From assembly GCA_030390025.1 (NCBI GenBank), contig CM059432.1, positions 73,720,001 through 73,784,000 of the forward strand: a DNA stretch of 64,000 nt, written 5' to 3'. The stretch is from Squalus acanthias (Eukaryota). The position numbers and the translations under genes are program-made. Positions 1 to 64,000 of the stretch are shown piece after piece. Numbering within the stretch: position 1 is the stretch's first letter; each line of letters begins with the position of its first letter. The notes under the pieces were generated by a model that saw only the letters and a list, made by a program, of their open reading frames with translations, had not been told where the DNA came from and searched no databases.

Positions 1-563
1 TTACCAACACAAGTGCGGGCTTCCCAACGTCGGGAAACCCCACCAGGGTCTGCGGGGGTCAGAGGGTTCGAAAAGTGCGCTGTGGAGGTGAGTGATGGGT
101 GCAAGTGTGGAGAGGTAAGTACGGGAGGTGAGTGAAAAGTGTTAGAAAAAGTTTCCTTACCTTTGTTTCTTTCTGCAGGCTTCAACCGTTAGGGATCCGG
201 AGGCTCCTCATCTCCACGGCAGAGATGACAGAATGGCTGCTGCATTCTCCGATGCAACAGCCATCTGATTTCCGCTCAGGAAATAGTTTGGTGAATCTTG
301 AGTACAAGGACTCACCAAAGAACAGAGATTGTCAGCGTTTGACAGCTTCTCAAAGCTGTCAAACGATGACAATTCATCTGTCAAAAATTTTTGACAGATG
401 AAACGTCATACGCTGACGTTCTCTGTCACCGGCTTTCTCTTAGTTCAACAAGGTCAATCAAGGGAAAATAGCGTGGGTTGGCCGGATGTCATTGGGGGCG
501 GGACTGAAACCCGACAAGCAGCAGTCCCGCCCCCTACGCGCTCCCATTGATAAAATTCCCCCC
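1..563. mobile_element. Harbinger-type MITE, right part (left end outside window)
   Basis: Ends in AAAATTCCCCCC followed by ATA, the same TIR class as other MITEs here. GC-rich subterminal region with internal TGACAG palindromes. Confidence 0.6.
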
Positions 564-1410
564 ATAGAGCCTCTTCTGCCCAGTGAGAAATTACGATTTG
601 CTTCTCAAATCCTTGAACACGACATAAAACCAATAATACAATTACACCACAAAAAGGCAAAAGGGAGTTTCTTCTCCATGATCCCACCCAAAACCAAACA
701 GGATCACAGTGGATTATGAAGAAAAATTCAAGCAGTGAGCCCTACCACTGCTTCACTGCCCTGATTGGGATTTCTCTCCACCGCCTCTTCTCCCCCCACT
801 CCGCCCCCCCCCCCCCCGGGACTGCCGCTAGCCATTCCTTCCCCATTTAAACCACACAAATGGTGGTGTAGGCAGCTGGGCTCAGGCCTCCAGAGGATTT
901 CATTCCCTTCCGCCCCACTTACTGCTGCTACCTAGGGCAGCTATGTGGAAGGTGGCTATAAGTTCATGGAAGCAGAGGTAAACGCACCAAATTCCCCTAA
1001 TAGAGGGAGAAGGCCATGTTGTGGCCTCTTCCTCCTCCAGTCTGGTCCCTAACACTTACCTGCTGAAGGCCCCAGTCTCGGCCAAATCCTTCAGTGAGAC
1101 ATGCATTCCGATCCTTGGGGCACTTCTGCTCCATAAGGTCCATTCATATCTCTTTTGCTGCTGTAGCTCGGCTACTGATTTTCCACCCTTGCACTAGCAG
1201 ACTCCCTCTTAGTGATGGGAATCCCACTGGGATGGGTGGAAGTCCTGCACTGCCTGCTGGAACTCCATTTGAAGAGGAAAATCCCAGCACAGAAGTCAAG
1301 AAGGCAGAACCAAACTCATGGTCTGCACAGAGTCATAAATGATTATCTGTCATTGTCATTGTCATTGCCTTGGACATCTCCAAAGCCTTTGACACATTCA
1401 AATATTGTCC

Positions 1411-1600
1411 AAAAGCAAAATACTGCGGATGCTGGAAATCGAAAATAAAAACAGAAAATGCTGGAAATACTCAGCAGGTCAGGCAGCATCTGTGGAGAGA
1501 GAAACAGAGTTAACGTTTCAGGTCGGTGATCCTTCGTCAGAACTGGAAAAAGTTAGAGATGTAACAAGTTTTAAGTAAGTACAGAAGCAGGGAAAGCAGG
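1411..1600 (-). mobile_element. Penelope-like element terminal repeat (pLTR) fragment
   Basis: Same sequence (acagaaaatgctggaaatactcagcaggtcaggcagcatctgtggagag...) flanks the GIY-YIG remnant at 51622-51905. Confidence 0.75.
1508..1544 (-). ncRNA. Minimal type I hammerhead ribozyme motif (Penelope-associated)
   Basis: Minus strand reads agtt-CTGACGA-aggatcaccgacct-GAA-ACGT-T-aact: catalytic boxes, stem I AGTT/AACT, bulged stem II, palindromic stem III. Confidence 0.65.
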
Positions 1601-1654
1601 GATATGTTGTCCACTTCTAAACAGGTTACCATCATGTGGCCTCACACCTTTATT

Positions 1655-2680
1655 AATGGCATCTTGGTTCAGTAGTAATACTCTTGTCTCTGAGTCAAAA
1701 GGTATGGGTTTAAGCTCCACTCCAGGACTTGACCACAGAATGTAAACTGACACTCCAGTGTAGTGCTGAGGGAGTGTTGCATTGTCAGTAGTTCTTTCTT
1801 TCAGATGAGATATTGGGCCAGAAATTCGGTTTTCCAGCTTCCTGCGGGTGCAAGCATCGCGCGCGTACTTACCTACCGCGCCTGCCGTTGTGTTTTGGGC
1901 CCACGAGAACTTCGGGTCCTGGGCCTCCTGCAGCTGCCGGCGCACAGTGCTTGCATATCCCAGGGGCGCAGTTAGTTCGAAGCGTCCCCTGGGATCACGT
2001 GGGCCATGGAGAGCCAATCCTAGCAGGGCAATTTCATTCATAGATTTGACAGGAAGACCTGTCAAATCTATGAATTGAAATCAGCCCCAAAACAACACCT
2101 AAACTTCAAATAATTTTTTTTTTAAACCATCACATTTTTAAAATAACTATAAGTTAAATAAATTAACCACTTTAAACAAAAATTTAAATTTTTGAAAAAA
2201 TTAAAATACTTTTTAACAGTGCTAAAAATAAACTTACCTTTCTTTAAAGTATCTAAAAAAGATAAACCTGTTGAAATTTTTTTAAATTGTAATTAATTAA
2301 CCACTTACCTTGTTAAAAACGGGTCTTACGCCTCCTTTTTAAAAGCACAGCTTCTTCCATACTTACCTTCCCGGAGAAACCTGAAAAAAAGCGAAGTTCG
2401 CTGCGTGCGCGCAGCCTCTCTCGCGCACACGGTTCACCTCTGAACCCCTCCCTTCAGGGGAACGGAAGTTCCGGTTTCCCACTCATGCGCAGTGCATGCA
2501 GGAAACCGACACTTCAGGTGGCCTTACGGGTGAGTACACAGCGCGTACTCACCCGACAAGTGCCGAATTTCTGGCCCGCAAATCAAAGCCCCAAATGCCT
2601 GTTTATGAGGACATAACAGATCCCATGGCACTTGTTCAAAAAAGAGTGGAGAGTTTTCCCAGGCCTGGACATTCCTAGGC
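1655..2680 (+). mobile_element. Deu-domain tRNA-derived SINE (SacSINE1-like), split by MITE 1815-2577
   Basis: tRNA-like head (cttggttcagtagtaatactc...tctgagtca...ggtttaagctccactcc). Deu core tttcagatgaga...gatcccatggcact resumes after the MITE. Confidence 0.7.
1815..2577. mobile_element. Harbinger-type MITE (hairpin family, copy 1)
   Basis: Perfect 15-bp TIR gggccagaaattcgg / ccgaatttctggccc. Homologous to 33053-33781. Confidence 0.85.
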
Positions 2681-2759
2681 GTCTACTCTGCTGGTGCAGG
2701 GGCAGCAAAACAGAACTACCTTCCGCCCAATCCTTTCTATTTCTTTGAATCTAGTTTCC

Positions 2760-2940
2760 TCTTAATTAATTCTCTCTGTGCTATGGTTAATGACTTATCC
2801 TCCTACTCGGTTTCCAATAACTCAGGGGTTCCCCAAAGCTTTAACCTCTCTCCCACTCTGTTCTTTCTTCATAACCTCCTCCAGTCATCATCAAACCCTG
2901 TCCATTCTTTAGCTGACAACTCCACTCCACAATAATTTGT
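2760..2940 (+). mobile_element. Old LINE reverse-transcriptase fragment
   Basis: Degraded SGVPQ...LSPTLF and (F)ADxST-like motifs. Confidence 0.45.
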
Positions 2941-3168
2941 GCAGCATAAGATGATTTTTTTTCTCATAGGTTGCAACTGATTGATGGGTATGATGGCGGA
3001 ACAGATTGGAAAAAATATCTGTAGGGCTATGTATGTTGCCATATAATAGGGATCTTGTCTGCTTTCTTGCAAATATAATAGGGAGATAGGGTCTGGATGT
3101 CACACATCTCTACCTCCTCTTGCACGCCTTGTTGCAGTTTCACTAGAACGTGTGGCAGTTTAATTATA

Positions 3169-3915
3169 GGGGGAGAAATTCGGTATTGCCCCATTTGGGG
3201 ACGGTAACTTTTGAAAGCTGGGAAACTTAGCGCCAGGTGCTAATGATTCCCAGCTTTAAAAAAATTGGGTTTTAGCGCTCCAGGAAGAAAGTGGAGCACT
3301 AAATCAAGCGCTCCACTTCCTTCCTGGAGTGCAGCAGGCGGGGCGGTAGCTGCGCAGCGCTGCACAATGGGCCGTGCAACGCTGCCGCGCTGGAAGGCTC
3401 CTTCCCTCCCTTGAAGGGAAGGGCCATCGCTGCAGGGTGTGCAAGAGGAAACCTTACCTGGTCCCCGACGGCAGCCGCGATCCGACACGATCAGCCCGAT
3501 GCACTGCAGCAGAGTGCCGGGCTGATCGATCGCTAGCGAAGACAAAAAAAAAAGAAATAGCATTTCAGAATTTTATTTACTTACCTCAGCCACCTCGCCT
3601 TTAAGTATCGCCCCCAAAGCGCCCGGCCTCCCAATGAACGTCTCCTGCAGCTGCCGGTGTTTTTGCCCGGCAATGCTGCAGGGGATGGAACCGAAGTTCG
3701 AGTCCGGGGTGCTACCAGGGCGATGCGCAGCCGATGACATCACGATCTCCAGGCGCAGGAGATCGTGGCGCTAGGGGTTACCACCGCCACAAACCGTCAG
3801 GTGAATTTCGCGGGTGGCAGTAACATCGCCTCGCCTGGGCGGTAAATCATTAGCGGCTCGTTATCATCCCCCAGAAGTGATAACAGGAGGCACTAAGGAC
3901 ACCAATTTATAGCCC
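3169..3915. mobile_element. Harbinger-type MITE
   Basis: Imperfect TIR gggggagaaattcgg / ccaatttatagccc with ATA TSD on both sides. Internal hairpin gtggagc...gctccac. Related in inverted orientation to 24909-25628. Confidence 0.8.
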
Positions 3916-5470
3916 ATAGACTCTAGCAATTTCCCGACAACAGATGTTAGGTTAATTGGTCTATAATTCCCTGGTTTCCCTCTCTCGCCATTCTTAAATA
4001 GCAGAGTGACACACGCAATTTTCCAATCTAAAGGAATGGTTCCTGAATCAAGAGAACTTTGGAAGATTATAGTCAGGGCATCTGCACTGTGCTCACCTAC
4101 ATCCTTTAAAACCCTGGGATGGAAATCATCTGGCTCTAGGGATTTGTCACTCTTTAGTGCCATTATTTTCTTCATTACTGTTATTTTACTTACGTTAATT
4201 TTATTGAGTCCCTGTCCCTGATTCAATATTATTTTCATTGGGATTTCTGGCATGCTATCCTCTTCCTCTACTGTAAGTACTGATGCAAAATAATTATTCA
4301 ACATGTCCGCCATTTCCTTATTATCATTGACAATATCACCAATATCAGTTTTTAAGGGGCCAACGTTGCTCCTGACAACCCTCTTTTTCGTAATATAATT
4401 GTAAAAAAATTTTGTGTTGATTTTGATATCCCTTGCAAGTTTCTTTTCGTACTCCCTTTTTGTAGCTCATACTATCTGTTTTGTGGCCCTTTGTTGTTCT
4501 TTGTATCTTTCCCATTCGCCAGGATCTGTGCTATTTTTTGCATTTTTGTATGCCCTTTCCTTTAGTTTTATGCTGTCCCTTACCTCTTTAGTCGTCCATG
4601 GCTGGGTTTTTTTCGGCAAGTAGAGCTCTTGCCCCTCAGGGGTATAAACTGGTTCTGTATCACCTTAAATTCTTTTTTGAACATCTCCCACTGATCTTCT
4701 GTCATTTTACCCATTAACAGATTTGCCCAGTTTACTGTGGACAGTCTCTGTCTCATCCTGTTTAAGTCGGCCTTACCCAAATCTAGAATCTTAGTAGCTG
4801 TTTCGCGTTTCTCCCTTTCAAATGTTACGTTGAACTTGATCATGTTATGATCGCTATTGGATAAATGTTCACGCACAGTTAAGCTGTTAACTAAATCTGG
4901 CTCATTACTCATTACTAAATCTAATATGGCATGCTCCCTTGTTGCCTCTAGACATATTGTTGTAGAAAACTATCCTGGACACACTCAAGAAATTCACTAC
5001 CTTTCTGGCATGTGCTAGTCTACTTATCCCAATCTATATGAAAGTTAAAATCCCCCATTAAAACCACTCTGTCTTTACTACACGCTTGTCTAATCTCTGC
5101 ATTTATACAATCTAGCACTTCACAGCTGCTACCGGGGGCCTATACACAACTCCAACTACAGTCTTCGATCCTTTCCTATTTCTTAATTCTACTCATAAAG
5201 TCTCCACTGCCTGCTTACCTCTCGTTATATCCTCTCTTATCATTGAAGTGATTTCATCCTTAATCACTAAGGCTACTCCTCCCCCTCTGCCATTTTCCCT
5301 ATCTGTCCAGTAGACCTTATAACCTGGTATATTTAGTTACCAGTCCTGACCATCTTGCAGCCATGTCTCAGTAATGGCTACCATGTCATACCCTCCAATT
5401 TGAATTTGCACCTGCAGTTCATTCAATTTATAAAGAACATTTATTTGGGCCACACACTCTAGCCTGTCCT
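3916..5470 (-). pseudogene. CR1 ORF2 (APE endonuclease plus start of RT), disrupted
   Basis: YDMVAITETWL, SNSDHNMI, DWKIACVT..FK and NYRPINLTSVVGKLLES motifs across broken ORFs. Confidence 0.9.
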
Positions 5471-5662
5471 TCAGCTCTAATGTTTTACTCATTTGTTTCT
5501 TATTTCTCTCTCTCTGGTTTAATCACTTTACATCTTTTAGTTTTCCCTTTACCTGTAGTGCCTAAAGCACAATTTCTGACTGTTTCTCTACTCTCTTCCC
5601 TTTAGTTTGTTTTTGAACTACTATTTGTACTATAATTTCCACCTGAGCCTCCCCCCCATTTA

Positions 5663-7496
5663 CTAGTTTAAAGTCCTTGTGACCGCCCTATTTATCCTTT
5701 CCGTTACGACCTTAGTCCTAGACCGGGTTGAGCCTGTCCCAACGGTACAGTTCGTTCCTGTCCCAATACTGGTGCCAGTGCCCCATTAATGGAACCCTCT
5801 CTTTCCCACACCACTTCTTTAGCCATGTGTTCACTTCCCTAATCAGCTTATCCCTACGACAATTTGCACATGGTTCAGGTAATAATCCAGAGATTATAAC
5901 CCTTGAGGTGCTGTTCTTTAATTTAGCTCCTAGTTCCTGGTATTCCCCAAACAGGACCTCCTGCTTACTCTTCCCTATGTTGTTGGTCCCAACATGGACC
6001 ACAACGACTGGATCCTCCCCCTCCCTCTCAAATATCCTTTCAAGCTGGTTCGAGATGTCCCTCACCCTGGCACCAGGTAGGCAACATACCATGTGGGACT
6101 CTCGATCTTGCTTACAAAGGATGCTATCTGTCCCCCTAATTATAGAATCTCCTACAACTACCACATTACACTTCCTCTCCTCCTCCTACTCCCCTCTTTG
6201 GACAGCCTCCTGCTCCAAAGTGTCATGATCCGCATTCTGGCTGTCCTTATCCTCACAGGTAGCAAGTACATTGCACCTGTTGGATAGGATCAGTTTCTGT
6301 GGATCCTAAGGGGGAAAAATTCAGTTGGTTGCGCCTCCCGTTAGCGCCTGAAGAGGGCACTAATGGGGCGGAAAGCAACTAGCGCCCGGGCGCGGCAATG
6401 TTTGCGCCGCTCGCGAAATTAACAAGACATTTTGCGGTGGTGCTAAACACTACTGCCACGATCTCCTGCGCCGGCAGATCGTGACATCAGTCGAGTGCGC
6501 AACACCCCGGTAGCGCCCTGGAACGGATATTGAGTGGCACCCCCTGCCTTACCGCCTGCCGCTAGCAACAACAGGTTGAGGGGAGCGTTTTGCAGTCAGG
6601 AAGGGACTGGGGGAGCGCTATTTAAAGGCGACCGCTTCCTGCCTTTTATTATTGGTGACATTTTTGAACCATGCATTCTGAGAGAGAGAGAGAGAGAGAG
6701 ACTGCTGGAGAGATTCAACGCTGTGTGAAGGAGTTTTGGGTACTGAGCACTTTGCAGGTTCATTTTGATTTGCCCTTCCTTGTATCGATTTAGAAGAGAC
6801 TGTGGGGGCTGCACTCTGAGCTCTTGCCCTGGGCCTCTCCATTGTTCTTTCCAGCAGATTTGATGTACAAGTCTCTCCAGGCTGAGATTCAAGGCTGCAA
6901 TGAGCAGGATGTGGATGGAAAGCAAGATCAACCCTCCCCTTTAAGAACTGGCCGGCGCCATTGTGTCTGTGTTCCATTGCTGACTGACATCACATGAGCT
7001 TCGCCAGCGCTCTGAGGTAGCGCCTTGCTCCTTGGCCTTTGCGCCTTAAGACAGGTGTGAAGCGCCTGATTTAGCGCTCCAATCACCTCCAGGGGCGATA
7101 AAAGTCAAGTTTGCAGTCGGAGGTGATAATTAGCGGCAGGCGCTAATCTTTGCGCCCGGCCGATAATTGCGCCGCAAACGGGGCGATACTGAATTTCTCC
7201 CCCTAATTCCCTTTCTTACCTTGGTTCCCCTTACTCTGCACACTATTGGTCAAACCAACCTCATTCTGAACCTGCACCTCTCTACGAGGTGTGACTGAAG
7301 TCTGGAGCAAACTGTCCAGATACTCTTCCCCCTCCCTTATGTGTCAGAGTGTCTCCAACTCGCACTCCAGCTCAATGACTCTGAACCGGAGAGATTCGAG
7401 ACGGAGACATCTCCTGCAGACATGTTCACTCGAGACAGTCTTGCTGTCCACAAACTCCCACATACTGCAGTCCAGACACACAACCTGCTCTGCCAT
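5663..7496 (-). pseudogene. CR1 ORF1 (CxxC..CxxC finger, coiled coil, SGNH esterase), disrupted
   Basis: MAEQVVCLDCSMWEF...HVCRRC at 7496-7400. VVVGDSIIRG and VVVHVGTNNIG esterase motifs in ORF 5718-6164. Ends at the typical CTTTAAACTAG. Confidence 0.85.
6310..7203. mobile_element. Harbinger-type MITE (~890 bp, young)
   Basis: TIR gggggaaaaattcag / ctgaatttctccccc with perfect TAA TSD. Near-identical inverted copy at 31540-32429. Confidence 0.92.
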
Positions 7497-7859
7497 ATCT
7501 TAATCTAACCTTGTTTTATTTATTTAATTAGTTAAAATCTTTATTCAATGATTATTTATCGTTATATTAATTAGTTTATCTAGTTAAGTTTTTAATTTAA
7601 TAACGTACGTTATAGTTTCCCGCTCTTAGTTTAAACCACTGTCCTAGCTTAGAGAATAAAAACCGTTAATACTCACCAACCAATCACCTATCTGTGACGT
7701 CACTGGTTGTTTTTGTTGTTGTTTTTGAAGCCGCTCTCCCGCTGTACTCTGCTGCACTGCCCTCTCAGGATAGCAGCACCTGTTAGCCCTTTTCCATGCC
7801 TGCACACGTGGCAGAGAGGAGGCAGAGACAGGCTGCCCATGCAACAGAACAAGCAGTGC

Positions 7860-8600
7860 AGCCCCCAGCGGGCCTACCCAAGACGTTGCTGCCATGAGAC
7901 ACGAACCATCTGAGTCTATTGAGGCTCCTATCGAAACATAACAGTCAGCCACCTCATGCACCTCTTCCATTGAGGTCACTCCTTGGAGAAGCAATAGATC
8001 AAGGTTAAGAGCTCAAACACATACACTGGCATCAAGGTGAAGCATGGTGTTAAGAAGAAATAGACGCACGGACAAACACAGTATGGATAATGGCGGCATA
8101 AAAGTTGTTGGGCTCACAGACATTATTTTTGAGAAGTTGCTTTCATGAGGCTGCATGAATGGGAGCTTAGGGAGTTGGTGTACACAGAGACACAGAGACA
8201 TAAGACATAGGAATTAGGAGCAGGAGTAGGCCTTACGACCACTTGAGCCTGCTTTGCCATTTAATTTGATCATGGCTGATCTTCTACCTCAACTCCACTT
8301 TCCCGCCTGATCCCCATATCCCTTCATTCCCCCAGAGTCCAAAAATCTATCTAACTCAGCCTTGAATATACTAAACGACTCAGCATCCACAGCCCTCTGG
8401 GGCAGAGAATTCCAAAGATTCACAACCCTCTGAGTGAAGAAATTCCTCCTCATCTCAGTTTTAAATGGCCTACCCCTTATCCTGAGACTATGCCCCCATA
8501 GGGAGAAGGGTTTCTTAGGATCCAACCTTTCAAGACAAAAATTGCCCCAAAATGAGCTCTTGTAAATCACTCCAAAAGGTCAGCAGGACAGCTTTTAGAG
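7860..8600 (-). pseudogene. Possible ancient Harbinger transposase remnant, interrupted by CR1 tail
   Basis: Weak EVAD..IGASIDSDGS motif resembling GAIDG, and a W-x-NF motif upstream. Confidence 0.3.
8200..8497 (-). mobile_element. CR1 LINE 3' end
   Basis: GHSLRIRGRPFKTEMRRNFFTQRVVNLWNSLP followed by the CR1 3' UTR/tail. Confidence 0.9.
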
Positions 8601-8764
8601 TACCTCTGGTGAGTTTGCATCTGTAGGAGTGTGCTGTTTTCCAGGTCTTATAGGCAACACAGCAAGGATGTCATGCCAGTGATATGACAGATCAAAATTT
8701 CCAGGACAACAAGGGCATGCCCCCAACTCCGGCCATATACATAAAATTAGTGCTTCTAATAAGG

Positions 8765-9245
8765 CTCATGCCCTATTAGAAGAATGAGATCGGGCTTAAA
8801 GAGTTAAATTATGAGGACTGGTTGCATAAACTTGGTTTGTAATGCCTTTCGAAGGTTGAGGGGTGATCTAATTGCGGTATTTGAAATGATACAGGGGTTC
8901 AATAAGGTTAATGCAGAGAAATTGTTTTCTCTGGTGGGGAAAATCCAGAACAAGGGGGCACAATCTTAAAATTAGAGCTAGGCCATTTAGGAGTGAAATC
9001 AAGAAGCAGTTTTTCACATAAAGATTGATGGAAATCTGGAACTCGCTCTCCCAAAAGGCTGTGAATGCTGGGTCAATTGAAATTGTCAAGACTGAGATTG
9101 ATGGACTTTTGTTAGGTAAGGGTATCAAGGGATATGGAACAAAGGCGGTAAATGGTGTTGAAGTACAGGTCATCCATGATCAGATTGAATGGCGGAATAG
9201 TCTCAACGGCTGAATGGCCCACTATTGTTCATATGTTCCTATGTC
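8765..9245 (+). mobile_element. CR1 LINE 3' end
   Basis: RT C-terminus (RG(D)LI, WNSL, FKTEID-like), then 3' UTR and atatgttcctatgt tail. Confidence 0.85.
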
Positions 9246-11399
9246 CCCTATGCTACAGAAAAGTGGGAGTCTCCAGCTCCCTCAGTGCAGGCCCAGTGGA
9301 AAACTCAGGGAAAACACATCCCAGTTTTCCACCCACTCTATGCTTGGTGTGCATCTGCTGCCAGCACATTTAGGTTCATGTTATTAATTCATTGGAATCA
9401 GGTTTTGCAACTTTATATCAGATGAGTCAGAAATTTGGTTAATACAATAGAAAGGCCATTCAGGGATGAGACTCGTACATATTCTACAGCCACACCAGTT
9501 AAAAAACAATGTGACTAAATGCTGCCAGATGCTATCATTTACCTAAAGATTTTCTTTCATCTGCTTTACAAGACATGAAGAGAAAGCTTACACAAGCCAG
9601 TGAGTGCGCAAAAAGAAGCTATTTAAGCCGCATTATCTTTTACCTACATGTCATCAATCTTACACTCTATATTGTAGAGTTCAAAGACAAAGTAGATAAT
9701 CCATTGTTTAATAATGTCAAAGTTCATCACTTTGAAATCAGACAGCTGCACAATTATTCATCATTTTTGTCTAAAGTGCCTGTTATAATTTACAGTGAAT
9801 GCGAGGATTCCTGTCCAATTTGCCATCTGAATTCAAAAAGTAGTCTGACAGGATAGACAAATCTCTTTATTTTATTTAATATGATGTCAGATATTTAATG
9901 TAAATTTGATTTGAAGAATTGCCTTCATTCAGCTGTGTCTCTGGGAGGACCCTATTCTTCTGTGGCAATGGACACCGCTACAAATTGGCTGCAGTCAGAC
10001 TCTGACAGCTATTCAATGGCAAACATCTGTCCTAAATAGGGTTTCTTTTTTGTTTCATGTCCTTTGTTCATAAACTAATTAGCCTGGATTTATCTTGGGT
10101 TTAGCTCCGTCACCGGAAGTAGATTGAGACTTCCAGCTGGCCTGTTTCCTGGGCTCAAAGTCACTGGGAACAATTTTTACATTCACTTTCACTGCACTTT
10201 TTTTTTAAGAGTTTCAAGATTTTGAAATTCCCCCTTTGAGTAAGGCAACTGATCACTTAGCAATAAGTTGTCTTAGGCATTGTGGCCAGTTAAATTTTAA
10301 ATCTGCCTGCTGCCCTTAGCAACATTGGACCTAGAAATTTACTTGGTGTTCCTGTTGCTCAGCATCTTGCTCCCCTGCCTGCCCAGGTTACGATGAAGAG
10401 GAAATTCAGGCCCAATAGTATCTACCTATATCACAATTTTTGGACAAACCACTAACAAGTTAATTATTTGCAGATATATGCTCTAGCAAAGAGCTGGCAC
10501 AGACATAATGGGCTGAGTGGTCTCCTTCTGTGCTGCAATCATCTATGGTTCTGCCTTCTCATGTTCCACTCCAAGCTCCTCTTGCCTACTTGTGCTCAAT
10601 ACCCGATGAACTGCCAAGGACCATTCCAGTGGCTCCCTGGAGGTGGCCTCCTGCTGCCTGAAAGTTTGCTCCCTCCCGTCGGCCAGGCAGTGATTTCTGC
10701 CAGGTTCGGGTCAGAGTCAGGCCTGGCTATGGAAATGAGACCCAGGAGTTAAAACCTCTCCGGATCTCACCATGCGAGCTTATTGCTCACCCTGGCCCCT
10801 CGCACGGAAGGGTCCTGCCCCAAAATATAATAGGGGTCATAGAGTGAGATCAGGTACATGGAACAACCAAGTACAATCTTTTGAAGATTTCTTTGCATCC
10901 ATTCCTTTTTTAACTGTGAGGTAGACACAGTTGGAGGAAGTTTGAAGAGTTTTCAAGTATCTCCTATACATTGATGGGTAGATAACACTTCCAAACAGTG
11001 AGAGGAAGACGGTTGGAAGTGTAGACCAATCTTATTACAGAACATCCTTCTAAGGTGCCACAGCATCCTCTTACCTGAGTGTAGAACAGTGGGCCTTAAT
11101 GTGGTCTTTGAATATCTCCTTGATGATTATCTGTAAACAGTGTCTAAGTAAATCACACCTGGCCTATGCTTGAACTTATACTGAATTATCCTGATAACTA
11201 AATAATGGAAACAAAGGAGGAAGATTTATATTGGGTGCTAGGTATAAAATCATAATCCTATTTATAAAGAATGGGTTTATTTTGCCACACAGTGCACAGA
11301 GGAAATCTTCCCCCCAAATGTCTGTATCTGGGCTACTGATTGATCAAGTGAAGGTGATGTTGATAAGTAGTATGGTGAATGCTCCTCTAAAGCTATATC

Positions 11400-11808
11400 A
11401 GCCTTTGCTCAGTGGTAGCACTCTCACCTCTGAGTCAAAAGGTTGTGTGTTCAAGTCCCACTTCAGAGACTTGAGCACATAATCTAGACTGACATTTCAG
11501 TGCAGTACTGAGGGAGTACTGCTCTGTCGGGGGTGCCGTCTTATCTCCCAGATAGAGGCAAAAAATCCCGTAACACTATCTGAAGAAGATCAGGGGAGTT
11601 CTCCCTGGTGTCCAGGCCAATATCTATCCCTCAACTAAAACAGATTCTTTGGTCATTATCTCATTGATATTTGTGGGACCTTGCCCTGCACAAATTGGCT
11701 GCTGCGTTTCCTACATTACTACTGTGACTACACTTCAAATGTACTTCAGTAAAGTGATTTTGGACGTCGTGAAAGGCGCTACCTAAATGCAAGTTTTTTC
11801 TTTCTTTT
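11400..11808 (+). mobile_element. Deu-domain tRNA-derived SINE, near full length
   Basis: A/B-box head (gctcagtggtagc, gttcaagtccc), partial Deu core, L2-like tail gtgaaaggcgctacctaaatgcaag. Confidence 0.85.
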
Positions 11809-14800
11809 ACTGGATTCTCTGTGATCTGTAAAGAGAGCAGATGGGACATTATGAGCAACTAAACAATAAAAATATTGTTACTAATAATGTCACATCTGTT
11901 CTCTTCACAGATCATTGTGTTTTCATTATATGAATTAATGAAACATTTGTGCATAATCAGTTTGGAGGGACAACTATCTGTTTGGATACTCGAACGGCAG
12001 CAAACGGGCGCAATCGGTGGAAACCCACCATCCTCATTATTTCGATCTGGGGACATGGCCAGTTTTGTGGGCAGGGCCAGCTTCAGGCAAAATGATTTGT
12101 AAACCAGCGTTAAAGATTGCAGAAATCCAATTTATGCTTGACGTAACACGTTTAAAATTTCCCGATCTTTTGCGCTGATTCGGCCGATTTCACCCAGATT
12201 TCACTGATAAAACTAGCACAAACTAGCGGAGACTCTACCCCTGGGTTTTTATTACACAAAGTACGAAGCATTTATGGACAGCTAGTGAGTACATATAAGG
12301 GGTAATTTTCTGAAATTCAACTTTCACCCAAAGATTCACTCATTGGCAGCATGCATTGGAAATTTGGGCGCATGCTACCCATAACTTTTCAATCATTTAA
12401 ATGGTCAGAAAACAATGCACCAAATTCCTGATGTGCACTGCCAGTGGGCAAGGCGCATCGGCAGCAGTGCAAAGTCAATTTTGATGCATAAACTGTTTTA
12501 TTACAGGTGGTTTTTGACTGGGCGGTTTCATTTTGTTAACACCAACAGATTCAGATTACATGGAAACTTTGAAAGCTAACCTTCTAGTTTGCTTTAAGTT
12601 CTACAAAATAAAGGCTATTTATATTTGCAAAAATAGGAAAATATGCTTCTCAGTTCTTAACAATATGAGTTTTGGTAATGTCAACCCACTTTCTACTGAT
12701 AATGATTCTGCCCACAGTACAGCACATATCGGCATAATCTGGCCAACTAAGTCAGAGATATGATATGTCATGGTATGAGAAATGGAAAAAAATTAACGCT
12801 CATGCAGTAGAGACAGTTCTTCAGAGGTTGGGGCTATGCCATATTGATGAATTAAAGTAGAGAAAAAATGACTCTGCTTCTGATCTGTGCTATACCGAAA
12901 CTGGGAGAGATAGAGGCTGACATCGGGGTGTCCAGATGAAGACTGTTCCATTTCCCAGTGCTAACATTCCTCACCTTGATGAGCACAGAATTCACCAAAA
13001 TGTATTAAGAAGGAAGAAATATGTAACAAATGTTATATTCTGCTATAATTTTTTGACATTGGTATGCATTTTCAATGAACAAGATCCTGAAATACCTTGT
13101 CAATCATATTGTTCATTGTCATGAGTAACCCCAGCTGAAAACAAAGACAATTGTGGTAGTTTGGTTGCATCGTGTAGAACGTTGGTTTGTGCCCACAGAT
13201 CACCATCACAAGTCATGTTACAGTCATAGCTCTGGCTAAGGGAGTCAGCAAGTGGAACTTAAGCACTTCCCCATAAAGTAATCAGTGGGCTAGCCATCAC
13301 TGGATAGCTCTCACACACCTCCTAGTGCCAAAATTCATGACATTGAAAAAATTTAACCCACATTTGAGCTCATAGTTAAATCTTTCTATGCCATTTGGTG
13401 AATTGTTCCACTGTTTTCACTCTCTATTAATAAAAAGGAAAAAGGGATTACTTATTGTGTTCAGTGCTAAAATAAATATTTTTGACTTAGAACATCAGGT
13501 ATAATTAAATTAGCCTCTTTTTTAACCCTGACAGTACTTGATTGGTATTAGCATGAACAGCATATTCAAGGCATCATAAATAATGCTGTGTAATCTTCTC
13601 TAAGCATGTAACCCTTTGAATGCAGTCTGTGCACTCCACAGAGGCAGAGCCTCAGTGTTATAAATTGTACTGTATAATTGTGATGAATATTCCTTATAAC
13701 CGTCATGACAAAATGAGATTAAAGATAGCTAGGTTCAGTGGATTCTTGTTTTATTAATGGTGAGCTGTCAATAAGCAGACAAATTCCAACCCTGCCACTA
13801 GCTGGTAAAATCTCAAAGGGATCAAGCCATTTTCAAACTGTCTTCTTCAAGGAACGATGAGGAAGCAGCTGAATAAAAAAAAGGTGAAAGAGAGAAAAGC
13901 ATTGGGTGTAAACAAGTAGTGAGTTTTAGGGTTGCATAAAGCCTTGGAAAGAGAAAGGAGAGTTGTGCGAGATGCAGCTACTATTACACAAGGGATAACA
14001 AATAAGCGTTAGCATTTTGCCGGGAGTCCACACCAGATTTCCCAGGTCACTAATTAAACTTCACAAGACCCAGCCTGACAAAAAGTACAAGCTGGCCTTA
14101 TTTTCTTCCATGTGTCCAGCAATTACTTGAAATGAATAGGTGACTTCATCTTCTCCTCACAGTGTTTGTAATTTTAGGACAATTGCCAAAGAAACATATT
14201 TCTAACTATTCAAAGACGTCATTCAAGCTGTGTTTAGATAAAAATTACCAGAGCTAACATTCACCTGGAATACAGTCACTCTTTCTTTGGGGTCAACAGT
14301 AAGCATCAAATGGTTTGGGGATTTGTGCAGCAATGAATTGGAAATTGCAGCCATCCATCATCTTCACTATGTTTTGCAACAAGCAATATTCATATCTATG
14401 AAGAAATATTTTTAAATGACCACGGTCACTTGCAATGGTTTTCCGGAAACTTTTACGGGCTGTTAACATTTCTAATAATTTGTCAGTAGTGGTACCAAGT
14501 TTTCTCTTGCTAACTGACAACTGCAAACACAAGTCTTGAATTGAGGTGAGAAATGATGATAAAACTGTCTCACAAATTGCTTTAGTCATCTGGTAACATT
14601 GAATCAATGGCCACTTTACATCTGCAAAAATATTGTGGAAAAGCTAATTTTGTTTGTGCTGAGCTGCAGCAGCAGGGCTTCTTGGCTGTCAGTTCCTGGA
14701 CTGAGTTATATTGTTAAACTGCCCCACTGGGAGATGGATTGAAACCTTCTGTAAATGAAGACATTAAAAGTTAAATTTGCTTTACAAGTTCCTGTACAGC

Positions 14801-16787
14801 AATAATAACATTTGTCTCTTATAAGGATTTGACAATTTTGAAAATATATTAAAATCATAGAAAGAGATAGATGAGATAAAAGCAAAGCATTTCCATAGTA
14901 AAAAGACTTGACAGATTTATTAGCACCTGTGCTATAAACATGTATTCATATTTATTTAAAAAATATTCAAATGTAGAGTGAAATATAAGAATTGTGTTAC
15001 TCTAAATTTTAGAAAATATTTAGCTGAGCCTGTCTAAAATTAGTCACATATAAAACACATACAACCCATTATGCCAGTGAATTATGGTAAGCACAATAAA
15101 CCACTCACTGAAGTGAGAAAAGAATGTTTGCTTTTTGATTATGTGATTTATTCAAACTTGAGTCTATGAATTGTATTTCATGTGCTGCCTTAACTTTAGT
15201 GAGAACATCACACAAGCTGCCAATTTTTACAAGATACTGACAAATGCAGCTTAAACTGGTGGAGGTAGTATAAATATGATTACTGTTGTTATTTATCTAT
15301 AATTACTCATATCTTAACTAAAATTTGACACCCTGTAATTATTAGAGTGTATTGCTGTAAACCAAGTACGTATTTCAGTGCTGTAACAATATATAATGCG
15401 CAGTACACATTACTGTCAAAAACAAATTTACTGTGTGTCACAATATTCGGCCTACGCAAACCAGAAATCTCAACCTAAAATTTAGAAGGTAGCAATGCTA
15501 ATGCAGGTCTTTACTTTTTAAGTTAGATTAATACCTGACCAATCAGGTTTCATTGCAGATTAGCAGGTATGAAAATAAGTCTATTGGATACACTTACTTT
15601 AGCTGTCACAGTTGTTTTGAGTTAAACTCAGTCCCATTTCCCATTTGTAAGGAGCGTCTTAAAGGAGAAGAGAGGTAGAGAGGTGGAGAGGTTTAGGGTG
15701 GGAATTCCAGAGCGCAGGGCCTAGGCAGCTGAAGGCACGGCCACCAATGGAGGGGTAAAGGAAATTGGGGATACACAAGAGGCCAGAATTAAAGGAACGC
15801 AGAGTTCTTGGAGGGTTGTAGGGCTAGAGGAAGTTACAGAGATAGGGAGGGCGAAGGCCATGAAGCATGGAGGAGGATTTCAACAGCAGATGGGCTGCGG
15901 CATGGGCAGAGACTGGCAATATTATTTCTTTCTTATGGAGGTGAATTAGGTGATCTTGGTGATGGAGAAGATATGGGGTTGGAAGCTCAGCTCAGGGTCA
16001 AATGGGATGCCGAGTTTCTGAACAGTCTGATTCAACCTCAGATACTGGCCAGGAAGGGGGATGGAGTTGGTGGCTAGGGAACAGAGTTTGTGGTGAGGGC
16101 CAAAGACAATGGCCTAGAAATTGGACAAGGCCCAAAAACGGGTGCGGGGATCACGATGCCCGATTAACCTGCGCTAGTTCCTTCCGATGCAGGCAGCACG
16201 CAAACTACATGCTGCCTGCTCATTTAAATAATAGTAGCGTGCAGCCCAGGGCTGAACGCGCTGCTGAGTGGCTGCACACCTCAGCAGGGGGCCCAAGTTC
16301 GTGCGAGGCTAGCACCACTTAAAGCTAGCCTGCACTGCTTAAAGACAGCCTGTTAAAGGGGAGGTGCCCTTTGGCTGCAGCAGGTGCTGGAAGTGGTTGG
16401 GGAAGAGAGTGTGAGCAAAAAGAAGACATACTGATGGCACAACGGGGCAGAGTTAATGGCTCCAAGATTCTCTGACGCAGCACTGGGGGCCTTGGTGCAG
16501 GAGGTGGACAGGAGGAGAGCAGTCCTGTATCCACAGGAGGCCCAGGAAGGCCTCCAGACAAACTCTGAGAAGGCAATTGGAGCAGATAGCCATTGCGGTC
16601 AATGCCAGCAGTGTAGCCCCGAGGAGCTGGTTGCAGTGCCGCAAGAAGTTTAATGACCTCACATGAGTGGTTAAGGTCAATGAATTCATCCTCAAAAGCC
16701 ATATCCTTACAATTGAACCACCAGACTTAGACACTGCTCAATTCACCACCCCCTTTCACTTATCTACCAACAATCTCTATCAATCAC

Positions 16788-17118
16788 GTCTTTCGGATGA
16801 GACGTTAAAACCGAGGCCCTGGCTGCTCTCTCAGGTGGACGTAAAAGATCCCATGGCACTATTTCGAAGAAGAGCAGGGGAGTTATCCCCGGTGTCCTGG
16901 CCAATATTTATCCCTCAACCAACATAACAAATAACAGATTATCTGGTCATTATCACATTGCTGTTTGTGGGACCTTGCTGTGCGCAAATTGGCTGCTGCG
17001 TTTCCCACATTACAACAGTGACTACACTTCAAAAGTACTTAATTGGTTGTAAAGCGCTTTGAGATGTCCGGTGGTCGTGAAAGGCACTATATAAATGCAA
17101 CTCTTTCTTTCTTTCTTT
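16788..17118 (+). mobile_element. Deu-SINE, 5' truncated, in Myb intron 1
   Basis: Deu core gtctttcggatgagacgttaaaaccgagg...aaagatcccatggcact, L2-type tail, (CTTT)n end. Confidence 0.9.
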
Positions 17119-18128
17119 CCATATCTCACATTCATAGCTTCACTTCACCCTCACACATTTAGCATTGCTGCAAGCCTCACACCCACATCTCACACCTAGC
17201 ACTCACTGCCAGCTATTCAACCATGACAGGCACATCACCCAAACACATTGCACCACTCACTGACACACTTCCCTCTCTCTTGCAGGACAAGGTAGCTCAT
17301 AACCAGAGGCAGCTGGGCTACCCGCAGGGAAACAGGCACGCCTGCATGACCTAACCCCTCCCCCCCCCCCCCACCCCCATGGAGGAGATGGTGCTGGAGA
17401 TTATTGGAGCAGCCATCACTGAGCCCGTGGCCAACGGTGTGGCTGAAAAAATACAAGATGATGGTATCCTCAAACGTAATCCTCCTTCTCAAATCCCACT
17501 TCCCCCTCATCTCACAATCCCTTCTGATTTACAAGACGCAGATGGTGTAAGCATGCACCTCTTGCTTTCTGCCCCTCACCTCATTGCAACCTACCCTTGT
17601 GCCTTTCTCCTTTCAGATAGCAAAGAACTGCAACCTGGCTCAGCAGTGGTGGAGGAGCAGGAACTGCAAGAGGAAGAAGGAAGTGATGCTGAAGACACAC
17701 CGTCACTCGATTTCACACTCACAGCCACCAGCTCAGATACTGACATTCTGCATACTTTAGAGGATAACGAGACACCGGGCACGAGTGGCCTGCAGCCAGG
17801 GCAGGGGAAAAGGGTAGCGCAAATGCCAGCTCCCCGGAGGGCAAAGTTGCACACAAGTTCTGCTGCACAGGAATCAGATGAGGACTTCGATGGGACGAAG
17901 AAGGCTGATGGGTATGCACAATGAAATGCTTGGTGCATTGGCAGGCCTGTCAGAAAGCCTGAGTGCAATGTCAAGGAGCATGGAGGAGTCCGGCACCAAC
18001 CTTCCACAGGGCTTTGGGCAGAGCTTGGAGCCCATGATTTCCAGCATGGAAGTGATGGGCAACTCCATTAGTGTACTTGTGGACCCAACCATGATGCAGC
18101 GTCTGATGGCCGATGTCTCAGCTTCTAT

Positions 18129-19832
18129 TGCAGCTTCGCAAAATCCCCCACAAACTCGTATAGAACCCCAAATAGGGGTGATTTTTGAATTTTTCATACG
18201 AATTTGGGATGATGGGTCCTAAATGAAGTGATTTGAGGCACAAACCTCAGTTTTGGACATTTTTAAGGATCAGGGAAGAAAACCCCTGAGGAAAATGACT
18301 TTTGGATATTACTATTGGGAAAAACACCTTTCACAGAGACAAGACAGGCTGCGGAGGGGTGTGGCGAGGCAGTGGACAGCTTTTGGGTATTGGGGCCCAG
18401 TCGAGCTGTCTGGAAAATGTTTGCACTGCAATCCAAGCAGGAGGAAGAGCCTCACCCAAAACCTCACAAACACATCCAAAATTGAATAATTCAAGACCCC
18501 TTTTGAATATCCCCAGGCCCAAACAGGATGCTAGAAGCCTGAAAACAATAAAACATCCAGTACACCCATCACCCCATCAAAAACCAATTAGCCCAGTATC
18601 TACAGGACAGATTAACAAGCCTGCCAAAAACCTAAGACAAAGGGGGCGAGATTTGGCGTGTAGATAAAGGCCCTGCCTAAACGGAAGACATCGGAAGCCA
18701 TCAGGACAAGTAAACATATAGTTGAAGCCATCAAAACTTAACGAGCCCACCAAAACCTAAGACAATGGGCCTGAAACAGTATAATTGAGGGCCTATTCCC
18801 CCCAGCACACACAACATGCTACCCACAGCTACAGAGGGCCACACGACACGAGCAGGAGGAGGAGAGGAGCAGCAAGGCCACGAGGCAGACCCGGGGCGAG
18901 ATCGGAGGTAAGGACAGACAAGGCCAGGCAAGGGCTAGAGCTGAGACCACTGGGAGCGAGTCGGCATCGCTCAACCCACGGTCCAGCCCCAGAAGGTACC
19001 GACCCGACAGGCCTCCAACACAACCAATCGACCTGCCAGAGCCACCAAGGGCTCCACAAGGTAGACCGCCATTCAAAAGTACCGTGGGGACCAAGGCCCC
19101 ACGCAACGACCAACCACCAGGACCTTCAGATCATTACCACCACTCAGGTAATGATCTAGGCCGCCGCGACTGAGCTGACACCAAAGGCCGCCAACCAGAC
19201 CCCAACCGCAACAAAACTCGACGACCAGACCACCATTGGAAGAACAAAACCCGAAGTTTCCACTCTACAAGATAAAGTACCCAACAAAGACTTTACTTTC
19301 CCTGTTTCTAACAAAGAAAAGTGGGTACTTACCTGATAGATCCACAACCGCGCCCTACCGCATCTGCGGACTCCACCCGACTGAGGAGCCCTCGCAGATT
19401 TCACAGACCGGTGCCACGTGGGGACGGCAGGCCCCAAAGGACAAAAGGAGAGTATCCCAAAATCACAATCAACTTACCTGGCTGGATTTCGAACTGTCAA
19501 AACACCTGTTTGGTGAGCATTATCCCTGCTCTCCTGAAATCAAAACTTAGCTAGATAGTGGGATTTTTGGGAGGGATAAGGTTCTTTTGTATATTGTCAT
19601 TCTCCCTCGCCTGTACCGTGTGTTCCCCAACCTGTTTAAGTGTTAAGTGTGTTTTAAGTTTGTTACCTTTTCTTTTAATAAAAGTTAAAACTCTTTCATC
19701 CAAACCTGTTGTCTACTGCATCTTTGTTCACAACCCCCAAATAAGTCCAAGGTCTAGAACCAGGGGCGTGGGAGCGATTCGAACCGCTCACTGAGTCAGA
19801 GGTGAAACTGACCCCACACACCACCCCCTACA
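18129..19832 (+). mobile_element. Probable solo LTR (~1.7 kb) inserted in Myb exon 3
   Basis: Interrupts host ttgcagc|acaagcagaagcc (intact in the copy near 22830-22860). TG...CA ends, TATA-like agtataa ~18778, AATAAA ~19677, no recognisable protein. Confidence 0.6.
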
Positions 19833-21289
19833 CAAGCAGAAGCCACCCAACGTCTGTGTGCTGCACTGGAAGCTCAGACTGAAGTCATGCAAGCTCAGCT
19901 TGCTGCCACGCAAGCTCAGACTGCTGCCATTGTGTTGAAAGTGGCTTGCAGGGTGTAACAACAGTCCAGCAATCTGTCCTCCAACAGATTACTAGGATTG
20001 CGGGGAGCAACCCGTCTGAGCATAAACCTTTAAGTAACCTTCCACATGACTCCCTGCAGACTTCAGCAACTCCAAATAAGATAACAAATGACCAAAAACT
20101 TCTACAAACTCACCAAGATGCAGTAGAAATCAATAAGCAACTAACCTGAAAGCAGTTGATGATTCCTTTAAACAGCACTGGTGGGGGGTCCTGTTCAGCT
20201 GTGCGTGTTTAATAGCTGGAGTGTTGAGGTCGAAAATGGCAGCGCTGGCGTCAAATCAGTGTTACAAGCTGACTGACATCACGATCTGGCTATTCTGCAT
20301 ACGTCTGGTGCACACTCCTAGTGCCCGCGCCAACGACCTCACCAAAATGGTGTGCGGCGTGGCCCGGCCCAGCCTGCACCAGAGGTGTGCATGTGTGGTG
20401 CGGACGCCATTTTGGACTTAAAATGGCACCCGTAGCACTGAAAAAACAGGTGCTACAAGTCGAATTTCACAGCCAGCGGCTTCCGTCTTCCAAATATTTA
20501 ATTGGAGGAAATTTCTGCTCATCCAACTGGATGCCAGACAAGCAGCGTGACAAATCAGATGAAGTGGAGGGGTCGAGCGAGGTGGTGGTGAGGTCGAGCT
20601 GGGTGTCACAGTGTACATGTGGAATCTGATGAGTTTTTGGACAATATCACCGAGGGGCAGCATGCAGATGAGAAATAGGAGGGGCCAAGGCCAAGGGGGC
20701 CTTCAAACTTGGAGCTGCTTTTACTCAGCTTTCGTCTTTGTAATGACTGAAGTGCTCTTAGAATATATTCAACAATTTTTCACCATTTTCCAGGTTTTCA
20801 AAATATTGTGCACATACTATTAAACTAATTTTCCTAGAAATTCGGTTGCATTGTTTGGGCGCTACAGATGGCGAATTGGGACCAAAATGCCATCTGAGCA
20901 GCTCGCGCACACTTCTAGTGCGGGCTGCGTCGGACGCCTTCTTGGTGAAGGTGGTAGGGCGGCTGTTAGGAGAGTGCACTAGAAGTACGGTAAGTAGGCA
21001 GATTTGGACTTTAATCAGCATGCAACGCTGATTTGACGCCAGTGCTGCCATTTTCATCGTCATCACTGGAGCTAACGCCCTCTCTTAACTTGTGTTCAAC
21101 AGCAGGATATTTAAAGGGACCCTCAACAACTTTCAGGTAACTTGCTTTTTGATTTCTACTGGCTCCGTGTAAGTTTGTGGAAGTGTTTGGAGCTTTCTAG
21201 AGTTATTTAAAGTTGGTGAGGTGACAGGGAGTGGTGCTGCAAGTGGCTTCTGACTTTAAGGGTTCTGGTCAGACCACTTGCTCCCAGTC

Positions 21290-22220
21290 ATGGGTGCTGT
21301 AGTTGTCATCCCCCTTGGTCTGCAGCATGACAGGGAGATGGAGCAGAGGCAGCGAAGAAGAGGACAAGCTGCTCGCAGAGGGAGGAGGAGGAGGGGGAGA
21401 AGGGCTCTGAGCAGACAGCCCTACCCACCTAGGGTCTTCCGAGATAATTCTATTACCTCAGCCTGAGCCAGGAGCAGTGTGTGAGGCATCAGCGCTTTAC
21501 AAAGGACTCTGCCACCTCTTCCAACCAGCCCTGCAGCCTCAGAGATGACAAACACTCTTTATGCCAGGAGAGGGGACTTCATTGACCAGAGAGAAGCAGA
21601 TGGAGCGTGCACATGGCTTTGCCAGGATAGCGGACTTCCCCATGGTGCAGGGCGCCATCGACTGCACACACATGACTTTTCAGGCACCGTATATATATGC
21701 TGAGATGTACCGCAACCACAAAGATTACCACTTGCTGAATGTGCAGTTGGTGTGCGACCATGCTCAGCATATCATGATGGTGAATGGCCAGTATCCTGGC
21801 AGCAGTCATGTTGCTTTTATTCTGCGCCAGACCGCCGTTCCCTCAGTCTTTGAGCCACCAAGACAAACCAGAGGGTGGCTACTGGGCGACAAGGGCTATC
21901 CCTTGACCAGCTGGCTCATGACTCCTCTCCGCAGCCCAACTACACATGGGCAGCATGCGTACAACTAGAGCCATGCTGCCACACAAAACATTATAGAGCA
22001 GACTATTGGCGTCCTTAAACAACGGTTCCGCTGTTTGAATCGCTCTGGAAGACCCCTACAGTTCTCACTGGAGCGTGTGTCCCACTTCGTTATGGTCTGC
22101 GGTATCCTCCACAACCTGGCCATCATGAGGGTACTGCTCTTGTTGCCAGGGATACGGCCACCAGCTCAGCAGGAGGAGGAGGAAGAGAAGGAAGTGGAAG
22201 GAAGGAGGCAACGCAGATAG
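21290..22220 (+). pseudogene. Harbinger DDE transposase (HARBI1-family), disrupted
   Basis: GAIDCTH, LNVQLVCD, LLGDKGY, IEQTIG and ILHNLA motifs. Arg-rich N-terminus. Internal deletion and stops. Confidence 0.92.
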
Positions 22221-22453
22221 CCCTTTTCTGGATCAAATCATCCACCTGCGATACGAGTGAACGCAACCCCAATTCTCCATTCAACATTAGTCCCACACCT
22301 TACTTTCACTCTGTTAATGACCATCACAGTGTCCTCTTGGCCACAATGATACAATAAAAGCCACCACAAAGCAAACATTCCAATCAAACTTTATCCACCT
22401 CTCCATCCAATATTACATTAAAAAAAATCAACTAATCACCCTTGTGCATTCCC

Positions 22454-24428
22454 TTAGCAAAGATAGCCTTGCAGGACGAGGTTGAGCATCTCTGGGCCTA
22501 ATAGGCCGGCTTCGGATTGCACCACCTCGGCATGGGCAGCAGCAGTCTGGGCTGCTTGGCTGACAGGCAACAGCAAGGGCACTGGTGGAGTGGCAGTGGA
22601 GGGAGGACGAATGCTGTTATCCTGAGAGAGGACAGCAGGTTCGTCCTCCACGGATCCACTGCCACTCCCCGGGGCAGCGTGTCAGCAATCCTAGTAACCT
22701 GCTGGAGTACAGACTGCTGGATTGCTCTGACACCCTGCAAGCCCCTTTCAACATTGGTAAACTCAGCCATGATGGCAGCAGTCTGTGTTTGCATGACTTC
22801 AGTCTGAAAATCCTTTGCAGATGTTGGATGGCTTCTGCTTGTGCTGCAATGGAAGCTGAGACTTCGGCCATCAGACGCTGCATGATAGTTGGGTCCACAA
22901 GTGCATTAATGGATCTGCCCAGCCCTTCCATGCTGGAAATCATGGGCTCCAAGCTCTGCCCAAAGCCCTATGCAAGGCTGGAGCTGGACTCCTACTTGCT
23001 CCTTGACATTGCACTCAGGCTTTCTGGTAGGCCTGCCAAAGCACCAAGCATTTCATTGTGCATGCATTCTTCCTTAGGTCGCCCCATCGAGGTCTTCATC
23101 TGAGTCCTGTGCAGCAGAACTTGTGCGCGAACTCGCCCTCCGGGGAGCTTGCACCTGAGCTACCCTTTCCCCCTAGTCTAGCTGCAGGCCACTCATGCCC
23201 GGTGACTCACCACATGCAGATCTCGTGTCTAATCTATCCTCTAAAGTATGCGGTGTATCAATATCTGAGCTGGTGGCTGGGAGTTTGAAATCGAGTTACA
23301 GTGTTTCTTCTTCTTCTTCACTCTCCTCTCCCTCTTCGTGTTCAACCATTGGCTGGGCAGGCTGGATTTCTTGGGTGTCTGAAATGAGAAAGACACAAGG
23401 GTAGGGTTGTGGTGAGGGGAGGGCGGGGGAAGCAAGAGCTTACACCATGTGCAGATTGTAAATCAGAAGAGATTGTGGGAAAGTGGGATGTGAGAAGAAG
23501 GATAATACCCTGCCAAGAATAGTCAGCACCGTCTCCTCCAAGGGGGTGAGGTGATGCAGGCGAGCATGTCCCCTGCATGTCTGTTATTCGCTGCCTTTTC
23601 CTGCAAGAGAAAGAGAAGTGTGTCAGTGAGTGTGGTGGAATAGCTGACCATGTGTTTAAGCTGTGAGATGTAAGTGTGTGGCTTGCATCAGTGGTGGGTG
23701 TGTGCGGGTGATGTGAAGCTATGAATGTAAGGTATGAATCGTGTTTGGCAGAGATTATTGGTAGGTGAGTGATGGTGTGTGGCGCATTGAGCAGTGTGTG
23801 AGGTTAGTTGTGTAGATGGTGGGATATGGTATTTGAAGATTAATTCACTGGCCTTGACCACTCGTGTGAGGTCATTAAACTTCTTTCTGCACTGAGTCCA
23901 GGTCCTCGCGGCTATACTGCTGGCATTGACCACATAAGAATCATAGAATCATAGAATAGTACAGCACAGAAGGAGGCCATTCTGCCCATCGAGTCTGCAA
24001 CAGGACCACTGGCAGCCTGCAAGCCATTCTCCCCCAAACCCACTGCAGTTGTCCTGGCCTTTGCACATTACCAACCCGGGTCCTTAGCAATGGGGTTGTC
24101 AATCAACAGGTTACCCTCCTCTGAGGGCTTCTCTAAATTTGCTAGTGTTATATCACAGTAAGAACTCTCAGTGTCTAACTCTATACAGAGGGACAGTATT
24201 TTCATCGTTGAAAAGTGGACAGAATCCCCGATCCAATTTACAATCCTCTTTTGTGAGACCCCCAAAAACATTAGCTCTCTGCTCCCACTGCAGCCTTGTC
24301 TGTTGCCTGGAGGGCCTCCTGGCCCCCTGTGGGAAGAGGAACTCTCTGCTAGAGTTGACCTCCTGGACCAACGCCTCCAGTGCTGCAAGCAAGAACATTG
24401 GAGCCCTTTCTCTGGCCCGTTGAGCCAT
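22454..24428 (-). pseudogene. Harbinger Myb/SANT-like gene, disrupted
   Basis: MAQRARERAP...ALEALVQEV and RTWTQCRKKFNDLTRVVK. Exon 3 MEPMISSME...DPTIMQRLMA. Confidence 0.88.
23933..24270 (-). mobile_element. Retroposed insert: CR1-type tail plus ~270 bp unidentified sequence
   Basis: catagaat repeat and acagcacagaaggaggccatt tail at 23933-23997. Interrupts Myb exon 1. Confidence 0.6.
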
Positions 24429-24856
24429 TACTTCTTCTTTATGTCAGTAGCCTCCACAAGCAGTTCCAGCACTTGTTGCAGGCAGAAGGCATCTTTCCTT
24501 TAAGAGGTGCAGACTACATTTAAGTAGTGCAGGCTAGCTTTAATTGGAGCTACCCTCGCACGAACTTGGGCCTCCTGCTGAGCATTCAGCCACTCAGCAG
24601 CGCGTTCAGCGCTCAGCTGAACGCTACAATCATGCAAAGTAGCAGTCAGCACGAATTTTACATGCTGCCTGCAGTCCCCCGAATGAGCATGGGTTGCTAT
24701 TGCATTGCGATCCCCAAGCCTGTTTTCAGGGGATACCAAATTTCTAGGCCATTAACTATATCTTTGTGATAGTAGTAAACTTATCCGTCTCTTTTTACCT
24801 GTTGTTCTTCCTTCCTCTCTTTATTTTGTTCAGTTCAATGAAGGAGCTTGCTTTTC

Positions 24857-25700
24857 TTTTCCAGTTTCCAGTTCTGGTAATGGATGCACACTTGAAACAT
24901 GGATCTATGGGCTAGATATTTGGTGCATTTGCGGCTCTCGCTAGTGCCCCTGGGGGCGCGAATGGGGCGCAAATGACTTTTTGTCCGGGTGCGGCGCCAC
25001 TAACGACTCCCGCTAAATTTAGCGGGAGATTAGCGGCAGCAGTGATTGATAGCGCCCTATTCCGCAGGCAAGGACGACGTCATCACCGTGCGCTGCGCCC
25101 CGTTTTCACGCCGCCTGTAAAATTGGCCCGCGCCCCCTTAATCTGCGCCGGGTGAGGACAGTGACCGACTCAGGGGGCGGGAACAGAGCGGCAGAAAGGA
25201 GGTGGCAGGCGGGGGGATAAAAATCGGCCGACTTACTTGTCGCGGCCCATTGTGTCTTTGAACGTGGGGTCCGTGCTGCGATCTGGCTCCTCTTGAGTGC
25301 TGGGCTGCTGGCACGGCACCCCGCTCCCCGGTGGTCCAGGTAGGGCCCCGCAGAGTTGCGGGCTTGGGTCCTCCCCTTTAATGAGGGGAAGAGCCCTTCC
25401 ATGTGGCAGCGCTACGTGGCCCAGTGCGTAGCGCTGCAGAACACACCGCCCCGATACTCGGGGTTAGCGCTCTAAGAAGGAAGTGGAGAGCTTGAATTAG
25501 TGCTCCACCTCCCTCTTGGGGAGCTAAAACTGAAGTTAGCGATCGCTGGTGGTATTTTTCGCCGGGCGCTAAAGTTAGCGTCCAGGCGATGTTAGCGACC
25601 CAACATGGTCACTAACGAATTTTTACTTGTATATTTCTTTTTTCAGATGCTGTCAGACTTGCTAAGTATTTTCAGCAATTTCTGTTTTTATTTCTGACTG
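24857..25700 (+). mobile_element. Degraded Penelope pLTR split by MITE 24909-25628
   Basis: ttccagttctgg...cttgaaacat before the MITE, cagatgctgtcagacttgctaagtattttcagc after it. Confidence 0.6.
24909..25628. mobile_element. Harbinger-type MITE related to 3169-3915
   Basis: Left TIR gggctagatatttgg, degenerate right TIR, shared gtggag...ctccac hairpin. Right boundary approximate. Confidence 0.7.
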
Positions 25701-26202
25701 CATCAGGATTAGGCCCAAGTTGGCAGCATGAATGGGGCTGGTAAGTGACAAAAGCCAAGGACAGAAAGCTAATGTAGCCTATGGTGTTCCCACAGGCCGC
25801 CTGAAGCAGTTTGTTTTCACGTATTTGCGGAATGTCAATTCTACCACTACCATAGGAGAAAATATGGTGATGTACGAAGTAGAGTTTGCATGTTGAGGTG
25901 AATGCCGATTTCAAATAAAATATATGCACAGTGACTCATTTTTGAAGGTACAATGCTTAAAACTGAAAATCTGACATCCATTTTGTAACACATGAAGCAC
26001 TGCCTCATTACACTGAGAAGCTTTCAACTTATGTACATTAAGTTTGTTTCTTGTGCCTGCATGACAACAGTCATCACATTACAGAAATAATTCATTATTT
26101 GAAGTGCTTTGAAATAATTTGATATGATAAACCACTATATAAATGTAAGTAGTTTTGTACCTACAGATCCGGGCCTAAAATTCAGCCTTATCTGAACATA
26201 GA

Positions 26203-28416
26203 GGCCTAGAAATTCGGCTACTTACCGCCACCCGTTACCAGCAGATTCCTAAAAAAAATGCCACCATTTTGGTGAGGGCCATAGCGCTGCCGTTAGCAGC
26301 GGTGGCCCTGGACATGCAAATCTGGAGAGCGAGACGCCAGTTATCGCACAACGCCGACTTGATGCCACGTTCTGTGAACTCGGAGCTTCGTGCCGAGCTC
26401 AGCGCTGGGTCCTAAGCTCGCTCTGAAAAGCGAGCGAGCAGCAGGCTGACAGAGACGCTGTCAGCACTTCTTAAAGGGACACACACATCTTTCAGGTAAC
26501 TTTGCATTTAAGCTTTTGGAATGGATTTATTATATTTTATTGAAGTAGAAGCTTGGGCAATAGATGTTAAAAGTTTTTAAGGTGTGCAGGAAGTGCAGGG
26601 AGTGCTGCTGGATGCTTGCAAGGCCTCGTATGGTAAAGGAAAGCCTCTGAGAAGACAGAAAATTCTGGAAATACTCAGCAGGTCAGGCAGCATCTGTGGA
26701 GACAGAAACAGAGTTCATGTCACAGGTCGAGATGCTGCCTGACCAGCTTAGTATTTGCAGCATTTTCTGCTTTTATTTCAGATTTACAGCATCCGCTCGC
26801 AGAGGGATGTGGAAGACGCAGAAGAGGAAGAAGCAGAAGGAGAAGAAGCAGAAGAGGAAGAAGCAGAGGAGGAGGAAGCAGAAGGAAGGATGCAACCCAG
26901 ACAGCCCCTTTCTGGCCGGGACATCCAAGATGGAATCATCTGCCTGTGGTACCAGTGACCACAACCTCAATTCCCCTTTCAACATTTGTCCCACACCTTA
27001 CCTTCCCTCTGTTACTGACCATCACAGTGTCCTCTTGGGCACGATGCTGAAAAAAAAGCCACCACAAAGCAAACTTTCAAATCCAACTTTATACATCTAT
27101 CCATCCAATATGACATCAAGAAATCAACTAATCACCCTTATGCATTCCCTTAGTGACTGTCTTGTGTGTGCCTTTGCCTATCATACTGATGTCATGCAGT
27201 GCTACCCCAGTGGCTGCAGCATTGCTGGTGGAAGGCTGCTGAATTTCAGTGGGGGACACTGCAGATGGCCTTGCTGGTCGACCTCAAGGTGGCTGGGAAT
27301 GTACAATGGACTTCTTTTCTTCTTTCTTCTTCTTCTTCTTGGTCAACCACTGTCTGGGCAGGTTGTATTTCTTGGGTGTGTGAAATGAGGAAGGCACAAG
27401 GCTGGAGTTGTGGTGAGGGGAGGGCAGGAAAGCAAGAGGTGCGTGCGAGAAGGAGGATAATGTATGAGGATACCAGCATCTTGTATCCTTTCTGCCCCGC
27501 CGCAGGCCAAGGGCTCAGCCATGCCTCTGCCATGAATGGCCAGCACCGTCTCCTCTAAGGGGTGAGGTGAAACTAGGAATGGAAGGTGGGCCTCGTGTTT
27601 GGTACAGATTGTTGGTAGGTGAGTGATGTGGGGGCGGAGGGGGGCGGGGAGGCGGCGAAAATGCAATGAGCAGTGTGTGAGGCTAGGGGTGCAGTTGATA
27701 GGAGATGGCTTTTGAAGATGCATTCACTGACCTTGACCACTGGTCTGAGGTCATGAAGCTTCTTTAGGCACTGGAGCCAGGTCATGGGGGCGACACTGCT
27801 GGCAGTGATGGCCTCGGTGATCTGGGCCCACAACCTTCTTTCTGGAGGGCCTCCTGGCCCCTGTGGGTAGAGGACCTCTCTTGCAGTGTTGACCCACTGC
27901 ACAAAGCTGGAGTGATGCGTGCGAGACCCTGAGTTCCTTTCCCTGGCTTGCTGAGTCATTTGTGTTAGTGCTGAAGCACTTTTCCCAGTTTTTGAGGTGC
28001 AGAAGGCAATTCAGCTTTAAGAGCTGAAGACTGTTATTTGGGAATTCTTTTTAGGTTTTTTTTCAGAAAGCTGTTGAGCTGTAAAGGCTAAAACTGCCTA
28101 TTTTTAAATAATTTTAATTTTTTTCATCTTAGAAGGCAGTTCCCCTTTAAGGGACTGACACTGCTTTCCAAAATGACAGCCTTGCTTTAAGAGAAGACTG
28201 TTCTTGCTCCAATGATGATACGGTTACACTACATTGGGCCTCCTGCTGAGACTACTGCCCAAAAACCGGCCTTGCACTGTAAATTTAGCGCTGCACTAAT
28301 GTTTCTTAGCAAGCAGCACCAATATATCGATGCAGCCAGCGCTATTAATTTTGGCGGCCGTTAACTACGGCCTGTGGTGCCACCAGCAGGTTTCCAGTGC
28401 TCTGAATTTCTAGGCC
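26203..28416 (+). mobile_element. Non-autonomous Harbinger with Penelope fold-back (copy 1)
   Basis: TIR ggcctagaaattc / gaatttctaggcc. Transposase reduced to fused N- and C-terminal purine-rich ends. Myb remnant on - (WLQCLKKLHDL). Colinear with 56974-58959. Confidence 0.9.
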
Positions 28417-28418
28417 AA

Positions 28419-31045
28419 GGCCGCGAATTTCAACCCTGTAGCGCCGGTAGTTTTGGCCTTTTAAAAAAAATAATGGCTTCTGCCTCGCTTCGGCCCACTT
28501 CCAGTGCAGCCCGCGCTGTTGCCAGCTTGCTGAAGGCGATAGCGCGGGTGAGATATGTGTGCTCCGGCAGTATGCAGAGTAGACAGATTGTGCCGTCAGT
28601 CAGCGTGTAAAGCTGATTTGAAACATGATCTGCCATTTTTTACGTCACCTCTCCATTCAACGCCCTCTACTAAACACGCACAGCTGAGCGTGCGTTCAGC
28701 TGCACAAGGGACCCCCCATCAGCGCTATTTAAAGGGATACATCCAACTTGCAGGTAAGTTGCTTATTGCTTTTGTACTGCTCTTGCAGAGTTTGTAGGAG
28801 TACTGGGTTGCTGTGAAAGATTTCTAAAGTTGTTAAAGTGTGCAGGGAGTGCTGCTGGACATTGGGAAGGCGTTGGCTGCTACTGGAAGGCCTCCGAGTA
28901 CACCACTTGCTCCCAGTCATGGGGGCTGTAGTTGCAGTTCTCCTTGGGTTACAGCGTGACAGGCAGATGGAGCAGAGGCAGCAAGCAGCTCAAAGAGGGA
29001 GGAGGAGGAGGAGCAGGAGGGCTCTCAGCAGGAGGCCTTACCCACCTAGAGTCTTCAGGGAGCACTTCTCCTAACTGCACCTAAACCAGGAGTGTGTTCA
29101 GCAGCTCTGCTTCACCAAGGAGGTGATCACAGAACTCTGCCACCTCTTGGAACCAGGCCCACTGCCAGTGGCCCTCAAGGTGACCGTGGCCCTCAATTTT
29201 TTCGCCAGCGGATCCTTCCAGGCTAGAGCAGCTGATATAGCAAACATCTCGCAATTCGCCGTCCATCGCTGCACACAGGAGGTCACAGAGGCTCGATACG
29301 CTAGGAGAGGGGACTTTATTGCCTTCTATCTAAACGGAGAGAAGGAGAAGGAGTGCGCACGTGGCTTTGCCAGGATATCGGGCTTCCCCATAGTGCAGGG
29401 CGCCATCAACTGCACACACGTGGCTTTGCAGGCACTGCATCTCAATGGTGAGAGGTTCCGTAACCGCAAAGGGTACCGCTCACTTAATGTGCAGTTGTTG
29501 TGCGACCACGCCCAGCACATCATGATGGTGAATGCCCATTATTCTGGCAGCAGTCATGATGCCTTCATCCTGCACCAGTCCGCTGTGCCAGCAATCTTCC
29601 AGCCAACACATCAAACCCGAGCGTGGCTGCTCGGCGACAAGGGTTATTCACTCTACACTTGGCTGATGACTCCCCTCTGCACTCCCACCACTCGTGGCCT
29701 GCAGTCATATAATGAAAGCCATGATGCCACGAGGAATGTCATCAAGCAGACCATCGGGATGTGGAAGAAACAGTTCCGCTGCCTTGACCGCTCGGGGGGA
29801 GCCCTCCAGTACTTGCCGGAGCAGGTGTCCCAATTCGTGGTGATCTGCTGCATCCTCCACAACTTGGCCATCGCGAGGGCACAGCCCTTGCCACTATGGG
29901 TTCTGTGACCACCTCAGGAGGAGGAGGAGGAGGATGAGGAAGAGGGCGAAGAAGACGAAGAGGAATTGGAGGAGGAGGAGGAGGAAGGCAGCCTGCACAT
30001 CCACGTTTCGGGCGGGCTGTCCGTGAGCGCATCATCAGACTCCGGTTCCCCTAAATGAAACCCCAGATCCCCGTTGTTCAACAATTCCCCAGCTTACCAT
30101 CCCTCTGTCACAGAACATCACAGCGTCCTCTTGGCCACAATGCAGAAATGAAAGCCACCACAAAACAAACATTCCAAACCACATTTATAAACCAATCCAT
30201 CCAATACTACGTAACAAAGTCAACTAATCACCCTTCTGGATTCCCTTAGTGCTTGACTTCCGTGTGACTGTATCATGGTTGGGCCCACAAGTGTGCTAAT
30301 GGAGTTGCCCATCACTTCCAACCTGGAAATCATGGGTTCCAAGCTCTGTGCAAAGGTGATGTGCCTGTCATGGTTGAATAGCTGGCAGTGAGTGCAAGTT
30401 GTGAGATGTGGGTGTGGGGCTTGCAGCAGTGGTAAGTGTGATTGATAGAGATTGTTGGTAGGTGAGTGATGGGGGGGTGGTGCATTGAGCAGTGAATGAG
30501 GCTAGTGGTGCAGTTGGTGAGAGACGGCTTTTGAAGATACATTCACTGACCTTGACCACTCGTGTGAGGTAATTGAACTTCTTCTAGCACTGGATCCAGG
30601 TCCTCGGGGCAAGACTGCTGGTAGTGACTGCTTCGTCTATCTTCTCTGACTGCCTTCTGACTGTGTGCCTGGAGGGCCTCCTGGCCCCCTGTGGGTAGAG
30701 GACCTGTCTCCTACCCCCTGCACTAAGGCCTCTAGTGCTGCGTCCGAGAACCCTGGTGACCTTTCTCTGCCCTGTTGAAGTGTGAGTCACAGTTGCCTTA
30801 ACAAGCATTTCCAGCAGCTGCTGAATGAAGAATGCACCTCACCTTTAAGAGGTGCAGACTGCCTTTAAAAGTGGAGGCTAGCTTTAAATAGAGCTCGCCT
30901 TGCACGAACTTCGGCCCCCTGCTCAGTGCTCAGCTACTCAGCAGTGCACTCGGCGCTGTCTGCACGCATCAATCATGGTATTTAGCAGGTGGCACGAAGA
31001 TCACGGGCCGATCGCTTCCACCCAATGGACAGCTGCCATTTCCAA
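28419..31045 (+). mobile_element. Harbinger derivative: transposase kept, Myb largely deleted
   Basis: Starts ggccgcgaatttc. Myb remnant 30270-30800 (RTWIQC*KKFNYL). Right end not clearly resolved. Confidence 0.8.
28919..29908 (+). pseudogene. Harbinger transposase; 261-aa open segment 29123-29908
   Basis: KVTVALNFFASGSFQ, GAINCTH (D>N), LLGDKGY, VIKQTIG (E>K). Stop at 29072-29074. Confidence 0.93.
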
Positions 31046-31296
31046 CATTTTGTGTGGGCAACTGACCAGCGGCATGCAGATGAGGCCCAGCAATGAAAAT
31101 ACCTCGGACCTCAAACTCTGGCCTCTGGATGCATTTTGCACTTGCCTCACCGAAATCCTGTTGAGGGTTAAAATCTAACCCAGATTTTTATTTTGCCACT
31201 GAGAACGGGAGAATTGATCTTAATGTGCCAATTTATCTTGGATTTAATTAAGGTTCAGTATGCGGCAGCTCACCTTGGTTGATCTGGATTGATGGT

Positions 31297-32533
31297 TGAG
31301 GTTGCCAACCCTCCAGGATTGCACTGGAGTCTCCAGGCGTTAATTGTTAATTTCCTGGACGCTGCTGCAAGCAATCCGGGAGAAAAATCATAGGGTTCGT
31401 CAAAAGAGTCATGTGGTTTTTTTTCATTTTCTTTGAACACTTACATTTTATAAGTTATAAAAATCTTGGAGATAGGAAAAAAGGCTTTTTGACTAAGTGG
31501 GGTGATTGGAGGTGAGAGGTCATAGAGTCATAAGTCATAGGGGGAGAAATTCAGTATCGCCCCATTTGGGGCGCAATTATCGGCCGGGCGCAAAGATTAG
31601 CGCCTGGCGCTAATTATCGCCTCCAACTGCAAACTTGACTTTTATCACCCCTGGAGGTGATTGGAGCGCTAAATCAGGCGCTTCACACCTGTCTTAAGGC
31701 GCAAAGGTCGAGGAGCGAGGCGCTACCTCAGAGCGCTGGCGAAGCTCATGTGATGTCAGTCAGCAATGGAACACACACACAATGGCGCCAGCCAGTTCTT
31801 AAAGGGGAGGGTTGATCTTGCTTTCCATCCACATTCTGCTCATTGCAGCCTTGAATCTCGGCCTGGAGAGACCTGTACATCAAATCTGCTGGAAAGAACA
31901 ATGGAGAGATCCAGGGAAAGAGCTCAGAGTGCAGCCCCCACATTCTCTTCTAAATCGATACAAGGAAGGGCAAATCAAAATGAACCTGCAAAGTGCTGCT
32001 CAGTACCCAAAACTCCTTCACACAGCGTTGAATCTCTCCAGAAGTCTCTCTCTCTCTCTCAGAATGCGTGGTTCAAAAATGTCACCAACAAAAAAAGGCA
32101 GGAAGCGGTCGCCTTTAAATAGCGCTCCCCCAGTCCCTTCCTGACTGCAAAACGCTCCCCTCAACCTGTCGTTGCTAGCGGCAGGCGGTAAGGCAGGGGC
32201 GCCACTCAATATCCGCTCCGGGGCGCTACCAGGGCGTTGCGCACTCGACTGACGTCACAATCTGCCGGCGCAGGAGATCGTGGTGGTAGTGTTTAGTGCC
32301 GCCGCAAAATGTCTAGTTAATTTTGCGAGCGGCGCAAACATTGCCGCGCCTGGGCTCTAGTTGCTTTCCGCCCCATTAGCACCCTCTTAAGGCGCTAACG
32401 GGAGGCGCAACCAACTGAATTTTTCCCCCATAGAGTCATAATGGCACAGAAGGAGGCCATTCAGCCCATCGAGTCCATGTTGGTCATGTGATGAAACCTC
32501 CAGGAATACGTCCAACCAGAGTTGGCAACTCCA
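31297..32533. mobile_element. hAT-like non-autonomous element hosting a CR1 tail and a Harbinger MITE
   Basis: TIR tgaggttgccaac / gttggcaactcca. 8-bp flanks ttgatggt / ttcatggc match at 6 of 8. Confidence 0.7.
31540..32429. mobile_element. Harbinger-type MITE (inverted sibling of 6310-7203)
   Basis: TIR gggggagaaattcag / ctgaatttttccccc with perfect ATA TSD. Confidence 0.92.
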
Positions 32534-33052
32534 TTCATGGCAGCATTTATTAGACATCTTTGTATATCGGTTGGACAATCAGTAGGCCTGCTTTAAGATC
32601 TCAGTAACTTGTCTAGAATAGGTCATCTGTGATTTTTTTTTTAGTTTGTTTTGTTTTCCAGCATAATAATTTGCCACTTTGCAGGCATAATAATTATAAT
32701 GAATTAATAAATAAAATGATTCCATTATGAAAACTAATGCTGTGCAAAATCAGTTCTTGCTGCGCTTATTAGTAACATCATCCACTTCAATGGTTCTATT
32801 GTTAATTACTGAATTTCTTTTCAAGCCTGCAGCAGCCAATATTTACCATGACGTTATACTTGTGCTTTAAATAATGATATTTTGTTTAATTATGCTTGGC
32901 ACACCAAAGACACATTACAGCAAAATACTGAACAACGCTATTTATTGATGGCATTACTGAATAAAATAAAATATTTAAACTATATTTTTGAATTGTAATA
33001 ATATACTTAAACAACATTTTTAATTAATATTATTATATATTATTTATATATT

Positions 33053-33781
33053 GGCCCGTATTTTCCGATCGCAGGCCCACCCGGGCGGAGGCCTGCGATC
33101 TGGAAAAATCTGCGCCCTTACCTGAGGGCTCCCGGGACGCACACGCTTCCGCTCCTGGGCCTCACCAAACTTGAAGTGCGCAGGGCCCACGTATCCCAGA
33201 GGCGCATGTAGTTCGCAGCGTCCCTGGGATCACGTGGGCCATGGGGAGCCAATCACAGAAGGGAATCTCCCTTCATATATTTGACAGGAAGACCTGTCAA
33301 ATATATGAATGGAGATCACCCCAAAAACATAGTAAAACTTTAAATAATTTTTTTTTAATCACATTTTTAAAATGACTTGAAATTACAATAAATTAAGTAT
33401 TTTAAACAAAAATTTAATTTTTTTAAAAAATAATTAAAGTTTTTTACAGAGCTAAAAATAAACTTACCTTTTTTTAAGGTATTTTTAAATGATAAATCAG
33501 TGAAAAAAATGTTTAGACTTTTTTCAACTCTTATCTTGGTAAAAGCAGGCGTAAGAAATGCAAGGGTTTTAAGCGGGCAGAGGGTCTCCAAAAAGTGGAA
33601 CTATCCGCCCGTAGAGGCCCTTCTCCAGGGCAGCCGGAGGATCTGTCAAGAGCTTTCTTGACAGATCGGAAATGCCAGTTTTCAGCGCATGTGCTGTGCA
33701 TGCCTGAAACCGGCATTTCCGATGTCCCTACGGGTGGGTACACAGCGCGTTCCAACCCATAGGGATCGGAATATCTGGGCC
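33053..33781. mobile_element. Harbinger-type MITE (hairpin family, copy 2)
   Basis: TIR ggcccgtattttccgatc / gatcggaatatctgggcc, flanks ATT/ATA. Colinear with 1815-2577. Confidence 0.85.
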
Positions 33782-33803
33782 ATAGTATTCATTAATATAT
33801 AAT

Positions 33804-34533
33804 GGCCCAGAACTTGTGGTGGGTAATAGCAGCAAATGAACAGCGTTTGAAACTGACCGTAACTTCAGGGTTCTAACGCGGAAATCCTGAAGTTGCAGTC
33901 AGTCATTCACTGCTCCGACACTGACTGCACTGTGGCACCTTCCCCAATAAACCCCCCCCCCCCCCGCCCGACCCAGCACCCAGCAATCTGTGTAATCAGT
34001 GAAATCAGGTAATATCGCTGTTAAATACCCCATTAAAAGTTAGACCTTGTTGGATTAGGTGTAACTGGGGTTTTAACAGCGTATTTACTGCTAAACAAAC
34101 ATTATGGCCCCTGAAAAACTAATTTTAATTTTGTGAAGTGTCAAATTTCTCCATTATAATAAAAATTACAATTTGTAAGAAACTTTAAAAAAAATTATAT
34201 TTTTAAAAATGTCTTCATCTTTATTTCAGGTTTACCTTTACCCCATGTGGGAGCCCCAATCTTTGTTTCGCTCTCTATAACATTTTTTAAAAGTCAGAAT
34301 AAAAGCAACTTTTTCACTTCCTGCTTCCCTGTCTGTGAGAATTCTGCATTGTGATTGGCTGCTTAGATAGCTTGTTGACGTCACAGCAGATTCCCACTAC
34401 ACTACACTGATCTGACTTGCACATTGAGAAAGGCAAACTTCTCGCCACAGCGATCGTGAGATCTTTGTGGGCAGCTTTCTTCAGGACCAGCAGCCAACGA
34501 CTTTGCTTTGCCGCTGACCACAAATTACAGGCC
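33804..34533. mobile_element. Harbinger-type MITE
   Basis: TIR ggcccagaacttgtggt / accacaaattacaggcc with AAT TSD. Confidence 0.8.
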
Positions 34534-34884
34534 AATGTCTTTCAACCCCTGTAGTATTCAAGAATGATCAAGCACCGATGGTTTTTAAAAGCCACAATCA
34601 AGTCATTACTTGTTGAGTAGCTCAGAGGAGGTTAAACAATAGCTGTTGCTAAAAATATTTAGATCAAAATAATCTCATGATGTGACCTGACTTCAAAATA
34701 AAGAATCTAATTAAAAAAGCATAATTTATAGATTTTTGTTCCTGAAACTGTTCATCATACTCCCAAATTAGTATCTATTTAATCAAGCTGTAACCCAATA
34801 TTTTCCTCCTTGCATTAGTTGTAACTAATTCATTAATTTGTTGTGTGCAGGCACAATAACAAATTTGTTACTACTAGCTCAGAG

Positions 34885-35485
34885 GGAAAGAAAGAAAAAA
34901 ATAACTTGTATTTATATTACACCTTATCACATTCTCAGGATGTCCCAAAGCACCGCACCCAATGAATCACTTATGAAAGTGTAGTAACTGTTTTATGTAG
35001 GCATGGACAGCCAATTTGTGTACAAACAGCAACTGAGATGCATGAACAGTTAAGGTGTTTTTTTTGGTGGTGTTGGTTGAGGGAAGAATGTTGGCCAGAC
35101 AGAAGGACTCCCTCTTCTTCTTCAAATAATGCCATGGGATCTTTTACATCCACCTGAACAAGCAGAAGGTGCTCTTACTTAACACCTGATCTGAATGGCG
35201 GATCTCTGACATTGCAGCACTCCCTCAGAGTTGCCCTAAAGTGCCAGACTCTGAATTTCCATGGAGCTCTCCTGAGGTCCTGCTATAACTTCAGTGGGAG
35301 ATTGGCATTTCCCCCACCCCACTCCCGCCCCCCAAGAAACAACATAAACAGCTGTTCACATTGTTTCTGTAGGGGTACCATTAGAGAAACCCAAGGAAAT
35401 TCTAGGCATCATTCTGGATTATGTGCTCAAGTCCTGGCGTGGGACTCGAACACGCAGCCTTCTAATACAAAGGCTAGAGTGCTAC
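34885..35485 (-). mobile_element. Deu-SINE interrupted by a short MITE-like insert (~35250-35407)
   Basis: Reverse-complement tail, gccatgggatcttttacatccacctga core, and head gggactcgaac. Confidence 0.7.
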
Positions 35486-35487
35486 AG

Positions 35488-35790
35488 TCAGCCTTGGTTC
35501 AGTGGTAGCACACCTGTCTCCAATAAGAAGGTTGTAAATTCAAGCCCCACTCCAGAGACTTGAGCACATAATCTAGGCTGACAATTCAATACAGTGCTGA
35601 GGAGTGCTGCATTATTGGAAGTGCCATCTTTCAGATGAGATATTAAACTAAGGCCATGTTCTGCCTGTTCGGGTGGATGTTGCCTATATAACAGTGACTA
35701 CGCTTCTAAAGTGCCTCATTGGCTGTGAAGTGCTTTGGGATGTTTTGAGAATGTGAAAGGTGCTATATAAGTACAAGTTCGCCCTTTCTT
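35488..35790 (+). mobile_element. Deu-SINE with internal deletion
   Basis: tRNA head, tctttcagatgagatattaaac core, aaggtgctatataag tail. Confidence 0.8.
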
Positions 35791-35829
35791 TAACAACTAA
35801 GACAAATATTGAGGTAATGCTTTAGTTTG

Positions 35830-36542
35830 TTTCCAATCTTGGTGTCGTATTTGACTCCGTGATGAGCTTCCGACCACATATCCGCGCTATCACTAAGACT
35901 GCTGACCTCCACCTCCATAATATCATCCGACTCCACCCCTGCCTCAGCTCATCTGCTGCTGAAACCCTGATCCATGCCTTTGTTACCTCTAGACTTGACT
36001 ATTCCAACATACTCCATCTTCCACCCTCCATAAACTTGAGCTCATCCAAAACTCTGCTGTCCATATCCTAACATGCACCAAGTCCCGCTCACCCATCAGC
36101 CCTGTGCTCGCTGACTTACATTGGCTCCCGGTGGAGCCAATTAAAAATTTTAATTAAAAAATTCTCATCCTTGTTTTCAAATCCCTCCATGGCCTCACCC
36201 CACCCTATCTCTGTAACCTCCTCAAGCCCTACAACCTTTGAGAAATCTGCGCTCCTCCAATTCTGGCCTCTTGCGCATCCACTATTTTAATCGCTTCACC
36301 ATTGTCGGCGGTGCTTTCAGCTGACGAGGCCCTAAGCTCTGGCATTCTCTCCCTAAATCTTTCCACCTCTCTCTCCTCCTTTAAGACGCTCCTTAATATC
36401 TAATTCTTTGGCCAAGCTTTTGCTCATCTGCCCTAATATCTCCTTATGTGGCTCGGTGTCAAATTTTGTTTGATAACGCTACTGTGAAGCACCTTGAGAT
36501 GTTTTACTTCTGAAGGTGCTATATAAATGCAAGTTGTTGTTT
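35830..36542 (+). mobile_element. L2 LINE 3' end
   Basis: HLHNIIRL..AAETLIHAFVTSRLDYSN and LHWLP motifs. Tail aggtgctatataaatgcaag(ttg)n is shared with the Deu-SINEs. Confidence 0.9.
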
Positions 36543-39046
36543 TTTACTTCTTTTCTGGCCATGTGACATTATACCAGCTGTGAACTGTATAACACAATAC
36601 AACACCAAATGGATAATGAGTAAGTCAAACGACATTGCCTGAAAGTGTTTTTCATTCAGTTCCATTAGTTTTTGAATAGTGTATCTTACTTTGAAGGTTG
36701 TAGAAGTTGGAATAATTCATCAGCTGGTAAATGAACTAGAAATTCATCACCATGCTAATGTTTCTGTTTACCCAAGTACAGGTTATATAAAAGGGTTGTT
36801 ATGAATCCTCCAATTACTGATGGCAGTTGAAATGTTGATTCTTTAAATTACTGAGTGAAATATTTTTCTTCAATGCAAAGTATTTTCCCTCTTACAGATT
36901 CATTAGTCAACCAACCTATGTTCCAGTTTTTTTATGTAGTAACATTTTTATGAGCTTCAATTTCTTGTGTGCTGTTTTATGATTTGTGAATTCGCTTTTC
37001 TAAATTACAGCATTCTTTCTCATCATTGATGAGTTTGTGGTGATGTTGTTTATCAAAGTCATGTTTTGTAAATGCTTTTTGAGTGCTCCCTAACAGGTGT
37101 GTAATTCATTTCCTGAACACTATATGCTGAGTATAGGCACTGCCTCTTGCCACCAACCCATTCTGATGAGGCAGTCTGTAAATTTGCTATTCTGCCTGGA
37201 ACTGAGCCACTAAGCTACATAGAACAGGAACACTGAGGTTCAATCCCTAAATTAGATTATCTCAGTTCGGGTGACAATAAGTGAACCACAATATAGGGTA
37301 TGGTAGCGTAGTAGTTATATTACTGCAGTAGTAATCCAGAGGCCAGAGGCCTGGACTAATAATCCAGAGGAGGTGAGTTACCAGGGCAATTCGAGAATTT
37401 GAAAGCAATTTAAAAAAAACTTGGAAATTAAAAGCTGGTACCATTAAAATTAACCATGAAGCTGTTGGATTGTCGTAAAAACCCAACTCGTTTACTAATG
37501 TCCCTTAGCCAAGGAAACCTGCGATCCTTACCCAGTCTGGCCTATATTTGACTCCAGTCCCACACCAACATAGTTGACACGTATATGGCCACTCAGTGAC
37601 CACTAGAAAGAAACAAACAAATAAAACTGAATGGACCACTTGGCTGTGACCTAGGCATCGAATCAGGACATGAAAAAGGCACACCCAGCCTAGTTGACCC
37701 TCAAAGTCCTCCTCAATAATATCCAAGGCCTGCTGCCAAAGCTGGGAGAGCTGTCTAACAGACTAGTCAAGCAGCAGCCTGACATAGTCATACTTACAGA
37801 ATCAGACCTATCAGCCAACATCCAAGACTCCTCAATCACCATCCCAGAGTATGTGCTGTACCACCAGGCAGGCCAGACCCAACAGAGGTGGGGCACAGTA
37901 ATATACAGTCAGGGGGAAGTGGCCCTGGTTGTCCTCAATGTAGATTCCAGACCCCATGAAGTTTCATGGCTTCAGGGCAAACATGGCCAAGGAAATGTCC
38001 TCCTGATTAGCACCTACCACCCTCCCTAAGCTGATGAATCCTCCATGTTGAACACTACTTGGAGGAATCACTGAGTGTAGCAAGGGCACAGAATGTAGTC
38101 TTAGTGAGGGACTTCAATGTCCATCACCAAGAATGGCTCAATAGAACTACCACAGACCAAGCTGGCCGAGTCCTGAATGATATAGCTGCCAGACTGGTGG
38201 TGAGAGAACCAAAACAAAGGAATAACCGACTTGATCTCTTCCTCATCAAATCTACCTGTCACAGATACATCTGTCCATCACAGCATTGGTAGGAATGATC
38301 ACCGCATAGTCCTCGTGGAGGCCAAGTCCCATCTTTACACTGAGGTCAACCTCCACCGTGTGACACCTACACCATGCTAAATTGGATAGATTAAGGACAG
38401 ATCTTGCAGCTCAAACCTCAGCATCCATGAGGCACTATGGGCCACCAGAAGCAGCAGAATTGTATTCCACCACAATCTGTAACCTCATGACCCGGCATAT
38501 CTCTTACTCCTCCGTCACCATTAAGCCAGATGACCAATAATGAGGAGTATAGATGAGCATGCCAAGAGAAGCACCAGGTGTTCCTGAAAATGAGGTGCCA
38601 ACCTGGTGAAGCTACAACACAGGACTACTTGCACACTAAACAGTGGAAGCAGCATATTATAGACAGAGCTAAGCGATCCCACAACCAACGGATCAGATCA
38701 AAGCTCTGTAGTCCTGCCACATTCAGTCATGAATGGCGGTGAACAATTAAGCAACTAATGGGAGGAGGAGGCACCATGAACATCCCCATCCTCAATGGTG
38801 GTGGAGTCCAGCACGTGAGTGCAAAAGACAAGGCTGAAATGTTCGCAACCATCTTTAGCCGTAAGTGCCGAGTGGATAATCCTTCTCTGCCTATTCCTGA
38901 GGTCCCCACCATCACAGAGACCAGTCTTCAACCAATTTGATTCACTCCACGTGACATCAAGAAACAGCTGAGTACACTGGACACAGGCTATGAGCCCCAA
39001 CAATATCCTGGCTGTAGTGCTGAAGACCCGTGCTTCAGAACTAGAT

Positions 39047-41303
39047 GGCCTAGAAATTCGGGGGTTTAGCGCAGGCTGTTAAGGCCCTTTTTGAAGAAAA
39101 AATGGTGGCCAACTCGCTTTCCGCGGCTGCCGCCATTTTCAGCAGGTGGGAAGTGCTGCCGTTGCCTGCACTCGCTGCAGAAATGGAAATGAGCCAGAAC
39201 ATGACGTCAATGAGTGTGCAACGCTCACTTGACGCACAATCTGCCATTTTCACCATCACTGCTCCACTTACCACCCTCTCTTAATCACGACAAGCTGACC
39301 AAGCGTTCAGCATCAGGAAGGAGCTCCCAGGAGGGCAATTTAAAGGGATCATCATCAACAACAACTTGCAGTTGACATGGTTTCTCAGTTTGACTGGCTC
39401 TGTGTAACTTTCTGCAACTCTTGTAGCTTTCTAAACTTGCTTAAAGTTCCTGAGGTGACAGGGAGCATTGGTGCAAGTGGAGTACAACTTGATTCTCATT
39501 TAAAGGCTTCTGCTCACAACACTTGCTCACAGTCATGGGGGCTCTACTGGCAGACCTCCTCGCGCTTGAGTATCTTCGGGAGAGGGAGCTGAGGCAGCGA
39601 AGAAGAGGAGAAGATGCTCGCAGAGGAAGGAGGAGGAGGGTCAGGAGGGCTCTCAACAGGAGGCCTTTCCCACCTAGGGTCTTCAGAGAGCACTTCTCTT
39701 ACCTCCACTAAGCGAGGAGCAGTGTATTAGGAGGCTCCACTTCACCAAGGTGATCGTCACAGAACTCTACCACCTCTGGAACCAGTCCTGCAGCCTCAGA
39801 GCAGGGTGACCACGGCTCTCCCAGTGACCATCAAGGTCACCGTGGCCCTCAAATTCTTTGCCAGTGGATCCTTCCAGTCTGCAGCAAGAGACATAGCTAA
39901 CATCTCACAGTTCGCTGTCCATCACTACATCCGGGAGGTCACAGAGGCTCTCTACTCCAGGAGAAGGGACTACATTGTCTTCTCTCTGAAAAGAGAGAAG
40001 CAGGATGAGCATGCATCTGGCTTTGCCAGGATAGTGGGCAACCCCATAGTGCAGGGCACCATTGACTGCACCCACATGGCTTTGCGGGCACAGTATACCA
40101 ATCCTGAGATGTTCCATAACTGCAAAGGCTACCACTCATTTAATGTGCAGTTGTTGTGCGCCAATGTCCAGTGCATCATGACGGTGAATGCTCGCTATCC
40201 TGGCAGCAGTCATGATGCCTTCATCCTACACAGTATGGTATGCCAGCAATCTTCCAGCCACCATGTCAAACCCAAGGATGGCTGATAGGACACAAGGTCT
40301 ATCCACTCTACACCTGGCTGATGACTCCCCTCCGCAACCCCACCACTCGTGCCCAGCACTCATATAAGGACAGCCATGCTGCCACCAGGAACATCATCGA
40401 GCAGACTATTGGGGTGCTAAAGCAACGGTTCCGCTGCCTTGACCGCTCTGGAGGAACCCTCCAATACTTGCTGGAACGGGTGTCCTATTTCGTGGTGGTC
40501 TGCTGCATGCTTCACCACTTGGCCATCATAAGGGCGCAGCCCTTGTCACCAGGGATTGCGGGATGACGGAGGAGGAGGGAGAGGAGGAGGAAGAGGAGGG
40601 AGGGAGGAGCCAGGCAGTCAATCCCCATTCTGGATGGGTTGTCCGTGAGCGCCTCATCAGACTTCGGTTCCAATGAATGAAACCCCAGATCCCCGTTGCT
40701 CACCACATCCCCATCATACCATCCCTCTGTCACGAACATCACAGCGTCCTCCTGGGCACAAAGCTGAAATGAGAAACACCACAAAACACACATTCCAAAC
40801 AAAACTCATAAATTTATCCAAATCCAATCAATCAACTAATCGCCCTTGTGCATTCCTTAGTGCCTGTCGTTCGTGTGCTGCAGTATGGCTGGTGGAAGGC
40901 TGCTGACTTTCAGTGGGGTAGACTATAGGTTCCCTTGCAGAATGACCTTGACCAGCTGTGGACCTAGAAGGCCCGGGTGTAGATTGCATCACCTCGGCTT
41001 GGCGGCAGCAGTCTGGGCTGGCTGGCTGATAGGCAGCGGCAAGGGCACTGGTGGAGTGGCGGTGGTGGGAGTAGGAATGGTGTCATCCTGAGAGAGGACA
41101 GCAGGTTCTTGCTCCACAGACCCACTGCCACTAAGATGAGGAAAGACGGCAGAAGGCTCGAGTGGAGCATAGACACCGGCATGAACTGGTTGAGCCGAAT
41201 GGCCTGTTTCTGTGCCGTATATCCTAGTAATCCTATGTAAACCTATGTAAATAGCGCTGGCCTGTGGCACCGCCCATTTTCGGGCCTAATCCAATTTTTG
41301 CCC
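39047..41303 (+). mobile_element. Harbinger derivative: transposase kept, Myb mostly deleted
   Basis: TIR ggcctagaaattcg / ccaatttttgccc. Host LINE resumes immediately afterwards. Confidence 0.88.
39535..40566 (+). pseudogene. Harbinger transposase, frameshifted
   Basis: KVTVALKFFASGSFQ, GTIDCTH, IGHKVY (D>H), NIIEQTIGVLKQRFRCLDRSGG. Confidence 0.93.
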
Positions 41304-42590
41304 GCCATGTCCCAAGCTAAGCTGTTCCAATACAGCTACAATTACCTAACAATGTGGAAAAATGTCCAAGTATGTCCTGACCACAAAAAGCAAGACAAAT
41401 CAACCTGGTCAATTACCAACCCATCAACCTACTCCCAATCATCAGCAAAATGATGGAAGGAATCATCAATAGAGCTATCAAGCGACACTTACTCACCAAT
41501 AACCTGCTCATCAATGCTCAGTTTGAGTTCCGTCAGGACTACTCGGCTCCAGACCTCATTACAGCCTTGGTCCAAACATAAACACAAGACCTGAATTCTA
41601 GAGTTGAGAGTGACTGCCCTTGACATCAAAGCATCTTTTGACCAAGCATGGCACCAAAGAGCCCTAGTAAAACTAAAGTCAATGGGAAGCAGTGTGGTAA
41701 AATGATTTATTCAATCATTGTAAATCATTGCTTCTCATAATAAAGTTAAATAGCATATCCTCGGACTTAGCATAAGCTCCGGAGGTCTGATAATATACAC
41801 ATATATGCACATTGAAATCAATAGAAAGGAAAATCAGGCAAAGTGTATAACAGACAGGCAATTTGCTCCCACCATTTTGCGCCCTTGCCATAGATTTCAC
41901 CCTCCAGAATATTGCGCTAAGCAGTAAAATAGTAGCCAAATGAAAATGAAGGTCAAGAATAACCTGATACACCATTGTGGAGAAAGACATCTTAGAACCT
42001 GACATCACCTGGGAAGTGGCACAGCAACTAGCCAAAAATAATGGAGTGAAAGAGGCTGCCGTGGGCACTACAAGCCCCACAGAGAGACAGATAATAATTA
42101 CTTTTCTTGAGCATTGATTCCACATATCCACTATTCTGCAAGAAAAAAATCCTTCTGATTTCAAGTCTTGTTTGAGGTTTATTAATTTTATTCCTGCTTT
42201 GGGGGAAACGCAACATAAAGTCGGCAGGGTGGACTTTGCACTGCCACTAACCTAAGTGAATTTTCCAGGGTCAACTTCTTTTGAGTAATTCTGACAGGTG
42301 ACTCTCAAATTTTACTATTTGACCATAGGAGACCCAGGTAAGTTAGATTTTTTTTACCTTTTAAAGGTTCCTTGTGCTCCTCTTGGCTCCACAAGGATAT
42401 CTTGTGCCTCCCTTGCCCCAGGTTTCCTTCCCCCATGATCACAAACTTCCCAGACATCCCCCCCCCCACCCCCCAGCTCCCCATTCCTGACTTCCCTTGC
42501 CGGGGACCTTGGTGGCCTGCAACCCCCACCCCACCCCACCCCCGCCCACACCTGTGAATTTCAACTCCCACCCAACAATGGTGATACAAT

Positions 42591-42633
42591 TCACCTGAGG
42601 AAGGAGCAAATCGATAGCTCCGAAAGCTTGTGA
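42591..42633 (+). ncRNA. Minimal type I hammerhead ribozyme, core intact
   Basis: tcac-CTGAGGA-a-GGAGC-aaatcgata-GCTCC-GAA-AGCT-T-gtga: stem I TCAC/GTGA, 5-bp stem II, palindromic stem III. Confidence 0.8.
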
Positions 42634-42723
42634 TTTCAAATAAAACTGTTGGACTATAACCTGGTGTTGTGCGACCTCTCAATTTTGTCCACCCCAGTCC
42701 AACACCGGCATCTCCGCATCATG
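42591..42723 (+). mobile_element. Second Penelope-type terminal repeat family (short copy)
   Basis: Hammerhead core, AATAAA, then ctgttggactataacctggtgttg...ccagtccaac. Family assignment is inferred from the motif layout. Confidence 0.6.
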
Positions 42724-45328
42724 CAATTCTCACCAGATTTGGGCGAGAGTCAGTATCAGAGCATGTTAATGAGGCCTGGGATTTTAAATCTCCCAGGCCT
42801 CAGGCTCTGGTGAGCTAGATGGATCACGGCCTGCTTTGGATCTTGCACCCGAGTCCTGGTCGGAGTTAAAATCAGGGCTTTAGTTTAACTAACAAGGGGC
42901 AGATTTCTTCTGTTTGCTATCTGGGGCAAAATCACAAGCACATTTATCAAGAACATATTTACGATTTTACTACAAATCGCACCTTTTTATGTTGCTTTTA
43001 AGTGTGTTATAGGGAGACAAGGCAACTGGCATCATGGAAGATGGGCTAACAGAAAATCAGGAACAGGTGAGGTGGACCATCCTAATAGATAAGGACCCCT
43101 CAGAGAAAAGATCAAAGTAATCCTGCAACCCTTCCTGACAGTGGGCAGTGAGTAACTGGAGCGTTTCTTAGATGCTCCAGTTAGATTATGGGGAGCCGGC
43201 CTCATTTGCATTAAAAATGAGCCTAACACACATTCACTGTAAAGGTTCTACACTCCAGCTGCACAGTTGGTGCACATTATGTATAAGCCTCTGTGCCTGA
43301 TAATGCAGGGACCCCCGTATCTGAACCACAGTAGTGCTTTGGGCTCCAAGAATGCCATTATTGACTCCTATGAGTTCCTTGTTTTAGTTGGAGCATTGGG
43401 GGAGCTGCCAAGTGCTTTTGTATTGGGTAGATTATAAATTAAGTTGATAAGTCGCCCTGAGCAACTCTCATGCATCTTTCGAAGACCAAAGGGTCGAATC
43501 TACCATCAGTGAAGTAGTATTACAAATGTGATCCTATCAAATTCCTGGCTCCACTATTTTAATGGAGGCATTAACCCATTTATTTTAAAAAAGCAAAGGG
43601 AGAAATGTAATACAAATGCATTAGGTGCTGGTATGAAAACATCACCAATAGTAATTTCTACCCTTGAATTAATGGATACCCGACAACAATACATGTGCTC
43701 TCTGTTGTGAAAAGATGCCTGAAATGGAGGTAGTTAGTGTCTAGCTACAAAGCAGCGAGAAACAATAGCTAAAATGTTTTTTTTAAGAATGCAATATTGA
43801 AATGTACAGCCTTGATAGTCTCTGTTATAGCATTGACATTTTCTGCTTATGGCATTGAAATAAATTACAACCTGTTATGAATGTGCTGCTGTATAGTTTT
43901 TTTCACTGTTATTACCAGCTAATTATCGTCATTTGCACTGCTTACCTTAATTCTCTATAAAGCCTACAACAAGGTGCATGTGATAGTTTTCCATGCAAGG
44001 TTCAACAGATCTGCTTCTAAATCAAGTCAGATAGCTACATTTCATGGTTCTGTAGTATTTAAAGTCTTTGTTATTTTAATATTTACAAAGCAGTCAGGTG
44101 CTGCACTGTGTAATCTTCACTCTGTATGTTATTAAGTCCTCACAATTCTTTGAATAAAGGTTTAGCTCTTCCATGCACAAACATATTGTGCCATTGTTGT
44201 TCCCATACTGGTTTCTAATATTCTAATATATAGAATTAAGATTTTCTGTATATTTTCCTTGAAAAAGCCACTATAATTACTGACCAAAAGTATTGATACT
44301 AATGGCAAATACAATTGACAAGATTAACCCTTTGCGTGCGGATCGGAGACATTTATTTAATTACACAATGTCAGATAGAATTAATGATATACCAGAGTAC
44401 TACAATCTACTTGATGTAATCTCACAGCTACACAATGTAACTAATGTCATCATTATTATGTGCTATGATTGATGAAATCAGAAGAAACTGTATCCAAAAC
44501 TCTCACAATTGCATTAAGAATCTGACATAAACACACAAGAGATAATCCCATAGTAGAGAATGCCAAATCTGTGCAACTATATAGCATTTCAGAATGAAAA
44601 GCTAAAAGACATTTTATACACCTAATCACAATATGTCAGCAATGTCATAATTGAACCTTTTTTTTTTGCCTGGCTGATTTTTTTTTCTGATGTAATAATA
44701 GTTTCTATTGTAAAAAAAAATCATAGTTGACGACAGATTAGAAATTAACAGGATAATGAGAAACCACTGCATAAAGCCAGCTCAAGACATACTGTGGTAC
44801 AATGCAGAATGGATGACAGGCCTGTCATATTACAATTTAATACTTAATATTATTCACTAGAAGTCAAACAATGATTGCATTCTTTCTGGTAATTCTGATG
44901 CAGCCTGTAAAGTATGTGATATGCTGTAATGATAAAGTAAGAATCTAATTCATGGAGACGAATTGTGGGTTATAAATGCTGTGCTTGCTTGGTGTATGGA
45001 TTTTTAAAATAAGTAATAAACCTTCATCATTTGCTATTTCCTTAGAAAATGGACAATGATTTTAAATGAATGGCTCTGCAGTAGCATGATGGCACATTCA
45101 TAAATCTAACAAATAGGTAGTCTGCTGTATCACACCTGTTGACTAATATGTTAACCTTTTCAAAACCAAGCAATTGGAAGCCACAGTTCTTCTAGGGATA
45201 CACATAAGAAAAAGCAAAATATATGCAGTTCTAAAATTATGACAGCAGGTACACGACGTGCAAAGCCTCTATATCATTCAGCTTGATGGCAGTCATAGAG
45301 TCCATCATCATTTTTAAGTACATAACAT

Positions 45329-45533
45329 GGATAATTTTCCGACATCATGCCCCCCCGCACCCCCAGCAAGTTAGAGAGCCATGTCCCCTGACAGCACGGA
45401 TCATGAATTCAAGCAGATATTGCCCACAGTTTTGCATCCATTTAAATTAATGGTCAGAAAATTGTAGGCTGCCGATATGTGTTTTTAGCGGGCAAGAACC
45501 CCCGCTAGAAGAACAACGTTGGAAAATTACCCC
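45329..45533. mobile_element. Short MITE
   Basis: TIR ggataattttccgac / gttggaaaattacccc. A similar mini-element lies at ~61080-61200. Confidence 0.55.
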
Positions 45534-46429
45534 TTATATGTTTATTGTGACTCTATTTTTAATGTATTTTTTCCCTTCACATTATTCACTTGGGCCTTCT
45601 CCAAGCAGCACAGATCTATTGAAAAGTCACAATGGGGCAGTCACACGTGCGAAACAGGAATGATCAACAAATGGAATCAATTTCAATTGTCAGTGCAATG
45701 CCATTTCCGAAAATAACATAATGTTGAGTGTTGTTAGTGAAAAGAGCCCAAGTCTTTAAGATTTCTTTCTTTTTATTTGGACCAAAGGTTGTTCTTTCAC
45801 GTGCAAATTGTTGTAGCATATTTGAAGTACCATCTTTCAAAATGTGATTTAAACTGATTTTGCCACACTTCCAAGGATAGTCTTTTGAAATCAGTAAGGA
45901 TAACCCAATAAATGTGTACATTTACAGATCACCAATAGATGTCCTAGCACCTCAGACGTCTGTAGAATTGCAACCTCCAACGTATGATGAAATAAGATGG
46001 CATCTTTGTCCACCCAGACAATATTAAACCAATATGAGTCATCACTTAGATAAATCACTAGCAATCCTATCCACTGAAATGTCGCTTCCTTTTTAATATT
46101 GGCAGAAGCATAAATGCTCAAAATTAAAATAATATCAGACATATACCACCTATCCTCCATGTCACCTCTTAAAAGTCATAAATGCAAATTTACAGACAAC
46201 GCCTATCTGTCCACACAGATGAGAATTGGGTGAGGGAGGGAAGTGGCAAAAACCTAACCAAATGACAATGAAATAAAGCAGAGTCTTTCTCATGTAGTTT
46301 TTAAACAATTTGAAAGCACCGTGCATAATGTCTATGTTAAGCAGCTTGCTAATGTCAATTTGTAAAATTAGTGATATATGTGAGTGGAAATTGGCAGATG
46401 ATTAAGAATCTTGATCCAAACATGAATGC

Positions 46430-46645
46430 TAGAGGAGAGGTAAGAATATATGCCCTCAACCTCAAGTCATAATTTAACCAAGGCATTAAGGAGCCCCAGC
46501 AAAACAGAGGGCAATGGGGGAAGCCAATCACCATAGACCCAGAACTTCACTAAAGGGCAGCATCCTTGGCCCAACTATCTTCAACTGCTTCATCAATGTC
46601 CTTCCTTCAATCATCAGGTCAGGAGTGAGATTTTTTACCACCAAT
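46430..46645 (+). mobile_element. RT fragment of the same LINE family as 37296-41690
   Basis: KGSILGPTIFNCFINVLPSIIRS (RT motif). Confidence 0.7.
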
Positions 46646-46656
46646 ATAGACCCGAT

Positions 46657-47630
46657 GGCCCCAATTTTAACCCCACCCCCACCCCCACCCACCCACTGTG
46701 GGAATGATGCATGGGAGGGATTAAAATTTAAAAATTCTAGCTTCCAGCTCTAACCTGCCACCTTCCCGGCCATTTAAATTTTTACTGCCCCAAATCAGGC
46801 CATGGACGAGGCTCCCGCAAAAGGCAGGTGGGAGCCTAGTTAACGTTCAAAAGTCAGGGCCCAAAGGCATCATCGGCGCCTTGACATAGAATTAACTGAA
46901 CATCAGGGGGAGTCCCGCACTGTCAGCTGCCTGGCAGCAGAACCAATGCGGGAGACGCTGACTGGCCAAGGTAAGTATTAAAGATCTGCTCCTTTTAGAA
47001 CTTTTTATGGGCCAAGAGGAGCAGGAGTGCTCCCCCAGGACCCTTAAGGAGTTTTTGGGCCTTCCCAGCACCAGCCGCTCCCTCAATCGCACTGGAACAC
47101 CCGATCCCTGATCTTCTGCAAAGCACTTTTTCCTCTGACTGCCGTGGGCCATCCTCATTAGATCCAAAGCTTTCAGGCGTGAAATTAGGAAACACTTCTA
47201 CACACAAAGGGTGGTAGAAGTTTGGAACTCTCTTCTGCAAGGGGCAATTGATGCTAGATCAATTGTTAATTTTAAATCTGAGATTGATAGACTTTTGTTA
47301 ACCAAAGGTATTAAGTGATATGGGCCAAAGGCGAGTATATGGAGTTAGGTCGCAGATCAGCCATGATCTCATTGAATGGTGGAACAGGTTCGAGGGGCTC
47401 AATGGCCTACTCCTGTTCCCATGTTCCATGGGTCCCCAGCTGCGGCCTCCTGCCACTAAATTTCTATTCCCGCCCACCTGCCAGGTGGTCAATCTGGCCG
47501 GGTGTCAGGCGGGAGTCTGCGAAGAGTTATTTAAAATCGATAGGGCCTCTACGTCCCCAGCTTTGCCGGGTTCATCGCCCGCTACCAGGCTCCCTCACAC
47601 CCTTCTCACCCTCCCGTTAATATCGAGCCC
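46657..47630. mobile_element. Harbinger-type MITE containing a CR1 3' end (~47165-47430, +)
   Basis: TIR ggccccaattttaac / gttaatatcgagccc. A related partial element ends at ~42878. Confidence 0.65.
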
Positions 47631-48796
47631 TTATCTTCACTCATTTACAGCTCAAACAACAGATGACTAACTGAGATTTTTTTTTGAACTTTAGTAGTAA
47701 AAAAACAGCTTCCATATTAACTCTAGATATTTTAAAGCCATATGACATAAACCTGGAAATTTTAACTGTTTTTTGCAAGACAAAAGCGTCGCTATTGTCT
47801 CAGTTAGTAGTAAGCCCAAAGCCCAAAGAGGCACGTAAAGATTACTAAGTCTAAATGTTTGCATAATGTTTACAAATGCACCTGCCAGGCTACACCTGCT
47901 AAGAACAATAATACAGAAATCACTGCCACATGCCCCACAATTTTCCCTCCATAGTAAATGGAAAATCATGGGAAGCATATCTGTAATTTCCCACATTCAG
48001 AAATGTACTGTACACATAAAATTCAGATCTGACTTCAAATGGACTGCCACAAGAGTACTGTTCTATCTCCCCACCAGACTACCAGGATAAGTCGATATGG
48101 ATATATGACCATAACATCAGCTCTTCTCTTCCTACTAAATTATTAAAAAGTTGGACTTGTGTACAAGGCCACATCTCCCTCCCTACTGGAATAATAGGAA
48201 CTAAATTTGCTTCATTCAACCAGCAGCAAACGGAAAAAAAAACCACTGGTTATCAAGAGATAGCAGCCATTTAGTATCTAGGCACTGTGAGGAGAAGTAG
48301 CAGGGGAACTTGTATTGGATATGGAAAGTACCAGCATGAATGTATCGAGGGTACTTTTCCAGAACCATGTTTTTAATAAAGGGACAAGGCATTCAGACCT
48401 AACCTGTGGATAATCTTACAAAAGGCAAAATACTGCAGATACTGGATATCTGAAATATAAACAGAAAATGCTGGAAATACTCAGCAGGTCAGGCAGCATC
48501 TGTGGAGAGAGAAACAAAGTTAACGGCCGCGATTTTCCCATTGGTGGTGGGTTGGGCACGGGTCAGGTGGTCGATGGGTTCCGGTCCCGCCACTGCTTTC
48601 AGCCGGTAAAAATTTGCAATTTTCCCTTAATTGGGCAATTGAGTCCCTGCGTGCGCGCTCCCCTGGCCAATTAGTGGTTTGGGTCTGCAACTCGCCTCTG
48701 CTGACATCTGTGAGGCAGCTGCATTTAAGGGGCCCATGCAGCCTTGTTTCATTCTCTCATTATTTGATGGTGGATTTCGCTCTAACAACTGCTGCC

Positions 48797-50715
48797 ATGA
48801 CTGCTTCAAGGGCCAAGGCCTCTCCCCGATTTGATGACGACTCCCTCCATGCTCTTGTGGAGGGAGTCAGAGGGTGCAAGGAGGTACTCTTCCCATCCTC
48901 TGGGTGGAAGAAGCCTCCACAGCAAACCAAAGCAGCCTGGCTGCAAATTGCTCAGGAGGTCAGCTCCAGATCCATGTGCCCTCGAACCTGGGTGCAGTGC
49001 GGGAAAAGGTTAATTGACCTGGTCTGCTTAGGAAAAGTGAGCATAACATCACACTTATCTCTCTTGTTTACATTGCATGAGTGACTGATATGGCATCTGA
49101 TGCTCATACAGATTGACTTATGATCATCTGCACAATTCCATGTGCCTGCTACGTTAATATCACATGTCTAACTCATGTCTTTAATCCCCCACAGGACCAT
49201 CGACAGCCCCCCTTCCCCACTGTCCAGGAGGAAGAGCCGGAGCCAGAAGACTCCGCAGAGGAACCTGCAACCTCTGAGGGCGCAGCGTCAGCAGAATTAA
49301 GCGCACCCAGCACCAGCGCAGATACGCACACCTCGGTGGGACCTTCGCGACATAGAGTAGTGTTGTCACCTGGTGTATCACAGCTCCCCATCTCCTCTCA
49401 TCACCAGCACTCTGCATTGTCAACCTACTCCTGCACATCCCACTTTACCCTTACATCCCTTGCACCCTTAACCATCCCCCTCTCTCTATGTACAGACTCA
49501 CTCCACCATTCTACTATGCTGCCCTCACACTCGCTATCACTGTTATGCAATGACAACAACTAACAACGCACAGGGAGGGCCCTTGATATTGGCACCTCAC
49601 TCCATCTTTGTCTCCTTCTAAGCATCTATGCTATGGATTCTCTACACTCACTCCATCATTCTCACTCAAACTCCACTTGTGTCCCTCATTACAGGAAAAG
49701 AGAGCCCACAATAAGAGGGAGAGGGCTAAGACAGGAGGAGGGCCATCTTCCATTTCCAATCTCACCAATGCTGAGGAGGCGGCACTGGAAATCATCGGAG
49801 GTGATGAGAATCTGGAAGTGGGGGATGGTCAGACGGGCGCAGCAGAGCAAGCTGGTGACAGAATAGATTTGCATCTCTCTTGTTTACATTGCATGAGTGA
49901 TTGATATGGCATCTGATGCTCATACAGATTGACTTATGATCATCTGCACAATTCCATGTGCCTGCTACGTTAATATCACATGTCTAACTCATGCCTTTAA
50001 TCCCCCACAGGACCATCGACAGCCCCCCTTCCCCACTGTCCAGGAGGAAGAGCCTGAGCCGGAAGACTCCTCAGAGGAAGCTGCAACCTCTGAGGGCGCA
50101 GCGTCAGCAGAATTAAGTGCACCCAGCACCAGCGCAGATACGCACACCTCGGTGGGACCTTCGCGACATAGAGTAGTGTTGTCACCTGGTGTATCACAGC
50201 TCACAAGTGAGCATTAGCAGATGGTGGAGACAGGGACAACAGTGGAGAGTCCTCGTCGGAGGCCGCAGCGCGCTCCCAGCTCTGCTCAGCTGCAAGTGGA
50301 CCCTGTGCCTCCAGGTCCATCCAGAAAGAGAGCGGTGCTGGAACTCCAGCAACAAGCAAGTGGGGTCTCCTCTCCAAGCGCTCACACTCCCATGCCACTG
50401 AGTAGCTCTCGGTCAGAGCCCCACCAGAGTCCTCACCCAACTGAGATGGGCATCTCAGCCCCTGCACAGCCGCAGGAGGAGCAGACTGTTGCCGAGCCCT
50501 CACAGGCTCACAAACCCAGAGGACGCCCAAAGGTGTCGAAGCAGGAGCAGCATGAAAGTGAGCAACGTGCCTCCACATCTGCTGAAGCCACAGGGGAGGC
50601 ACCATGTAGAAGCACGCATAAGAGGAAGATAAAGCACGATGTAGTCACTTGGGTGTTCAGTTCTGTTGTCTTTTGTTGTCTTTATTTTTTGCCATGTCAT
50701 CCTTTTGTGCATTGA
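48797..50715 (+). pseudogene. Harbinger Myb/SANT-like gene: exons 48797-49036, 49695-49854, 50011-
   Basis: PRFDDDSLHALVEGV..AWLQIAQEV..RTWVQCGKR and EKRAHNKRERAKTGGG with GT-AG sites. Frameshift and TAG (50215-50217) in exon 3. Confidence 0.85.
49057..50202 (+). repeat. 330-bp direct duplication (49057-49386 and 49873-50202)
   Basis: Near-identical sequence at offset 816. Confidence 0.95.
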
Positions 50716-51621
50716 TTAAACAGAAGTGATGGCAAACAGTTGAAGTTCTGGCCTATGTGATCTGGGAAATGGAAGTTGCACATTGAGGGCTCAGGGCGAC
50801 TTACATTTGTAATGATGGTGGTCAGAGTGATAGGAACCCACAGGTTCTTGTCCATTGTGTATTATGTGATAAGAAGGTGCCAGCCACAAGTGTTTGATTC
50901 GTCTACCTAAGCGAATCTGGCAAAGATTAGTGCATCCCTTGCATCCCGGGCAGCAATGTGCTCGCGTGCTGCTGCAGCTGGTTCATCCGCCTCCGCAAAG
51001 TCTTCTTCCTCCTCCTCCTCCTCCTCCTCATCTGAGGAGGCTGTGCACTGAGTCACTTGTTCCTCAGGCAGCTGCAAGCCACGATGCTGTGCGATGTTTG
51101 GGAACGGTGTGGAACATGCAGAAAAAGTGGCAAAACCTAAAACCGCTGTCAAAATAGCATTATCCAGGCAGTTAACAAGCTGTTAACTGCATTAAGGGCC
51201 TATCCCTCCGCTTGGAGGCGGGACCGAACAGGAGTCTGGGAGCCCGCATTTGGGAAAGTTGCACGGAGGCGATTTTACCATCTGACCGGCCTCCAAACCC
51301 GCCCTCTGAGCGCCGACAAAATTGCGGCCAACTTTTCAGGTCGATGACCTTTTGTCAGAACTGGAAAATGTTGCAGATGTAATAGGTTTTAAGCAAGTAT
51401 AGGTGCAGGGAAAGGGGGAGAGGAGAGGAAAGAACAAAAGGGAAGGTCTGTGATAGGGTGGAAGGCAAGAGAGATTTAAATGACAAAAGGGATGATGGTG
51501 CAAGGCAAAAGGTAGTGGTAATGGGGCAAGTAAAGAAACAAAAGATGAGTCGAGAGGAGGTGTAAATGGCAAAAGCAGATCCATTACCTGCGCCTGCTGT
51601 CCGAAAAAATGGGCGCAGTGA

Positions 51622-51905
51622 TTATGATTGGAAATTGTTGAACTCGATGTTGAGTCCAGAAGGCTGTAAAGTGCTTAATCGAAAGATGAGGTGCTGTTTC
51701 TCGAGCTTACATTGAGCTTCATTGGAACAGGGTAGGGGGCTGAGCACAGAGTGGGAGTGGGGCGGAGAATTAAAATGGCAAGTGACTGAAACCTCATGGT
51801 CAGGCTTGCGGACTGAATGGAGGTGTTCCGCAAAGCGATCACCCAATCTGCGTTTGGTCTCCCCATTGTAGAGGAGACTGCATTGTGAGCAGCGAATACA
51901 GTATA
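51622..51905 (-). pseudogene. Penelope GIY-YIG endonuclease fragment
   Basis: VYCIRCSQC.LLYNGETKRRLGDRFAEH...HFN...LEKQHLIFRL.TLQPSGLNIEF. Confidence 0.9.
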
Positions 51906-51947
51906 CTCTGTGCTTGCTGAAAACCTGTTGCATCTGTAACATTTTCC

Positions 51948-51984
51948 AATTCTGATGAAAGGTCACTGACCTGAAACATTAACT
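51948..51984 (+). ncRNA. Hammerhead motif, slightly decayed
   Basis: aatt-CTGATGA-a-AGGTC-act-GACCT-GAA-ACAT-T-aact. The ACGT palindrome has become ACAT. Confidence 0.55.
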
Positions 51985-53309
51985 TTGTTTCTCTCTCCAC
52001 AGATGCTGTCTGACCTGCTGAGTATTTCCAGCATTTTCTGTTTATATTGTGAATAATCGTTCCTGTTTGCATCAGGTATCCAGATCATCCAAATTATTCT
52101 TCATAGTGTCTATTTGCTTCAGAGCCCTAGCTTTACTTTGGTGAAGAAGAATAGATAACATAAGCCTCTGGACAGCTTTCACTGCCACCATTAAATGTCA
52201 GATATTCAGCATATTTCTGAAATCTTTAATCTCTTTAAAAACATAATGACAGGTACAATCTTGTCACTGCTTTTCAAGCATGTATTGAAAAAGTATGCAC
52301 TACATGCTTCTCTTGATGATAGGGTGCGAGAGCGGAATAAAATCAAAAGCTTGATTGTGGTACAATATTACAATGTACTTCGAGGATAGGATTGGTGAGG
52401 GTTCATCAGACTAGAAAGAAATCACAGCACTGTGAACAGTATGACAATGTGCCTGATTTGGTCTTCCAATCTCCATATCTATGGCTTACAATGGCATTTC
52501 TCTAAAGAGTAAATTTTATTCCTTGAAAAAAGTAATGTGGGGTATTTTGATAATATAAATAGTATTGTACTTCGGCCAATGTCAATGAATTATGAAGGAA
52601 CAATTGCTTAGTTCAGCAGTGACATTTTAGCCATGAAACATCAATGCTGAAGAAACTATAACACATGATAACTCATTACTAAAATGTTTTCTGACAACAA
52701 ACTTGAAAAATTGAACACTGCTTTGAAGTACAATGTAGTCTTGTGCAAATTCCAAAAGAGCTACTTAGTAGAATGAGAATTACCTTGATCCTTTATATAC
52801 CCCTGCTTTTCCTACCATACTCAATCCCCACAAAGAGTTCATCAATTGTTTTTTGTTGATTTTGAGACAACTTCAGAAGCTTTTGAACCTAAGGTTCACT
52901 CCCATATTGAAAGTGAGAGAGGTGAGGGTTAGTTAATTATGATCAGACTCTGTGTTAGCTTTTGGGACACATTATATTGCATATCAGGTTATTGTATGAT
53001 GTCGATAGGACCCCGATGCATTTCATGTGCCTCGCTCTGTAAAACATGGTGGGGAAGAAGCGGAGGCCCTCAAGGTAAGTTAATTTTCCATAGTGGGTCC
53101 AGGAGGCTCATTTGAATTTTTTCAGTCTGCTGCCAGTGGTATATTTGCCTTTGTCTAGGAGCCCGCCTTGGTGGGGAAGGGGGTGGAAGAGGGAGGAGCA
53201 GAAAAATGGATGCAGTAGAGCCACCCATATTAAGGTCAACATATTCTAGGTCCCCTGCCACTTCCACTGGACAATCTCAGAAGTGGTGGGGTCTATGTAA
53301 CTCTAGCAG

Positions 53310-53890
53310 AAAATCTCAGATTTTACATCCCTTTCCTAGTCTCATTACCTTTCATTTATCCACATTACACATTATTTACCACTTATTAGTCCACTTTCCC
53401 AACCTGCCCAGGTCTGTTTGTATTTGGTTTGCCCCTTCCCTATTATTTGAGTCTCCCTTCTCAATTTTGTGTCAGCTGCAAACTTAGATAGCTTTATTTC
53501 TTTCCCCAGCTCCAACTCATTTAAATACACTGTAAACGGCAATGGCTGCAGCATTGACCCCGGTGACACTCCACTCATGACCCCTTGCCATGCCAACACA
53601 GCAACATATTGCTTTCTGTAGTTTAGCCAATTTTCAATCCACCTCAGAGGCTTGCCCCTATTCCATGCCTTCCTATTTCGTGGACAAATCACTTACGTGG
53701 CATGGAATCAAAAGTCTTGCTAAAATCTAAATATATCACATCTACAGAATTTCCATTGTCAGCAATATTTGTCATTTCCTCTATGAATTGCAGAAGTTGT
53801 TTTTAGACAAGGCCTCCCTGCCATAAATCCATGCTGATTCAGTCTTACCATCCGATACCTATCTAGGTGCTTCATTATTTGCTGTTTTAG
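53310..53890 (-). mobile_element. Old CR1 RT fragment
   Basis: WIENWL..RKQ, SGVSPGS.L.P and KFAADTKL. Confidence 0.8.
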
Positions 53891-54132
53891 GATAGGACAT
53901 TCTGACTACTGCATGTGTCTTAAGCTCCATTCAATCTCCTTATGAAGAATAAATTCTTGGCATGCCTTCACTTCATTCTGTTTTTTCATCCAGTTCACGA
54001 AATTCAATTTCAGCAATATTTTTTCTCTCCCTGACTACTGATAGCTTCCCAATTACTTGCTATACCCTTTCGGGTCAAGTGAATGCTTTTGCCCATTATT
54101 CTGGGGTTACCTGCAGACAAGGAGGATAATTC

Positions 54133-55410
54133 ATAAGAACATAAGAAATAGGAGCAGGAGTAGGCCATTCGCCCCTTCGAGCCTGCTGCGCCATTCATAA
54201 GATCATGGCTGATCTTCTACCTCATCTCCACTTTCCTGCACTATCCCCATATCCCTTGATTCCCTTAATATTCAAAAATCTATCAATCTCTGTCTTGAAT
54301 ATACTCAACGACTGAGTCTCCACAGCCCTCAGGGGTAGAGAATTCCAAAGATACACCGCCCTCTGAGTGAACAAATTTCTCCTCATCTCAGTCCTAAATG
54401 GCCGACCCCTTATTCTGAGACTGTGACCCCTGGTTCTAGACTCCCCAGCCAGGGGGAACATCCTCCCTGCATCTACCCTGTCAAGCCCTGTAAGAATTTT
54501 GTATGTTTCAATGAGATCACCTCTCATTCTTCTAAACTCTAGAGAATATAGGCCTAGTCTATTCAATCTCTCTTCATAGGACAATTCCTCCCATCCCAGG
54601 AACCAGTCTGGTGAACCTTCGTTGCACTCCCTCAATGGCAAGTATATCCTTCCTTAGGTAAGGAGACCAAAACTGTACACAATACTCCAGGTGTGGTCTC
54701 ACCAGGGCCCTATATAGTTGCAGTAAGACGTCTTTACTCTTATACTCAAATCCTCTTGTAATAAAGGCCAACATACCATTTGCTTTCCTAATTGCTTGCT
54801 GTACCTGCATGTTAACTTTCAGTGATTTGTGTACAAGGACACCCAGGTCCCTCTGAGCACCAACATTTCCCAATCTCTCTCCATTTAAAAAATACTCTGC
54901 TTTTCTATTTTTCCTACCAAAGTGGATAACTTCACATTTCTCCACATTATATTCCATTTGCCATGTTCTTGCCCACTCACTTAGCCTGTCTATATCCCCT
55001 TGAAGCCTCTTTGCATCCTCCTCATAACTTACATTCCCACCTAGCTTTGTATCATCAGCAAACTTGGATACATTACATTTGGTCCCCTCATCCAAATCAT
55101 TGATGTAGATTGTGAATAGCTGAGGCCCAAGAACTGATTCCTGCGGTACCCCACTAGTTACAGCCTGCCAACCCGAAAATGACCCGTTTATTCCTACTCT
55201 CTGTTTTCTGTCCATTAACCAATCCTCAATCCATGCTAGTATATTACCCCCTATCCCATGAGCCCTAATTTTGTTTAATAACCTCTTGTGTGGCACCTTA
55301 TCGAATGCCTTCTGAAAATCCAAATACACCACATCCACTGGTTCCCCCTTATCTATTCTGTTAGTTACAACCTCAAAAAACTCTAACAGATTTGTCAAAT
55401 ACGATTTCAA
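54133..55410 (-). mobile_element. Young CR1 3' portion (RT nearly intact, one frameshift near 54600)
   Basis: YLDFQKAFDKVPH, SGVPQESVLGP, FADDTKL, YRALVRPHLEY. (cataagaa)n tail. Confidence 0.97.
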
Positions 55411-56088
55411 GCCATGTTTATTGTTAGAAGTGTATACGTCTCTTTTGTCTGAGATTAAGTTAATTCCCTTGCACTCTACTTCAAATGGATAGTTTTGGTT
55501 AATACATTTAGTTCCCCATATAACTTGCAGGATGTGTTATTTATCCTGGAACAGGGATTAACAGGATTCTTCAAATAAACACAGCATGCATGGACTATTC
55601 TGATCAATTTATGGATCTTCTCTGGGCCTAGGATGAAAGATAAGACTATCTGTAGATATTGTACCATATGCTTTCCTCCACTCCCTTTGAGAACGCCTTT
55701 AAATCATAATTTGCTCCTGCTGGCATAAATCTCAAGGTCATCACACTGCGCTTTGAGTTCCTTAAGCTTTCCCTAAAGACTAACAATGCACTCTGTAAGC
55801 ATTTTAATATAATAAATCTGCCTTCTTCAATTTGATTTTCTATTGCCACATGGTTTGATGTGAGACTATTGAAGCTTTTGTGTATGGAATCTATCTTTAA
55901 TGAGACACAATAGCTCAAAGCTCAGTTAGGTTGGAACTGTCACCATCAAGGGAAGAGGGAACGTGTTTTCATTCTTTTGTTATCATAGCATTATCTTGAG
56001 TTATTGATTTTCACCCAGGTTATGGTGATTGGGCATCGTCTCACCCTTGTTTTGTAATAATTTGTTTTGTACTCAAGTTTGACAGAGG

Positions 56089-58990
56089 CATAAGAACATA
56101 AGAATTACGAGCAGGAGTAGGCCATACGGCCCCTCGAGCCTGCTCCGCCATTCAATAAGATCATGGCTGATCTTTGACCTCAACTCTACTTTCCTGCCTG
56201 ATACCCATATCCCTTGATTCCCCAAGAGTCAAAAAAATCTATCTAGCTCAGCCTTGAATATACTCAATGACTCAGCTTCCACAGCCCTTTGGGGTAGAGA
56301 ATTCCAAAGATTCACAACCCTCTGAGTGAAGAAATTCCTCCTCATCTCAGTCTTAAATGTCAAACCCCTTATCCTGAGACTATGCTCCCTAGTTCTAGAC
56401 TCTCCAGCCAGGGGAAACAACCTCTCAGCATCTACCCCATCAATCCCCCTCAGAATCTTATATGTTTCAATGAAATCACCTCTCATTCTTCTAAACTCCA
56501 GAGAGTATAGGCCCAATCTACTCAATCTCTCCTCATAGGACAACCCTCTCATCCCAAGAATCAACCTAGTGAACCTTTGTTGTACCGCCTCTAAGGCAAG
56601 TATATCCATCCTCAGTTAAGGAGACCAAAAATGAGCACAGTACTCCAGGTGTGGTCTCACCAAAGTCCTGTACAATTGTAGCAAGACTTCCTTACTCTTT
56701 TACTCCAATTCCCTTGCAATAAAGGCCAAAATGCCATTTGCCTTACTAATTGCTTGCTGTACCTGCATGCTAACTCTCTGTGTTGACTGTACGAGGACAC
56801 CTAAATCTCTCTGAACACCAACATTTAATAGTTTGTCACCATTTAAAATATATTCTGTTTTTCTATTCTTCCTACCAAAGTGAATAACCTCACATTTCCC
56901 CACATTATACTCCATCTGCCACCTCCATATTACCCACTCACTTAACTTGTCTATATCCCTTTTCAGGCTCTTTGGCCCTGAAATTGGACTACTTACCGCC
57001 ACCCTTTTGCGCCACAATCATGGAAAAAATGGCGGCTTCCGCTCTAGCACCCGCCTCTGGCGCAGGACACGGAGGATGCCATTTTGGAGATGAGCCTTAG
57101 GCAGCGCTGGCCCTGGACATGCAAATATGGAGAGCATGACGTCAGTAGGCATGCAACGTGCAACGCCGACTTAACGTCATGCTCTGCGAATTTGGACCTT
57201 TGTGCTGAGTTTAGTGCTGGGTCCTAAGCTCGCTCTGAAAAGTGAGCGAGCAGCAGACCGACAGAGATGCTGTCAACACTTCTTAAAGGGATGCACACAT
57301 CTTTCAGGTAATTTTGCATTTAAGCTTTTGGACTGGATTTTTTATATATTATTGAAGTAGTGGCTTGGTGCAATACATGTTAAAAGTTTTTTCAGTGTGC
57401 AGGGAGTGCTACTGGATGCTTGCAAGGCCTCAGTTGGTAAAGGAAGGCCTCTGGGAAGACAGAAAATGCTGCAAATAATCAGCAGGTAAGGCAGCATCCG
57501 TGGAGAGAGAAACAGAGTTCACATCTCAATTTAGATGCTGCCTGACCTGCTGAGTATTTCCAGAATTTTATGCTTTTATTTCAGATTTACAGCATCTGTT
57601 TGCAGAGGGAAGAGGACGAAGCAGAAGAGAAGGAAGCAGAAGGAAGGATGCAACACAGACAGCCCCTTTCTGGCTGGGATATCCGGGATGGAATCATCTG
57701 CCTGCGGTACCAGTGACCACAACCCCAATTCCCCTTTCAACATTTGTCCCACACCTTACCTTCCCTCTGTTACTGACCATCACAGTGTCCTCTTGGCCAC
57801 AATGCTGAAATAAAAGCCACCACAAAGCAAACTTTCCAATCCAACTTTATACATCTATTCATCCAATATGACATCAAGAAATCAACTCATCGCCCTTATG
57901 CATTCCCTTAGTGACTGTCTTGTGTATGCCTTTGCCTATCCTACTGATGTCACGCAGTGCTACCCCAGTATGACTGGTGGAAGGCTGCTGACTTTCAGTG
58001 GGGGGACACTGCAAATGGTCTTGCTGGTCGACCTTGAGGAGCTAGTGGCTGGGAGTGTCAAATCGAGCGACGGTGTTTCTTCTTCTTCTTCACTCTCCTC
58101 TCCCTCTTCTTGGTCAACCACTGGCTGGGCAGGCTGCATTTCTTGGGTGTGTGAAATGAGGAAGGTACAAGGGTGGAGTTGTGGTGAGGGGAGAGTGGTA
58201 AAGCAAGAGGTGCATGCGAGAAGGAGGACAATGTATGAAGATACCAGCATCTTGGCTCAGCCATGCCCCTGCCAAGAATGGCCAACACCATCTCCTCCAA
58301 GGGGGTGAGGTGAAGCTAGGAATGGGAGGTTTGCCTCGTGTTTGGTACAGATTGTTGACAGGTGAGTGATTGGCGGGGGGTGTCGTGCATTGAGAAGTGT
58401 ATGAGGCTAGTGGTGCAGTTGGTAAGAGACGGCTTTTGAAGATGTATTCACTGACCTTGACCAGTGGTCTGAGGTCATGAAGCTTCTTTGGGCACTAGAG
58501 CCAGGTTGTGGGGGCAACACTGCTGGCAATGATGGCCTCGGTGATCTGGTCCCACATTCTTCTTTCTGGAGGGCCCCTGGCCCCTGTGGGTAGAGGACCT
58601 CTCTTGCAGTGTTGACCCCCTGCACAAAGCTGGAGTGCTGAGTGCGAGACACTGGGTGCCCCTTCCCTGGCTTGCTGAGCCATTTGAGGTTCCCCTTTAA
58701 GGGATCACACTGCTTTCTAAAATGACAACCTTGCTTTAAGAGAAGAGTGTTCTTGCTGCAATGTCGCTACGGCCGCATCCATTGGGCCTCCTGCTGAGAC
58801 AACCGCCATGAAATCGGCCTTGCAAGGTATGTTTAGCGCTGGGCTAATATTAATTAGCAACCAGCACCAATATCCCGGTCTTGCCAGTGCCATTAATTTT
58901 GGTGGCCGTTAACTCCAGCCCATGGTGGCAAGTTTTTAGCGCTCTCCAATTTTTAGCCCTTTGTGTTCTCCTCACAGCTTACTTTCCCAT
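56089..58990 (-). mobile_element. CR1 3' portion split by Harbinger 56974-58959
   Basis: RT C-terminal ORFs 56229-56609 and 56700-56970. About 30 bp of CR1 resumes after 58959. Confidence 0.93.
56974..58959 (+). mobile_element. Non-autonomous Harbinger with Penelope fold-back (copy 2)
   Basis: TIR ggccctgaaattgga / tccaatttttagccc with TTT TSD. Colinear with 26203-28416. Confidence 0.92.
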
Positions 58991-59121
58991 AGAGATGAAA
59001 TTACTGTGTCAGATCAAGAGTTCGGCAGTCATGCTCTATATCTTTTGATATGGTCACATGAGTTTCTTTTGGGTTTTAAAGCTTTTTATGGGAAGAGCTA
59101 TTCAATGTAAATTTGTGTCAA

Positions 59122-59690
59122 TTTACAGTGCATTTTAGAGCTATGTAGAAAACAATATTAACTGAAGAAATCTTACAACATGAAAGATTAAGCAAGAAAT
59201 AGCAAAGACTTGTGAGTATGTTAGTCACATTTGACATTAAGACAGCAACATTATATCAAAAGACCATTAACGGATTGCGGTGTCCAAAGTGTTTGTTTCC
59301 TATTACATCTCAAAATGTTTGACATTTATAAAGAAAAAACAACCACATAACAGGAAACCAAGAAAGAATTTGTTTCTATATTAGGCTTTATTATATTTTA
59401 AGGCCAATAGTAAACCAAAATTGCTGATAATATTTCAACAGCTTCCCCCAAAGTATTAGCATTCATGAAGTTGCAGTTTTTATCATTATATATTGGTATC
59501 TATGCAGCTCGGCTAGAAAGCTTTGATTGTATTGATATATGGCTGCTAAATACAAAACACCTCAAATACTCAAGAGAAAATGGCACTATTGCTTTACAGT
59601 GCTTTTTAGAGGCATGTAGAAAACAATATTAAATGAAGAAATCTTACAACATAAAAGATTAAACAAGAAATAGCAAAGACTTGTGAGTAT
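59122..59690 (+). repeat. 98-bp direct repeat (59122-59219 and 59593-59690)
   Basis: Near-identical AT-rich units at offset 471. Confidence 0.9.
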
Positions 59691-59945
59691 ATTTCACTGA
59701 GGTGTTTAATACAGTGCTTTGATGGAAGTGATAAATATTTTGGATCCAAAATTCCTGACAGAGTTTGCAGGTGCAGTGGGAGGACATCTCATTAGGATGG
59801 GTCATGTAGGCAAAAGTGCCAGCTTCCTGGCCTGGACACCATGGGTGAACCCTCATGTGCCCTTACAAAGGCCAGCTGATCATATTCAGGATTATTTATA
59901 GAGGGGGAAAAGATATTTCAGAAGAAGTGCGCTTGTGCTATACCC

Positions 59946-60130
59946 TAAAATAAAAACAGAAAATGCTGGAAATACTCAGTAGGTCAGGCAGTATCTGTGG
60001 AGAGTGAAACAGAGTTAACCTTTCACGTCGATGACCTTTTGTCAGAACTGGAAAAGTTAGAGATGTAATAGGTTTTAAGCAAGTACAGAGGCAGGGAAAG
60101 GGGGGTGGGGAGGAAAGAACAAAAGGGCAG
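59946..60130 (-). mobile_element. Penelope pLTR fragment with decayed hammerhead
   Basis: Same repeat as 1411-1600. Core reads CTGACAA. Confidence 0.75.
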
Positions 60131-60139
60131 GTTTTATAC

Positions 60140-61760
60140 CCTGCCTCATGTCACAAGCATGTTGGTGCTCAAGGTGTGGTGTCAAGTCTTCATGCTGTGC
60201 CTCTTGCTTGGATTCTTCTGCTGCCTCTTCTTGAGCCTCCTCCTCTCCCTACCCCAAAGTGATATCTCTGCGGACTGCAAAGTTATGAAGCATGTAGAAA
60301 ATGGTAATAATTTCAGACATCTTGCTGGTGGTGTACTGTACCATGCCTCCTGAACGATCCAGGCACCAACACTTTGGTTTCAATAGGCAGATGGTGTCTC
60401 TATCTGGCCCCTGGGGGCAGAATGGGCCTTAATAAATCTTCTCTTTGCTGGTGTGTGAAACCATGACTCTCACCACTGTCAGAAGCCATGACTCTAGTGG
60501 GTATCCCATGTCTCCTACCAGCAATCCCTCCAGTGCCATTTATCCTTTGAACAATGGTGGAACTGTGCATTGCCTGCGAGTAAGCATAGAAACTAGGAGC
60601 AGGAGTAGGCCATTCGGCCCGTCGAGCCTGCTCCACCATTCAATACGATCATGGCTGATCATCCAAATCCAGTACCCTGTCCCTGCTTTCTCACACAGAA
60701 TCCCCACAGTACAGATAGAGGCCATCTCGGCCCATCGAGCCTGCACCGACACATATCCCACCCTATCCCCGTAACCCCACGTATTTAATTCCCCCTAACA
60801 TATCGCATCCTATCCCCGTAACCCCACATATTTAATCCCCCCCTAACACTAAGGGTCAATTTATCATAGCCAAATCAACCTAACCCGCACATTTTTGGAC
60901 TGTGGGAGGAAACCGGAGCACCCGGAGGAAACCCACGCAGACACGGGGAGAATGTGCAAACTCCACACAGACAGTCACCCGAGGCCAGATTCGAACCCGG
61001 GTCCCTGGCGCTGTGAGGCACCAGTGCTAACCACGATGCCACCGTGTTGCAGAGGGCAGGGGAGGTGGTGGGGGTTGAAGGATGTAATTTTACCTTTTAT
61101 CTTCAGGCGAAAATGGCTGATAATGAATCGCCTTCCCGTTTTACACCTTTGCCTAATTTTCAAATCGTTTTTCACCTGGAGATAAATGTTAAAATTACCC
61201 TCCTTGTATTTAGTTGCATTATTAGATGGCACTGATCACAAAAAAGCTATATATCAATAGAATAGATTTTTTATTGATGCACATGAATGGCATCAGTAAG
61301 GCCTTGCACTTGAGGGATTCCTGCCACCCTGCAGAAATGCTGCTTCTGCTTATCTTTACTACAGCAGATAAACTAATTTGCCCTTTTAAATGTGGCAGCA
61401 GCGAACTGATGGTTGGAGCATAGCACTGCACACTGGCTAATCTGGCACATGCCCCCTGTAGCAGCCTCAGGGGAGCCAGTCACATAGAAGTTTAAGGCAG
61501 TTGTAGCTTTCACCTAAAATTTGAGTAATGCCAGTGCTCCAGGAGGAGGCTGCCGAGCTCAGCAACTGCTTCCCTGTTAGACTTCAATCTCCTGAGGCTC
61601 AGCTCCGCTGACATCTGGAGAGCACTGTGTTTGGGCCATTACATCCATGCACTTAGGTAGTCCCTTCTGTGCTTCACCCATCTTCGATGCAGGCGCACCT
61701 ACTTATGGCATTGCTGGGCTATTTCCTCCTCATCCTCCATCTCTCGTAGTGCCAAAGATA
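60140..61760 (-). pseudogene. Old Harbinger transposase, interrupted by CR1 tail, HE1 SINE and mini-MITE
   Basis: VKATTALNFYVTGS (~61470-61515), LLVGDMGYP (~60500-60525), CLDRSGGMVQY..MLHNFA (~60275-60365). Confidence 0.7.
60693..61050 (-). mobile_element. HE1-like V-SINE (elasmobranch), with an internal ~47-bp tandem duplication
   Basis: tRNA head, V-domain ggagtttgcacattctccccgtgtctgcgtgggtttcctccgggtgctccggtttcctcccacagtcc, CR1-type tail. Confidence 0.93.
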
Positions 61761-64000
61761 TCCCTTAGGGAATGTACACGATGGTGTCCCAGTCGTGTAA
61801 GGCAGACAGATGACTGTCACTTTTGAGTGTGCAAAAATAAAGTTCTCCAAAATAGGTCAACTAATGGTTGCTGGTCTCCAAATTAAACAGACGTAAAGTC
61901 TTCAGAAACACACAAAATAATAAACTGGCAAAACTCACGTATAAGAGGTAGCTCAACAATGAAAAAATCCAAGGCAAGAAGTTCCACTTTGAGTGCTTCA
62001 GGTAGGTACTGTGCCGGCTGCACAGAGCACAGAATGACATTACACCAAAAGCACAAAGGAGTGCAAAATCTGTAGAACCCTGGACACCCCCCCCCCACCC
62101 CCCCCCCCCCCCGTGCGCCCCAAATGCATATTGAAATAAAACTTGCCTCATGGAGCAACACAAGCTCTTGTGCTGCTGGCAAAGAACCAGTGTAACATCA
62201 TGAGCAGGCACCGAACCTGCACAGCAATGGAATTACTCATTCTGCGTTTCCTCTGCACTGCACATGTGCCAGTTGCACAAAGGAGGGCAAGTTCAGACTA
62301 ATAGTTGCCTGTTTCAGGCTGAAAATAGATGTGCACTATAGAGATATCATCAGTGATCTAGTCATAATGTTAACAATTAAAATTATCTTGTTTTCATTCA
62401 TTAAACTCTGGCATATTTCCTTTTAAATAAATATATTGGTTTCCAAAGATAATATAAAGAAAATTAAAATCTAAAGCAAAGCTTATAAAAATATTATTGC
62501 ATATCTAGTGTAATATTTAATTCAAGTATATTATGGAACAATTTAGATTATCATAATTGTTCAAATCAAAATACTAGTCTTGTGTTTTGACATATTTACA
62601 CGTGCTCATTAAGTATCTATGTTTGCATACTTGCAAAGCTTTGAAGGGAAAAGAAAATTTCACAGCAATTGTGCCATCAGAGCAAATATTATACAACATT
62701 AAAACCAAATTACCAGAAATCCAGTGCACACAGAAGTGGCATGTCAGTACTTCATCATTATGGGACAACTTCCAAGGCATTACTCATGTGTTAGTCAATA
62801 TTGTTGTATTTTGGTATATTTTACCAGTAAGCATAAAATGTCTACAAAATGTGAAAATGGAGGGAGGTCCACAAGAACCTTCACTGCCTTTAAAACTGGT
62901 TCAGGTTTCAGTCTCTGACCTTGCAGTATAAAGCAAATGAATAGAACATTGTCCTCACGGAACAGAGTCTCAATAACTGGACATTTTCTGGGTCTGTGAG
63001 TTTTTACAATGAAATATCAAATCCAATCTATGTACATAATGCTCCAGTGACTGCCAGGAATGGAGTTAGTATTGATGGCCTTCAATATAGATCACATCAT
63101 TGGTGGAATAATGCTCCATAAATGATAGTTAACAAGTTTAATAGAACAACAGTAACGTTGAAAGATAAAGCAAATCACAAGTACATTTGTTCTATGCATC
63201 ACAAGTACCTTAGTCATCAACAAATGAATGTTGATACATTTAGTACATTATTATAAACATTGGGTTATTCATGTAAACCCATCAAGTTCAATACTTGTAC
63301 CTTTTTTGATGATATATTTGGTATTAAGTTACTTTATTGTGGCATTCAAATATCAGGAAAGCAGTGTTAAGTGGCAAAGAATTCTCTGACTGCAATGGAA
63401 CTGAATATCAGGCGCTGTGTATAACGGGCGGCCGATCCAATACCGCCCGTTCTGTGCCACCTCCCGAGATGAATTTCTAGGCCTTGATCTATCCATGTAA
63501 ACCTATCTGTCCAAATTGTATTTGAATCAACAAAAACAGGAGGACTGCATTGGATTTCTAGGAGGATAAATTCAGAAAAAAGCTATAAAAATAATGCTCT
63601 TCCATTTTCTAAATTAACAAAATAATTTGATTATTTGAACAAATAATTGCTTTTTTTTACATACTATATGTAAGATACTGATGGATGTTGAGTTAATAAC
63701 TTGTACTTTCTGGAATTATATACTCCCATTTAACCAGACTAGTTTTTGATATCATAAAGTTGAAAAATCTTTGGTACTACTTTATCCTTCTGTTAGACTT
63801 AAATTAAGACGACACAGATGGGAAAAGGAGTCTTCTTTCTAGAAGCCTAGCATTCCTTAATGGCTCAAGAACAATTGTGAAGAGTTTAATTTATCGATGA
63901 GGTCTTGCATGTGTTGTTGTCCTTTGTTATAAAGAAATTTGAGAAGATTTTTGGTATGGGGAGAAGGCAGTCAAATATGTTTTTCTATGTTAAAGGCACT

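Follow-up and report, generated by a model that had tools for sequence, protein, structure and literature searches.

Penelope-like elements (PLEs) carry minimal type I hammerhead ribozymes (min-HHRs), characterized by an additional nucleotide separating position 9 from 10.1, a G10.1–C11.1 pair and a palindrome at positions 15.2–16.2 (Cervera and De la Pena 2014, PMC4209133). According to that account, most min-HHRs are single dispersed motifs from truncated PLEs, with monomers that are inactive and dimers that are weakly active. PAc, a Poseidon-clade PLE of Anolis carolinensis, starts reverse transcription in an AC-rich stem-loop 111–118 nt into its ORF, and its hammerhead cut lies at 26 nt (Frangieh et al. 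2024, PMC11167929). The hammerhead of PAc is described there as inactive without protein and dispensable for insertion in vitro, and the RNA-seq data reported for it contain no reads ending at the cut. For the EN+ Penelope of Adineta vaga, target-site duplications of 8, 9 and 10 bp and an optional tail of 31 bp are given (Arkhipova et al. 2013, PMC3846280). PLE tails are elsewhere put at 30–40 bp (PMC8557442), and 5′ truncation, inverted copies and tails are described among PLE traits (PMC8557442, PMC8969392).

The locus studied here lies in a 64-kb window, the whole stretch of DNA that was analyzed, and carries a hammerhead of this minimal kind within a short insertion. With a probability that we put at about 85%, it represents a Penelope-like retrotransposon's 3′ end, comprising the pLTR hammerhead and a tail, and present as a young, solitary and heavily 5′-truncated insert.

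Layout and significance of the hammerhead motif

Reading of the sequence places a complete minimal type I hammerhead at 42591–42633 on the + strand. Its parts are given below, together with those of the surrounding insertion; stems I and II appear both in the sequence and in the predicted fold, and the other hammerhead parts are read from the sequence.

42584–42592, + strand: left copy of the target-site duplication, 7 bp at minimum (42584–42590) and up to 9 bp, with one mismatch at 42586
42591–42720, + strand: inserted unit of 130 bp, holding the hammerhead, AATAAA, a 3′ hairpin and a tail
42591–42594, + strand: 5′ arm of stem I, pairing with 42630–42633
42595–42601, + strand: catalytic core C3–A9, CUGANGA, with G at N7 in the window copy
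42602, + strand: additional unpaired A separating position 9 from 10.1
42603–42607 and 42617–42621, + strand: stem II, 5 Watson–Crick bp
42608–42616, + strand: loop II, 9 nt, holding a 6-nt palindrome at 42610–42615
42622–42625, + strand: GAAA
42622–42629, + strand: G12–A15.1, the 4-nt palindrome in the place of helix III, and U16.1–U17
42625–42628, + strand: palindrome AGCT, a substitute for helix III, with no stable helix III
42630–42633, + strand: 3′ arm of stem I
42639–42644, + strand: AATAAA, within an AU-rich stretch 3′ of the hammerhead
about 42647–42705, + strand: predicted 3′ hairpin, fold energy −16.2 kcal/mol
to 42723, + strand: AC-rich tail after the hairpin, A or C at 25 of its last 35 letters
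42721–42729, + strand: right copy of the target-site duplication, matching the empty allele; its first 2–3 letters coincide with the family 3′ end (microhomology)

The G10.1–C11.1 pair corresponds to G42603–C42621, and the CUU triplet predicts a cut after 42629. AATAAA may possibly serve as a polyadenylation signal. Under each of three descriptors of graded stringency, 42591–42633 is the sole match in the window. Among 300 dinucleotide-shuffled windows, 4 contain a match to the relaxed descriptor, 3 to the middle one and none to the strict one; because no shuffled window satisfies the strict descriptor, the motif is real and not a product of chance. The predicted monomer fold contains both stem I and stem II, and the fold energy of the 43-mer is ordinary relative to shuffles (z −1.32). 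Rfam returned no hammerhead at gathering score across the whole window, and at E ≤ 10 its 7 matches in 42300–42900 included none. We do not count this as a refutation, because minimal motifs of this kind lack helix III. The sequence-only reading had called an intact minimal hammerhead with every conserved nucleotide in place, which these results bear out. The layout it described, with stems I and II, AGCT, CUU and AATAAA, likewise stands, except that it left out the extra unpaired A at 42602.

Compared with the min-HHR consensus of Fig. S3 in PMC4209133, the window copy has the same core and layout, a palindrome standing in for helix III, a short stem I and an AU-rich flank. In the turtle and Philodina rows of that figure the letters from GAAA to the cut are identical to ours, and in the lamprey Poseidon row stem I is identical. 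The 5-bp stem II falls inside the published range, and cartilaginous fish are absent from the 56 min-HHR rows in that source. By its sequence, the motif is a member of the PLE min-HHRs; membership of the element as a whole in the PLEs rests on structural traits.

The insertion, its repeat family and its setting

Contigs from 4 of 20 public sequencing runs were aligned to 42200–43100 at 80% likeness. Run X5 derives from another sample of the source organism (organism A), X6 and X8 derive from its relatives organism B and organism C, and the fourth run is X16. In all 4 runs contigs pile onto the unit at 42591–42720. In three of them (X5, X6 and X8), one contig each joins 42583 directly to 42721, skipping 137 bases, and thereby displays an empty site. 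This joint was initially read as carrying a 2-bp duplication, a reading displaced by the match between 42584–42592 and 42721–42729, in which 8 of 9 letters are alike at an offset of 137; only 7 of 63,854 window positions reach this level. From the 137-base skip and the 8-of-9 match, the insert consists of the 130-bp unit (137 skipped bases minus the 7-bp duplication) and a 7–9-bp duplication. The target site is A/T-rich, and the duplicated sequence occurs once in the empty allele. The last letters of the left duplication copy also belong to the element's 5′ end, and the family sequence shares 1–3 letters with each junction. Because the site is empty in the other sample of the source organism, the insertion is recent, with polymorphism probable, each empty-site contig showing a single allele only.

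The ends of the insert lie 39 nt before and 91–94 nt after the cleavage site. The copy is solitary, with no second copy of the unit within the 64-kb window and no tandem array at the locus, and no terminal inverted repeat was found at the unit. The whole-unit fold is no better than that of shuffles (z −1.09). The unit contains no ATG-started frame after the core and no start codon at stem II. Outside the unit, 42770–42802 and 42355–42420 are moderately repeated (summed depth in X5 of 800–1900 vs 12.8), and the former is a 33-bp imperfect palindrome.

Our view of the family comes from contig summary tables and not from aligned copies. The ratio of peak summed contig depth to empty-site depth is 4.5e5 in X5, 2.1e5 in X6 and 9.0e4 in X8, or 1.5e4, 6.7e3 and 2.9e3, respectively, when divided by 31 for contig overlap. 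Summed contig depth is not copy number; the family holds thousands to hundreds of thousands of copies, with thousands or more as the safe statement. The short 130-bp repeat unit proposed from sequence thus finds its counterpart both in the skip at the empty site and in the contig pile-up of all 4 runs. A fall in depth at both unit ends was considered as a sign of truncation and set aside, since end effects and loop II mismatch confound it.

The family has a well-defined 3′ boundary. Loose ends accumulate behind 42722 and 42723 in every run (68 + 112 in X5, 27 + 31 in X6, 33 + 30 in X8 and 19 + 21 in X16), and the 3′ flanks beyond these positions are unrelated between contigs (agreement 0.37–0.43). 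These ends lie within the AC-rich tail, 91–94 nt past the cleavage site. Minor ends occur at 42679, 42691 and 42715 among the rows listed. The end at 42691, the second of X5 with 18 loose ends, precedes the main end by 31–32 nt, a spacing that resembles the 31-bp optional tail described for Adineta vaga (PMC3846280) and the 30–40-bp tails of PMC8557442. The extra end at 42679 is seen in organism B (12 loose ends in X6) and organism C (17 in X8). Beyond it the letters coincide in part (agreement about 0.5), and it perhaps reflects a different tail or a subfamily in these two organisms.

On the 5′ side, the sequence upstream of 42590 is common to 7 contigs of X16 (agreement 0.93), which means that family members reach beyond the 5′ limit of the window copy. 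Among the rows listed, no pile of 5′ ends occurs at the cut site or at 42586–42591. Opposite-strand joints are present at 42590/42624 (X5) and 42617/42687 (X16), at least two among the rows listed. One X5 loose end lies before 42593, and its consensus begins as 42683–42700 in reverse complement (4 contigs, median 14 letters, the far letters resting on few). Inverted neighbors are therefore found elsewhere in the family and not at the window locus, with at least two joints and at least two loose-end rows of few contigs each.

Within the hammerhead, the core and the stem II 5′ arm are retained in the best-supported consensus before 42617 (X5, X6 and X8), where N7 is C and loop II has 3 nt. Among the 40 rows listed, other letters appear in none at 42591–42633 vs five at 42672–42683, divergent copies being clipped in the alignment. 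The X16 consensus before 42616 departs from the CUGA core (11 contigs, agreement 0.62). The long loop II is abundant only in organism A, with a depth at 42608 of 631250 in X5, 240.8 in X6 and 17.3 in X8; the 9-nt loop II of the window copy identifies a subfamily that is plentiful in this organism alone. Contigs of X16 carry the family and give no cover on the unique flanks of the window locus; that X16 is an RNA run is a guess, and the flank result is neutral on transcription of the locus.

Exact-pattern scans for homologues returned none from viral sequences, metagenomes or prokaryote genomes. Eight metagenome loci found with a second pattern were rejected as chance, since the match stops at 19–26 letters and the contigs are GC-rich. 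Titles and abstract openings in the literature gave no description of this family in sharks; Lunse et al., a supplement file of PMC4209133 and the tables of a preprint on vertebrate retrozymes may include it, and Repbase and Dfam lay outside the search.

The window itself is rich in mobile-element debris. It contains 41 ORFs of at least 120 aa, and the 11 that were scanned comprise one RVT_1, three DDE_Tnp_4, one Myb/SANT-like, one GDSL-like and five without family. The DDE_Tnp_4 fragments and the Myb/SANT-like ORF, at 21549–21968, 29075–29908, 39731–40285 and 48524–49084, represent several diverged copies of a two-gene layout that we take to be that of PIF/Harbinger elements. An RVT_1 fragment and a GDSL-like ORF at 54574–55536 (−) and 5718–6185 (−) are presumably pieces of ORF2 and ORF1 of a CR1-type LINE.

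A second repeat family with a minimal-hammerhead-like motif also occurs in the window, at 1444–1640 (−), 51907–52048 (+), 59947–60100 (−), 51330–51414 (−) and 48421–48525 (−), with cores at 1540 (−), 51952 (+) and 60045 (−). Its copies are 83–92% alike and altered in core, stem II or palindrome, and none satisfies any of the three descriptors. The 130-bp unit shows no similarity to it (best E 0.83). This second family is probably another PLE 3′ end. Two of its sites consist of back-to-back inverted pieces (26652–26796 and 57456–57596), the kind of fold-back arrangement that PLE insertions typically show, and both sit in a larger, 82%-identical duplicated segment (26296–27962 / 57101–58686).

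Origin of the 130-bp unit

The case for a truncated PLE 3′ end draws on several traits. The hammerhead fits the min-HHR consensus in its extra nucleotide at 9/10.1, its G10.1–C11.1 pair, its palindrome at 15.2–16.2 and its AU-rich 3′ flank. In all 4 runs the family has a fixed 3′ end with an optional tail, its end piles falling at 42722/42723; the insertion occupies an A/T-rich site and is flanked by a short target-site duplication, and the family includes inverted copies. On the other side, the left duplication copy contains one mismatch. No PLE reverse transcriptase or GIY-YIG ORF is present among the 11 window ORFs scanned of the 41 listed, a simple six-frame motif scan of the window gave no match to either, and the unit itself holds no ORF.

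These traits can be set against two described elements. The distance from cut to 3′ end is 91–94 nt in the window family vs 85–92 nt computed for PAc (PMC11167929). Both also have a tail delimited by two end positions, targets rich in A/T and insertion from uncut RNA, but unlike PAc as described, the window copy has no start codon at stem II and no linked ORF. The likeness to Adineta vaga Penelope (PMC3846280) covers the 8–10-bp duplications, inverted pLTR neighbors, solo pLTRs and the use of an empty allelic site as proof of insertion; Penelope is low-copy there with pLTRs of 181–218 bp, whereas the present family is very abundant and the window copy is far shorter, at 130 bp. The sequence-only reading had assigned the motif to the PLE-type minimal type I hammerheads and to a dispersed family, which the consensus fit and the contig pile-up support, no second copy occurring in the window. 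Its proposal of solo pLTRs is refined: since the copy arrived as a new insertion, marked by a duplication and by an empty allele, a truncated 3′ end accounts for it better than a solo pLTR left by recombination.

Three other origins were weighed. The unit could belong to a SINE-like non-autonomous family that arose from a PLE pLTR, produces a separate transcript, has a defined 5′ end and is mobilized in trans by PLE protein. Very high abundance, a short unit beginning right at stem I and the expansion of the long-loop II subfamily in one organism only would all suit such a family, and pLTR sequences alone are described as integrable in trans (PMC3846280). We nevertheless regard it as unlikely. 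The window contains no tRNA genes. A search with Pol III A and B box patterns found the two boxes nowhere paired in the window and, around the unit, lone one-mismatch matches only. The family continues 5′ of the window copy in 7 X16 contigs, and the DNA rows listed lack a pile-up of 5′ ends at 42586–42591. A non-LTR retrozyme monomer, cut from tandem copies by the hammerhead, circularized and re-inserted, carries even less probability. It would explain a type I hammerhead within a short non-coding repeat, and a recent preprint describes vertebrate retrozymes and solo monomers, including one chondrichthyan, with consensus lengths from 51 bp, and derives retrozymes from pLTRs (bioRxiv 10.64898/2026.07.22.740005); cleavage is given there for 1 of 9 dimers assayed. 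The locus has no tandem, although contigs collapse repeats and arrays elsewhere are possible. The ends at 42722/42723 enter unrelated flanks, the rows listed contain no head-to-tail joint from 3′ to 5′ end, and the unit ends away from the cleavage site. Tandem retrozymes are moreover tied to canonical type I motifs in PMC7229834, whereas the present core is minimal, and 130 bp is shorter than the 150–450 bp given in that source.

The window copy therefore differs from metazoan retrozymes as described in PMC7229834 and bioRxiv 10.64898/2026.07.22.740005 in being non-tandem, in having no canonical helix III and in having ends not set by the cut. The retrozyme-like origin offered by the sequence-only reading is not supported, given the solitary state of the copy, its short unit, its lack of canonical helix III and its ends off the cleavage site, and the tandem dimers that the reading suggested counting are found neither at the locus nor as a head-to-tail joint among the rows listed. 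That the motif arose by chance, or is the end of another element such as a DIRS or MITE that resembles a hammerhead, has a close to negligible probability. The absence of an Rfam match and a fold energy no better than shuffles are compatible with it, but none of the 300 shuffles satisfies the strict descriptor, the G10.1–C11.1 pair fits even though it lies outside the descriptor, and variation in the best-supported family consensus is confined to N7 and loop II. DIRS elements are described as lacking duplications (PMC8969392), whereas the insert has one, and a terminal inverted repeat is missing from the unit.

For a truncated PLE 3′ end, the following course of insertion can be proposed. A PLE RNA reading through the pLTR would be bound by a putative PLE protein with reverse transcriptase and GIY-YIG domains. 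Its presumed endonuclease would nick the A/T-rich site with a stagger, yielding the 7–9-bp duplication that is seen beside the empty site. Reverse transcription would start inside the RNA at the fixed AC-rich spot, 91–94 nt past the cut, where the family ends lie; by analogy with PAc, the start may be aided by 2–3 matching letters. Synthesis would then cross the uncut scissile bond, which the copy spans, and probably halt at the 5′ arm of stem I, and the 5′ end would be joined to the target by short microhomology. Because the copy spans the scissile bond, its template was uncut at 42629/42630, or rejoined. The hammerhead would be inherited cargo, with its role lying in the tandem RNA of the parent element.

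Loop II and the parent element

In the parent element, by analogy with described PLEs, the hammerhead probably trims tandem transcripts, either as a dimer via the 4-nt palindrome or with protein help. Unless helix III is provided by a second copy or by PLE protein, the predicted hammerhead at the solitary locus probably has no activity.

A further route to dimerization could lie in loop II. Its 6-nt palindrome at 42610–42615 is preceded by two A and followed by one A, and thus has flanking unpaired purines. The layout of a retroviral DIS loop is exactly 2+6+1. A DIS loop is likewise described as a palindrome with flanking purines (PMC5874298). The window palindrome is not GC-rich with at most one A–U pair, since 4 of its 6 pairs are A–U, and DIS mutants with more than one A–U pair replicate poorly according to the same source. 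By eye, the 6-nt palindrome has no counterpart in the 56 published loops of PMC4209133, many of which are shorter than 6 nt.

In a two-strand fold, a model that ignores tertiary contacts, a stem II duplex reaches −31.7 kcal/mol vs −22.6 for two monomers and −20.1 for a double hammerhead, and under the same model the inter-strand A15.1–U16.1 pair has probability 0.0. Some 6-nt palindrome occurs in 96 of 1512 permutations of the loop and takes the native position in 24 of these; 39 permutations beat or equal the native loop in the two-strand fold. The long loop accounts for about 11% of peak depth in X5 vs 0.016% and 0.001% in the relatives, and at the palindrome 1 or 5 letters are missing from other long-loop copies. 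The palindrome signal is weak and was noticed post hoc, and titles and abstract openings in the literature mention no kissing loops in PLE hammerheads. It is quite improbable that the source-organism subfamily gained a DIS-like loop II that pairs two PLE RNAs, through a kissing loop leading to a stem II duplex, as a second dimerization handle controlling cleavage. If this were true, the loop would either chain RNAs for an intermolecular helix III or trap them uncut and so supply more full templates, and loop dimerization might explain the expansion of the subfamily.

Elements of this kind have been known since 2014, and the present locus changes little in that picture. As a truncated PLE 3′ end, it provides a clean specimen of an insertion present or absent within a species, with an empty allele and a duplication. 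It shows insertion from RNA with the hammerhead left uncut, which agrees with what was found for PAc. The locus could serve as a population marker and as a natural substrate for studying whether loop II variants tune dimer cleavage. The insertion indicates recent PLE activity in this lineage.
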